A DNA stretch of 58,646 bases, the filler included, from Jimgerdemannia flammicorona (taxonomy: Eukaryota): the NCBI GenBank assembly GCA_003990765.1. It is 2 parts of 2 records of this genome, joined end to end, with 100 filler letters (N's around TTAATTAATTAA, not from the genome) between each part and the next. Parts side by side here need not be neighbours in the genome. Positions count along the whole stretch, not along the records: positions 29,376 to 58,646 come from RBNJ01000509.1; 1 more part is not named here. One strand, given 5' to 3'. The notes under the pieces are model-generated. The model worked only from the letters and a program-made list of their open reading frames with translations, made no database searches and was not told where the DNA came from. The translations under genes and the position numbers were made by a program. Shown here piece by piece: positions 1 through 58,646 of the stretch; the stretch's first letter is position 1, and every line of letters begins with the position of its first letter.

Positions 1-116
1 TTTTGCGTAAACATCGTTAACAGTTTATTGGACGACGAGCTAATTCTAGTTTATTGTTTCAAGATCCATATGAGTGGATTGGCTGTAGTTTATTGTACAG
101 AATATAATTTATTACA

Positions 117-3100
117 TTATATTATGATAACAACCTTCTTGTTCTGTAACTTTGCAAGGAGGGCCTTGTCGCCGATCCCGTTTCCTGAGGAGGAGCGAGC
201 ACGCACAGATCGTGAGCCGCAAAACCATTGGTTCTTCCACCCCACCCCACCCCGGTTTGCGGACCCGCATAACATACCTCGGAGATCCAGCTGGGTCAAG
301 ATCGTGTTCTGCTTCAAAGAATCGGCAAGGGCGGCGGCCCCTTCGTCGCCGATTCTGTTCACTGGGGAGAAGGAATGAGCACTCACATATCGTGAGCCGG
401 ATGCCCCGTCAACCATTGGTTCCCTCACCCGACCCTCCCCCCGGTTTGTGGATCGGCATATATACCTTGGAGATCCAGCTGGATCAAGGTCGTGTTCCGC
501 TTTAGAGAATCGGCAAGTGCGGCGGCCCCCTTGTCGTTGATTCCGTTGTCTGAGGAGGAGAGGAGCGAGGACGCACAGATTGTGAAACGGATGTTCGCCG
601 CCAACCAATGGTTCCCCACCCACCCCTGGTTTGTGGTACGGTATGCATACCTCGGAGATTCAGCTGGGTCAAGGTTGTGTTCTGCTTCAGAGAGTCGGCA
701 AGGGCAGCGGCCCCCTCTTTGCCGATTCTGTTCCCTGATGATGAGGAAGAGCGAGCACGCACAGATCGTGAGCCGCCAACTATGGTTCGTCCACCCCACC
801 CTACGGCTTGCGGACCAGCATACATACATTCGAGATCCAGCTGAGTCAAGGTTGTGTTCTGCTTCAGAGAATCGGCAAGAGCGGTGGCTCCCTTGTCGCC
901 GATTCCGTTCCCTAAGGAGGAGGAGGAGGAGCACGCACATATCATGAGCTGCCAATCATTGGTCCCACACTTCACCCCCTCCCCCCGTTTGTGGACCGGC
1001 ATGACATACTTCGGAGACACAATTGGGTCAAGGTCGTGTTCTGCTTCAGAGAATCGGCAAGAGCGGCGGCTCCCTCGTGGCCGATTCCGTTAGCTGAGGA
1101 GGAAGACGCACAGGTGGTGAGCCACCGCTAATCATTTATTCCCCACCCTGGTTTGTGAGCCGGCATACATACATCGGAGATCCAGCTGAGTCAAGGTCGT
1201 GTTCTGCTTCAGAGAATCGGCAAGAGCTGCAGCCCCCTCGTGGCCGATTCCGTTGGCTGAGGGTGGGAAGGAGGAGCGAGCACGGCCAGGTCGTAAGCCG
1301 GATGCCCGCCACTAACCATTGGTCCTCCACTACACCCTCCTCCACGCATAAATACCTCGGAGATCCAGCTGGATTAAGGTTGTGTCTTGTTTCAAAAGAT
1401 TGGCAAGGATAGTGGCTCCCTCGTCTCCGATTCCTTTGGCTGAGGAAGAGGAGCGAGCACGCACAGATCGTAAGCCGGGTACCCACCGCCAACCTTTGGT
1501 TCCCCCGGTTACGGACCGACATACATACCTCGGAGATCCAGCTCGGTCAAGATCGTGAACTTCTTCAGAGAATCGGCAAAAGCGGCGGCCCCCTCGCCGC
1601 CGGTTCCTTTCCCTGAAGAGGAGAACGAGTAGGCATTGATTGTGAGCCGAATACCCGCCGCCAATCATTGGTTCTCCCACTCCACTCCCACCTCAGGTTT
1701 GTGGACCGGCATACATACATCGGAGATCCAGCTGGGTCAAGGCCGTGTTCTGCTTCAGAGAATCTGCAAGGGCGGCGGTCCCCTCGTCGCTAATTCCATT
1801 CTCTGATGGTGATAAAGAGGAGCACGCACAAATCGTGAGTCGGATGGCCCCCGCCAACCATTGGTTTCCCCCTCGGTTTGTGGACAGGCATACATACCTC
1901 GGAGATCCAGCTGGGTCAAGGTCGAGTTCCGTTTTAGAGAATCAGCAAGAGCGGCAGCCCCCTCGTCGCCGATTCTATTCACTAAGGAGGAAGAGCGAGC
2001 ACAACAGATTGTGAGCCGGATGCCCGCCTTCAACAATTAGTTCTCCCACCTTCCCGCTGTTTGTGGACTGGCATACATACATCGGAGATCCAGCTTGGTT
2101 AAGGTCGTGTTCTGCTTCAGAGAATCGGCAAGGGCGGCGACCCCTTCATCGCCGATTCTGTTATCTGAGGAGCGCGCACAGATCGTGAGCCGGATGTTCG
2201 CCGCCAACCATTGGTTCCCCCATCCCCCGGTCTGTGGACCGTGATACATACCTCGTAGATCCAGCTGGATCAAAGCCGTGTTCTTCTTCAGGGAATCGGC
2301 AAGGGCGGCGGTACCCTCATTGCCGATTCTGTTCACTGAGGAGGCGGAGGAGGAGCAAGCACGCAGAGATCGTGAGTCGCCAACCTTTGGTTCCCCATCC
2401 TATCTCCCTTTGTGGATCAACATACATACATCGGAGAGCCAACTCTGTCAAGGTCGTGTTCTGCTTCAGAGAATCGGCAAGGGCGGCGGCCCCCTCGTCG
2501 CCTATTCCATTCCCTGATGAGAAAGAGAAGCGAGTACACACAGATCGTGAGCCGAATGCCCGCCGCTAATTATTGGTTCTCCCACCTCACGGTTTTACAT
2601 ACATTCAAGATCCAGGTGGGTCAAGGTCGTGTTCTGCTTCAGAGAATCGGCAAAGGCGGCGACCCCCTTGTCGCCGATTCCGTTGGCTGAAGAGGAAAAA
2701 GAGGGAGCACGCACAGGTCGTGAGTCGGATGCCCACTGTCAATCATTGGTTCCACCATCCTCCCCCGATTTGTGGACCGGTATACACATACATTGGAGAT
2801 TCAGCTGGGTCAAAGTCGTGTTCTGTTTCAGAGAATCAGCAAGGGCGGCGGCTCCCTGTTCGCAGATTCTGTTCACTGAGGAAGAGGAGGAGGAGCACGA
2901 ACAGATCGTGAGCCGCCCGCAACCAATCATTGGTGCCCCCATCCCACCTTGAACCAGTACTCATACCTCGAAGATCCAGCTGGGTCAAAGTCGTGTTCTG
3001 CTTAAGAGAATTAGCAAGGGTGGTGGCCCCCTCGTCGCCGATTTCATTCCCTGAGGAGGAGGAGCCAGCACGCACAGATCGTGAGCCGGATGCCCGCCGC

Positions 3101-5549
3101 CAACCATTGGTCCGCCAACCATTGATCCCCCATCCCACCCTTCACCGATATACACACATTCGAGATTTAGCTGAGTCAGAGTTGTGTTTTGCTTCAGAGA
3201 ATCGGCTAGGGCGACCATCCCTTTGTCGCCAATGCTGTTTTCTGAGGAGAAAGGACAGATTATGAACCGGATGCTCGCCGCCAACGATTGGTTCCCCCAC
3301 TCCACCCGGTTGTGAACCAACATACATACGTCGGAGATCCAACTGAGTCAAGGTCGTGTTCTGCTTCAGGGAATTAGCAAGGGCAACGGCCCCCTCGAAG
3401 CCGATTCTGTTCACTGAGAAGGAGCGAGCACGCACAGATCGTGGGTTGGATGCCCATTGGTTTTCGCACCCCATCTTCCCCTGGTGTGTGGACCGGCATA
3501 CATACCACCGAGATCCAGCTGTGTCAAGGTCGTGTTCAGCTTCAGAGACTCGGCTATGGTGCGGGCCAACAAAAGGCCGATTCCGTTATCTGAAAGGCAG
3601 ATTATGAGCTTAATGTCATCATGAGGTTTCTAATAACAATAGAAAATATTTGACATACTTCTGAGATTGAGCTTGGTCAGATTTGCGTTTTTCTTCAAAA
3701 AATCAGCTAGAATGCTTGTCGCTTTATCATTGATGCCTTTACCTTTACAAAGACCCAAGGAGGAAGAGGAAAAATTTAAGTACTTGGCTTTATGGCATAG
3801 CTGTAATAGATGATAATTCATTTCTCACGTACTTTCGAGATTCGCGTCAGTTAAGGTCACGCTCTGCAAAAGAAGCGCTTCCAGGGTGCGGACCCCTTCG
3901 TCGTTTGCTGAAAAAAAAAAAAAAAAATACGCCATTAGTATTTATGTTCTAATTGTCCATGGAAATGCTTTTGCTCAATGGTCAATGCAGTGCGGATATA
4001 CCTCTGAAATTTAGGTCGGCCAAGGTCGTATTTTGCTTCAAACAGTCGACCAAAGGGTGAGGCTCGTCAGGGCCAATGCTTTTCCCTAAATGTAAATGTT
4101 GACAAGTGCAAACTGAAATTATTGCTTTTGCTGAGATCATGACCTTAAGAATCAAATAACAAAAGAACATAAGTGTTCTACATGTAATAGTAAGGCATGC
4201 AAAGTATGTAGGTCAATTTTTTGCTATATACCTCGATCCGACTGAGCCTCCAGAGTAATAAGTGCCGTTCTCGAGATGATTTGCGTAAGCTCTTTTTGAC
4301 TGTAGAACATGCTCCAGTGTAATAACTACTTGGCGAGGAATCTGTAAAGTTAAAACTGACGCTGCTGGTACTTGAGTTCGGCTCTTGCTGATGGGTGGTT
4401 CGTCGTGCGACGATGAAGGATTGGGTTTCTGGCGAGAACGGCAGCGGTGTGATGGCAAGCGCTCCTAGAATTTGGTCTTCGTTGCTTGACTGCGGTGTCG
4501 AAGAAATTCGTGCTAAATTTGCTGCACACTCAAGCAACCGATTGTAAACTTCACAAGCGCTCGGTCGTTGGTCGGGGTCAAGATTCCAGCAGCTCTGGAT
4601 GACACTGTTGAATGCCGTTGGCGCACCGGGGATCACCTCTTCACGCAGTCCATCAAATTTTCTGACGGCAAACGATGCGAGGTCTTGTGGCGTGACACCG
4701 ACGATCAACTGCCACAGCAGCGTTCCCAAGCAGTAGACATCCGACTTCTGCGTGTATTGTAACTTAAAGGATTCCGGCGGCAGGTACCTCAACCGACCAT
4801 AGACACCATGTTCGGAGTTGGCGTCATCTACAGCTCGGCTAATTCCAACATCGATCAAGAGCGTGGTGTACGACTTGTGAAACACTACGTTACCTGGGTG
4901 GAGATCTCCATGGGTAAAGCCCATTTCGTGGAGACTGGCCAGGCGGCTGGCAAGTTTTGTGGAGTATGTTAAGGCAGTGTACCAATCACCATCACAGTCG
5001 CATGGCCGATTCTCAAGAGTACCCATATCAGCAAATTGCATAATCATCAGGTAATGTCCCGTCGAAGGATGCAATGTCAAACCAATGGCTTCCATTGTTG
5101 GAGCATTGTTTCCACAGCGACTCAAATAAACGTTCAACACCAGCTGCATTGATTATGTAAATATACAACAGTTATACTAAGATGTCATGTTGTGTAGAAA
5201 TACAAAGTGAGGCTTACAGTCGGGATCTCACCTCTTCAACCATCGTCTCTTTTAACTCTTTGGCGGCCACACGATTCGCCGTTTTAAATACAAAAAATTT
5301 TGCCTCGAAAACTTTGGCAAATCCTCCTTGAGCGAGTTGCGTAAATCCTTCAAGGTTGCTGCTAGGAATCCAGGCAAGGTATGGCTCCAGTTGCGGTACT
5401 TTCAAGGAGTTAAGACAGGCACGCAGCTCTTTGTCATATTTTTTAAATGCATTCTTCCATGTTAAGATGGACACCTTCTGGATGCTGTCCAGCTGGTGGA
5501 AGGGCTTGATTAGGGATAGGAGGTGGTGGAGGTGGTTTGGAGCAGACAT
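117..5549 (-). CDS. Multi-exon protein kinase + RI-like (NLRC3/ribonuclease-inhibitor-type) LRR array gene. Exons: 5232-5549 (start uncertain), 4232-5143, then LRR exons 4002-4085, 3833-3907, 3659-3742, 3506-3589, 3330-3413, 3158-3241, 2967-3050, 2792-2875, 2603-2686, 2430-2513, 2252-2335, 2081-2164, 1898-1981, 1719-1802, 1529-1612, 1356-1439, 1173-1256, 1010-1093, 828-911, 651-734, 466-549, 278-361 and terminal exon 117-184
   Basis: Kinase motifs GGFAKVF, VAAKEL, HGDLHPGN, DVG, YLPPE, KSDVYCLG and CWNLDPDQRP. A phase-0 GT..AG intron (5144-5231) joins the two kinase ORFs. Every LRR exon is flanked by AG (mostly YAG) and GT (mostly GTATGT) and encodes xNxIGDEGAAALADSLKQNTTLTQLDLx. No stop codon arises at any junction when the exons are joined in order. 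The kinase-to-LRR frame is unresolved (see findings). Confidence 0.85.
185..3600 (-). repeat. Tandem array of ~165-190-bp exon+intron units
   Basis: The introns as well as the exons are mutually similar (plus-strand GAGCACGCACAGATCGTGAGCCG...CAACCATTGGTTCCCC...GTTTGTGGACCGGCATACATAC), showing that whole units were duplicated. Confidence 0.9.
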
Positions 5550-6786
5550 AGAGAAGGAGTGGACATATCTAAGAATTCGTGTCCTTGACTAATAAGTACA
5601 CCCCTTGTGATAAAGATCTTGCCAATTATATCACTGATAAATGACAGGGGTGTCCAGGTGCGACATAGGGTATTCCGGACCTAAATTGCTGAGACACACT
5701 AACAGAGCGACTTTGCACCGGCATACATCATAAAACTACATCTTGTGCATTAAATGTATGGCATGGATACACAAATGTACGATACCGGTTGAGGTTGTGT
5801 AATGTACAACCTCGGCATGATACGTTAGAGTGATGCTATATCGGGATGGAACTCGGTCTTTCCACTTGATACATCGGTAGCCTTCAGCAGCTTGATACGC
5901 CGAGCTTGGTGACTTGATACGATGATGCGCCGGAATAGGCCTCGACGATACGTTGATTTGCCGGAATATTATACGGTGATGCGCTGGTGGAACCTCGGCA
6001 CCTGTTTTAGGAATGCGGCGGGTGTTCGTTTTTTGAGACAGGAGCCAACACCAAAATTCACGGGCGACTGGGAAAAGGGCCGAAGTAGCCTGAGGTAGCA
6101 CGAAGGTTCTTGTCGACCGGAATATACTGTTAATCATCGGTTCTGCGGTTAATTACCGTTCTGCGGTTTATTGTTGCTCCATTAGCGTCGTTCCACATTT
6201 CACGAATAATCGCCGCTTTGCGGTTAGTCGTCGTCGCCGTTGTGCGGTTAATCGTCGTTGTCACTCTATAGTAAATCATCGTTCGTGGTGTTCAGAACGG
6301 CGATATCATATTTACGAATTTCGCAAATCATATTTGTCCGATTGATCTGAACAATTCCCAAATAATCTTACGAGTAATCAGTATCGGATGCTTGTATTCA
6401 TTACACAGCCACACACAAGTAGGACAATAATAGCATAAGCGTATTTGCACATCATTTTTGGGCTGGTAGGGATGGACAAACTAGTTATCTGCGTGTGGGG
6501 TTGGTAACAGTATGCACTGCCGATCCATCTGAAATGTGCTAGACCACAATAGTAGATACCCTGAAGTAGATGAACTGAAAGTTAAGGTAGCTGCTGAGTG
6601 TAATAACACTTATTTCAACCCCTCTTGTATCCTTGGATAACTTGGGTAATAAGGTATTACTTAGGGACTTGACACACATATGTATGTCTCAAGAAGTTTT
6701 TCAATTGTTCTTTTACTTAGTAGTATTTACTAAGATTTGAGGAAGTACTGTTTTTTTGTAGCAGAATAAAGATGTTGCTCTTCTTT

Positions 6787-6818
6787 TTTTTTTTTTTTTT
6801 TTTTTTTTTAATGGACTC
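6787..6818 (-). mobile_element. Ultra-short retroposed insertion (9 nt + polyA) with a 17-bp target-site duplication
   Basis: AGATGTTGCTCTTCTTT at 6770-6786 and 6819-6835 flanks T23-AATGGACTC. Confidence 0.8.
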
Positions 6819-7649
6819 AGATGTTGCTCTTCTTTGATAATCATAGTTACAAGAGACTTGTTCTTGTTGTGCATAGACTGAATCTCTTATGATTCAGATT
6901 TAAAGAGGGTTTCTTTTTAATTTATATATATATCAGTTCTTAGTTCTGATAGAAGTTAGCTAGGCTTCTGAAGTTTAGTCAGAAATACTAGAGTAACTTA
7001 GGATTCATTACTAAGGAACTCAAAAGAGTGTGTATAGAGAGAAATTTGTACTTGACTAAGAGCTGATTTTTTTTTGAAATATAATTATTAAGGTATTTAT
7101 ATATTGGCTAAGTAATATTTTATAGTTTTCTGACTATTTGTTGTTATGTAGTAGTCACTGAGTCCTTCAAATATATCAGATTCTCTCCAAGGTGTATCTC
7201 TTAGACTAACTACAAGTTTGTTATAAGCAAGTTCTTATTGGAGTGCCTTTCTAAGGTCTTATATTCCTCAAACTTCTTATCTTTAAACTGTCTTGTTATC
7301 TCTTAAATTGCTTGTGTAGAATTGAGAGTAAGTGAACTTGACTGACTTTATTTCAAAGGAAATAAGAGAAGTGTTTATACAAAATATAATTCAATAGTTG
7401 CTAAGTTATAAAGCTAAATATAAATTTCAATAATCAAATAAAATACTGAAATACAGAAAACTATGGTTGTAAGTATAAGTTCAAGTGTCTGTACAAATAG
7501 TTATATAAGTTCAGGATATCAATAGAATTTTGGTGATATAGAAAAAGGATACCAGAAGAATTTCTGAGTTATGCAAGATCAGAATACTAGAAGAATAATA
7601 GTTATATAGAAAAAAGATACTGGTAGAATCTGATATTACCAAGAACTTA

Positions 7650-8470
7650 AAGCAGAATATTCAGAACCATGAGGGCTTCATCTTCATTACTATCATTAAG
7701 ACCAGATATCAGAGATAGGATGTCTTCAAAGGAGATGAGGTCTGTGAACATTTCATCTATTTCATATATATTATATGTTTTGCATACTTCATGCATATCA
7801 TACAGAATGATATCATCATCAATGACATTATTATGTTTAGTGGCAGAGAGAACAAGGAGATCTGAGGCTCTCCAATCTATAACATTCTCTTCTATAAAAT
7901 AAGAAACAAATGTGGGGTCTTAGAGAGATCTAATCTGAATGTTGGAGCCTTGAAATTCTAAGATTAATTGTTACAAGAATTGATCAGAATTGTCCTTGAG
8001 AATGGGATTCTAGAACTCTCTTATCTTATCACTATTGAAGATGATAGTAGACTGGGCTTCTGTGGCCATAATGGTCTCTAGTATATTGGTATGGCAGGCT
8101 GACAGTTTCTTAAAGTTTGAGATCCTAGTATACTCTAAGTTGGGGATTGACCACAGTACATATCTGAAGACCTGATGAATCTTCTTAGCTATTCTTATTT
8201 CATATATATCTATGGGAGTAATATCTTGTATTTCTTAGTAACTGGCCTGAGAGAATTCCTGATAGAGAAGGTTTCCTAATTCATACTTCTGTCACATCCA
8301 GAGATATTTGGTAGCAATGGTGATCCTTATTTCCATTTTGTAGCAATAGAGAATATAATGATAGGGGTCACCAATACCCAGGTCAAGACTAAGAGTCCTT
8401 CTTATATAGATCCTCATAGCTCTTCTGATGTCTTAAAATATCCTTTTCTGGACTGAGAGATCTTGGTGGT
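7650..8470 (-). pseudogene. Decayed accessory ORF downstream of the host Gypsy integrase, homologous to the solo-LTR ORF
   Basis: Manual translation of 8100-8288 gives KYELGNLL...DITPIDIYEIRIAKKIHQVFRYVLWSIPNLEYTRISNFKKLS, followed by an acidic stretch (7650-7900). The 42-residue core aligns without gaps to the 11321-12418 ORF. Confidence 0.65.
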
Positions 8471-9352
8471 TCCTGGACCTTGAGATTTGGTAAGTAGTAG
8501 GTATTTTGTTTATAGTAAGTCTTCAAAACTATTTCTGTGAGCTTTATTTGAATTTCTGCTACTACAGTTTCTTAATTCTTCTTTTATATTTCTTAAGATG
8601 TCTGTCTTGTGATCACAATGACTTACAGTTAGTCATCATTACTCATCTTATAGCCTGGATGAGTCATACTATATGATCTTCTTTACTCTGATCTAGTAGC
8701 TTGTAAGAAAAGACTATCTCCTATACTGATGTCATTATTCTAAGATTATCATTATATCTTCCTTCTGAATAAGGATCTTCCCTTGAACATTTTTATTCAT
8801 TGGTCTAGTTCTGAAAAATTTGCTGATCCCATAACCTCTGGTAGAGGGTTGAAAAGTGGTATTTATGGGCTGATATCTTCTCTATATATTTTGGCATGAT
8901 AGTGAAGGGTCACTCCCTTTATATAGAGCAAGGACCTGATTCTGATCTTGATCAATCAATCAGTTGATGGTTTGAACTTCTCTAACTTTAAAAGTCTCAT
9001 AAATGAGTAGTTATTAGTATTATATCCTTTAGAGAATGGTTCAAATAGATTGCCTGCTAGTTATAGGATATGCTATTATGATTTGTAAACTAAAATCTTG
9101 CAGGTGGTCATTATGTTTTACTTTTCTTGTATAGATTCATGGTACTTTTTGAGTCTGTTTCTGTGTACTATAGTAAGCAGTATAGTTCCTGAGAGTTTTC
9201 TAAGTCAGAAGGTAGTTCTCTTATTATCTTATATATAGAAGAGTTCTTCCCATTTGGGCTTTAGTTTTCATGACTATGAGGCTTCTACTATATTTTAATA
9301 TAGTAGGACCTTTTCTCTGATTTGGATGGGTTCTAGAGTCTTGTAATTCTTT

Positions 9353-9360
<8 letters not shown>

Positions 9361-9384
<24 letters not shown>

Positions 9385-9939
9385 ATAGTTACTTGGACTT
9401 CTCTTTATTATCACTCAATCTAAAAATAATAATACATTTGTACCCACAACCCCTCAACCAATACTCTTCAGATCTCCTTCTCTACTCTTTATCTCTCTCT
9501 GCTGGAGTATAATCCAGCTGTCCACTATCTGTACCCTCCCTTCACTTTTCTTATAAATACAATTCACTAGACTCTGTCAGCCTCCCCTCACCTGGTCCCC
9601 ACCCTCTCTACCAGCCATTCAAAATGTCAAGTATTAACTATTCCCACTATACTACCTTAGCCCCAACCTCAATCTGCTGGCTCTTCTCAAAGACATGTAA
9701 TCAATGTCTAGCCAGCCCAACCCAAATTGCTAGAGCCTATCTCAAAGTCAACTATTCATCTCCAACCCTGCTCACTAACCTTCAGCAGAGGTCCCTCCAT
9801 CTCTTCCCTTCCCCCCCCATCAGGGCCTATAGTCCTAACCAGTTTGTAATATGGTGTCAAAACTCCCCCAAGACTTCACACTCTCTAAGCTAATGTTCAG
9901 GTATTTGTACTACTCCCCTCTTCTGGCCAATGTCCATGC
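9361..9939 (-). mobile_element. 5'-truncated L1/Tx1-type LINE copy with polyA tail, inserted in the Gypsy integrase C-terminus
   Basis: PolyT at 9359-9384. The minus strand matches the 3' part of the 16908-22503 LINE (TACAAATACCTGAACATTAGCTTAGAGAGTGTGAAGT vs TACAGACGCCTGAACATTGGCTAGGAGAGTGTGAGGT). A 15-bp TSD ATTCTTTTYTGYATT lies at 9346-9360 and 9940-9954. Confidence 0.85.
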
Positions 9940-10632
9940 ATTCTTTTCTGCATTCTTCCTTATCAGTGCTTATAACTTGATGATGTAATCTTTAGTCTTC
10001 TTTCTGATTTGGTATAGTCTCTGGATTTCTGAGTCAACTCATCTCTAAGTTAGATCTAGATTTGTGACTAAGGTTCTATTAGAATCTTCTTCTCTGAAGA
10101 GTAGTTCTCTTAGAGTAAAGTATGTACTCTATAATTATATATCTCATAGGACAGAGAGAGTAGTTAGGAGGTAGTTATTCCAATTATTATATATATCTGA
10201 GATCTTTACCAAGATATTCTTAAGGGTCTTATTAGTTCTCTCTGTCTGTCTATTTTCTTAAGAGTGATATACAGTAGTCTTGATATACTGAATCTTATAT
10301 TTCTGATATATTATTTCATGGAATCTATTGACAAATTCTATACTGTAGTCTATAGTGATTTGCTTTGATGTCTTGTAGTGGCAGATGATTTCTCAGTACA
10401 GGAAGTTAGCTATAGAGAGAGCATTGGCTTCTTGTAATGCTCCTGCTTCTATCTATTTAATAAAGAGGTCTATGATATGTAACTATGATACAGTAGTTTT
10501 CTAATAGTGTTACTGATAGTAGTCCAATAATATCTATTACAATGTGGTGGAAGAGGATAGGCTCAATTCTTGATGATCTGGGTGTCTGGTCTTACTGATC
10601 TTGTTTCTATTTTTAGCACTTGTCACACCTTT

Positions 10633-12706
10633 TGTCAGAGGGTTGCTTTTTAGAATAACCGTTACGTAGTTCTGTAAGGATTTTCTGGATATTCTGGATG
10701 TTCTGGAAGACCGTTTTCTTATGGTCAAGATCAATTTCGTATGGAGTACGTCCTCTACGCTTATTGATTTCAAGATTAGATTGACGTCTCAACCAACGTC
10801 CTTTTCTGGACTAGTTCTGGATGTTCAGGATTTTCCATATTTCAGGAAGTTCGAGAAACTAAGACCAGCTTAGTTGAATTGGCGTATCGCTGCAGACAAT
10901 ACCCAATTAGGAAATTTCGTGATGGGGTTAGGAGTAGGACCTAACAGAGAGCAGATTTACTTAAGAGTAGTTTGTGGGTTATGGAATAGGTTTATTTGCT
11001 ATTCATGATATTGCTATACTAGGAGTATTTGTATAAAGGGATATTGTGGGGAAGTGCTCAGGAGTTGTGTTCGGATTGTTCAAGTCTATTTGAGTCTCAG
11101 TTTCTGAGGTCTGGGGGAGGGGGTATTTATACTAGTGAGGGGCTATCTGGACTAAGCTAGATATGGATATAGCACTAAGTGCTTTGCTGAGTCGGAATAC
11201 AGTCACGTAGTATAAGTGTGATCTGACATGTCAAGGGATCGTCTGACTGCTGAGTCAGTTCACAGTCACGTCATACAAGGCTAATCTATCTATACTATGA
11301 CTGCTAGACTATTTATAGGTTTAGGCACTATCTGGGTAGTCTTCGATGACATCACCATCGATTGCATCATCTCTGATGAAGTAGTCATCTAGGAAGAGTA
11401 GTTCATGGATTACTTCTCCTTGTTGGCTGAGGTAGTAATACATTGGGACTTCATCTCCGTCCCACAAGATAGCATCATCTGTTTCGTATGCTGGATAAGA
11501 TATTGGTGGGCGAAGGATGGGTGTATTGTCTTCGCTTTCATCGGATTCGCTGTCTGCATACCTTCTATAAGTTACAGCACTATGAGTCGCAGGGTTGTAG
11601 TAAGCTGGCAGCTGTGGTTCGAGTCGCTCATACTCAGGTGGTGGGGTTGTTGGTTCGATCTCTAGGGTTGTTTGGAGGTATAGGTTGTGTTCTCTGGTCT
11701 CTTCATTATAGTTGAAGTAGTCGGGGGTGAATGCGGGTTGGTATTCGTGGTAGTGGTCATTGTCCCAATAAGTCTCGTATGTAGTTATGAACTGTTGTAG
11801 GTCCATCGGCAAGGTTGGCGGAGTGATCAGGGTTGGCAGAGATCCTTGGCTAAAGGTCATGTCGGCATCAGAGGGATCATTGTCTTCTGCTTCATCTTCA
11901 TCGAAGTGGATTATATCATAGACGTCCTTCATGGCATATCCAACTTGAGGCATTTGCAGGATGTGGTCATCAGGGTGTAGGAAGGTTCTGTCTGTGGTTT
12001 CGACATACTCGAGGTACTTGTGGTTGATTTCTTGTATCATGTCATCGATTTGGCCATAGGACAGGGTAGCAGCCATTTCACTGGTAGTAACTCAGAGGCA
12101 GGGAATAACGGTGTTGTACTCATAGAAGAGTTCTCGATGTTTGCGGGCGATGAGCTTCTGGTGTTGAGACATCTGTGTCATGTCTGTATCATGGTGGTGT
12201 TCGACCATGTCTTCTAAGAGGCGGCTGATCTGGTAGTAGCTTGAGATTTGTCCTATTTGGTGGGCCTTGCTAAGCATGTTCAGGGTGTTCCATCGGGCTT
12301 CCACGAAGTAGAGGGGTGCCAGGCTATAGATATTCATGAGGGGCAGAGGGGGTGTGGCTTGGTTGACAATGGCATTCCAAATGTCAGCACGGATGTGGTT
12401 GTAGATCTCAGTGGTCATGTTTGTGTGTTTGGAAGTTGTGGTTGTTGTTTGTTTTGGTTCTCTGATTCGACGCGTCTTGGTGCTCGGTATATATGCATTT
12501 GGTCCTGATTGGTAAGGTTCCGTTTGTGTAGATCTTGTGTTCTGTGACTTTGTATTGACTCAGCTTTGTGCGCTGTGACTTTGGTTTGACTCAGCTTCAT
12601 GATCAAGCAGGTGATTTCCAGATTTGTTCAGAGGTCGCATATGATTTCAGTGGCTTGTTCAGAGGGTGATGTGTAATTTCGGTAGCTTGGAGGTTGTGCG
12701 CTTACA
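10633..12706 (-). mobile_element. Solo LTR (2074 bp) inserted in the host integrase zinc finger
   Basis: Termini TGTCAG...CTTACA and a 5-bp TSD CCTTT (10628-10632, 12707-12711). Removing it restores FVKRCDKC. Minus-strand TATAAATA at ~11124-11131 and AATAAA at ~10991-10996. CpGs are retained, so it is younger than its host. Confidence 0.88.
11321..12418 (-). CDS. ~365-codon ORF of unknown function inside the solo LTR (predicted U3), with one in-frame TGA at 12092-12094; helical-looking N-terminal domain plus acidic/Pro/Tyr-rich tail
   Basis: ORFs 12092-12418 and 11321-12076 are in the same frame, separated by TGA GTT ACT ACC AGT GAA. Homology with the 8100-8288 relic runs across the stop. 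Confidence 0.75.
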
Positions 12707-14504
12707 CCTTTTGACAAATTGGTATAGGTCTTCTTCTATCTTAGACCACTATATAGTTCTTCTTACTTTGTTATATATGTTGATTTCTTCTAAATGTCCT
12801 TGTTCATATACTTCCTTCATTACTTGATACTTCTTATGTTTGAATATTATAAGCTTTTCTCCTTTTCTGAGTATAGTGTTATCTAGTTCAAATTATTTTT
12901 AAGTCCAGTTGATAATGATAATAGTCTAGAGTTCAAGGTGGTTGGATATCTTCCACTACTCAAGATAGCTGATTAATCTATAGTATAGTTCCTTATTCAT
13001 ATTGAATAGTCTTGATGGGGGTGTTTTAGGATATCCTTGAGAGTGCATCAGTATTGGTATTGGTTCTTCCTAGGTAGTGCTTAATAGTATAGTTATATTC
13101 TTATAGCCTGTAGATCTATCTGATATATATTTCTTTGAGGTTCAGAGTGTGAAATAGCCAGGTAAAAGTAGAGTGATCTGTTTGAATAGTGAAGTGTTTT
13201 CTGGTTAGGTAGTAGTAGAACTTGTCTATTGCTCAAACTACTGCTAAGCATTCAAGCTTATATGACTTGTAGTTCTGTTCTACTTTATGGATACCTTGGC
13301 TTACATAGGAGATAACATATTTATGTCTATCTTTCTTCTAAGCTAGGACTGCTCTAAGTCCTATAGTACTTACATCTGTCTGCAGGATAAACTCTAGATT
13401 CCAATCTGGTCTTCTGAGAATGGGTACTTGGGTCAATCTGGTCTTGAGTTTATTGAAGGTTTCTTGACATTTCTTGATCTATTTGAATTTGATCTTCTTT
13501 TTCAGTAGCTCATAGATAGGTACTGCAATATTGGAGTATCCTTTGATGAATCTTCTATAGTAGGAGGCCAGTCCAAGGAAGGCATGGACTTCTATAGCTA
13601 TTCTAGATCTTGAGTAGGCTGCAATAGTCTCAATCTTCATAGAGTCTGTATGAATTCCAGTCTGGTTGATGATGTGTCCTAGATAGATGATCTCCTGAGC
13701 TACAAACTTGCATTTCTTAGGCTTGATGTAGAGGCCATGCTCCTTGAGCTTCTTGAGAGCTAGTTGTATGTAATTGATATATTCCTGTGTAGTATTACTG
13801 AAAATGATCATATCATCAATATAGACAAAGAGCCATTTTCCAATCTCATTACTGAAAACTCTATTAATCATTCACTAAAAACTTGCTGGAGCATTGTATA
13901 TTCCAAATGGTATTCACAGGTAGATATAGGTGGTATCATATATAATAAAGGCTAATTTCTCACTGATATCTTAAGTGAGACCAATCTGATGAAAGCCTGA
14001 GAATAGATCTAAGATGGTATAGTATTTGGCTTCACTTCTAAAAGTGGTAAGAATTTCTTAAATATTTGGCAAAGGCTGTCTATCCTTCTTGGTGATTGCA
14101 TTGAGCTTCCTGTAATCAATGTAGAGTCTTGGGGCAAACTCTCCAGGCTTACTTCCTTTCTTTAGGGCAAGGATAATGAGTGAAGCCCAGGGGCTGATAG
14201 CTTGCTTGATGATTCCAGCTTCTTTTATTTCCTTAAGTTCTGCTCACAGCTATTCTCTGGATACAGATGGTATAGGTCTGGCTTTTTGGTAGATAGGATT
14301 GATATTGTCAGTATCAACTTTATAGTAGTACTTGAGTTCTTGATTGTGGATATCTCAGAAGTCTGTAACAAGTACTCCTTTGTTCTGATACAGGATCTTG
14401 AGAAGTTGTTCTTCTAGGAGAAAGTTTTTTCTAATAATATATGTATACTTATTCTGGTCCTTGTCTTTCTTATGCTTGAGTTTGGTAATCTTGATAGCAG
14501 TATA

Positions 14505-14930
14505 GGCTCCTCTTTCAGTAGATCCAAAGCCTTGTTCTTCTCTCTTAATCTTGATAAGTTCAATGGCTTCAGGATCTTAGGCTTCTTGATTTTATAGATC
14601 AGTATCTGGCCAATCCTGTCATACTTCTTGACTTTGAATGGAGTGGTGGGATTGTAATTCCTAACTATGAGAAAGATCTCACCAGTGTAATCAGGGTCAA
14701 TTATTCCTCCTTCAACTGAGATTTTGCTTTTGGCCAGACTGCTTCTGGTCTTGATAATTCCAATATAGTTCTCTGGCAACTTGACTCCAATTTTAGTACC
14801 AAGTAGAGTAGTGGTTTGTGGTTCAAGGATAGTATTTTGAATACTAGCAAGATCTATTCCTATGGCTCCTTCAGTCTTATATTCTAGAATCTTGGCTTTA
14901 GGGTAGAACTTCTTAACCTTGAGGATGATG
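14505..14930 (-). pseudogene. dUTPase domain within the Gypsy pol, upstream of RT
   Basis: Trimeric dUTPase motifs GAIGIDL, RSS, GIIDPDYTGEI and DRIGQ, plus a frameshifted motif 5 (EQGFGST). Confidence 0.9.
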
Positions 14931-16907
14931 TCTAGTTCTTGTTCCTTCTCATCATCACTGTCAGCTTAAAGCTCTGGGGGCTAGTCATCTTCTTTAGCTT
15001 TCCTTTTTGCTTCAGTAGCTTCTTACTTATACTTCTATTGGTAGATTTTCCTGACTTCACTGATATAGGACCAGTAGTCATTCAGGTGTTCAGAGCAGTA
15101 CATTCTGGTATCATGGGGGTATCTTTCTTATAGGGTACATATAGCCATTAATGATCTTATTGTATTACTGCTCATCTGTGAGCTTGAATATTTTATTCTT
15201 ATTCTTGTATACCAAATATATAAAGACTTCTGTATCCTCTTTATCTTCTTCCTCTATCTAGTAGTACTCCTTTGTGGACATTGATAGAGACTTATACCTT
15301 TCTTCCTCTATAGTTGATCTGCATCTTCTGAGCATTAAGGTCAATGATAGCCTTGGTCTTGTGAAGCCATTGGTTGCCAATAAGGATGTTATAGTTAGTA
15401 GTGCTTGTAACAATTATATTTACTGGGATAGTAGCTCCTCCTATCTTGATGGGTACTTCTCAGATCTTGCCTACTTGTATACCATCTACTATGATATAGA
15501 CCATCTTGATAGACTCTTCAATGTCCTAGCCTAGGCAGTCAATTGTCTTCATCAATGATGATATCAAAGATATAATCTTTAATCTAATATAGAATATAGG
15601 CTGATGTCTTGTACTGGTCTTCAGATTCTTTATCTGAGTCTTTGGATTCTTCTTGTATATTGTGAGCTTCTACAATCTTATACTCTTGATTCTTGACAAT
15701 GGTTGCAAGTCCTACTCTCAACTGCTATCTGAAGGTAGAAACTTTGGCTAGTTGTCCAAAAGTAGCATTGACCTTCTATTCCTTGAGGTCCTTGTAGATA
15801 TTATACTGGTGGATCTTGATCTTATATAGTTTTTATTCTTTCTTGCTTTCACTTTCTCCTGAGACTAGAGTAGTGCCTTCAATAATTTAGTAGATAGCTT
15901 CATCTAACTCTATGTCTTGATCAATCTTCTTGAGTTGGGTCTTGCTTTGAATAGTGATAGCTGGGGTCTTCTTTGGTCTTCCAACTGGCTTACTGTTGCC
16001 CTTCTTATCATAAGGCTTGGACTGTGTTCTGGTATCTTTAGTAACAGAGTAGAATTCATACTCCTCATAGTATTTTTTATCATCAGTGTCACTAATCTCC
16101 TCGATGACTACTGCATTAGTTTATTCTCTAGTTCCAGTAGTATTGCTGAATTGGACCTTGCATCTTATTTCAGTTATACAACTCTTTATATAGTGGCCTT
16201 CTTCTCTATATCTAAAGTATGTAATATTATATTCTTCTATAGTAACTGTAAATCTCTGTACTAGTCTCCTGTTGGCACTTCAGACTTCTCTAACAATATC
16301 ACTAAGGTGTGCAGTTATCTCAGTAAACTGCTTGATGAGTTCCTCCACTGAGTTAGCTTTGGCTATCTTGGGGGTAGGTGGGGATGGTTGTCTGTTTACA
16401 ACTATAGTAGGTATGATACTGATTGACTTTGATGGCTCTATCTTGATACCAGTTATTTTCTCCATTGAGTATTCAGCAGGATGTCTGGCAGTCCAATATC
16501 TCTGTGCAAAGACCACTTTCTGATCAAGAGTCAGAGCAGCTGAGATAGACCAGATTTCTCATTTTTTTCACTATATCTCCTAGGTGGGTAGTTATTTTGG
16601 TGAACTGTTTGGCAAGCTTCTCCATAGGGTCACTGTTTCTCTACTACTCTGTAGCTCTTGGCTAAGGTGTGTTTCAATTGATCATTATAGTAGGGATCAT
16701 GTTGATTGCCTTGGGTGCTTCAATTCTAACTCTAGTGACTCTTTTCATTGTATGGTCTTGTGAGTGTCTGGCTATCCAATATCACTGAGCATAGGTGACC
16801 TTCTATGGTAAATCCAGAACTATCATCTTTCTCCAGTAACATTCAGATTATACAATCTTTTGGCAACACTTTCGACACAGTTTCTGGAGACAAGCTACTA
16901 GTATCAT

Positions 16908-19900
16908 GGTGACCAATGAGCATCCTGAGGTGCATACTAGGCAGGGTGGCCCTGGAGCATTTGAATGGCAGCAAGTGGGGAGAGGCCCTGGCTTGGGGGG
17001 AAGCATGAGGGGCCTGCTGGTGGGAGGCCACAGTAGAGGAGGGGGTGGAGCTGGAGATCAAGGGTCTGGCAGAGCGAGCTTTGTGGAGAAGATGAAGGGG
17101 GGTCAGCAGGGAGCTGGACTGGAGAGCTGGCTGAGGGGGGGGAAGGTACTGGTGAGGGCTACCAGGCAGCAACCTCTTGGGGGTACCTCTCTAGAGGGCC
17201 ATAGGGGTGGAGCTGGGGGAGTAGTGGCTGGGGTGGGGACTGCTGATAGGGGTGTGATAGATGATCTGAAAAAAAATCTAGATGGGACTGCTGATGGTGA
17301 GCCAAGCAGTGGGAAGGGCACAAGGCCTGGGGACCTGGCAGATGGTGTAACAGGACTGGCAGTGGCTCCATTACTCAAGAAGTCAATCTCAGAATTTGCA
17401 GTCACAATGTGTTTCCAGAGCTTGGTGGTGATGGCAAAAATGGTCCTGGGGCTGATTGCGAAGCAGATGAGTGGGGCAGCATCGGTTAAGTTCCTGAAGG
17501 GCCTAGAAGGAGTAGAGGTGGGATTTGAGGAGGTTGGGCTACTGGAGGAGGCTTTGAAGGCTAGGATGAAAGTGGGCAAAATATGCATACTGATGGTGAG
17601 ATATCTGTGGTGGGACCCAAGAGTAGTGCAGCTTCTGGTGAAAGGAGTTCCCACTATTACTGCTGTAGAGATAAGGAAGAGAGTCAAGGAGATTATGGCA
17701 GAGTATGGGGAGGTAGTTGATATTGGGTTCAGAGTGTGAGAAGGAACCTCTCTCCAGACAGGGGATGTTGACATCAGGATCTGGCTGGCTAGACAGGAGG
17801 CTACTGGAAAGGCTCGGGACTGGCCCTCAGTGATGGTGTGGGGGGCTATCTTGTGCAAGGTGATGAGAGTAAAGGAGAGTAAGGAGGAGAAGGAGGATTT
17901 GCTGGAGGTGCTAGAAGAGTTGCATAGGATAGTTGAGAGGAGGGCGAAAGTATGGAAAGTATTTGAGGCAGCAATGCATCTTGAGGTGGTTGGAGGAAAG
18001 TGAGTCTGCATCAACAAGGAGGTGTGGGAGAGGTCCCAAGGGCATAGAAGGCAGAGGGAATTGTTAGCGAAAATGGGGGCAGAGGCGACAAGGAAGGCAG
18101 GCGATAGTGCAACTACCGGAGGTACTGAGGTGAGTGTCTGGGCTGCTAGTAGTGGATGGAATGAGGAGGGGGGGCAGGGGGAGGCCGTAAAGGTGCCGAG
18201 CAAGAGTCCATATGAGGATGGCACACTGGAGGTTTGGGAGGAAACCTGGAAGGATTCACCTTCACCCTCCCCCCTTATCAGAAGGGGTCTGGCAGTGAGA
18301 GGTAGAGTGGTGGAGGATGTGCCAATGCGCAGTGCTCAGCAGGTGCACTTTGGAGTTCTAAATGTAGAGAAGGGGGGATTGGTAGAGGTGACTGGGGAAG
18401 AGGAATTGGTAGATGTCCTGGAGGAGGGATAGAATGAGTCAGCAAGTATGGGGGCTGATACTATGATGTTGGATGGAGGGAGGCCAGTGACCCCAGGAGG
18501 GAAGAAGGTAGGAAACTTGCTCTGGGTATACCAGATGATAAACAACTTGGCAGTAGAAGAGCTGGGGGAAGTCGACCTTCGAGTGATGAGCAATGAGCAT
18601 TGGGTGAGAATCCTGCAAGGTGATGGAGTAGAGGTGGCATTGAAGGTGGAGATCCTGGTGGTGTACTTGGAGGAGGAGGGGTATAAGGTAGATAAGAAGA
18701 GGAAAGCTGTGCTGGCAATTGTGGCGGGTAAGCGGGCTGCCCACTGTTGGACTAAGAGGCATGGGCTGTAGCTCTGGCAGGAGGCTTGTTTGGAATATCA
18801 CGAGGAGTTTGAGGAAAAGGAGGATGGGTAGATGGCTGAAATCCTGGCTGAATTGGAGGCCAAGAGAATCGAGGAAGCTGAAGCTACTGCTGAGTGCAAC
18901 CTGGATAGAGTACAGGAGGAAGTGGACATGGAGCAGTAGAGGACATATCTGAAACTATATAATTTCTCTTATGAATAGTACAACTAACATTTTTTCTTTG
19001 AACATGAATGGGTTACAGGATGCTTATCAATATAAGAACATTTTTACTTGGCTGAAGGAATTGGAGGCTGATCTCTTCCTCTTGCAGGATGTCAGGTATG
19101 AGGATGACTTGGATAGACTGGAATGGATGAAGGAGTGGGGAGGTGAGGCAGTTTGGAAGGGCAAGGTTGGAATTCTGGTATGGAAGGGCAGAGGGGAGAT
19201 ACAGGATATGCAGAGCTGGGGGGATAGATTGGTCTGGGGAGAGTGGATACATGCAGATTGGGAGCCAGTCATGGTGGGCTCCTGTTACTGCCCTGTGGTA
19301 TGAGGCAAGCAGGTGAACTGGGTGATGGGCCTACAGGAGAGTGGGATTCTTGTGGAGGTTGGGGTAGATGTGTTGGGTGGGGACTTCAATATGGTCCGAG
19401 ACATATTGAGGGATAGAACTAATGGAGGACGAGGTGCTGTGGGGTGGAGTGGAGGACTGGCAGTATGGGAGGAAGTGGAGAGACTTAGTGCTCTGGTGGA
19501 TGTGGGTAGGGAATGTTGGGGGAATAGGAAGGTGTATACACACTGGGCTGGGGGTCTGGGGACAAGGATTGATTGGATTCTGATGGCCAGCTGCTGGGGC
19601 CTGGATGTTTGGAAGTCACTAGAGATGGAATGGTGTCCTTGGTCAGATCATTGGGGGCTTTTGGGGCAGGGACATTTTGGGGGGAGTGGGGATGGACCCA
19701 GACATTGGCGTCTCAATTCCTCCCTACTAGATGATAAGATCTGGTGAGGTAAATGGGCCAAAGTCATTCAAATGCAGGTGGAGTGCTGGAGGCAGGAAGG
19801 TGTCACAGTTGATATTCAGTGGATGAGGATGAAGGAGATGGCTAGGGCCTTCTGGAGTGAGGCTGGTATGGAGGCAGAGAGACAGAGGAGGCAGTGGGTG

Positions 19901-22503
19901 CAGTGGGCATCTCATAGACTATCTAGACTCTTGGAGGACTGGGCAAGACTAGCGATATTGGAGGGAGAGGAGGACTGGCATTCGATAAGGTTCCAAATGG
20001 AGGTGGCTGAACTACAACAGGTGCTGCAGAATGAGGAGGAGGCTAGGGTCCAGGGTCTGGCAGTATGGCTTCGTTGGCAGGGACTGGAGGAAGGAGAGTG
20101 GCCCTTGAAGTTTCTTATGAGGGCCCTTCAGGCAAGAAGAGTACAGCAAAGATGGGAGGGGGTGCTTAATGCTGATGGTTCATTGGTGCATGGGGTACAA
20201 GACATTCTTGGCTCGTTAAAGGAGTATTGGAGTAGATTGTGGAGTAAGGAGGAGGGTGGGGCAGGTGCTGAGGACATTGATCAAGTCTTGGAGGATTGGC
20301 ACGCTACCTGAGCAGCTGGGTTGGATGACTTAGTACTGCCAGTGCTAGAGGAGGAGATCCACCAGGTTCTTGCCATGACAACCTTGGGTATGGTGCCTGG
20401 AGAGGATGGTCTGTCCTGGGACTTCTGGAAAAGGATGGTGGGAGTCCCTGAAATAGTGGGAGAGATGAGGGCACTGTGTGATTGGATTCTACAGATGGGG
20501 AGATGGGTGGGAGAACAGGACCTAGGGTTAGTGACATTGCTTTATAAAAACAAAGGAAGCCGAGAGGACTGGAAGAACTAGAGGCCAATTATGCTACTGG
20601 ATATGGACAGAAAGTTGGTTACCAAAGTGGTGGTTGCAAGGTTGCAAAAGGTGGCCCAGCAAGTCTTGGGTGAGGAGCAGTGAGGCTTTGTTGGAGGCCA
20701 GCTCATCAGGGATAGTACAGCATGGGTACATGGCATTATTGAAGAGGTGCGAGCCAGTGGACTAGATGGGCATCTGGTCTTTTTGGACCAGAAGAAGGCC
20801 TATGACTGAGTGTGACAGATCTGGTTGGCAAAAGTTTTGGATAGGATTGGGATCCCACAACAGTTCAGAACTGCTATGGTCAGTCTACTGGAAGGAAGTA
20901 GGGTAGCACTCATGTATAATGGACATAGAGGGGTAGTATGTATTTCTCCTGGGTAGGGGGGTGCTCCAGGGGGATCCACTGTCCCCCATTTTGTATGCTT
21001 TGTCTCTGGAGCCCTTTATGGACAGAATAAGGCAGAAGATAGTAGAGCTCTCTATCTTTGGCATTGGGTGGAAAGTAGGAGCATTTGCAGATGATATGGT
21101 GGTCGGTCTGAGATCAGTTGCAGATATTGAGGAGCTCAAGAAGACAGTGGAGTGGTATAAGGCAAACTCTGGGGCTAGGCTTAATTAGCATAAGTGCAAA
21201 ACAATGGTGTTAGGCAATGGTCTAGCAGGCAGGGAGATTATTGGTATGATTGTCCCTACTGGTGAGGCAGTACAGTACTTGGGTATCTATCTGTCAGTGT
21301 ATGGGTCGGTTCTGCCTAGACTTTGGTGGGAGCAGTGGGTTGGCATTTGAGAGGAGGCCCTAAGGAGTTGGAGGGGCCGCCAATTGTCTCTGATGGGCCA
21401 CATTTCGATTCTGAATGTCTATTGGCTGCCAAAGGTGTGGTATCTGCCTTATTATCTAAACTTCCCAGCTTGGGTGGTGAAGCGATTGATGAAGCTGGCC
21501 AAGGGGTGGATCTGGGCTGGAAGGTAGAGTCAGATCAACTGGGAGGTCTTGTCCTTGCCAGTGGCAAGTAGGGGACTTGGGCTGGTTGACTTTCCTAAGA
21601 GGCTACACTGCTTGAGAGCTTGGTGGCTGAAGAGAGCAGTAGAGTTAAGAGGGGGTGGTTGGGTTCCCCTACTGCAGAAATTCTGGGAGATGAGGTCCTC
21701 TCTGAGAGGTTCGATGGGTGATCTCCTAGCACTTGTGGGCCTTCAGAACTCTGGGCAATTATGGTACAAAGACTTCTGGTGGGGAGTGGCAGAGGGAGCC
21801 TGCCGCATTGGGATTAGGTGGTAGAGAAATGAAGGGGAGGAGGCTTGGGACTGGGCGATGTGGAGATGGGACCGAGTGATACTGGGTGGCATTCCCTTAC
21901 TTGAGTTTGACATTGGTGATAGGATTGAATGCCAACGGGGACTAGGCCAGGATCTGTGGCCTAGTAGTTGGCAGGGTGTAGGAATTGGTGAGGAGTGGGA
22001 CTGGTATAGCATATGGGCCTGGAGTGCCAAGGTGAGAAGGTGGTTGCTGCTAAAGTACTGGGTGGTCTGGTGGTATGTGCTGAGGCGAAATGTCATGCTC
22101 AACTTCCGCTCTAGTCACCTTATTGAGGGGGGCTGCTTTGACTGTGAAGAGTATTATAATGTAGGACATATGTACAGACGCCTGAACATTGGCTAGGAGA
22201 GTGTGAGGTGCTTAGTTCCTTTTGGCAGAACATTGGGGATCATCTGGAAGTGGTGTGCAGGAGAGCTGATGTGTGGGGGTGATGGGAGGACTTAAGGAGT
22301 AGACTAGAGGGGGGGGTGGGGAAGGAATGGCTGACATTAGGGTAGGTATTGGCCATTTGGATGGGGCTGGCCAGTCACTGGCTATTTGTTTTTGAGGATA
22401 GGAGGAAACTTGGCTCCGAGGCCAGGCTGATGAGGTGGCATAGCTTTATGGAAGACACCTTGACAGGCTAGTGGCTGGGTTGGGGGTTGAGAGGGGGTCA
22501 AAG
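16908..22503 (+). mobile_element. Degenerate non-LTR retrotransposon (L1/Tx1-like: ORF1 ~16908-18950; ORF2 from 18971 with APE endonuclease, RT and a C-terminal Cys motif)
   Basis: APE motifs SLNMNGL, GGDFN, TRIDWI and SDH. RT motifs PGEDGL, FLDQKKAYD, QGDPLSP and FADD. It interrupts the Gypsy gag and is flanked by GTATCAT (16901-16907, 22504-22510). Confidence 0.92.
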
Positions 22504-22984
22504 GTATCATTTGGTAGAACAAATCTGTAGGCAGAGGTAAATCCAGAACTACTAGTGATAAGTGAATGACTATAACTATCTCTAAGTAGACTCCTTTCAT
22601 GAAGGTTGTTTCAGCTACTTGATCTTAGATAGCATCAGCATAATCTGCAAGAATTATCTAATATCAGATTCTGGTATAGAATGTGTTTAGATCCTTGCTT
22701 ATCTCTTGGCATATTGTATTGAGCTAGTCCTTCAGAGCTTGCTTGATCTCATCTGTGTAATAAGTATTTCAGAGCCAGATCTTCTGTACTATCAGTATAG
22801 CATCAGCATCATTTCCTGCATGAGTTGCAGCTATGAATGCTGCTCTGGCAGAACCTCATAGGCTGAAGAGCATGAGAGCTACTTACTATACTGCTGTCAG
22901 GGTCCTTATGATAGCATACTGCTCAAAATCATCAATAAAGATTATGATTGATTTATCTGAGATATATCTATGGAATACTGGTGG

Positions 22985-23408
22985 TAGTGCTCCCAACGAA
23001 TCGAATTGAATTGAATTTGGCCCAAACTCGATTCGATTCAATCGAATCAAGGGTCCAATTCAATTTGATTCGAATCAAATCAAAGGTCCAATTCGATTCA
23101 AAGTTTGATTTGAACCTTAATTTTCAAAATGTAATAACTCGACAAAACCTCATCCAAATTTAACGTATTTTAGCTTGTTAGATTCACCATATTAATATGA
23201 TTCTAACAAGCTAAAGTATGTTAGATTTGGATGAGTTTACGCTGAGTTATTGCATTTTGAAAATTAGGATTTAAATCAGACTCTTAATTCAATTTGACTT
23301 TTGATTTGATTCGAATTGATTTGAATTGAAAAATCCCCAATTCGATTTGACTCATTTAACCCTCAATTTGATTTGATTCGAATTGATTCAACTCATTTGG
23401 GAGCACTA
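22985..23408. mobile_element. hAT-type foldback MITE (424 bp)
   Basis: TIRs TAGTGCTCCCAA / TTGGGAGCACTA and an 8-bp TSD ACTGGTGG (22977-22984, 23409-23416). The whole element is an imperfect palindrome centred on CATATTAATATG, with TTCGAT/ATCGAA subterminal repeats. Confidence 0.9.
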
Positions 23409-23949
23409 ACTGGTGGTCTCATATCTATCTTGTCTAGGTGTTTTAGCTCAGTTTGTATGATTGTTCAAGTAGTGGCAGTTGTTTATTGTTCAGCTTAAAA
23501 GTGAGAGATTTATCTTGAATCACTAGCTAATAGGTACTAAGTGGTAATGTAGTAGATGCTTAACCTTTGAAATATATCAGATTTCTGTATCTTGAAACTT
23601 GACTTGTTCTAACTCTCATAGAGTTCTCAGAGCTACAGAGGTGAGTGAGTTTGAAGAATATCTGCCTGCAGACTTACTAGTTTCTTTGCTTTCTCTTTGC
23701 TTTGAACTATTTTGATCTGAGGTTTATTCACTCTAAGATACTGAGTTATTTATACATATTTTGCTAGCTTATAAGATGACTAAGTTATGAGTCATTTCAC
23801 AAGTATTGAATCTTTTAAAATCTACTAGAATTGTGCTGATTGCAAACATTCTAACATCTTCTAAATCTTTGCAAATGTTAAAGTTTCTGCACTTTGCAGA
23901 ATATGACTACTATTTATAAGGCCAAGCTATTTTGGGAATCAGATTTAGG

Positions 23950-26500
23950 TACTATAATCAAATGTCTAATCTCTCTATTTCATATTACTAATTTGAATCA
24001 ACTATTATACTATAATATTATATATAGATATCTTTAATCTGATAAGAAACCAAACTGATATCAGTAAGATATTCATAGATACTTTATAGAAATATCATAC
24101 TTTGAAATAGTATTAGAAGATATTGATATGAACTTATATATCAATTTATATTATTTAGATATAATTGAAATTAACTTTAGATATAGAGAGTATATAGAGT
24201 ACACAATTATATACATAACTGATTTGAGTATACTGATAGAGTATATAGGTCTGAATAGTAAAATTACTTTACTATTAAATTTTGCTATTATGTAATATAT
24301 ATTGATATATATATTAATTCTTTGACTTTTGTACTAATATTATATATATCAGTAATTTGTCTTCTATACTGTTATTTGTTTAAACCTTTTAAATTATTTT
24401 ATTATTTTTATTTATTTTTTTCTAAACTGACTTGTCTCACTTATGATATATATTGGGCACACAATCCTGTGACTGTTTTAGATATATCCATCTCAATTGT
24501 ATTTTGGAGCTAATTAAATATCTATAATATTTTCTAATTATATAGAATATAATCTCTCAATTTTTGAAATTTAGTTAGTTTAAAAATACCATCTGCTAAT
24601 GAGATCTGATTGGCTCATCATATCTTTGTAAAATATCTTTTCAATAATTAATTTCTTTATAATTTATCAATAATTACATATTTGAACTTTGTAATATTAT
24701 ATATTAAGTATTATTTTACAAAGTTATATATCTATAATTTATAAGATATATATATAATATTTATAAGAATAAAAGTGACCAGAGCATTTCTATATATATT
24801 ACATTAAATCTAGTAATATTGAAATAGCTAATATGCTATATTAATATATTTAAATTAGTTATAAGACTATATCCAAAGTATCTATACTTAATAATCATAT
24901 TTTTAATAGCAAATATCATTTGTAAATTTAATAATAAATATCTGTTATTTCTTTTGAATATTATTATATAGTCAGTATAATAATATATATAGTTATAATT
25001 TATCTACTCACTTATACTATTATAGTAAGTAATACAATTTCAGTAATATTCTAAATCTTTTCAAATATATTAATTAATCTTATATTCTTTCTCTTCAATT
25101 TCTCAATCTCAATTCTGAGTACCTTTATTTCATTCTCTATAGACTCTTTTAACTTATCATATAATTTAAATAAAATACTCCAACCCTGTGACACTTGACT
25201 TATATATTGCCTCTTCTTATAGTAGTATTATAAAGATAGTAGTGGTGTGTAATTTTCTGAGATGTGCTCTTCTGTAGTAATACTAATTCTATTGAGTTCT
25301 TCAATTAGAGAATCATTCTTCTGATCTCAATTATTTCTTTCTCTTTGTAATATTTTTACTTGATTTGCCAAATCCTTCAGTAATTCAAATATATCATTAA
25401 AAGATAGAATAACTTGATCCTTTACTATACTCATTACCATTATCTATGAATAGTATTATTATACATATATCCTGGTTATTATATTCAGTTATACGTATCA
25501 TCTTCTATAACTAATTTATATTTGTCTTTAGTTTTGTCAGAAATTCTAATACTTAACTAAATAAATAAATTGAAATTAAATACTATAATATTAATAAATT
25601 TAGATGAATAGGAATTAAATAATCTTACCTTTTTATATTTATCTATTTCTCTAATCTGTTAGACCTATGGCAGATTATATAGGTTAATTTCATATTAGTA
25701 CTATTGATTATTATTTTTAATTAGATTACTATTTAGTAAAATTTTACTCATTAACTCAGAATCTTCTTCAGTGTTTTTACTGAGATCAAGAAAATATAGA
25801 ATAGAATATACATCACATTCCAGATTGGAAACAACATATGAGTACATCTCTTTGATATATAGATGTGATACTTTATATATTTTAAATATATTTACTAATA
25901 TAATTATAAGTAATCTATGTCTTAATACCTGTATATACTACTAGATATCTATATTGAAACTCTTATATGATATTGGTATTTGGTATATTCCAGTATTTAT
26001 AGGTAATCTGTTCTACCACTATATCAAATATATTTATTTTAGGTGAGTAAATTATAATAATATATAATATTATATATAATAATATATAAATATAATACTT
26101 ACCTTCTAATGATGGAGTATATAGATATTAGAAAGGTTGTTATATTTTTCAGAGTTAATATATATATATACTATTATATCAATTAAGATCTAAATATAAA
26201 GTATTTTGCAGTTGTTTTTAATAGTATTTTTAATTACTAAGAGGCCACTAGATATATATTTATTTATACTGATAGTAGTTATGATGAGTATTTTAATAGC
26301 AGAGATTAACTATTTATTATATATATTTATATATATTGAATGTAAAAACCATAGACCTGATATAATGAAATAATTAAGATAGAGATCTAATTTTCATAAT
26401 ATATATTTAAAGCCAATCTCATATTTACCCTATTGTTAATAGCATAATTAGAAATTTACTATTAAATATTAGTTAATAGTACTTAGGCAGTCAAACTTTC
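23950..26500 (-). pseudogene. Extremely AT-rich decayed element, possibly a CACTA/Plavaka-like transposase relic
   Basis: Almost no CpG, remnant splice-donor-like sites, and a faint motif resemblance near 24440-24650 (..ENIVDI*.APKY..ENSHRIV..). Identification is weak. Confidence 0.25.
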
Positions 26501-26659
26501 TCAGAGCCTATTTGGTTCAAAATAATATTATTTTGGTTTATACATATGACATGAGAATCATTTCTGGATCAAAATAATTCTAATACTCAAAAGATCACAC
26601 TGTTACCAAATACTAATAATAAAATTATGGTATTATTTTAAGTTAGCCACAACCTTGCT

Positions 26660-28030
26660 GCCATGTCTTCTCCAAATGTGCCACCACCTCTTCTACAGCA
26701 ATTCACTGCTATCTTCTGTGACATTCAGCCTGGCCTCCATAAACTCATTCACTTACTACATTTTCTCATGCTTCTTGCCCACATTGCTACTGAGTATACA
26801 TTGCTACTATATGGAAAGTGGCCATATAATATATCTTCTCTATCAGGTACTCTTTATTTTTCAAGTTGCTATTTTTAATAAGAAAACTTGCCAATTAACA
26901 CACTACTATCAGGTGCTTGCTATATAAAGGAGTTGCTGACAAAAAATGTGCAATATATTGATAGTATTTTGTGGATACTCTTTGCTATATTTTAGTACCT
27001 ATGTTATCTTCTGGAGACCTGTGGACTCCTTAAGAAGCATCAGATCACAGGTATTACTGAACAGGTTGTGATCTTCCTTTGGATTATTGGACACAACACA
27101 TCCAACAGACAGATGATGGAGCACTTCCAGTATAGTGGAGACATGATCAGTACAATCTTCCACTTGGTTCTCAAGGCATTGGTGTGCCTTGCTCCTGACT
27201 TTATATGTCTACTACATTCAAACAGCTGGTCTCCCGAAGTGAGGGAAAACTCAAAGTTTTTTCCTTACTTTAAGAACTGCATTGGTATGCTTGATAGTTC
27301 CCACATTCCTGCTTTGGTGCCTGCCAACTTAGTTATAGTATACAGGAACAGAAAGGGGTTCACTTTGCAGAATATACTGGTAGTCTGTAATTTTGATATA
27401 ATATTTTCTTATATTCTGAGCAGCTGGAAGGGTTCTGTATATGATGGGTGAGTCCTTAAAGATGTACTTAGCAAAGACCTTTTTATTTCAGAAAGTAGGT
27501 TCTATCTGGGAGATGCTGGCTATGGACTGTTATATCAAGTCCTTACTCTCTACTGATATATTCAATATCACTTTTGTGAATAGAGAAGTACTTGCATTAA
27601 GGGAGGGCAGAGGACAGACTATTAGAAGTTTAATTTTATTTTATTTTTTTTATTTTTTACTAGGCAACTGCTAATTTGTGGCTACAAATGAAAGAGGAGC
27701 TCTTCAACCTCAGACATGCAAGCCTGAGAAATGTAGTGGAGCAGACCTTTGGAGTACTAAAACACTGCTTTCTGATCTTGAATACACAGATCATATATTT
27801 GCTGGAAATACAAGCAGACCTTCCATATGTATTGGCTTGCCTATATAACTTTATCATATGACAAAATGGTCAGAATGATATGTTCTTCCAGGAAGAATTT
27901 ACATAAGACTTAGAGGAGTATGAAAATAGGAAAGGACATTGGGTTGAAGAGAATGATAGTGTGAGTGAATGGCAAGATGAAATTACCCATCAAATGTGGG
28001 AAAATTATTGGCAATACTGACAATGATAGG
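26660..28030 (+). pseudogene. PIF/Harbinger DDE transposase (HARBI1-like), decayed, with one intron
   Basis: Motifs IFLWIIGHN, FKNCIGMLDSSHI, YRNRKG..QNIL.VCNFD, YLGDAGY and ELFNLRHASLRNVVEQTFGVLK. Confidence 0.88.
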
Positions 28031-28099
28031 TATGTTACATTAATTGTACTTTTTTATTGAATTGCATGCATGACTATTGTAATTGTTCTGAAGTATCTT

Positions 28100-28906
28100 T
28101 ATTTATATTGTTAATCTTCTCTTTCAACTATATATTGCATGCCTCTCCAGTAGACATTGTACAGAATATTACCATATTTACTTCAGACTTTATAACACTA
28201 TAAGCTTTGACCATGTCTGTACTGTTTAATATATTACTATACTCTTTATGGAGAGCAAGGATGACATCTTGATGGATACTAGGACTTGTCAGTGGCAGTG
28301 CCTTTGTAATATCAGCCAGCTAGTCAATTGCCAAGCCAGGGTTGGTTCACTTACATTTTTTGGGAGTGGTGTTGTGAGAGAGAGTAGTGTTGTGGGAGGA
28401 AGTGGTGGTAGAGGAAGTAGTAGTAGAGGAAGGTTTGTTGGTGTTGGAGATATTTTGAGAGATATCTTGAAGCTCATCTTCATCTTTGGAGAGTGTCTCA
28501 TTTCGAATTTGACACTTGTTGATATTGGAAGAGGTTTGAGAGAGGATTGATGATTGGTACTCATCTTCATCTTCGGAGGGCATCTTGGTCTGAGTGTAAT
28601 ACTATATGGCCTAGCCTTGTGTAGTGGTATGATGGCCAGTTGCCCCTATTGTCCCAAACAGCTCATTAAAGTCATTGTACTGAGAAAAGGCCCTATTCTA
28701 GAACCTTTTTGCCTGGAGGTACTCCTGTAAATATAGAAAAATTAGAAAAGGTGATATCCAGCTTACAGAAAGCCTAAATAATGAGTATTTGTATCTTTAA
28801 GTAATCATTCCATACTTTTGAAGGAGTCTCCACTGTTTGTGTCTCCTCATTCCAACCAAACCTACTTCTGTTCTTCAGATGGTTGAATGTGTTATAGTCT
28901 GACTTA
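28100..28906 (-). pseudogene. Myb/SANT-like DNA-binding partner gene of the Harbinger element, convergent and 5'-truncated
   Basis: Minus-strand DYNTFNHLKNRSRFGWNEETQTVETPSKVWNDYLK / AKRF..FSQYNDFNELFG..ATG. The convergent two-gene layout is typical of PIF/Harbinger. Confidence 0.75.
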
Positions 28907-29275
28907 AATGACTAGTTCGAGGCCCGCAGGCTTGAGTAGTGGGGTATTGGGGGTTTCCTCCCGCCTCACGTGTAAGTCCTTTACTCACCTCGACTGGGAG
29001 AACCAGGCCCTACCCACCATGTTGTGCTTTGATGAGGGTTTTTTCTTTACCTGTCATTCTCTTTGGGGTGGCAGGGGCTATTCTATTCGGCTCGGGCGTG
29101 GCCTTGTACATACGTTGGGTTCTCGGGCGTGCGCTTTCGGTTGTTGGCGTATGGTTGGGTTTCCCCTGGTGGTAGGGAGAGCATGGTGCGCAGAATGAGG
29201 TGCGGGCTTATCAGCCCTGCTGCGCCTGGCATGGTCGAGCTGCTGGACAATAGCTAGCCTAGGTTAATGGGGGGG

Positions 29276-29375
29276 NNNNNNNNNNNNNNNNNNNNNNNNN
29301 NNNNNNNNNNNNNNNNNNNTTAATTAATTAANNNNNNNNNNNNNNNNNNNNNNNNNNNNNNNNNNNNNNNNNNNN
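29276..29375. other. Artificial contig-joining spacer
   Basis: 44 N + TTAATTAATTAA (stops in all six frames) + 44 N = exactly 100 bp. Confidence 0.95.
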
Positions 29376-31752
29376 CTAGCCCCCGAGGGGCTTGTCCCGT
29401 CGGGGGTGAGTCCCCCTTGGGACTAGCGCTGTGGCGCTACGCCTCTGGCGCTGGGATACCAGCGCATGGGGTTGTTTGTTTGTTTAAACAAACAACCTAG
29501 CGCCGTCTTGCAAAAAAAAAACGCTGGCCACCCTCCCCCCTTTGGGGGGCCGGGCGCCGTAAAACACGGGAGACATCTAGTATACATAGTTAGTGAATAG
29601 CATGTTGTGCCCTTAACAACTACGTGGCAAACATAGGCAGAGACTTGCAATAATGCGATAAATTATTAAACACACTCCAAAAATAAGCAGAGTGACTTAA
29701 AGATTGTTTAAATTGTAAAAAGGCATTTTTCATCCTTTTCCACTAAGCAACCATCGGACAGGGTTAACCCAATTAGGATACCATAAATATATGGAGGAAA
29801 AGAAAGCATTGAAGCTACTAATTGAGTGAATCTACCCATACCCACATTCGAGGCTAAATATTCGCCCCATACTACGACCTCCATGCCTTCACAATTGATA
29901 TGTGGTACTAAACAATAAAATAAAATAGAACATAACTAATAAAATAAAATAGAACATAACTAATAAATAAATATATAACCCATCATTTACCCAGCTGCCC
30001 CAAGAGTCTTAATAAACCCTTACCCAATCCCATATACTTGATATTAGGAGGCAGTAAGATACCATTAAGTTGAAGACTTAATGGAATGGTAATGTATCTC
30101 TTCTTAATACCCTCCAATCAACCGAAGGTTGATGGGGGGAGAGGAACTAGAATTAAAGGAATCTTAAGATAAACTATAAGAATCGCTTACTCACTTGAGG
30201 AGTGTTCTAGTCCTTCCTTTTATTAATTTATAAAACCGATATTTAGTAGCTTGGTTTCGTCGACAGACCCAACGGGATCTAATAAAAAGGGAGATCAATG
30301 GGCTTACCCTGTTCCCATAAAAACACCTTAATGACAGATTTAGGATCCTACTAACGCCGATTGAAATCTGAATCCATCGAATTAAAATACGAGAACATTT
30401 AACCCTCTTCAATTAATTGAAGTAATCAACTATTTTCTTCAACTCTAGCATTACGACGTTTTTGTAGATTCACTTACGTTATCCATGTCTGTCTAGTCTA
30501 ACAGTAGTCAAGTTCTATAGTTAAACTTTTATCTGCATTGTTGAATAGGCTTAACACTTCAAAATTACTCTTAAAGCATTCTATTCTAGACTCAAAGAGA
30601 TGGACATCTTTGGTGGGATATGCTTAAGTTTTAGTAAATTGTTTTATTAACCTGAATTTGGTATAGCATAGAAGGGTCCATATAAGATGAAACGATGGTT
30701 TGAAGTTTTGGCATAGAGCGCGCTTGGATATAGATCATTGGGTATTTACCATGATCCATTCGCAGGGTGCAATCAAGATTGTATCGAACCATAAGCACAT
30801 TCATTAATCGTACCACATCTGGAATAGAAAAAGAATGAGTACATAAAAACAGCCCGAGATTGCCGTGCGATTGTCCATCAGACATGATCCAGTGCGCTAA
30901 TGCGATTGGACTAAGAAGTAGATACATAATATGGCCTTCGGGAATTAATTTAACACCCATTGGATAAAAAAGTTGTTTAAGCTCATAAAAAACAGGTAAA
31001 GATCTCGTTGTAAATCTAACATTAAACGAAACATTACCATTTAGAGTATGGCTTAATAATCTGGGGAAAGAATGGCATAACCACCGGGGGGGGGTGCCAC
31101 GGCGCTCTTTTTTTTTTTGCGGCAAGCGACGAGCGCCGTCTTGCAAAAAAAAAACGCTGGCCACCCTCCCCCCTTTGGGGGGCCGGGGAAAAGCCGGGGA
31201 TACATACTTAAACAGGAATAATAAATAAGGTAAATGACCAAGAGATTGCTCTACGCGTAATAGTGCTCGGTGAACGACGGTCCCCGGGGGGACCGGCGGA
31301 CTTGGTCGCCCTCCGGTCCCCCCCGGGGATTGGACTCAATACTCCCGTCTTTTTTTCTTTTTTTCAAGGGCGGACATGTGCCCGCTAGAAAAAAAGAGCG
31401 AAAAAAACGAGGATTAATCCAATAATAACTCCCATCAGATAAGGAGGAGTATTCTCTATTGTTCATTGGTTTCTTTCTTTAGTAGCAGAGAAATTAATCT
31501 AAAAAAGACTGTTGGGTATTATCCCATTAAAAATACCCTGCCATCAGAGATGGCAAGGTACTATACCGTCGTAAATTGCCTCAATAAACGCCTTATCTTC
31601 AAACCATTCATTTGGAAAATTTATAATCTAACCTTCTATGAGGTTAATATAATTAGTTTTCTACACCCCGGGGTGGCCGGCGGACTTGGTCGCCCTCCGG
31701 CCACCCCGGGGCCGCAGCACCACATTGTTTTTATGGGCTTATCAGGTCGCAC
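29376..31752 (-). ncRNA. Group II intron at ~L2059 (3' part beyond the contig end)
   Basis: Starts GTGCGACCTG right after GGACGAGA. Shares the domain I motif GGAACAGGGTAAGCCCATT (~30298-30316) with the other group II introns here. Confidence 0.85.
30631..31466 (-). pseudogene. LAGLIDADG (I-SceI-like double-motif) homing endonuclease, disrupted by GC hairpins
   Basis: FTTRSLPVF..LFYP.GVK, LSPIALAHWIMSDG, LCTHSFS and YMDPSMLY. Confidence 0.85.
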
Positions 31753-31860
31753 TCTCGTCCTGCTAGGGTAAATCCGCATCTGCACGGATAATTCAATTTC
31801 ACTGAGCTCATCTTGGAGACAGTAGAGGTCTCGTTCAACCTTTCATGCCGGACCATAATT

Positions 31861-32849
31861 CCAAATCTTACTCGAAACTGTTATCGAGCTGAATAAATTA
31901 GTAGAAACCCCGGGGGTTGCCCCCCCCCTAAAGGGGGGGGGCTAGTTAAACAAACCAGCCTAGCGCCTTCCGCCGGGAGGCATCGCAGATATTTTTTATT
32001 TGCATCATCAAATCGAATATTACCTTTCCCAAAAAACTCTCTAATGGCAAATAAACATGAAGCTGAAACCGTAGCTTGTTTAATGATAAAAGACAGCTCC
32101 ACTCGTACCCCACTTTAGATGAATTAGGCCGAAGACCAATATAGAATGTCCTTCTCCGTCCACAAAACCGCTCAACCACTGAGGGTCGATTAAAGGTAAC
32201 CTTCCCATAGATGCTCGTTGCTGTTAAACTACGTTTTACTGCTACTCGGGCGAAGCCCGAGTGGCTCTTCAACAGTCAACGGGTTTACTGTATTTGAAGT
32301 ACTAAAGAGTCGAGAAACTGATTGTGAGCTCCCACCACCAACAGTTTGGGAGTTGCGATTAAACAGGTTAATAGCAAACACCACTTTAAGATGCGTAATA
32401 CTTAAGCCATTTCTTACGTTCGCAGCACTCAATAGAATAAATCAATTTGAAGACGTAAAAAGATTCATAGTAATTTAAATCAGACCAATAAACTTTGGTT
32501 GTTTTCATATTATACAATGGCAAACAGCTAACAAAACATCGGTTCTGGTTTAGTTTATACAAAATTGTTATAGCCATTTACAAAGTATCCAGAAAACTGT
32601 AGTACTAATTTATTCACAACCTCTTACAAGGATGAGGGGACTATGTCTTAATCTTTCGAGATTAGTTACATGTTGTCTCTGAGGGATATATAATTTAATC
32701 CCGGCAAATTGTCCTTTATCTTTCTGATAAAACAATAATCATTAAAGAAAAGCAAAGATTATCAGACTAGTCTACTTTACTCTTAGGACTTTCTTGCATA
32801 TAGTAACTTTCAAGATTAGCTCAACTAATCAGGACCAATTTTAACAATT
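31861..32849 (-). ncRNA. Group I intron at ~L1951 with a decayed LAGLIDADG ORF (31881-32577)
   Basis: The upstream exon ends in U and the intron ends in G. P7 strands CAGAGACAAC (~32672) and AAGACATAGTCCC (~32640). Frameshifted PQWLSGFVDGEG. Confidence 0.85.
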
Positions 32850-32869
32850 AGTGGCCAAGGAATTTCGCT

Positions 32870-35800
32870 CATTGTTACCCCCGGCCCCGGGGCAAGCGCC
32901 TAGCGCCGCAGCGCGGCGCTGAGCGCAATAATTGCTTAAGCAATAAAAGCGCCTAGCGCCTTGTTTTATTAATAAAACAGGGTATATACAATTATTGCTT
33001 AAGCAATAAAAGTATATACCGTCCCACGGGGCCGCCCGAAGGGCTTTAAATAAAACAGGATATAAAGGGGGCTACCCTCAAAAGAGGGAAATGGACTATA
33101 TCTTAACCTATTTTCTACCTCTGTGAATTGCATAATTAATCCAATTTAAATTTTCGGATAATATACAATTGTTTAAACACCCGAGAGGTTCTAATATAGT
33201 TGGAAACAGTACGATCGCTAACACCTAATCATTTAGAGCATTCTACATTAGAAGAAAACTGCTGAACTAAAACACCATCCAGAGTGTATACGCCAACCGC
33301 TTGAGCATTTACTGCGATTGCGCCGAACATGGGGTTTCTAGATCCGGCTAAGGCCGCACTCATTTTCGCCCGAGTGTCGTCTGAATTTGTTTTCCCGTGC
33401 ATTGGGTGGTTTTCTGGGGGGATCGACGCGTGTTTTAGCGCTTTAGCCGCTAGAGTGTTTTACCCCCAATGTAGAGCCAGCAGTAGGAGAGAAGTTGTAG
33501 CGAAGGATTTTGGGGTAATGCAAAGAGCCAATTGAGTCAATGTTGCTCTCCCCCTTCGGGGAGTGATACATAATTAGAAGGCTAACTAGCCCGACAGGGT
33601 GGGTCTCGGCCCTGGAGGGTGAGGCCCTCCGGGCCTAGCCAAATTCTACCACGATAAATACAAAAGCTGGAAGGCCATAAAGAGCGATAGCGTGTTGTAG
33701 ATTCCGATTAGAACTATAATTAAGAATGTGAGATACCAGTCGTTTTTTGTTTTTTTGGCTGGCAGACGTAGTTTGCCTCCAGCCAAAAAAAAAAAAACCC
33801 ATATCAACTGAACCCCGAATAGAAAACGTATCGGCAAATTGCACCTGTCTCTTGACATTTAATGCAATAAACGCCACATTGATGTGAAAGAGTATCTTTT
33901 GCAAGTTTTAATCCTTCCGAAAGATGTAGATTGGAAAATTCCATAAGGGTAAATCGTCTGTTCCTTCGCATAAAAGAACACTGCCGAAAATAAGGATAAT
34001 TAGTGTATAAATTAATAGAAATAAGAGTCGATAAATCATAATTGAATAACATAATGGGGGATTAATAGTTGGAATAATCCCTGTTGAATAGGTTTTACAC
34101 GCCTCGGGCAGCAAGCGTCTAGCGCCGTGTGCCGAGGCCCCGAGGGCTGACCAATACTGAGTTGTGCTGTTTTTTTTTGCTGGCAGACGTAGTTTGCCTC
34201 CAGCAAAAAAAAAACGAGGGTCAGTAGAGGAGATCCAAGCGGAATAATCCCCGTAGTGTAGTGCCGTAAAGCTGCACGACAACGCGAGTGTCCAGTAATA
34301 ATCATTCCATTAGGAAACTGAACACTATGGTAGTATAACCATCCTAGAGGATGGAGACTAACCATTGATACTGGAAGAGATTGAGTGTAATTATTCATTA
34401 TATTATATGTGTTGGGATCCCTTAGATGAAGAATTGGTAGAGCCGTTTAATTTAGCCATAAATAGATATAGATATGGTAAACGTAATACCCAGGCTCCAT
34501 GAGTATTTACCTAAATTCCTTTAGTGGACCTAGTTAGGCTACTCTACAAGCAATTAAGAATGAAGACAGCACACCTTCCAAGTATAACTAAATTGGTAGC
34601 ATAACTTCCGGGAGGCAAGCGACTAGCGCCGTCTCTCCCGGAAGGCCGCAACAGGGAATGCCTTAATAGCCAACATCAGTCTAGCAAAAGAGAAAAAATA
34701 TTCTCTCTCTTATATCTCAAAATTCTCTCTCCTATAAATCAAATTTTCGTTCTCTTATTAATTATAAACAACGGGATTTTTTATAGCTCGGATATCATCT
34801 AACCCTTGTTGTGTAAGATGGGCTCGAGCTTCCAACATAGCATGAACACGATTGTAATCGGCATAATCTAATGCCTTTTTAGTAAGAAGAGGATAAGTAT
34901 CAAGGAAAGGAAATAAGTACATAGCTAGTTCGCTCCGATCCCGAATTCGGTATTGTAGCTGAGTAGGAGATTCATTGACCACATAGCCGCAGCCAAAGAA
35001 CGCAATAAATTTTTCAACGCATTAATAATCGGTCGCGAATGTGTTGACCCCCGGGGCCCCCTGGAGGGACGGCGCTATTACAATTTTTTATAAATAAAAA
35101 ATTAGAAAACCAAGGCGCTAGTCCCAAGGGGACTCACCCCTCCCCGTAGCCGGGTCTCAGGGACGAGCGCCGCTCTGCGGGGCTAGACGCTTTTATTGCT
35201 TAAGCAATAATTGCGTTCAGCATCTTGTATAAATACAAGACGCTAGTCCCAAGGGGGACTCACCCCCGACGGGACAAGCCCCTCGGGGGCTAGACGCTTG
35301 CCCCCAGGGGGGAGATACAAAATTCTAATGAAACTTGATAACCTAGCTTCATAGTATTATTGACTGCCACACTTACATGAAAGCAGGCCTCTGCGTCGAT
35401 GAAACCCACTACCCAATACACTGGAAGAATAGCCGCACTATATAATAATCGAGTTAGCATAATAATAAGAAGGAAATATTTGAGGTAATAGGATTATAAT
35501 GATTCCTCTCTATTAACAAATAGAGAAAGATTTTAACTTTTCTACAGTATTAATTGTTAACAGCCAGGGATGTGCTATACCTTAAAATTGGCCTAACCCC
35601 CTGGGGGCAAGCGACTAGCGCCGTGCCGTTAGGCACGGTCGCATGGAGTGGGTGGTAAACCCCCCACTCCTAGCGCCGTGGTTTTTCTAAAAGAAAAAAC
35701 ACGGTCGCATGTAGCTTGCTTTTATTAAAGCAAGCGACTAGCGCCGTCCCTCCAGGGGGGCGAATAACACATACTTAAAGAGGAGAGGAATCAAAGAGGA

Positions 35801-36068
35801 AAAGAAATTTCCCTCTCTTATAAGTTTATAAATTACCCTATTTACCATTCTAAGCACTGTCGGGTGTCAAGCTCGGTATAAGGCTCCTTACATGTAGTCT
35901 CTGGGGTTCCAATTTGGAATACCTGCGGATTATTCAATCTCTAAACATATTACCGTAGAGTCGTTAGAGTATTAGAAGCTTCCCGCATATAGTAAGGTAC
36001 TTGTAAGAGTTGGTATCACAAGGGCAGCGAATATATTTCATGTATTCTTTTCTCTTTCTATGAGAGCT
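32870..36068 (-). ncRNA. Group I intron at ~L1931 carrying decayed LAGLIDADG (~34758-35500) and GIY-YIG (~33130-34398) ORFs between its P7 strands
   Basis: Boundaries AGGT|...G|AGCG. CAGAGACTAC (~35895) and AAGATATAGTCC (~33095). WVVGFIDAEACF, GVYCIKCQETG and EQHWLNWLF. Confidence 0.85.
34169..34213 (+). repeat. T/A-armed hairpin families E (also ~33750-33797, 53414-53460, 53783-53835) and F (~31350-31407, 45324-45381, 58193-58251; variants 38949-39003, 43262-43315)
   Basis: E: T(n)GCTGGCAGACGTAGTTTGCCTCCAGCA(n). F: T(n)CAAGGGCGGACATGTGCCCGCYAGA(n). Confidence 0.9.
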
Positions 36069-36431
36069 ACCTAAGGATCGTTATAGTTACGACCGCTGTT
36101 AACTGGAGGTTCAATCGATACCAATAGTATCTTTTTTAACTTACCAGCACTGCTTTACGTTCACTTGAATCTAAGTGTAATTAAACCCAAACCCCTAAAA
36201 TAGACATTAAAATCTAAGATCGTAATGCCCAAAAGATTCGAATTTAATAGCTCGTCATTACTGTACGAGAACAGACTATGCCTTAAGTCCCAAATCTAAA
36301 ATATATAAAATAGATTTTCAATAAATATTATAATTAAATATTTATCGGTTAGAGGTAAATTATTTACATATAGTCGTTGAGGAGACCAATGGTTTCCTGC
36401 AAATAGCCCAACTAGTTCCAAATTATTATTC

Positions 36432-36539
36432 ACCCCGGGCAGCAAGCGACTAGCGCCGTGTTTTTGTCTAAAGACAAAAACACGGTCGCATGGAGTGGGT
36501 GGTAAACCCCCCACTCCTAGCGCCGTGTGCCCGGGGGCC
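36432..36539 (+). repeat. GC-rich double-hairpin element family A (copies 36622-36730, 37325-37430, 41745-41852; variants 35600-35760, 56235-56350)
   Basis: Near-identical CCCGGGCAGCAAGCGACTAGCGCCGTGTTTTTGTCTAAAGACAAAAACACGGTCGCATGGAGTGGGTGGTAAACCCCCCACTCCTAGCGCCGTGTGCCCG in unrelated AT-rich contexts. Confidence 0.95.
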
Positions 36540-36749
36540 GATTAGAATATTAAACTATAAGGGTGTTTTTGCATATAGTAAATTACGAAATATTAATAAA
36601 TAAAATATTAATTTATGTTTCACCTCGGGCAGCAAGCGACTAGCGCCGTGTTTTTGTCTAAAGACAAAAACACGGTCGCATGGAGTGGGTGGTAAACCCC
36701 CCACTCCTAGCGCCGTGTGCCCGAGGCCCCGGGGGTAGAATTGATTTTA

Positions 36750-38742
36750 ATCTGTCAATGGAGCGTCTTTCTTTGTATAAGGGAATTCTCGAGTTTTATT
36801 AGTATCTTGAGCCATAGCTTGAATCTTATTAAGCCCTTCAAGCGTTAAATGCTCATTCTTAGCTGTTAAACATAGTTTTACTGCAGCGCCCCGAGGGCGC
36901 AGCTCTCATTTCTACTACAGTTCTAAATGCGGTAAAATCCAATGACTTCTTAGTCAATAATTGATTTTGTTCAAAAAAGGGCACAATAGTAGCCTGAAGA
37001 TCTGTAATATTTTTAACCTCAAAATTATAACTATCTTTTTTATCACCAGAGTTATAAACATAACCACAGTTAAAAAATGCTCTAATCATATAAAGAAGTT
37101 TAATATCTTTAAAATTTTGAGTTACTTTAAAAACCATTGCAACTCGTTTTTTTAACCGCATTTTTTGATCAGCAATAACATTAAAATAAAAGCAACCTTC
37201 TCGGACTTTCCTGTAGCGTTTAGAGCAGTGAGAGGGTTGTTTGACATCAGTCAGTGGCCCCAAGTATATACCCCTGCGAGGTCTCTCTATTACAAATCAA
37301 CGAAATTAAGCTTTAAGCTTATAACCCCGGGCAGCAAGCGACTAGCGCCGTGTTTTTGTCTAAAGACAAAAACACGGTCGCATGGAGTGGGTGGTAAACC
37401 CCCCACTCCTAGCGCCGTGTGCCCGGGGGCCGCATTGAAGAATCCATATATTTGGCGACAAGAGATCGCAATAGGGGCATAGAGCCTTCTCGAATATAAA
37501 TACGATACTGACCTTGTCTAGGCTCTCGTAATGTACAATCGAGTGAATATCGAACCATTAGAACATTCATCAAAAGGACAACCTCCTGAATAGTAAAAGA
37601 ATCTGTACATAAAATTAACCCATGTCGCTGAACGGAACCATCGCAACAGATCCAGTGAGCAAGTGCCACTGGAGTAAGTAAATCAAAAATCTCTAGAGGA
37701 ACAGTCTTAACTCCATTAGGGTAAAATAAAGTATATAGTTCCGTAAAGCAAGGCAATGATCTAGTGAAAAACTCTAATGTAAACGTTTGAGTACCATGGG
37801 AGTTTCGGATTCTTGACCATGGCAAACTCTTACAATAGTGAGATAGACTAGAAAATACATGCCAAGAATACAAAAAATGCGCCAGAGACTGGCAGAATCC
37901 AAGTCGTGCATTCTTATTAGTTTTAGAAGCGAAAGTAAGCCAAGCGTCGCCCAGTAGTAGCCCAATAATTACTCCTTTTACATATGGTGTAAAATTCCCG
38001 GGGTGGCCGGAGGGCGACCAAGTCCGCCGGCCACCCCGGGACCGATCATCCAACCGCCTTAGAGAATTTGCTCAAACCCACTGATGAGGGTAAAATATCC
38101 GGTACTACCCTTAAAGTGGTCGCTTCGCAAATGGCAATGTTACCGAATAGTCCGGTAATTCATACATAAGCCAGTAAGGCTGTGAAACCGACTAACCAAC
38201 TCTTAAAATTAGAGAGAGATTTAATAAAACATTCCCCGCTACATTTCCATTGACATTCGGAAGGGCATTTCATAACACAACCATTAATACAAGCATCCGA
38301 CCTCCCGGGAGAGACGGCGCTAGACGCTTGCCTCCCGGGAGTTAGTACAATTTCTTGGACATTCTTGTTTACACCCCTCTTTGCAAACCATTCTACAGCT
38401 ATCAATGCTCCTACAAGGCTGTCCTGCATTACTAATTGGTACACAAGCCGCAAAAGAAACACTTACAAGAGCAATAATCTCCGGGCCATATGTAACACCT
38501 GGAGCTAAAAAAGTCTCATCAACAACCTTAGCCATTTCAATTGAACTAAGTTCATTAATACTACACAGAAAGAACTGTTTAATATGAGTTTGCCAGGACG
38601 AATAACCCTGAAAAATATCAGATAGCAGGGTAGTAAAGGAATCCGCAATTCCATCAAAGCTGCAAAAAATATTGTCATTAAATTGTAAACAAATTAATGA
38701 ACCAACAAAAATTCCTGTTGAAATGATCAGGGGTTTAATCAA
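36750..38742 (-). pseudogene. Composite homing endonuclease gene: hydrophobic leader + Cys-rich domain + LAGLIDADG, split by an inserted second (I-SceI-like) LAGLIDADG gene at ~37205-38180
   Basis: Outer gene: SWLVGFT (38182-38202) ... EGCFYF...FKVTQ...FFNCGYV...LLTKKSLDF...EHLTLEGLNKI. Inner gene: GVIIGLLLGDAWL and LTPVALAHWICCDG. Confidence 0.8.
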
Positions 38743-41048
38743 TGGGGATACTTGAAAAGGCTTACTATTATCTTTCTTTCGGAAATACCCTCCGATTCGG
38801 TTAGCAAAAAATTTTAGGTCCCCGGCCGGAAGGCGCCAGGCTAGCCCGGCCGGGGCATAGTAAAATAAATATTGGGATCCCTTAGATGAAGAATTGTTAA
38901 CCGGACATACGAAGGACGATATATATAGACAACAGCACTTGTTTCTGGTTTTTTTTTTTTCTAAGGGCGGACATGTGCCCGCAGAAAAACACTAAATCAA
39001 GTACAAGACCCATAAGGACCCGATACCGGCCATGTGGTTGGTCTTTAGACAGGGCGCAAGGTCCCTGTTAGCTGTTAAACATAGTTTTACTGCTGGGCCG
39101 AAGGCGCAGCTAACATATTTCAAATTGGGATTCCCTGCCTAGCCTTCCTGTAGAATATCGTGGTAGATAAGACTCCTCGGAGCAAACCCGTGCTATCTCT
39201 CCGGCGGATCGCCTATCCGATTGCTAGATACATAAATACAATGCACATCCACAGTTACTGGGGAAACCGGAATTCCCACACACGAATTGGGAAAACAGGA
39301 ATTTCAATACAACCGCGGTTGAAAGTTGAAAAGAAACGGTCGATAGCATTTCGTGACCTTCCCGCTAATCTAAAAATATAAAATATTTTTCAAAAATAAT
39401 ATATAATATTATTTTGGATTATCGTATGCCGTAGACCCTTTTAAGGCAAAGGTGTCCAAAAACCAAAAGAGGTTGATTATATAATAGTGCAACTTAGGTA
39501 AATATAATATTTTTTTTATTAATAATTTGGCCCTATGTGAGCAGGTATCAATCTTTATACATCCAGTTTCCTGTTAGCAAAGATCGGTGTTTGGAATAGG
39601 TAGGGGATCACTCCCTTTCCCCTCCTCAGAACCGTACGTGCGACTTTCACCGCATACGGCTCAAACATTAAGTTTGTAGTAATCAACCGGTATTAAGTAG
39701 TATCTTCTAGGCCTGCCGGCCTCTTGCCCCCCCCCCTTTAGGGGGGGGGGCTACCGCGGGCCGTCCCCCCCAGGGGAAGTGCTTTAATTAAAGCGATTAG
39801 CTGGGGGGAGGGGCCTTTCGGCGAATTAGTAATAATATATTTTCCTTTAAAAACCTTACCAGAACGAAGATAGTTAAAAACAGTCACACTACTGCACCCT
39901 AACCATTCTGCAGCGGCTAATTGCGAAGAAAAAGAATTAAGTAATTGGTTCTCAAGAGAATAAATATAAACTGCCTGAGCATTTTGCGCTACCTTACCAA
40001 ACAATGGATGTAATTCCCCTGTTCTCCCGTACATGGGATGATTTTCACCCGACATTGCAGCACTAATTGCGGCCTTTACCGCATCAGGAGTGGTTTTTCC
40101 ATTATTAGGATTATTAGAACGGATTTTAGCAGAAGAAATAGCCGCTTTAGCTGAATCCGAATGAGATAGCCCAGTAAAGGGAGCAGTAGTATTCTTAGCA
40201 ATATTATAAGGGGGTTTAAGAGAATCTAAAAGAAAAAACACGGTCGCATGTAGCTTGCTTTTATTAAAGCAAGCGACTAGCCCCCGAGGGGCTTGTCCCG
40301 TCGGGGGTGAGTCCCCCCTTGGGACTAGCGCTGTGGCGTAGGGCTTTAGCCCAAGGATACCAGCGCATGGGTCGTGTGCTATGGCACACGACTAGCGCTG
40401 TGGCGCTGTTATTTTATAAACTTACAGAGGCACGGGCGCATGTCGTGTGCCATGGCACACGACTAGCGCTGTGGCGCTACGCCTCTGGCGCTGGGATACC
40501 AGCGCATGGGGTTGTTTGTTTGTTTAAACAAACAACCTAGCGCCGTCCCTCCCGGGAGGCCACTAAGATCTATGCGTGCTCGAGGTATCCTGATGATACC
40601 CTTTCTTTTAAGGCGTTCAGTTCGTACTTTCATATTTCTAAATGTAAGAACAGAAACGCCATGCGCTTTATCATGAACTGTTCCAACATAATTAAAGAAA
40701 GCGTTAATTGCAACAAGTAAGAGTCTATCTAGTGTACTCTGAGTTATATTAAACTCACATTGAGGTACTAATCCCCATGTGGAATAAATCTCTGTGTAAA
40801 AAGAACTAGTCCCTCCCCGCATGGTCTCGGGGACTTACCCCGAAGGGACAAGCCCTGGGGCCGCTAGTGAAGCAACCTTCGCCTAAACAAACCCAAGAAG
40901 CCATGATGGGTATTTAATAATATAATCCAAATATGATTGGAAAGTTTGAAAATTTTTATTGTTCATGATGATATAAAATATACGGAGTAACCGTTCATAC
41001 CCTGAAAACCCCGGTCAGGGTTTATACCCCCTATAAAAGGTAGTTACT

Positions 41049-41092
41049 AACCCCGGGAGGCGGGACCGTTGTCCCCGTGTCTCCCGGGGGGC
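41049..41092 (+). repeat. GC hairpin family B (also ~43707-43749 and 45386-45421 inverted, 49877-49918, 50895-50936, 53219-53260)
   Basis: CCCCGGGAGGCGGGACCGTTGTCCCCKTGTCTCCCGGGGGGC. Confidence 0.95.
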
Positions 41093-43404
41093 ATAACTAG
41101 TAACCTTGAACGGTCCCATGGATTAGACGACTTATCCGGTTTCTCATCTAATCGGGTTCTATCGTTGTTAATCCAAATACATTCATCTTTAATGTATGAA
41201 TATACTATGTAGATTAAATGTACTATATATATAGTTATAAATACCGGAGATAAAACTTAACATCCAAGTGCGAGTCAGCATTCTTTCGAATTGAGTCAAT
41301 AGCCCTATATCTATTATTACAATAGACCCTTCGCTTTTTGCACTGTCATTACCCACTAGCCGATAGATTAAATCGCTTTAACCCCTCCGGCAGTTAAAAT
41401 ACTGGAAGCTAATGGGCTTACCCTGTTCCGCTAATAATACCTTAATGACTACCTTAGAACCAGACTCTACGCCGGAGGAATTCGATAGATCAAACTACTT
41501 ATTAAAAGCAAGTAGTTTCCTTCCTCTGTATATCGTAACAAACACTTTCGATATTCTGTTCTTACGACGCCTCAATGTCTATTCACTATGTTATTCATAG
41601 TAGTCTAACCTAGCAGCGTATATTCATGTGCTTAGAATATATCTTACATTGTCCCAACAGCTTAGCACGTAATCGTTACCAACTACGCACCTGTTGGTAG
41701 GTTTATGGCAAAAATAGCAAATAATAAATATTGTTTTAGTATTTACCCCGGGCAGCAAGCGACTAGCGCCGTGTTTTTGTCTAAAGACAAAAACACGGTC
41801 GCATGGAGTGGGTGGTAAACCCCCCACTCCTAGCGCCGTGTGCCCGGGGGCCGACCTTTCAAAACAAAAAACGGACGGAATGTTATATACATTAAATAGA
41901 GGTAGCTACGTAGGAAAACAGTTTCCCCTTATACGCTGCCCCAGATGCTAGATATTTTTTAATCGTTTGATTACTAATATGTAAAGCTTTACTTGCGGCC
42001 ATAATACCTGAATAGCTAGCCAATAATTGTTGTGTGTTAGAATCAAACACGTAAATAGGTCTACTTAGAGACGTGCTAATGAGTCCTCTTGTCTCAGCAC
42101 TTAGTGTTCGTCCAGTTAAAGCTCCACTGATTTTAGCCTTAGCTTCCTCTGTATGCTTTTTCCCGAACATCGGGTGATTTTCCCCTATTCTTTCCACACT
42201 TATTCTTGCCCGATCCTCTGCAGACATCACACGCCCTCGGGTTCACCGATCTTATTCTTAGCTTCCTCGGTATGTTTATAACCGAGGGAAGAACCAGCTA
42301 CAGAGAGGTTATTATAACGAGATTCTGAGGGTAATGTAAACAATAAATCAAGATAAAACTGTTCACGGGCGATTAAATTGGCCTTGTTCTCCTCTTGTGA
42401 TAAGTCAGGGTAGATTTCTACAAATTCGACAACAATGAACGTAAAAGATTCAATACCATGTTTATTCATACCTATGTTGGATTAAATTGGTAATATTGTT
42501 GGTGGGTTGTTACCTGAAGGTTTACCCAAGCCTTTATCTGGCTTAATAATAAGAGGACAAAGATTGAGAAAGGAATTATGTGGTTGAAGTACGTACTCGA
42601 TATTGACCCTTAATTGTATATCCCAGTTTAACGGCCCGAGAAACTGTTACTTTTGAGACACCAAGAAAATTAGATGCTTCTGTAAGAGAATTAAATGACT
42701 GTACAAGTTCGTCTTCAAGTGTATAAACAAATACTGCTTTTCTAATCGGAGAAATATGACCAACTGCACTGCTATTCCCTACATCATTTAATTCCCCACC
42801 TTAGCTGCACTTATTTTTGCCCGAGTTTCGGGTGTATGTTTCACCCCGAGAGGTGAATCGGCCGTTGGTGAAAAGTTATATCTAAGATTTTCAGGTAAAT
42901 CGAATAACCAATTTAGCCAGTGCTGTTCTCTTGAAAATAACAGGGATTTGTCGCACTGTTCGATAACTTTGAAAGTAAAAACGGCTAACCCATACTTCAA
43001 GATCGCTCTTTGAAGGTGTAAATTACTTGCATGGCCTATCACATGGTCATATAGACGCTCATAAAGATTAACAGCCGATCCGATATATATCGTACCGGTG
43101 TCTTTATTAGTAATGCTATAAATCCCTGAAGCGCCATTAAGTGAGAATTTTGCTTGTTTTAGGGATTCAGGGCCCCCCGGCGGAAGGCGCTAGGCTAACA
43201 CAGCTTTGCTGTGTTCACCAAGCTGAGCTTTGAAAAAGCTCAGCTAGGCTGGCCCGCCGGGTTTTTTTTTTTTTCTAAGGGCGGACATGTGCCCGCAGAA
43301 AAACACTAAATCAAGTGTAAATTGTCGAACTGCACAATTACGGGTAAATCTTCAGCACCTGAACAAAATAGAATCGGAGCCGAGAGTCAAAAGATTAATA
43401 GAAA

Positions 43405-43515
43405 CCCGGGGGTTGCTCCCCCCCTCGGCTCCTGGGTAAGCTTACCCAGGAGATGTGGGCGGGTGCTAACGAGGCGGGAAGGGTCGTAGACCCGCCCCTT
43501 GTCCCCCCGGGGCCG
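43405..43515 (+). repeat. GC hairpin family C (also ~48186-48295, 49693-49760, 50050-50120)
   Basis: GGGGTTGCTCCCCCCCTCGGCTCCTGGGTAAGCTTACCCAGGAGATGTGGGCGGGTGCTAACGAGG. Confidence 0.95.
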
Positions 43516-45080
43516 ATGAATAAATAAACCGATAGATACGCAACAATATGTGCAGTTTGACATGGTTTCCAAAGTGTATAAAGAGTTGTCTCATCGTATA
43601 GCTGATCCGATCGTGTAGGCTTAAAGGATCTATACACGACCTCAATAGGCCATAAGACCAGTAATACTACAGGTAAAACTGCCAATCGAAGAAGCGTACC
43701 TAATACGCCCCCCGGGAGACAAGGGGACAACGGTCCCGCCTCCCGGGGTTAGATACAAATAGAATACGGTGAAAGCCCCAGCTACGCTGGGGGTTTCGCC
43801 GGGACTAAAATAATGAAAACAAGAGGGTTGCTAAACCCCTGGGCTTTAGTATACTGCACAAAAGAGGTACTACACACCTCTCACTTAATGGGTTAGCGAG
43901 AAAAGAGAGTATAAATATTGAACTTGCAGTGTGAAGTATTATTATCGGGCAAAAATACTTTAGCATATTGGTTTTCTAACACTTTTAATAAGGTCTAAAT
44001 TTAAACAATTCTGTATGATTTGCTATTAATATTAAGAACCGTATCTATAAAAGATCGGCACTTAACGATCTATAACCATACCGGGTTTTCGCCGAATTAT
44101 TATTAGCAGCTTAGCAGGTCGCACTTTTAAGTAAACAGTCGGACCTCCCTATTCTGTGCCACGATTAAATCGCACTCCTTCTCCCAAAGTTACGGAGTTA
44201 TTTTGCCGAGTTCCTTCAAGATGATTCGCCCAACGCCTTGGTATTCTCTACCTGCAGACCAGTGTCGGTTTGGGTACGGTTTAAGAGATTTAATCTTTTT
44301 CCTGAATCCAGATCTAGATTTATCCCATTACCCAGATTTAGTTGATCTAGATTAGACTTAAAATTTAGGTTTTCTCATCAGCAACCGCTTTCGCAATTAA
44401 CTTTAGAGGCCGTAACTTTACTTATGGAGGTTAAGCCTAGCCATAAAACCCTTCTGCTTTCGGCGAGGAGGATTTACCTCCTTTCACGTTACTCATGTCA
44501 GCATTCTCTCTTCAGTTATGTCCAAATAAGGAAACCCTATTCTTCTACCATATCCTGAGTGTTCCACTACTCCAACAAATATATTAATTAAATAATAATA
44601 TTAAAAACGGAAGAAGACGAGCAAATAGTATAACCCCCTGGTCCCGTTCCCTATAGGGAACGGGACGGGGGCAAGCGTCTAGCCCCCCCCTAAGACCTTA
44701 CGGGGAGGGGAGAGTGTTGTCGCTTCCCCCTACGGGGAGGGGTGAGTCCCCTTGGGACTAGCGCTGTGGCGCTACGCCTCTGGCGCTGGGATACCAGCGC
44801 ATGGGGTTGTTTGTTTGTTTAAACAAACAACCTAGCGCCGTCCCTCTACCCCTACGGGGAGGGGGGGCATAAATAGTTTTTACTAGCGGGCCGGGGGCAA
44901 GCGCCTAGCGCCGTCCCACCGGCCCGGCCGGGGCCCGCGTTCATTTCCGGATATTATTGTGGACAATACTTCGGTATATTACTTAGACCCGATACATTAG
45001 CGGTGCCCCTGAAACTTTTTTTCAGTTCCGTTCACAGACCATTGAGCTATTACGCTTTCATTATCGGATGGCTGCTTCCA

Positions 45081-45700
45081 CAAATATTCATACAGTTACC
45101 TGTATGTTTAGACTATATCTTCACTTTTCTTCTTTCCCGTAGGGCGGAGCCCTACCCAAAATTTAATAAAACTTGATTCGCGGTGGGGATCTGGACTTTT
45201 ACCGTGGTTTAAGGAATTACTTCGCTCCCCAACCGTTTAATGCCCAGTTAACTAATCTTACCTAGTTTATACATCACCCCCGGGGCCAGCGACGAGCGCC
45301 GTGGCCCGGGGGACGCCCCGTCGTTTTTTTCTTTTTTTCAAGGGCGGACATGTGCCCGCCAGAAAAAAAGAGCGAAAAAAAGGTTCCCCGGGAGACAAGG
45401 GGACAACGGTCCCGCCTCCCGGATTTTTCCCCCCCTCCTCTCCTGGGTAAGCTTACCCAGGAGCCGAGGGGGGGAAAAATGCAAGTAATAATTTTGCTAT
45501 CATAGGAAATTAGAAAATAAGTGGATCGGCGTGTAGTCGTTACGGTATAATTTTTATATTACCACGGTATTTGCCTCTATCCGCATACAATGGGATAAAC
45601 CATTATTGGAAGTCAATTGTTCAACATAAACAATTGATGTTTAAGGCTTTCCACCGTTATAGCCGAGTTAGAAAGTATATTTAATACTCTGACCTAGAAA
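45081..45700 (-). ncRNA. ORF-less group I intron at ~L1065
   Basis: P1 GGCUU/AGGUC with a U-G pair, terminal G, CCGTAACGACTAC (~45533) and GAAGATATAGTCTA (~45110). Confidence 0.88.
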
Positions 45701-45762
45701 AGCCCACCGAATGGTTGTGTAATTTCCTGGACTACCTTAATTTCACTTAGCAATATTTAGGG

Positions 45763-48700
45763 CTTTTATTATCTAAGTCCTAGTTATTTAAGGACAAAGA
45801 CGAGATTATATCCTTTCTGTTTCGAATACCCTTGGTGTAAGGTTGAACTTTATTAGCTACCTACGTATGCGAAAGCAATCAAACCTATCGTAGTTCATTA
45901 TACTCTTTTATTTGTAATGTAATAAGCCGGGCTACCCGCCCGCCGCTCCGCGCCTCGGCTCTGCCGACTTGCCCCGGCCCCGTCTTCTTTATAAGAAGAC
46001 GGGGCGGGGGGGCTAGCCTAAAATATACTAGCTATCTTCTGACCAGAAAGAGGAACCCACCACCACTTTTAAGCCCCTGATTTAATATAGTTAAAAATAG
46101 TCATAGTACTTACATTAAACCAGTCTGCAACTGTTTTTAGCGATGAGAACGTATTAATTAATTGTTTATCAACAGAAAAACATGTACAGTCATGGCATTT
46201 GGGGCCGTTTTACCGTACATCTTTAGTACCCTTATTAGACCCTGAAATTTTAGCTAGAGTCTCAGAAGAGTGAGAAGAGCCTTGTCGGGCCTTACTCATT
46301 TTGGCTTTCGTCTCTTCTGTTCACGAAAATATAGGGGCCGGGGGGAGGGTAACTCTAATTAGAGTTATGGATTAAACAGTGTAATTGCGAAAACTATGAT
46401 AATTATAGGATAAAAGAATATGATTGTACTATTTCCTAGAAACAACTCGGTACAGGGATTTAACGAGACGACCTTGTTTGATAGCTTTAGATAACACGGG
46501 TTGAGATACCCCAAGTCATTTAGCTGCAGCTGTAATAGAAGAAAATTCTGCCACTAACTCCCCATAGACATCTAATACGGACACTGCTTTATTTGCATGG
46601 CTGTTACCCGGTGTGCCTGCATTACCGACCCTATTGCGATTACCCGTCATAGCCCCGCTAATCTGAGCTTTAGTAGAGTCCCACAATGAACTTCCTAATG
46701 GAGATCCAGCAGTTGGTAAGAAATTAAATCTAAGGGGAGCTGGTAGCGAAAAGAGCCAATCCAAGTAAAATTGTTCACGAGCTAAGAGAAGCGCCTTAGT
46801 CGAAGCTGGTGAGACACCAGAGATAATCTCAACATACTCTACAACGATAAATACAAAAGCACCAATTCCATACTAAAGAATAGCGTTTCGTAAGTGAGCA
46901 TTAGAAGAATTAAAAAAATGCTCATTCATTCTCTTGGAAAGATTAATAGAGCTCCCAATATACAGAGCTCCTGTTACCACACATCTAATAGCGTAAATGC
47001 CTGCTAATCCTTTAAGAGAGCTAATGGCCGATGCAAAATTATCCGTCAAGTGAAGATTATCAAACAGCGCTGCTACAGGTAAGGTATCGATACCCTCACA
47101 GAAAAGGGCAGTTGGACCTACACAGAATAGGGATAATACAATCAATGGAATAATAATAAAAAAACTAAATAGAACTTTTGTAATTTGCATGATAAACTAT
47201 AATAATAATAATAGATGTTACTTCTTAAATAGGGAACCCTCCATCATAGTATTATATATATAGTTTAATTTTTTTTATTACCCTTACTTATATTAATTTC
47301 GAAGGATCGCCCTTAACCCCCCAATATACGGGATAAAATTCGAAATGCTCTTACAAAACACTGATACCTCATATAAGCCAGTTTTGCTATGAGTGTTTAT
47401 GCCCACGAGAAGAACCTGCAGTCGGTAAGAAATTTATCTTAATTTAGCAGAAAGAGAAAACAATCAATCAAGTCAATATTGCTCTCTCTCTAATAGGCGA
47501 TCGAGGTTTTTATCCCGCGGTAGGTCCGGGTGAAATTCAAAGAACTCCTGGATACTAAAACTAAAATTTTCTAAACCATATTTCTCAATAGCACTACGTA
47601 AGTGAATATTTGAACTCGCTAAACGAAAAATATAAAATATTTTTTGAAAATTATTAAAAATAATTTTAGATGATCTCTTAGTCGATCCCCTAAATTAACA
47701 GAGGATCCTCCCCCGGCGGAAGGCGCTAGGCTGGTTTGTTTTTTACCCCCCCCCCTTTAGGGGGGGGGGCTAACCGGAGGAGCGAACCGGCGACCAAGTC
47801 CGCCGGTTTGCTCCCCCCCCCTTTTGACCCCCCAGTTCCATATTTATGTATACAGGGGGGCGGACGGGGGAGCTACCACAAACCAACCATGCGACCGTGC
47901 AGCATATTTATAGGCAGACACGGCGCTAGGCTGGTTTGTTCTAAACCCCAGGGGGGCCCCCTCGGAACACTCCGAGGGGAGTCCTCCGGGGGCCACAAAC
48001 CAACCATGCGACCGTGCCGAATTTGGTTCACAAAGATTATTGTACCCCAGTCACGGCGCCACGGCTGGTTTGTTAAAAACAAACCAACCATGCGACCGTG
48101 CCGATTCACGGCACGGCGCGAATCGGCTGGTTTGTTAAAAACAAACCAACCCTATGCGCTGGTACCCCTGTTAGTTATTAAACTAACCCGGGGGTTGCTC
48201 CCCCCCTCGGCTCCTGGGTAAGCTTACCCAGGAGATGTGGGCGGGTGCTAACGAGGCGGGAAGGGTCGTATACCCGCCCCTTGTCCCCCCGGGGCCAGCG
48301 TCACAGCGCTAGGCTGGTTTGTTAAAAACAAACCAACCCTATGCGCTGGTACCCTTGTTAGTTATTAAACTAACAACGTCACAGCGCTAGGCTGGCCCGA
48401 CGGGGGCGATGTACATAGCACCTGTGCAGAGTTAAACAATAAACCCCAGATAAACCGTTTAAGGCACCAGTTTTAACGTTTTCAGTCAAATGTAGCCCAG
48501 AAAACTCTTGAACGCTGGGTAAATCTGGCTTAACTGTTACACCTGCTTCCGGATTTTCAGGATCATAGAAATGGGTATATTGCCCTACCAAATGCGTGGA
48601 AGAATGAAAAGCATTTGACTGATTAGATTTGTGAAAAGGGTCAATAAGGATAAATTTGCCTAAAAATTTAAAGAACTAGCCCCCCCCCCTAAGGGGGGGG

Positions 48701-49323
48701 GGCAAACCGGAGGGCGACCAAGTCCGCCGGTCCCCCCGGGGGCCGTTTGCATGCATTATTAATAAATCACGTGAGTTATCGTGCATATCCTAACTTCCAT
48801 TAATGCCCGCGTAATGGTTCTCTAATGCGAAATTGGATTTACACCCTCGTCAATTAGACAGGGAAGCACCTCAAACTGGTGTTGAGAGCTTTGCACGACC
48901 CGGTTATATTGTACACATTGTACTAATAAGGCGAATAAAGTATATTGTATATCAGCTTTCTACTTTAATCCGGTTATATCGTTTTGTGTTCCACCCCTCT
49001 GGGGTCGCCGTCTTTTGGGGCCGGCATGCGTCACGGCCCCAAAAACGGGAAAACATAACATTGGATTATGTACCAATAGAATACGAAGAAAGAAGTCTAG
49101 AGATTGACTTAAAGAAGGAGACGGGTATCGAACATAAATAGAATCTCCATTATATTTCAATAATGATGGGACTTTTTCTTAAGCTTGCAATTGATTGCAG
49201 TAATACGCATAAAGTCTCTGAGGATAATTATTCCTACAGATTATCCAATATTTACTATTATCACTTTAAAGTAAGTAAATCTCTAAGGATATTTCTGTAT
49301 ATAGCGAATTGGAGGCCGACTCG
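45763..49323 (-). ncRNA. Group I intron at ~L1004; core at 49160-49323 and a long 3' extension with GIY-YIG genes (46480-47190 with an internal TAG; fragments ~46100-46320 and 48380-48760)
   Basis: P1 AGGUC/GGCCU and terminal G. CAGAGACTTT / AAGAAAAAGTCCC. GIYAIRCVVTGALYIGSSINL. Confidence 0.8.
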
Positions 49324-49559
49324 ACCTTATTTCTTGTTCTGGGCTGTTTCCCTCTCGACTAAAGACCTTAGCACCTATAGTCTGACTATCCTTTATTAAC
49401 TGTAAACTATTCTGAGGTTAGATTCTATTGATAGAGCTATTACGACCCCCCAATCAAGTGCGTCCCCTCCCCCCCACATTAAAAATGAGGGGGGGGGGGC
49501 GCAACATAGTATCCAGTGCTATACCTGTTTACAGATACGAAGGACAACCTACCAAAATA

Positions 49560-50776
49560 GTTGGGATAGGTAGGCCCTCTCGAGCTTTCCCCCCCTCAGA
49601 ACCGTGCATGCGACTTTCACCGCACACGGCTCAAGCACTCAATTGATGTTGTTTTAGTGTATTCAAGTCCAAGATAATTATAATGTTCTCCCTGGGGTTG
49701 CTCCCCCCCTCGGCTCCTGGGTAAGCTTACCCAGGAGATGTGGGCGGGTGCTAACGAGGGCGCTAGGCGCTTAGTCGCTGGCCGCCCACCCAGGGGCATC
49801 GAACAATTAAATGAAAATTTCCAAATACACCCGCGCTGATGAATAAAAGTAAATTAACTGGAAATATTTTTAATAACCCCGGGAGGCGGGACCGTTGTCC
49901 CCTTGTCTCCCGGGGGGCATCTTTTAATTTAAAAGGTACTGGGCTGTTAATATATTTCCGTAGTGTCTTCGGTGTAGTAGCTAAATAATTCTAAAATCTG
50001 AGATGAAAATTCTTCAATAAGAATATTATCCAGCGAATAAATTTTACAAACCCGGGGGTTGCTCCCCCCCTCGGCTCCTGGGTAAGCTTACCCAGGAGAT
50101 GTGGGCGGGTGCTAACGAGGGCGGAACAGCTGAAAGCAGGCCCTAGTCCACCCCCAGGGGCCCGTCCCTCAAAAATCAAATTTTCAGGGTTTAGTCTCAT
50201 CATTGGGAAATGGTGGAGGACCTCACTAAAACACTAATCGTATCTCCCCCGCTCAATGCTCGGAAAAAAACGGTTACCTCAAATTTTTCGAGCACCCATA
50301 ACCTAAGTCAGCACTCTTTCAAGTTAAGACATTTGTCTCTATCCATTTTATTATCAAATGGTATTAGCTTTTTAGGTAGTCCTATGCCCACTAACCGATA
50401 TAAAACTTTCCGGTTTTAACCTTTATATTTTACCTCCATATTTCAGGGGTTATTGGGTTTACCCTGTTCCATTAATTACACTTTAATGTTATCCTTAGAG
50501 TCTCACTTTACACCGGTAGTATAGCTCTATCTTACTGACTCGAAACCAAAGCCAGTCCCTACTACATTAATACTATATTAATTTTTCCTTACGATGCTTC
50601 AAACATGAGTTCATTCCATTACTCGTAGATAACTAGCCACGTCCTCTTTATGAGTAACATTGTCCTTAGAGCTTCATACACATTGTTACCAATTATGCAT
50701 GTCTAAGTAGGCTCACGACGATAGAGGTTCGGGTGGCTTTTCACCACATTGTAATTAACAGCTTAGCAGGTCGCAC
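49560..50776 (-). ncRNA. ORF-less group II (IIB-like) intron at ~L823
   Basis: 5' GTGCGACCTG. Domain V GAGCCGTGTGCGGTGAAAGTCGCATGCACGGTTC. Ends CCTACCTATCCCAAC. Confidence 0.92.
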
Positions 50777-50820
50777 GGTTTCGCGGAATACCAGCTATCT
50801 CCAGGTTAGATTTGTATTTC

Positions 50821-52615
50821 CAAATAGATCAGTAATCTTTCGAATACTTTTAGACTATACCTTCAACTGACCATTATCTTAGGTATTATACTAACCCCGG
50901 GAGGCGGGACCGTTGTCCCCGTGTCTCCCGGGGGGCATCCATAATAATGTAAACCCTGTCAGTGCTAGCGTGTTGCCTCCATTATGTGTGTGTGTGATGT
51001 AAATCTGTCCTTATAATATTCGCTACCCACATTCCCACCCTCACCAATTTGTCTATATAGAAAATTGATTACCATAGCTATAAAGACATTAAAATGGAAT
51101 AAATAAATAACAATTATACATCTATAGGGGAATCTCGTAAAAAATACAAATTATTAAAAGCAATACCCGAATTCATATATTTATTAACGGTACCTCGGCT
51201 AACGCTAAGATGTTGCGCTAATTCCGTTTTAGAAGAAAATACGCGAATAAGCTTATTATCTAAGCCATATAAATAAGTAGATCTAGCATTATTTGCTACT
51301 TTACCAAACATATAATGATTTGAACCAGACAAAGCGATACTCATAGCTTCTCTAGTCTCTTCAGAATGTCGGTGACCAAAAAATGGGTTATTTTCTCCTG
51401 AAAGATCCTTAGCTTTTAAACTTTCACTGATTTGACTTCTCGTTTCTTCAGATAGTACACGCCCCGTTGACGATAAAGAGATCAGTGCCCGAGTTTCAGC
51501 ACTACGCTGTTTACCAAATAAAGGATGATTCTCACCACTCATTGCTAACTTAGCATCCGTAGTATGTTTATATCCCAGCGTTGAACCCGCTACAGTAAGG
51601 AAGTTAAATTTAAACTCAGTGCTTACAAAATCAAGATAAACTTGTTCCCGTTCAAGTAACCGTTCGGGTGGGCAGTATTCCATAATCACAAAACAAAAAT
51701 TATCCAACCCATATTTTGTAATTGCTCTTTTTAATAAAATATTAGTTCGAACTCCAGAGATATGTTGAGAAAATCGTTTACGAAGGTTTAGCGAAGAACC
51801 AATATAAACTTTTTTTGTAGGAATACAAATAAAAGCATAAATACCTGACGGGTTGTTTTTTAATTCATCCCGAAGTAAAAGCTGCATTTGAATAAGATGT
51901 AAATTCAAGCAAGCCATTTCAATAGTTAAAAGATATGTACGAATTAATGGATGCTGTAATAGACCCATTTGTGCTAAAGTGGTTGCCATTGTATATTAAT
52001 TAATGTTACGGACATTGCCGTATTTCGTGGTTAAGCCCCTTGCACACAAGTCTTTCACCTAAAGCAAAGCTGAAGAGTCATTGACGAATGCAAAGTCTCG
52101 GGCCGGCGAAAACCTCGACGAAGTCGAAGGCTTCACCGAATTTTGTTTCTTGGTAAAGGAGGGAGCGCCACCATATCCGGAAGTTTAAGCCGAAGCTCAG
52201 AGGCCGCGGGAATACTCTGTCTCCCCCCCAAAGAACAAGAGGGTAAAATAAAACTTTCCAACCCCTAGCTTCGCAAGGGGTTAGAGGTTATTTGTTAAGG
52301 ATTTTGATAAATCCATGGGCAGTTTAGTTATCGCTCCTGTAATCAGAAATAACGATTTCATAGATATAATCACACACAAAAATATTCAATATCTTTAAGA
52401 TATCAACCGCTAAAAGCGAATGGAAGCCCTGAGTTTTCACACAAAGTCGTTACGGGGATTTATAAAGGTTATTAATATGTAAATAAAAATGTAAAGACAC
52501 ATGGTTTTACAATTATAAATCTTCCCACGGTATTGCCATAGAGATTCCTCTCCTTAGGTTTCACCGTTATGAGCTAGTTTCATTAATAATCACTTATTAA
52601 ATCGGGCGAAAATTC
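50821..52615 (-). ncRNA. Group I intron at ~L779
   Basis: P1 GGGUGA/UCGCCC, terminal G, CCGTAACGACT (~52445) and GAAGGTATAGTCTA (~50851). Confidence 0.88.
51114..51989 (-). CDS. GIY-YIG homing endonuclease with NUMOD3-like repeats and a C-terminal NUMOD1-like domain (uninterrupted, 291 aa)
   Basis: GIYAFICIPTKKVYIGSS, R..H, EREQ.YLD, NFL..AGS.LGYKHT and GENNPFFG. Confidence 0.93.
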   Translation of the reverse strand: MATTLAQMGLLQHPLIRTYLLTIEMACLNLHLIQMQLLLRDELKNNPSGIYAFICIPTKKVYIGSSLNLRKRFSQHISGVRTNILLKRAITKYGLDNFCFVIMEYCPPERLLEREQVYLDFVSTEFKFNFLTVAGSTLGYKHTTDAKLAMSGENHPLFGKQRSAETRALISLSSTGRVLSEETRSQISESLKAKDLSGENNPFFGHRHSEETREAMSIALSGSNHYMFGKVANNARSTYLYGLDNKLIRVFSSKTELAQHLSVSRGTVNKYMNSGIAFNNLYFLRDSPIDV

Positions 52616-52809
52616 ACCCAGCTTACCACAACTCTTCGGAACCTATTGCAACAGATCACGTATCCAAATTAGAATAAAATTAACATAACATTAAGAGATA
52701 TCCTGTTCAGGTTGGAGCAATAAAGAAAAGATCAAAGGTGGGGTTGTTTGACCAGTCAGTGACCCCAAGCATATAATCCTGCTTTTGAGGAGCGGTTAAC
52801 ATAGTATTT

Positions 52810-53749
52810 ATAAAAGTTTATACATCACCCCCGGGGCCAGCGACGAGCGCCGTGGCCCGGGGGACTGGAAGGAATAAAATGCGGAGTAACTAAAGACCGT
52901 AAATGGGGCATAGAATGAGCTCGAACGTAAATTCTATATTGACGCCCTTTTACAGTGTTAATAGAGCAATCTAAATCGAATTTCGTCTTAAGGACATTGA
53001 TTAGCAATAGTACCTCCGATTCCGTAAAAGACTCGGTAGCAATTCTAAAGCTATTGCCATCTTTGTATCCATCATCCATTAGTCAGATGGCTAATCCTAG
53101 CTCTGTTAAAAATTCCCCAATACAAGGAGGAACAATTTTCACCCCTAAAGGATAAAATAACTCTCTAAATTTATTAAGACAAGAGAGGCTTCGAGTGAAA
53201 AACGAAATATTGTAATAACCCCGGGAGGCGGGACCGTTGTCCCCTTGTCTCCCGGGGGGCGTATTTCCTGTTCTAGAATCAAGATAAGAACCTACACTAG
53301 GCTCAAGGTCTGTAGTACATAAAGGTTTAAATACAGAAAAAAGAAACAGCGCATATGCCGTTTGATTAGTACTGTGTCTAACAGCCAATCTTGAATTATG
53401 AGTAGGTTTAGTGGTTTTTTTTTTGCTGGCAGACGCAGTTTGCCTCCAGCAAAAAAAAAATCGTAAAATAGCTAGATCGCCTCCCCCGGGGGGACCGGAG
53501 GGCGACCAAGTCCGCCGGTCCCCCCGGGGGCCGTAGACCGCCAATGATCGTTTCTTGTTGAACTTGAGACAGTTCAATATCTGAAATATTAAAATTGGGG
53601 TTACCGGTAAAATTTCGAAGAAACCCCATGCAGGCCGTATGTCCACGAATAAAATCCCCACAGGGGAAAACTACCTTACGAATACGCATATCGCCAGTGT
53701 TCGAAGGCCCAAATACAACTGTTAAACCTTGAAATAAAATTGGATTCAT
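52810..53749 (-). pseudogene. LAGLIDADG (I-SceI-like) homing endonuclease interrupted by four GC hairpin elements
   Basis: QQETIIG, FFTRSLSCL, LAI(TGA=W)LMDDG, IATESFT and LVTPHFIPS. Confidence 0.88.
53483..53532 (+). repeat. GC hairpin family D (also ~31280-31328 and 31666-31712 inverted, 37997-38041, 48706-48744, 55776-55821)
   Basis: CCGGAGGGCGACCAAGTCCGCCGG core inside a CCCCGGGG stem. Confidence 0.95.
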
Positions 53750-54646
53750 GATTAGATTCTAATTATTTGTTAAATAGGCCTGGTTTTTTTTTTTTTGCTG
53801 GCAGACGTAGTTTGCCTCCAGCAAAAACAAAAAAAGCCCAATTGATCGATAATAAGTGCAAGCTGGATTGGCTACCATAGGTAAATGGCGTTAAAAGACG
53901 TTTAAATGAGGAGTGCTCACCACACGCGGAACCATTAGACTAAAAATAATAACCTTTACCAGGAGTACCCAGATGAAGAGTAAAGGTGCTCTCAAACTAT
54001 CTTTTCTTTTATTGAAATTCAACTAACGAATAAACTGTTAATTTTATGTTATTTTGGAACCGATATTTTCATATCGGCGTAGACTATACCTTCAACTTAT
54101 TGCCAATTTTAGGTGTAGTTCGTTTTTTTTTTGCGAGACGGCGCTAGTCGCTTGCCTGGCGGAGCCAGGCATGCGACCCATGCGCTGGTATCCTTGGGCT
54201 AAAGCCCTACGCCACAGCGCTAGTCGCTTGCCGCAAAAAAAAAAAAATAAGCAAAATCTGCCAAACATTACACCATGATTGGTTGAAATTAATAAGTGCT
54301 GACGTGTTACAATTAGAAGTATTTATCTAAAAGTCTCCTCTTTCGAGTCAGTCGTTACGGGGTACTAGATAAGAACAGATAAAGAATAAAATAGAATATT
54401 TCTACGAATCTAGTACTTCCCACGGTATTACCTTGGTTAATAATTACTTTAGGCTTCACCGTTATGAGTCAGATATATATTAAGAGTCGCCCCTCAACAG
54501 GGCGAATAGGCTCACCCGTTCAGTCCATATTGACTTGGTCATGGTAAGATCACCTGGTTTCGGGTCTAATCCATGGTACTTACCCATTTACGTAGTCGCT
54601 TTCGCTAAGTATTTCAACTTGCATCATAGATTAACTCGCTGACCCA

Positions 54647-57053
54647 TTTGGGATAGGTAGGCCCTCTCGAGCTTTCCCCCCCTAAGAACCGTACGAGCGA
54701 CTTTCACCGCATACGGCTCAAGCAATCTTTGCCTTTGTTATTGTGTTTACTGTATTAATGCCGTATAAATCTATACCACTTTTTGAACTACATAGAGTCC
54801 CTTGATGGCTTTTTTAGATCGCAGTGCTCTCTGAACAGAATTATGAGAAACTCCCATAAACTTAGCGGCATCTCTTTGAGATTCAAAATAAAGAACCTCT
54901 AATGTCTTAATATTTAAGACAGAAACTTGAATAGTGTGGGATGGTTTAACCCCTTTTAACCCAGTCTTAGGATGGGTTTCCCCTGTAACCCCAAACATCG
55001 GGTTATTCTCTCCCTGTTTTGCTGCGCTCATTTTTGCTCGAGTATCTACACTTCGGACTACCCCGAGGCAAGACCCCTTGGCTGGCCAGCCGAAAAATTA
55101 TATCGAAATTGCGCAGGTAACGCAAATAGCCAATTAAGCCAATGTTGCTCTCTCGCCAATAAATTGGCCTTATTTTCCTCCGAATCTAAATCGGGGTTTT
55201 GTTCAACAAGCTCAATTACAATAAAAATAAAGTTTTTAGCACCATGCTTATCAATCGCATTACGCAAGTGTGCGTTAGTGCTGGCAATAATATGGTCTCT
55301 TATACGGACCCCTAAATTGGCAGAACTGCCAATATAAATGGCGCCAGTAACATCGCAGATCACGGCATAAACGCCACTTAGCCCAGAAAGTGCTTTTCTA
55401 GCTGAGATAAGATTCTCAGTCAGATCCAATCTTGTGAATTCAAAAACTCTTGGTAAGCTTTTGGCGTATGCATTCAAATCCAAGGCGGAATCTAAACAAA
55501 TGAATCCTTCAATCGGACTAAATAAGTCCCCAATCTCAGGAATCACTAATAATTGGAATAATAATTCATAAAATAAATGTAGGTTTGTCATGATGTTGTA
55601 TATTTATAATAATAATAGGTGGTCAATGGCAAATATAACTAAGCCCTAATTAGTTATAGCAGGAACAGCGTCCCCGACTTTATCACGCCCATTAATACGG
55701 TCTGTTCTTATCTATCACCTTAGTAACTTAATGGGGTGGCATCAACCAGCCACAATTAAATATTTAATTCATCTTCCCGGGGTGGCCGGAGGGCGACCAA
55801 GTCCGCCGGCCACCCCGGGACCGTGTTACTAAATTGGGTTACCCCGCTGATTGACTAATAAGTCTTAATCAATAGGCAATATGTCTGTGGATCATGTAGG
55901 ATCCTGGTGTTAATGCCTTACGGGCGATCTGTCACCTTGGAGTTTATAACTAGTTTCCCCATTTCTAAGTATACTTTTATTGCCTTTTAGCATCCTCCGA
56001 GAATAAATAAGTAATTGTGACATATGTACAATCTAACTATAGCTGTATCGATAGTACATTTATGGCACTCAAACGCATTAAGGGTAGCGGAAATGCATTA
56101 TGCTCTCATCCAATGTTAGCAATTCACTGCTAACAGAACCCCTAATAACATTAATTTTACAGTAAACAACAAAGCTATTGATCACCTATACTCAAGTCTG
56201 CCGCCTTTCGACGCCGATCATCTATTTAGTCCTTACCCCGGGCAGCAAGCGACTAGCGCCGTGCCGCTAGGCACGGTCGCATGGAGTGGGTGGTAAACCC
56301 CCCACTCCTAGCGCCGTGTTTTTGTCTAAAGACAAAAACACGGTCGCATGCACCGTGTCGTTGGGCTAAAGCCCTACGCCAGAATGATGCACCGTGTGCT
56401 CCGGTTTTTGCTGGCCCCAGGGCTCCTGGCGTAAGCATACCCAGGAGCCCTGGGCCCAGGCGTAGTTTGCCAGCAAAAAAAAATAAAAGGCCAAATTTTT
56501 TTTTTGAAAAATATAGGCACTAAAAAAAGGACAAATATTAACCGTAGACCTACCATTACAGTAAGCCATTCGCTTTTTGAGCTATCATTTACCCCCTAGC
56601 CGATATAGACACTTCTAGATTTAAATCTTTTATAGTCTACCTCTATCTGGTTGGAAAAAATTATTCCAACAACAAAAAGAAGCTATGGGGCTTACCGTGT
56701 TCCAGATTCGACACAAGTTCAATATCCTTAGGTCCCTCCTTTACTTCGATGGATCTGCTCTTTTGCCTATGCCAGCATAAAAAACATAGGCCCTCCACGA
56801 TATGTGTAGCTCCAGCCTAAAGCTAATAGCTTTTGCTAGTTACTCGCATATTTTTACGAAGCTTAAACGGCAGATTCACTTTCGTTGACCATAAATATTT
56901 TACCCTAGCACACGCAAAAGCGAAAATTTGTTACATTGTCCCAAGGGCTTCACACGTCCGAATTACTCCAAACGCATGCCTTGGTAGGGTCTGTTCAAAA
57001 GAGAAAACAGGGGGATTTACACCGCCATTATCGAATCTGACATCACGTCGCAC
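54647..57053 (-). ncRNA. Group II (IIB-like) intron at ~L575 with no RT ORF
   Basis: 5' GTGCGACGTG. Domain V GAGCCGTATGCGGTGAAAGTCGCTCGTACGGTTC (54686-54719). Exons join as GCATAA|TGGGTC. Confidence 0.92.
54771..55591 (-). pseudogene. GIY-YIG homing endonuclease, frameshifted near 55080-55091, immediately upstream of domain V
   Basis: GVYAVICDVTGAIYIGSSANL, AREQHWLNWLF, GENNPMFG and SQRDAAKFMGVS. Confidence 0.9.
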
Positions 57054-57157
57054 TTATGCAAAAGGTACGTAGTTATCCCATTAAATTGGGATTCCTGCTG
57101 CTTATAGAACTACTGGTTCAGGATCTATTTCACCAGTCAACTACTTACTTTTCATCT

Positions 57158-58646
57158 CAAGGCCATTCTCTTGTCCTCTAGCTATTCAGAGAAGAAAGAG
57201 TTCTCTTATGTGTTTATATGCCTCGGACTATCTCTTCATCCATCTTTTTTTTTATTAACAAGATGGAGCTAGCATGTGGTCTCTGAGGAGCTCTAATTAA
57301 TTAGATTACCTGCTGGTTGCCATTTTCAATACAATTATTACCATCTAGGTATGTATTGATTACGGTTTTCCAGCATATAGCTTAGTTTAATGATACTAAT
57401 TACTTAGTATCGGGAAATTTCCCTTATTATCATATAATTAATAGGTGTATACGTAACTAGCCATCCTCTGAATTTTTTACCAGTAGAAAGACATTCAATA
57501 AAATGGTTTTTATTAGCATGTTCTGCTCGGCAAGTGGCATTTAAACTCTTATACATAGTAATTAAATTATTTGCCTCATCGTAAAAATATACTGGTTTAT
57601 ATCTATGCTGCGAGGCTTTGATAATAACTTCCGGGAGGCAAGCGACTAGCGCCGTCTCTCCCGGAAGGCCGGGAACAAAAACACAAATTTTCAAGGATAG
57701 TTTTTAAAACATACCCTTGGACTTTATCTTTAACCTCTACTTTTTACAACGACACCACAGTCAATCCTGGCTATGGCACGGAAAGAGGCTACTAGCATGA
57801 AGTCTCTGAGGTTCTTTTGGGCCTACTCGGCGGCAGAGAAGAAATCCGGGTTAAATCACCTGGTGGGTATTAAACCCTCCTCTGGTTTGCCGTACCGGTG
57901 TCCGGCCCTATCTAAAAATATATATATATATATATTTTTCAATTTTTATATTATATATAAAAATCGCATTCTGATACGGGGCAAGCGGCGACAAACCCCC
58001 CAAAATTACCTGCTGATTGTCCTATTTCTAACAAATTTTACCTGTAAGGTATGTCGAAATTAAAGGCTTTCCAGCATATAGCTTAGTTAATCAGAACCAT
58101 TTACATGGCTCCAGGGAATTTTTGTACATTCACTATATTGAAAAAGTTAATTCTATTATATATAACCTCTCCAGTACTCGGGTGCTTACCCGGTTTTTTT
58201 CTTTTTTTCAAGGGCGGACATGTGCCCGCCAGAAAAAAAGAGCGAAAAAAACGAGGTATTATTGGTCAGAAGCGGCTTAAATTATCTTTTTGCTACATAG
58301 GTAACCTGTCATCCACGAAATAATCGTGGGGTTTTAATACAATCAATCATATGGTTCTTGTTAGCCCCCTCTGCTCGGCAAGTTGCATTAAGACTCTCGT
58401 ACATAGTAATTAAATTATTGGCGGGTTTTTTGGCCACGGCGCTAGTCGTGTGCCATAGCACACGACATGCGACCGTATCGTGGCGCCAGAGGCGCCACGA
58501 TACAGCGCTAGGAGTGGGGGGTTTACCACCCACTCCATGCGACCGTAGAGTGGCGCCAGAGGCGCCACGATACAGCGCTAGTCGTGTGCCATAGCACACG
58601 ACATGCGACCGTAGAGTGGCGCCAGAGGCGCCACGATACAGCGCTA
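57158..58646 (-). ncRNA. Group I intron(s) near ~L470, 5' end outside the window; two similar cores (57158-57400, 57692-58110) and two NUMOD1-like ORF tails (57404-57694, ~58270-58430)
   Basis: Duplicated core motifs CTAAGCTATATGCTGGAAA, CAGCAGGTAA, CAGAGAC and AAGA..AGTCC. Both ORFs contain NNLITMY.SLNATCRAE.ANKNH.I.C. Confidence 0.75.
58436..58646 (-). repeat. Tandem array of double-hairpin modules (~67-nt period) at the end of the window
   Basis: Repeating GCGCTAG-[hairpin]-CATGCGACCGTA..GTGGCGCCAGAGGCGCCACGATACA. Confidence 0.9.

What the first reader, a model, noticed from the sequence alone, without database searches (positions are those of the whole stretch)
10633..12706. A 2-kb solo LTR that carries a whole protein-coding gene in its U3 region
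Seen: TG..CA termini, a 5-bp TSD and no internal terminal repeats. A ~365-codon sense ORF ends ~190 bp upstream of the LTR TATA box. Its single internal TGA fits a CGA>TGA change, and homology continues across it. Known: ORFs overlapping U3 occur in retroviruses (MMTV sag, HIV nef) but are not a standard feature of fungal Ty3/Gypsy LTRs. Inference: each full element would carry two copies, and every solo LTR would leave an autonomous expression cassette that could act in trans, for example as a silencing suppressor or an acidic transactivator.
Basis: partly seen in the sequence, partly recalled or inferred. Interest (0 to 1): 0.78.

Follow-up and report, generated by a model that had tools for sequence, protein, structure and literature searches.

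The report
Protein gene inside retrotransposon LTRs
The 2-kb terminal repeat of a very abundant Gypsy-type jumping gene carries a real, selected gene for an unknown protein with its own promoter-like signals, a layout known from a few retroviruses; this copy is broken, and the protein most likely regulates the element's own transcription.

Summary
Confirmed. Window 10633-12706 is a true solo LTR (TG..CA, CCTTT duplication). The same 2074 bp flank complete gag-dUTPase-PR-RT-RH-IN-chromodomain elements in this genome, so it is not an internally deleted element. Its 365-codon sense ORF (12418-11321) ends 190 bp before the main TATA. The internal TGA is CGA in 50 of 69 copies. The ORF is under purifying selection like integrase (pN/pS 0.08 and 0.22 against 0.14 and 0.12; controls near neutral). 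Its ~140-aa helical N-domain recurs in diverged repeat families here: inside the LTR in family C (the old element this LTR is inserted in), between pol and the PPT in family B. No Pfam, PDB or fold match. It has its own conserved CCAAT/TATA, and a 21-bp motif flanks both its promoter and the main one. With its acidic-aromatic tail, this suggests a foamy-virus-Tas-like activator (about 45%, inferred). Earlier notes of this scan reported such LTR genes elsewhere in this genome.

The parts
10628..10632 (.). target-site duplication, left copy (CCTTT)
12707..12711 (.). target-site duplication, right copy (CCTTT)
10633..12706 (-). solo LTR, 2074 bp, of chromodomain- and dUTPase-bearing Ty3/Gypsy family A
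11321..12418 (-). LTR ORF, 365 codons, under purifying selection in the family; broken in this copy
12092..12094 (-). premature TGA at codon 109 (CpG site; TGA in 13 of 69 copies)
11987..12418 (-). N-terminal ~144-aa domain shared with families B, C, D, E; predicted all-helical at low confidence
11324..11908 (-). acidic, proline- and aromatic-rich C-terminal region (aa 171-365; D+E 23%, K+R 4%, W/F/Y 14% in an open copy), also under selection
12544..12595 (-). two copies of the 21-bp motif GCTGAGTCR-N5-[AC]AGTCAC (12595-12575, 12564-12544) upstream of the ORF
12488..12512 (-). CCAAT (12512-12508; 64 of 66 copies) and TATATA (12493-12488; 66 of 67), ending 70 bp before the ATG: inferred promoter of the ORF
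11186..11269 (+). two inverted copies of the same 21-bp motif (11249-11269, 11186-11206) upstream of the main TATA
11125..11131 (-). main LTR TATA box; context GTATAAATACCC is the same in families A, B and C
10633..11100 (-). inferred R-U5 (boundaries not mapped)
   Evidence: inference from the TATA position
9940..14926 (-). degenerate pol of an older Gypsy element (family C) into which the solo LTR is inserted, between RNase H and integrase
7141..8756 (-). 3' LTR of that family C host element
7650..8515 (-). degenerate homolog of the LTR ORF inside the host element's LTR (open piece 8013-8234; ends approximate)

Best explanation
Shown: the LTR of a high-copy chromovirus-like Gypsy family carries a protein-coding accessory gene that the transposing lineage kept under purifying selection. 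It belongs to an undescribed family shared by several repeat families of this genome, and lies inside the LTR in families A and C but before the polypurine tract in family B. Inferred: (1) The gene cannot be read from the head of the genomic RNA, where it lies once at the 3' end behind pol, so it is transcribed from its own promoter at the LTR's 5' end. Reverse transcription copies U3 to both ends, so every new insertion, and every later solo LTR, gets a copy. (2) The protein is a small helical nucleic-acid-binding domain with an acidic-aromatic activation tail. (3) It acts on element-specific sites present at both its own promoter and the main promoter (in family A the four 21-bp motifs), giving a feed-forward switch like foamy-virus Tas. 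Host cytosine deamination then kills most copies, including this one. The confidence is for the transactivator mechanism; that this is a real selected LTR gene I put at about 0.95.
For: Selection among 35 copies chosen by integrase, not by the ORF: T>C/A>G changes N14/S72 on 409/169 sites (pN/pS 0.08, p 2e-25) and transversions N36/S30 on 1743/318 (0.22, p 7e-9). Integrase-chromodomain gives 0.14 and 0.12. The 47 codons before the ATG give 1.6 and 1.4, and the shifted frames show no such excess of silent changes. None of 13 ORF indels is shared between copies, against 21 of 78 in the non-coding LTR and 3' spacer. An outside homolog has 66% identity over 250 aa with in-frame gaps and the same end, and its best match in this genome is 70%. 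Cross-family homology: a profile from B-E scores family A at 24-28 bits, 0 of 2000 shuffles reaching that (max 16). Own promoter: conserved CCAAT/TATATA; families B and C also have a TATA-like element shortly before their ATG. Four copies of one 21-bp motif, two at each promoter, most positions 0.9-1.0 conserved; best upstream-downstream match 17 of 21 against at most 16 in 30 shuffles. Last 100 aa of A, B and C: 20-25 D+E, 4-7 K+R, 17-22 W/F/Y/L. A basic helix is conserved in all five families. No hydrophobic segment (max Kyte-Doolittle 0.86 over 19 aa). Tas binds response elements in both the internal and LTR promoters (PMC517496, abstract start in search listing).
Against: No DNA-binding fold was found: the models are poor (pLDDT 33 and 49) and the fold searches are empty or at background. 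The 21-bp motif contains TGAGTCA, a site recalled as the AP-1/Gcn4 consensus, so a host bZIP factor could explain it without the ORF; the pattern was also derived from these four sites and the shuffle margin is small. In family B the best shared upstream/LTR match (16 of 21) did not beat shuffles (max 17), and the family C test failed on a coordinate error. Family E has no acidic tail. Selection as strong as on integrase is easier to explain for a protein with cis preference than for a freely diffusing factor in a family of thousands of copies (inference). Selection is weaker in B (0.45, 0.40) and C (0.31, 0.64). Transcription of the ORF is not shown.
Confidence: 0.45

Rival explanations
1. 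The gene is an anti-silencing factor: it binds the element's DNA or the host's methylation/RNAi machinery and keeps new copies active, working like VANC of VANDAL transposons (recalled) rather than as a classical activator.
For: The host deaminates these repeats heavily: about 89% of pairwise differences are transitions, 43% at CpG, and there are ~70%-identical hypermutated copies. Family-specific repeated motifs lie in the LTR. The gene diverges fast between families (18-22% identity).
Against: No similarity to any Pfam family. Most copies were mutated all the same. An acidic-aromatic tail in three families fits activation domains better (inference from general knowledge).
Confidence: 0.2
2. 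The protein works in the particle or on the RNA (packaging, nuclear import, RNA export, integration targeting) with cis preference, like retroviral Vpr/Rev-type accessory proteins.
For: Selection is as strong as on integrase, which is a cis-preferring particle protein. The basic helix could bind RNA. Family E keeps only the core domain.
Against: A separate promoter and mRNA weaken co-translational cis packaging (inference). The shared motif at two promoters is left unexplained. No transmembrane or signal segment for an Env-like role.
Confidence: 0.2
3. The protein is a copy-number or timing repressor: it binds the same LTR sites or Gag and limits transposition, with solo LTRs acting as brakes.
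For: Each solo LTR carries the gene at birth. Transcription from the upstream promoter would run through the main promoter and could interfere with it (geometry). The tailless family E could be dominant-negative.
Against: The family reached very high copy number (thousands of first-look candidates). A repressor gene would be lost quickly in selfish lineages (inference).
Confidence: 0.1
4. The ORF is not a functional gene: a chance or captured frame, or the element is an internally deleted retrotransposon rather than an LTR.
For: No database family, no confident fold, only two outside relatives, and the frame is broken in most copies.
Against: Paired 2074-bp LTRs around gag-pol with target duplications. 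Strong codon-level selection with neutral controls. Homologs at 18-22% identity in other families, with open frames.
Confidence: 0.03

Closest known systems
MMTV sag (superantigen ORF overlapping U3 of the ~1.3-kb LTR; PMC9147501, passages read)
   Same: A whole accessory ORF makes the LTR unusually long and is duplicated at both ends of the integrated element.
   Different: Sag is a type II transmembrane superantigen of a mammalian betaretrovirus; this protein has no hydrophobic segment, no family match, and sits in an env-less Gypsy chromovirus.
Foamy-virus Tas/Bel1 with its internal promoter (PMC517496 and PMC8670036, abstract starts in search listing)
   Same: 3' accessory gene with a promoter of its own; one kind of site at both that promoter and the LTR promoter; compact domain plus acidic tail. 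Family B, with the gene and a TATA before the PPT, has nearly this layout.
   Different: No sequence or fold similarity was shown; binding and activation are untested here; in families A and C the gene and its promoter lie wholly inside the LTR.
Additional ORFs of LTR retrotransposons (Athila/Bagy2 env-like; Grande, RIRE2, Retand, Boty antisense; PMC7264820, parts 1-2 of 3 read)
   Same: An extra ORF in most copies of a family, conserved like gag-pol, of unknown function; Grande gene23 has its own promoter and a nuclear product.
   Different: The review places them in the internal region, mostly between pol and the 3' LTR, and names none inside an LTR. This gene is sense, not env-like, and lies on either side of the PPT in related families.
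Fungal chromoviruses with dUTPase (PosPlaTy3-3/-4/-5 of Postia placenta, Tmt1; PMC2864245, passages read)
   Same: Gypsy order PR-RT-RH-IN-chromodomain with a dUTPase, here at the N-terminus of pol.
   Different: The passages read report no gene in the LTR. A figure legend there lists an 'additional ORF with unknown function'; I could not see the figure, so its position and sequence are unknown to me.
Cassandra, Helenus and Ajax (PMC10886601, title and abstract start in search listing)
   Same: A gene-derived unit is carried inside the LTR of a retrotransposon.
   Different: Those are small-RNA-derived sequences (5S rRNA-like in Cassandra) in non-autonomous elements, not a protein gene.

Membership tests
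LTR of a Ty3/Gypsy retrotransposon | TG..CA termini and 5-bp target duplication | tested here: met
   also L006 and L030
LTR of a Ty3/Gypsy retrotransposon | paired copies flank gag-pol, with PBS after the 5' copy and PPT before the 3' copy | tested here: met
   paired LTRs around a 6.52-kb interior in C1801, C1487, C586, C218, C5317; exact duplications in 2 of these 5 and in C439; PBS 17 and PPT 8 of 30 copies
Chromovirus-like Gypsy | order PR-RT-RH-IN and a chromodomain after integrase | tested here: met
   Pfam protease, RNase H, integrase zinc finger and core, Chromo, zf-CCHC, dUTPase; the RT core was not scanned itself but aligns to the RVT_1-positive stretch of the window
Chromovirus-like Gypsy | RT phylogeny places it in a named chromovirus clade | not tested
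   no tree was built
ORF in U3 | ORF lies upstream of the transcript start of the LTR | tested here: inconclusive
   upstream of a TATA context shared by families A, B, C; no start site mapped, only contigs available
Functional accessory gene | purifying selection in the coding frame only | tested here: met
Functional accessory gene | transcribed and translated | not testable with these tools
   no holder on record as RNA
env-like ORF / MMTV Sag | transmembrane or signal segment | tested here: not met
   max 19-aa hydropathy 0.86
Foamy-virus Tas | sequence or fold homology | tested here: inconclusive
   no Pfam family for P0001 at E 0.1 or for the first member of A3 at E 1; low-confidence models
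Foamy-virus Tas | binds and activates both an internal promoter and the LTR | not testable with these tools
   only the shared 21-bp motif
DUF6192 / DUF3102 / DUF1016_N-like small helical domains (resemblance recalled; DUF6192) | profile match | tested here: inconclusive
   Atlas feature score 0.92 to a cluster with DUF6192 in 56% of members, for the family B core only; no such Pfam or PHROGs hit; the genome search with PF19691 rang nowhere, controls included

The most novel reading that the evidence does not exclude
A clade of env-less Gypsy retrotransposons encodes its own sequence-specific transcription activator, of an undescribed protein family, from a second promoter, and in some lineages the LTR boundary has moved so that gene, promoter and response elements all lie in U3. 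Each insertion and each young solo LTR is then a self-amplifying regulator cassette that can switch on relatives, and nearby host genes, in trans: a 'complex retrotransposon' that parallels complex retroviruses.
Probability: 0.35. Interest if true: 0.85.

Novelty: new variant of a known kind. Interest (0 to 1): 0.66.

Why it matters
LTRs of retrotransposons are treated as non-coding and are masked in annotation. Here one holds a gene kept under selection like integrase, in a family that left thousands of matches in a 231-Mb genome. Related families hold the same gene on either side of the polypurine tract, which shows how an LTR can gain or lose a gene by a shift of its boundary. If the protein is an activator, retrotransposons can carry their own transcription factor as foamy viruses do, and solo LTRs, usually seen as the inert end of an element, would be born as trans-acting genes. 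The shared promoter motif and the separable tail make this testable with simple reporter assays.

Tried and rejected
Internally deleted element: rejected. Antisense or shifted frame as the selected one: rejected (median 6-29 stops per copy in the other five frames against 1). Longer N-terminus from the upstream open frame: rejected, those 47 codons are neutral and carry shared frameshifts. The ~70% copies as a sister family: they align over the whole LTR with many indels and no open frame, so I read them as hypermutated copies; their mutation spectrum was not computed. Protein searches: one hit at near length, two among 1.84 billion representatives, none among longer proteins or 30-69-aa proteins; 70-199 aa was covered only. 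These ran before the five-family alignment existed, so it was never searched against those libraries. Metagenome and viral contig scans found no relative; the prokaryote scan could not run on that alignment. Pfam, PHROGs, PDB sequence: nothing over a cut-off. Atlas: no usable hit for the full protein. Folds: both models low-confidence; Foldseek no match at E 0.001, VIA best Z 4.4; absence there shows nothing. hhalign of A against B alone was weak (probability 3.5%, E 0.013). RNA: no RNA holder listed. Two runs guessed to be RNA have contigs over parts of the ORF and over the region after the main TATA, but they may be DNA and contigs give no start, strand or level, so I do not count them. Motif sharing between promoters: not above shuffles in family B; the family C test was invalid. 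Literature: five searches listed no paper whose title or abstract start reports a protein gene inside a retrotransposon LTR; subscription journals and Repbase entries are not covered, and I read only parts of five papers.

Full report
OBSERVATION. The element reads TG..CA at 10633-12706 and is flanked by CCTTT on both sides. On the minus strand an ATG at 12418 opens 365 codons to a TAA at 11323-11321, broken once by TGA at 12094-12092, codon 109. The TATAAAT at 11131-11125 lies 190 bp after the stop.

IT IS AN LTR. A DNA search of the own genome (231 Mb) gave 40 full-length copies at 92-95% from 40 of 5969 candidates scored. Of the 30 cut out, 17 are followed by one primer-binding site, 8 are preceded by one polypurine tract, and 5 have neither, 3 of them with an exact 5-bp duplication. 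Copies found through integrase show paired LTRs around a 6.52-kb interior in five contigs, two with exact target duplications. The interior holds gag, a zinc knuckle, dUTPase, protease, RNase H, integrase and a chromodomain; the RT core was not scanned but aligns with the RVT_1-positive stretch of the window. One paired element, C439, has a 3.86-kb interior with no RT, RNase H or integrase. The window's copy is a solo LTR inserted, in the same orientation, between RNase H and integrase of an older Gypsy element.

THE ORF IS A SELECTED GENE. In 69 young copies codon 109 is CGA 50, TGA 13, CAA 4, CGG 2, and all 22 positions with premature stops are at codons one C>T or G>A step from a stop (this set is partly chosen by protein search and so leans to open frames). 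For an unbiased test I used 35 copies chosen by integrase. C>T/G>A changes, the host's post-insertion deamination, are neutral in the ORF (pN/pS 0.94) and near neutral in integrase (0.82). The other classes are not: T>C/A>G gives N14/S72 (0.08, p 2e-25) and transversions N36/S30 (0.22, p 7e-9), against 0.14 and 0.12 for integrase-chromodomain. The signal holds in all four quarters of the ORF for T>C/A>G; transversions in aa 91-175 are neutral (1.03). The 47 codons upstream of the ATG are neutral, as are five of six class-by-frame tests after the ORF (one gave 0.46, p 0.01). The shifted frames show no such excess in T>C/A>G. None of 13 ORF indels is shared by two copies (6 come from one copy), against 21 of 78 in non-coding parts. 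Changes were oriented by frequency, not on a tree, so the ratios are approximate. Today most copies are dead: 2 of 29 have an unbroken ORF, and 3 of 33 an unbroken integrase-chromodomain stretch.

RELATIVES. Outside the genome only two proteins were found: a 95% fragment and a 247-aa protein at 66% with in-frame gaps and the same end; the latter has no match above 70% here. Earlier notes of this scan said that other Gypsy families of this genome carry such genes, so I looked. Family B shares the primer site and 32-55% protein identity over most of gag-pol, has an 813-bp LTR, and carries a ~280-codon sense ORF between pol and the PPT, ending at the PPT. Its N-domain matches family A weakly in pairs (0-11 of 1000 shuffles in nine pairs; BLAST E 5e-4; hhalign only 3.5%). 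Its profile then found family C, the window's own host element, whose ~1.5-kb LTR starts after a PPT and holds the ORF from position 243, and two more families, D and E, whose position relative to an LTR I did not determine. The five align over ~144 aa at 18-22% identity with few gaps. Leaving each family out in turn, the profile of the rest scored it at 24-28 bits (A), 86-92 (B), 74-88 (C), 50 (D) and 36-43 (E); 0 of 2000 shuffles reached these in each case. Selection is present but weaker in B (0.45, 0.40; 13 copies) and C (0.31, 0.64; 36 copies).

ANATOMY. Upstream of the ATG lie two copies of GCTGAGTCR-N5-[AC]AGTCAC, a CCAAT (64 of 66 copies) and a TATATA (66 of 67), with A at -3 of the ATG. 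Two inverted copies of the same motif precede the main TATA; the pattern has no match in the 6.5-kb interior or elsewhere in the window, but it was derived from these four sites, and the shuffle margin is 17 against 16 of 21. The main TATA context GTATAAATACCC is identical in A, B and C and lies after the ORF in all three. B has a second copy of it about 45 bp before its ATG, and C a TATA-like word about 85 bp before. The protein has a helical N-domain with a conserved basic helix and, in A, B and C, a tail with 20-25% acidic and 17-22% aromatic or leucine residues; E lacks the tail. There is no membrane segment.

WHAT IT DOES. No family or fold could be assigned. The Atlas gave nothing for the full protein and, for the family B core, scores of 0.95-0.96 to unnamed 105-127-aa phage or bacterial clusters and 0.92 to a cluster with DUF6192: leads only. 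From the layout I infer a separately transcribed regulator, most likely an activator with a DNA-binding core and an acidic tail that acts on sites at both promoters (0.45). The comparison with foamy-virus Tas came from earlier notes; the shared motif is my own test of it, and it holds for family A only. Anti-silencing (0.2), a particle or RNA role (0.2) and repression (0.1) stay open. The motif's TGAGTCA core could equally serve a host bZIP factor (recalled consensus). Expression is not shown: no run on record as RNA holds the stretch.

COMPARISON AND NOVELTY. An ORF that lengthens an LTR is known from MMTV sag (PMC9147501, passages). Extra ORFs are known in LTR retrotransposons, but the review read places them in the internal region (PMC7264820, parts 1-2 of 3); PMC6431247 (passages) and PMC13547354 (passages) showed none inside an LTR. 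dUTPase-bearing fungal chromoviruses are known, and one figure legend there lists an additional ORF that I could not see (PMC2864245, passages; its supplements were not opened and may bear on this). Five literature searches listed no report of a protein gene inside a retrotransposon LTR; coverage is limited to open-licence papers. I class it as a new variant of a known kind: an undescribed, selected accessory gene family of Gypsy elements that sits inside or just outside the LTR. Ten earlier notes of this scan describe the same kind of gene on other pieces of this genome; they are unchecked and are not counted as support.

VERDICT. Observation confirmed; interpretation partly supported. Real LTR gene about 0.95, transactivator mechanism 0.45, interest 0.66.

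Noticed in passing
L120 ~8928-8074 (minus strand); L031 ~2700-3517: Upstream of the first gag methionine the gag frame stays open for about 285 codons with no in-frame ATG and is under purifying selection (pN/pS 0.27 and 0.32); family B has a homologous stretch. It may start at a non-ATG codon, like MLV glyco-Gag (recalled), or be spliced.
   Followed up: partly
L031 481-8489 (G000:C439): Non-autonomous derivative with both LTRs, gag, dUTPase and protease joined to the chromodomain, lacking RT, RNase H and integrase; its LTRs differ by 78 transitions and 1 transversion.
   Followed up: partly
L120 592-883 (LTR positions ~1630-1920; window ~10790-11080): In two runs guessed to be RNA the summed contig depth is far higher just after the main TATA than elsewhere (4030 and 920, against at most 32 in bins from 884 onward), unlike the third run. 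The tool warns that contig depth cannot rank parts; a lead for an abundant short LTR transcript only.
   Followed up: no
L064-L092: Copies of the same LTR at about 67-79% identity, AT-rich and without open frames, look hypermutated; a RIP-like process was not tested.
   Followed up: partly
window 10620-10632 and 12707-12718: The empty target site is a short inverted repeat, TTGTCA...TGACAA, around the duplication.
   Followed up: no
window 10701-10918: Several conserved TTCnnGAA / GAAnnTTC units near the LTR's 3' end, resembling heat-shock element units (recalled), and a TATAAAG about 85 bp into the interior: perhaps a third promoter for the gag region.
   Followed up: no
L254-L257, L206: Family E encodes only the core domain (166-codon open frame, no acidic tail) and has at least 150 matches in the genome.
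   Followed up: partly
window 9353-9940: A ~590-bp insertion of opposite GC skew interrupts the host element's integrase.
   Followed up: no
window 242-5588 (minus strand): Nineteen spaced repeats that read as leucine-rich-repeat exons, followed by a protein-kinase-like ORF; motifs recognised from memory.
   Followed up: no
window ~16800-22200: G-skewed stretch with ORF pieces like the endonuclease and other parts of a non-LTR retrotransposon; recognised from memory.
   Followed up: no
window 29376-58646: After two N runs the window leaves contig C508; this part is full of GC-rich palindromic repeats and group II intron-like ends, as in a fungal mitochondrial genome (recalled).
   Followed up: no

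What the first reader, a model, noticed from the sequence alone, without database searches (positions are those of the whole stretch)
38205..38742. LAGLIDADG endonuclease with a 12-cysteine CxxxC-repeat domain
Seen: joining ORFs 38320-38742 and 38160-38462 across a ~40-nt GC hairpin (exact junction ambiguous) gives PCRSIDSCRMVCKEGCKQECPRNCT(NS)DACINGCVMKCPSECQWKCSGECF, directly before SNFKSWLVGFT. Known: LAGLIDADG enzymes do not normally carry Cys-rich modules, and Cys every fourth residue lines one helix face, as in metal-binding helical bundles. Inference: a metal- or redox-sensing module fused to a homing nuclease, or a captured foreign mini-domain.
Basis: partly seen in the sequence, partly recalled or inferred. 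Interest (0 to 1): 0.7.

Follow-up and report, generated by a model that had tools for sequence, protein, structure and literature searches.

The report
Twelve-cysteine module on mitochondrial homing endonuclease
A selfish DNA-cutting gene in a fungal mitochondrial intron carries an extra small domain with twelve evenly spaced cysteines that is strictly kept in intact relatives and matches no described protein family; it probably binds metal, but this particular copy is broken.

Summary
The locus is an ORF in a spliced group I intron (window 36153-39539, E. coli position L1837) of the mitochondrial rnl gene, on a contig that NCBI labels Jimgerdemannia flammicorona. Two independent metagenomic relatives (P0002/P0007 cluster, P0003) carry the same 12-Cys module, hairpin-free and in frame with a single-motif LAGLIDADG domain. 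All 12 Cys are invariant, against 9 of 36 other columns; pN 0.26 is below pS 0.61; the distance to the nuclease helix is fixed. The module was found on no other protein and passes no family cutoff. The window copy is a pseudogene with three lesions: a 43-nt mobile GC hairpin in the module, a ~980-nt insert with its own LAGLIDADG_2 gene inside the catalytic helix, and a second 43-nt element. The helical-bundle argument is not supported. Best guess: a metal-thiolate (Zn, possibly Fe-S) cap on a homodimeric nuclease; binding is untested. Cys-rich domains on LAGLIDADG enzymes have one precedent, yeast HO/WHO, with a different motif and position. New variant of a known kind.

The parts
36153..39539 (-). 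Host group I intron of mitochondrial rnl, inserted after E. coli 23S position 1837; 3387 nt; starts after a U and ends in G
   Evidence: Joint skipping 3387 nt in runs X1 and X3; exons aligned to E. coli rrlH; Rfam group I core 36251-36651, E 4e-4, below gathering score
38416..38742 (-). Variable leader of the intron ORF (possible starts TTG 38742 or ATG 38535; the frame is open from 38991). No BLAST similarity to the P0003 leader beyond the few residues next to the module
38341..38415 (-). Cys module, first half (Cys1-6)
38298..38340 (.). 43-nt dispersed GC hairpin element; shifts the frame (stop at 38320-38322); ends uncertain by a few nt
   Evidence: Near-identical copies at window 34602, 57625 and on other contigs; length inferred from the relatives' four-residue spacer; no hairpin-free joint in 4 of 4 runs laid
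38229..38297 (-). Cys module, second half (Cys7-12)
38181..38228 (-). Fixed-length linker and N-terminal part of the LAGLIDADG helix
   Evidence: Aligns without gaps to P0002 and P0003
37201..38180 (-). Nested ~980-nt insert in the catalytic helix, with its own LAGLIDADG_2 ORF (37409-38071 stop to stop) and structured flanks; type unresolved; the two codons for Asp-Gly of the motif are not recognisable at the junction
   Evidence: Pfam PF03161 E 4.5e-50; junction against L011; no Rfam intron hit; flanks single-copy in G000; no splice joint
36904..37200 (-). Body of the LAGLIDADG_1 domain
   Evidence: Pfam PF00961 E 4e-18; 75-81% identical to P0003 and P0002
36861..36903 (.). Second ~43-nt repeated element, which frameshifts the nuclease C-terminus
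   Evidence: Read from the sequence; a similar copy near 39060-39110
36747..36860 (-). C-terminal helix and tail of the nuclease, ending at TAA
   Evidence: match to P0003 residues 330-364
36251..36651 (-). Catalytic core of the host group I intron, with a GC element inside; homologous to the core behind the ORF in L011

Best explanation
Shown: the ancestral product of this rnl L1837 intron ORF is a single-motif LAGLIDADG protein with a conserved ~50-residue, 12-Cys module directly in front of the first helix and a freely variable leader before that. The window copy is a pseudogene, while the intron still splices. Inferred: the nuclease works as a homodimer that cuts intron-less rnl alleles and drives homing (single-motif enzymes are homodimers, PMC3943268 passages). 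The 12 thiols most likely bind metal, Zn2+ first, because the protein is made in the mitochondrial matrix, where structural disulfides are not expected (recalled). The module would fold as a turn-rich metal-thiolate cluster (three Cys4 sites, or two six-Cys halves). The N-termini of LAGLIDADG helices lie near the dimer axis on the side away from DNA (recalled from I-CreI-type structures), so two modules would sit together there as a structural cap that stabilises the dimer, rather than reading bases. The confidence given is for this mechanism; that the module is a real, selected, fused domain I put at about 0.95.
For: Intact in-frame fusions in P0002/P0005-7 and P0003. 12 of 12 Cys columns invariant in three lineages against 9 of 36 other columns. 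Window against L011 over 50 codons: pS 0.61, pN 0.26, bootstrap fraction pS<=pN 0.0006; 38 non-Cys codons: pS 0.59, pN 0.35, fraction 0.039. Eleven residues from Cys12 to the Trp position of the helix in all three lineages, with no indel, while the leaders differ in length and origin. No His in the module. The nuclease half folds as a LAGLIDADG domain (pLDDT about 90-98; Foldseek I-TnaI 5gkk, TM 0.84 by target length) with an intact TDGEG motif in P0003 and P0007. The exon junction is pseudo-palindromic, 14 of 19 bp, reached by 2% of E. coli 23S positions (best of six window lengths, so weak). Precedent: HO needs its zinc finger and zinc for cleavage (10.1101/2020.01.20.913210, passages).
Against: No metal binding was measured. 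No confident fold for the module and no solved-structure match. Only three lineages, and DNA for two, so the selection estimate rests on one pair. The module is less constrained than the nuclease (dN/dS 0.25 against 0.06). P0002, P0005 and P0006 have Tyr or Asn in place of the motif Asp, and L011 has frameshifts, so decay or sequencing error is common in the family. The nuclease domain scores better against the second domain of two-domain I-OnuI-type enzymes than the first (97 against 54 bits), so it could be a half enzyme. The palindrome signal vanishes at 20 and 22 bp and may only reflect rRNA pairing. The position on the dimer rests on recall.
Confidence: 0.4

Rival explanations
1. The module holds an Fe-S cluster or labile Cu/Zn and acts as a redox or metal switch that gates homing or maturase activity.
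For: The chloroplast protein TCR binds a [3Fe-4S] cluster and has two CxxxCxxxC motifs (PMC7848650, passages). The mitochondrial matrix makes Fe-S clusters (recalled). The module holds four non-overlapping such triplets if the 5-6 spacings are tolerated.
Against: The likeness to TCR is in pattern only; no family hit. No regulated homing endonuclease of this kind turned up in the searches.
Confidence: 0.17
2. The module is an extra nucleic-acid-binding domain that extends DNA recognition (as in HO/WHO or I-TevI) or binds the intron RNA as a maturase arm.
For: HO zinc-finger residues are essential for MAT cleavage. Some intron-encoded LAGLIDADG proteins are maturases.
Against: The module is not consistently basic. 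The short fixed linker ties it to the helix end that faces away from DNA (recalled). The intron splices in runs whose ORF carries these lesions, so this protein is not needed in cis for splicing.
Confidence: 0.15
3. The module is a captured passenger, for example a piece of a bacterial Cxxx-repeat radical-SAM target peptide or a C_tripleX-like repeat, kept only because unpaired Cys or misfolding would harm the nuclease behind it.
For: Sub-cutoff hits to TIGR04114, TIGR04117 and TIGR04118 (E 0.013-0.033) and PF02363 (E 0.13). These ORFs capture sequence readily: the P0003 leader matches the nad2 5' end.
Against: All hits are below their cutoffs and explained by Cys period alone. No donor in prokaryote genomes, viral contigs, phages or the protein collection. 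A passenger could be deleted, as the leaders were remodelled, yet module and linker are kept whole in three lineages.
Confidence: 0.15
4. The leader and module serve the host or organelle independently of homing, as a membrane-tethered metal buffer (hydrophobic nad2-derived leader plus a metallothionein-like cluster).
For: P0003 and P0007 have hydrophobic nad2-like leaders.
Against: The window leader is not detectably related to them, the module never occurs without the nuclease (proteins over 97 aa only), and it is broken in all four runs laid.
Confidence: 0.06
5. The pattern is an artefact: chance, a DNA tandem repeat, or an assembly error.
For: Low-complexity Cys patterns are easy to over-read.
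Against: 0 of 200 shuffles; no tandem repeat in the module; the same sequence in four runs from four studies; intact relatives with synonymous divergence.
Confidence: 0.02

Closest known systems
Single-motif (homodimeric) LAGLIDADG homing endonucleases of rRNA group I introns (I-CreI, I-TnaI 5gkk; Pfam PF00961)
   Same: One LAGLIDADG domain, ORF inside an rRNA group I intron, same fold
   Different: Carries a 12-Cys N-terminal module; of the 150 best profile hits only P0002 itself has it
I-OnuI family two-domain LAGLIDADG enzymes (I-OnuI, I-LtrI, I-PanMI, I-SmaMI)
   Same: Best sequence and structure matches; fungal mitochondrial
   Different: They have two nuclease domains; here there is one, and the Cys module stands where the first domain would be
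Yeast HO and WHO endonucleases (10.1101/2020.01.20.913210, passages read)
   Same: A LAGLIDADG-type nuclease fused to a Cys-rich domain; zinc is needed in HO
   Different: Nuclear, intein-derived, C-terminal finger with 3-5 CxxC motifs; here mitochondrial, intron-encoded, N-terminal, Cx3C period, no intein
Cxxx-repeat families: TIGR04114/04117/04118 radical-SAM targets, Pfam C_tripleX (PF02363), chloroplast TCR (PMC7848650, passages read)
   Same: Cys every fourth residue
   Different: All scores are below cutoffs; no maturase gene or similar context; likeness in pattern only
Nested (twintron-like) fungal mitochondrial introns whose LAGLIDADG ORF is interrupted, e.g. mS1247 (PMC8393795, passages read)
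   Same: An inner element interrupts the outer intron's LAGLIDADG ORF
   Different: The inner element here is not a recognisable group II intron, carries its own LAGLIDADG_2 gene and was not seen to splice

Membership tests
LAGLIDADG_1 homing endonuclease | PF00961 above the gathering score | tested here: met
   66.5 bits for the window body, 81.9 and 90.6 for P0002 and P0003, cutoff 23.1
LAGLIDADG_1 homing endonuclease | LAGLIDADG fold | tested here: met
   AF2 model of P0002 and Foldseek
LAGLIDADG_1 homing endonuclease | Intact motif helix and open frame in the window copy | tested here: not met
   Three insertions; intact in P0003 and P0007
LAGLIDADG_1 homing endonuclease | Lies in a self-splicing intron | tested here: met
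   Spliced joint; group I core
LAGLIDADG_1 homing endonuclease | Cleaves the intron-less allele as a homodimer | not testable with these tools
   Only a weak palindrome signal
HO/WHO intein-zinc-finger endonucleases | [quoted passage not shown] | tested here: not met
   Only PF00961 in Pfam; the module is N-terminal with Cx3C spacing
Cxxx-repeat radical-SAM target peptides (TIGR04114/7/8) | Score above the curated cutoff | tested here: not met
   L011 module: 15.6 bits against 20 and 14.2 against 50
C_tripleX (PF02363) | Significant Pfam match | tested here: not met
   1 of 4 members, E 0.13
Cys-lined four-helix metal bundles (Csp/DUF326, recalled) | Cys on one face of long helices; family profile match | tested here: inconclusive
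   No Pfam hit; geometry unfavourable; models have too low confidence to exclude it
Metal-thiolate or Fe-S domain | Stoichiometric metal binding | not testable with these tools
   Needs purified protein
Nested group I or II intron (inner element) | Ribozyme core and excision from RNA | tested here: inconclusive
   No Rfam intron hit, but the ORF splits any core; no joint in contigs, which drop rare forms

The most novel reading that the evidence does not exclude
An undescribed Cx3C-period metal cluster (Zn, Cu or Fe-S) that makes a mitochondrial homing endonuclease depend on the metal or redox state of the organelle: a selfish element with its own sensor, and a second, independent origin of a metal-domain LAGLIDADG enzyme besides HO/WHO.
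Probability: 0.17. Interest if true: 0.8.

Novelty: new variant of a known kind. Interest (0 to 1): 0.57.

Why it matters
The HO paper states that HO and WHO are unlike any other homing endonucleases in having a zinc finger fused to the nuclease. A second, unrelated Cys-rich domain, under selection, on an organellar single-motif enzyme widens what these enzymes carry. It supplies a 50-residue domain with no family or fold match, which is cheap to test, and could offer a stabilising or switchable add-on for meganuclease work. The public gene model at this locus (P0004) is a chimera of the two nucleases and misses the module.

Tried and rejected
A word search with the window's own module region found 79 candidates, none at E<=0.01; relatives appeared only through the nuclease half. 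The all-against-profile search meant for the module used 367 positions, because the whole of P0003 entered the profile, so it ranks by nuclease: it shows the 149 next-best LAGLIDADG proteins lack the module but does not exclude the module on other proteins. The module-only word search covered 98-2000 aa proteins only; small stand-alone forms were not searched. ESM Atlas: best feature score 0.80 to unnamed clusters, which is chance level, and no usable named hit. PDB by sequence: none. Viral contigs, prokaryote genomes and phages: none. The metagenome scan gave 9 loci, only L011 with the module. A two-copy complex of the module with Zn gave no verdict. Internal duplication of the two halves was not significant beyond the Cys themselves (p 0.19-0.49). 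No hairpin-free allele in 4 of 21 listed runs laid. Literature: no description among the listings (10 of 10 listed; 0; 12 of 25; 1, not opened; 15 of 61); one search was uninformative; supplements were not consulted. Earlier findings: nothing that bears on this.

Full report
Setting. Window 1-29275 is contig C508 of G000 and looks nuclear. After a gap the window continues as C509, a mitochondrial stretch carrying the large rRNA gene on the - strand with many group I and II introns. A public protein annotated on a 29,271-bp contig, 100% identical over 68% of the query, is labelled Jimgerdemannia flammicorona. The finding lies in a 3387-nt intron, 36153-39539. Contigs of runs X1 and X3 skip exactly this length, at depths 5190 and 325 against about 100 and 10 inside the intron; their RNA status is the tool's guess. 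The flanking exons align to E. coli 23S on either side of position 1837. The group I core lies at 36251-36651, behind the ORF.

Observation. Twelve Cys lie in two frames, six on each side of a GC hairpin, followed by the start of a LAGLIDADG helix. No run of five Cys at i+4 appeared in 200 shuffles, and there is no DNA tandem repeat in the module. The hairpin is a dispersed element with close copies in the window and on other contigs. Contigs of all 4 runs laid (of 21 listed) span it with the hairpin in place, although two other hairpins nearby are missing in some of these runs.

Intact relatives. Searching with the nuclease body (36901-37200) gave 3 proteins among 38 candidates. P0002 (cluster of 4, with P0005-P0007) and P0003 are 81% and 75% identical there and carry the module in frame, without a hairpin. 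The third, P0004, is a chimeric gene model of this locus. Both relatives have four residues between Cys6 and Cys7, with Asn second, which fixes the insertion at 43 nt. L011, the DNA for one member of the P0002 cluster, has the homologous group I core behind the ORF (Rfam E 5e-11). In the three-lineage alignment 12 of 12 Cys columns are invariant against 9 of 36 others. Window against L011: module pS 0.61, pN 0.26 (dN/dS 0.25); nuclease body, 53 codons, dN/dS 0.06. Four codons around a one-residue indel were left out of the module comparison. Without the Cys codons pN is still below pS, though only marginally. The linker to the helix has no indel, whereas the leaders differ: P0003 begins with a piece matching the nad2 5' end, P0007 begins with a related piece, and the window's leader does not match P0003's.

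State of this copy. Three lesions break it: the 43-nt hairpin; a ~980-nt insert between Thr (38181) and Glu (37200) of the catalytic helix, encoding a LAGLIDADG_2 protein; and a second ~43-nt element at 36861-36903. No contig joins 37200 to 38181. The intron therefore splices without this protein in cis, which counts against an essential maturase role.

Range. Among the 150 best hits of a profile search over 1.84 billion representatives, only P0002 has the module; that profile was dominated by the nuclease. A module-only word search of proteins over 97 aa returned P0002 and P0003 alone, 2 of 8 candidates. Nothing was found in viral contigs, prokaryote genomes, phages or PDB sequences, and there is no second copy in G000. 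Family libraries give only sub-cutoff pattern hits. Fungal mitogenomes are thinly covered by these collections, so the range is a lower bound.

Structure. With 22 sequences AlphaFold2 folds the nuclease well (pLDDT about 90-98) and the module poorly (about 40-52, mostly coil); the two-sequence run was poor throughout. Foldseek places the nuclease with I-LtrI, I-OnuI and I-TnaI.

Mechanism. Shown: fusion, conservation, selection, intron context and decay here. Inferred: a homodimeric nuclease (PMC3943268, passages; junction 14 of 19 bp palindromic, weak); metal binding by 12 invariant thiols in the matrix; a cap at the dimer axis (position recalled). I give this structural Zn-type role 0.40, an Fe-S or labile-metal switch 0.17 (TCR precedent, PMC7848650, passages), a nucleic-acid-binding arm 0.15, a constrained passenger 0.15 and a host-side role 0.06.

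Comparison and novelty. It works like a single-motif LAGLIDADG enzyme and belongs to PF00961. It resembles HO/WHO in pairing a LAGLIDADG-type nuclease with a Cys domain but fails their defining features (bioRxiv 10.1101/2020.01.20.913210, passages). Interrupted LAGLIDADG ORFs in fungal introns are known (PMC8393795, passages), as are mobile nuclease ORFs inserted in genes of related fungi (PMC3630166, passages). The searches listed no paper describing this module; the library lacks most subscription journals. Verdict: a real, selected, apparently undescribed accessory domain on a known kind of enzyme, seen in three lineages and dead in this copy. Interest 0.57.

Noticed in passing
window 37201-38180 (-): The nested element sits in the most conserved codons of another homing endonuclease: a nuclease gene parasitising a nuclease gene. 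Group I-like pairings can be read by eye across its flanks, but there is no Rfam hit and no room for a P9 before the junction.
   Followed up: partly
window 38110-38122, 37996-38044, 37325-37431: Run X3 lacks both GC hairpins in the nested ORF, which by hand reading then starts at its own ATG near 38049. It also has six clustered substitutions in the 5' flank that seem to keep a stem in a shifted register. X2 and X4 lack the 37325-37431 hairpin, so these insertions are polymorphic.
   Followed up: partly
L028 (G000:C17552) 517-1695 (-); P0003, P0007: A nad2 5' segment runs in frame into a GIY-YIG ORF in G000, and a nad2-like segment leads the relatives' Cys-LAGLIDADG ORFs; nad2 starts seem to be reused as expression leaders.
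   Followed up: partly
window 29276-29365: An N gap joins a nuclear-looking contig to a 29-kb mitochondrial contig; probably mis-scaffolded mtDNA rather than a nuclear insertion, since the sequence matches spliced high-depth contigs.
   Followed up: partly
P0004 (RUS34417.1): The public gene model is a chimera of the nested LAGLIDADG_2 and the outer LAGLIDADG_1, apparently built with nuclear splice rules.
   Followed up: yes
window 29366-58646: rnl is spread over many group I and II introns with GIY-YIG/NUMOD and LAGLIDADG ORFs, most broken by several families of GC hairpin elements.
   Followed up: no
window 112-3700 (-) and 4178-5588 (-): Long array of leucine-rich-repeat micro-exons next to a protein kinase gene, by reading of the ORF list.
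   Followed up: no
window 13479-14965 and 16840-22200: Retroelement remains by reading of the ORF list: reverse transcriptase with a dUTPase-like ORF, and a LINE-like endonuclease/RT element.
   Followed up: no
window 34400-34440 and 38860-38900 (-): A shared short stretch precedes several intron ORFs here and in L003, L004 and L007; possibly a mobile translation-start or promoter cassette.
   Followed up: no
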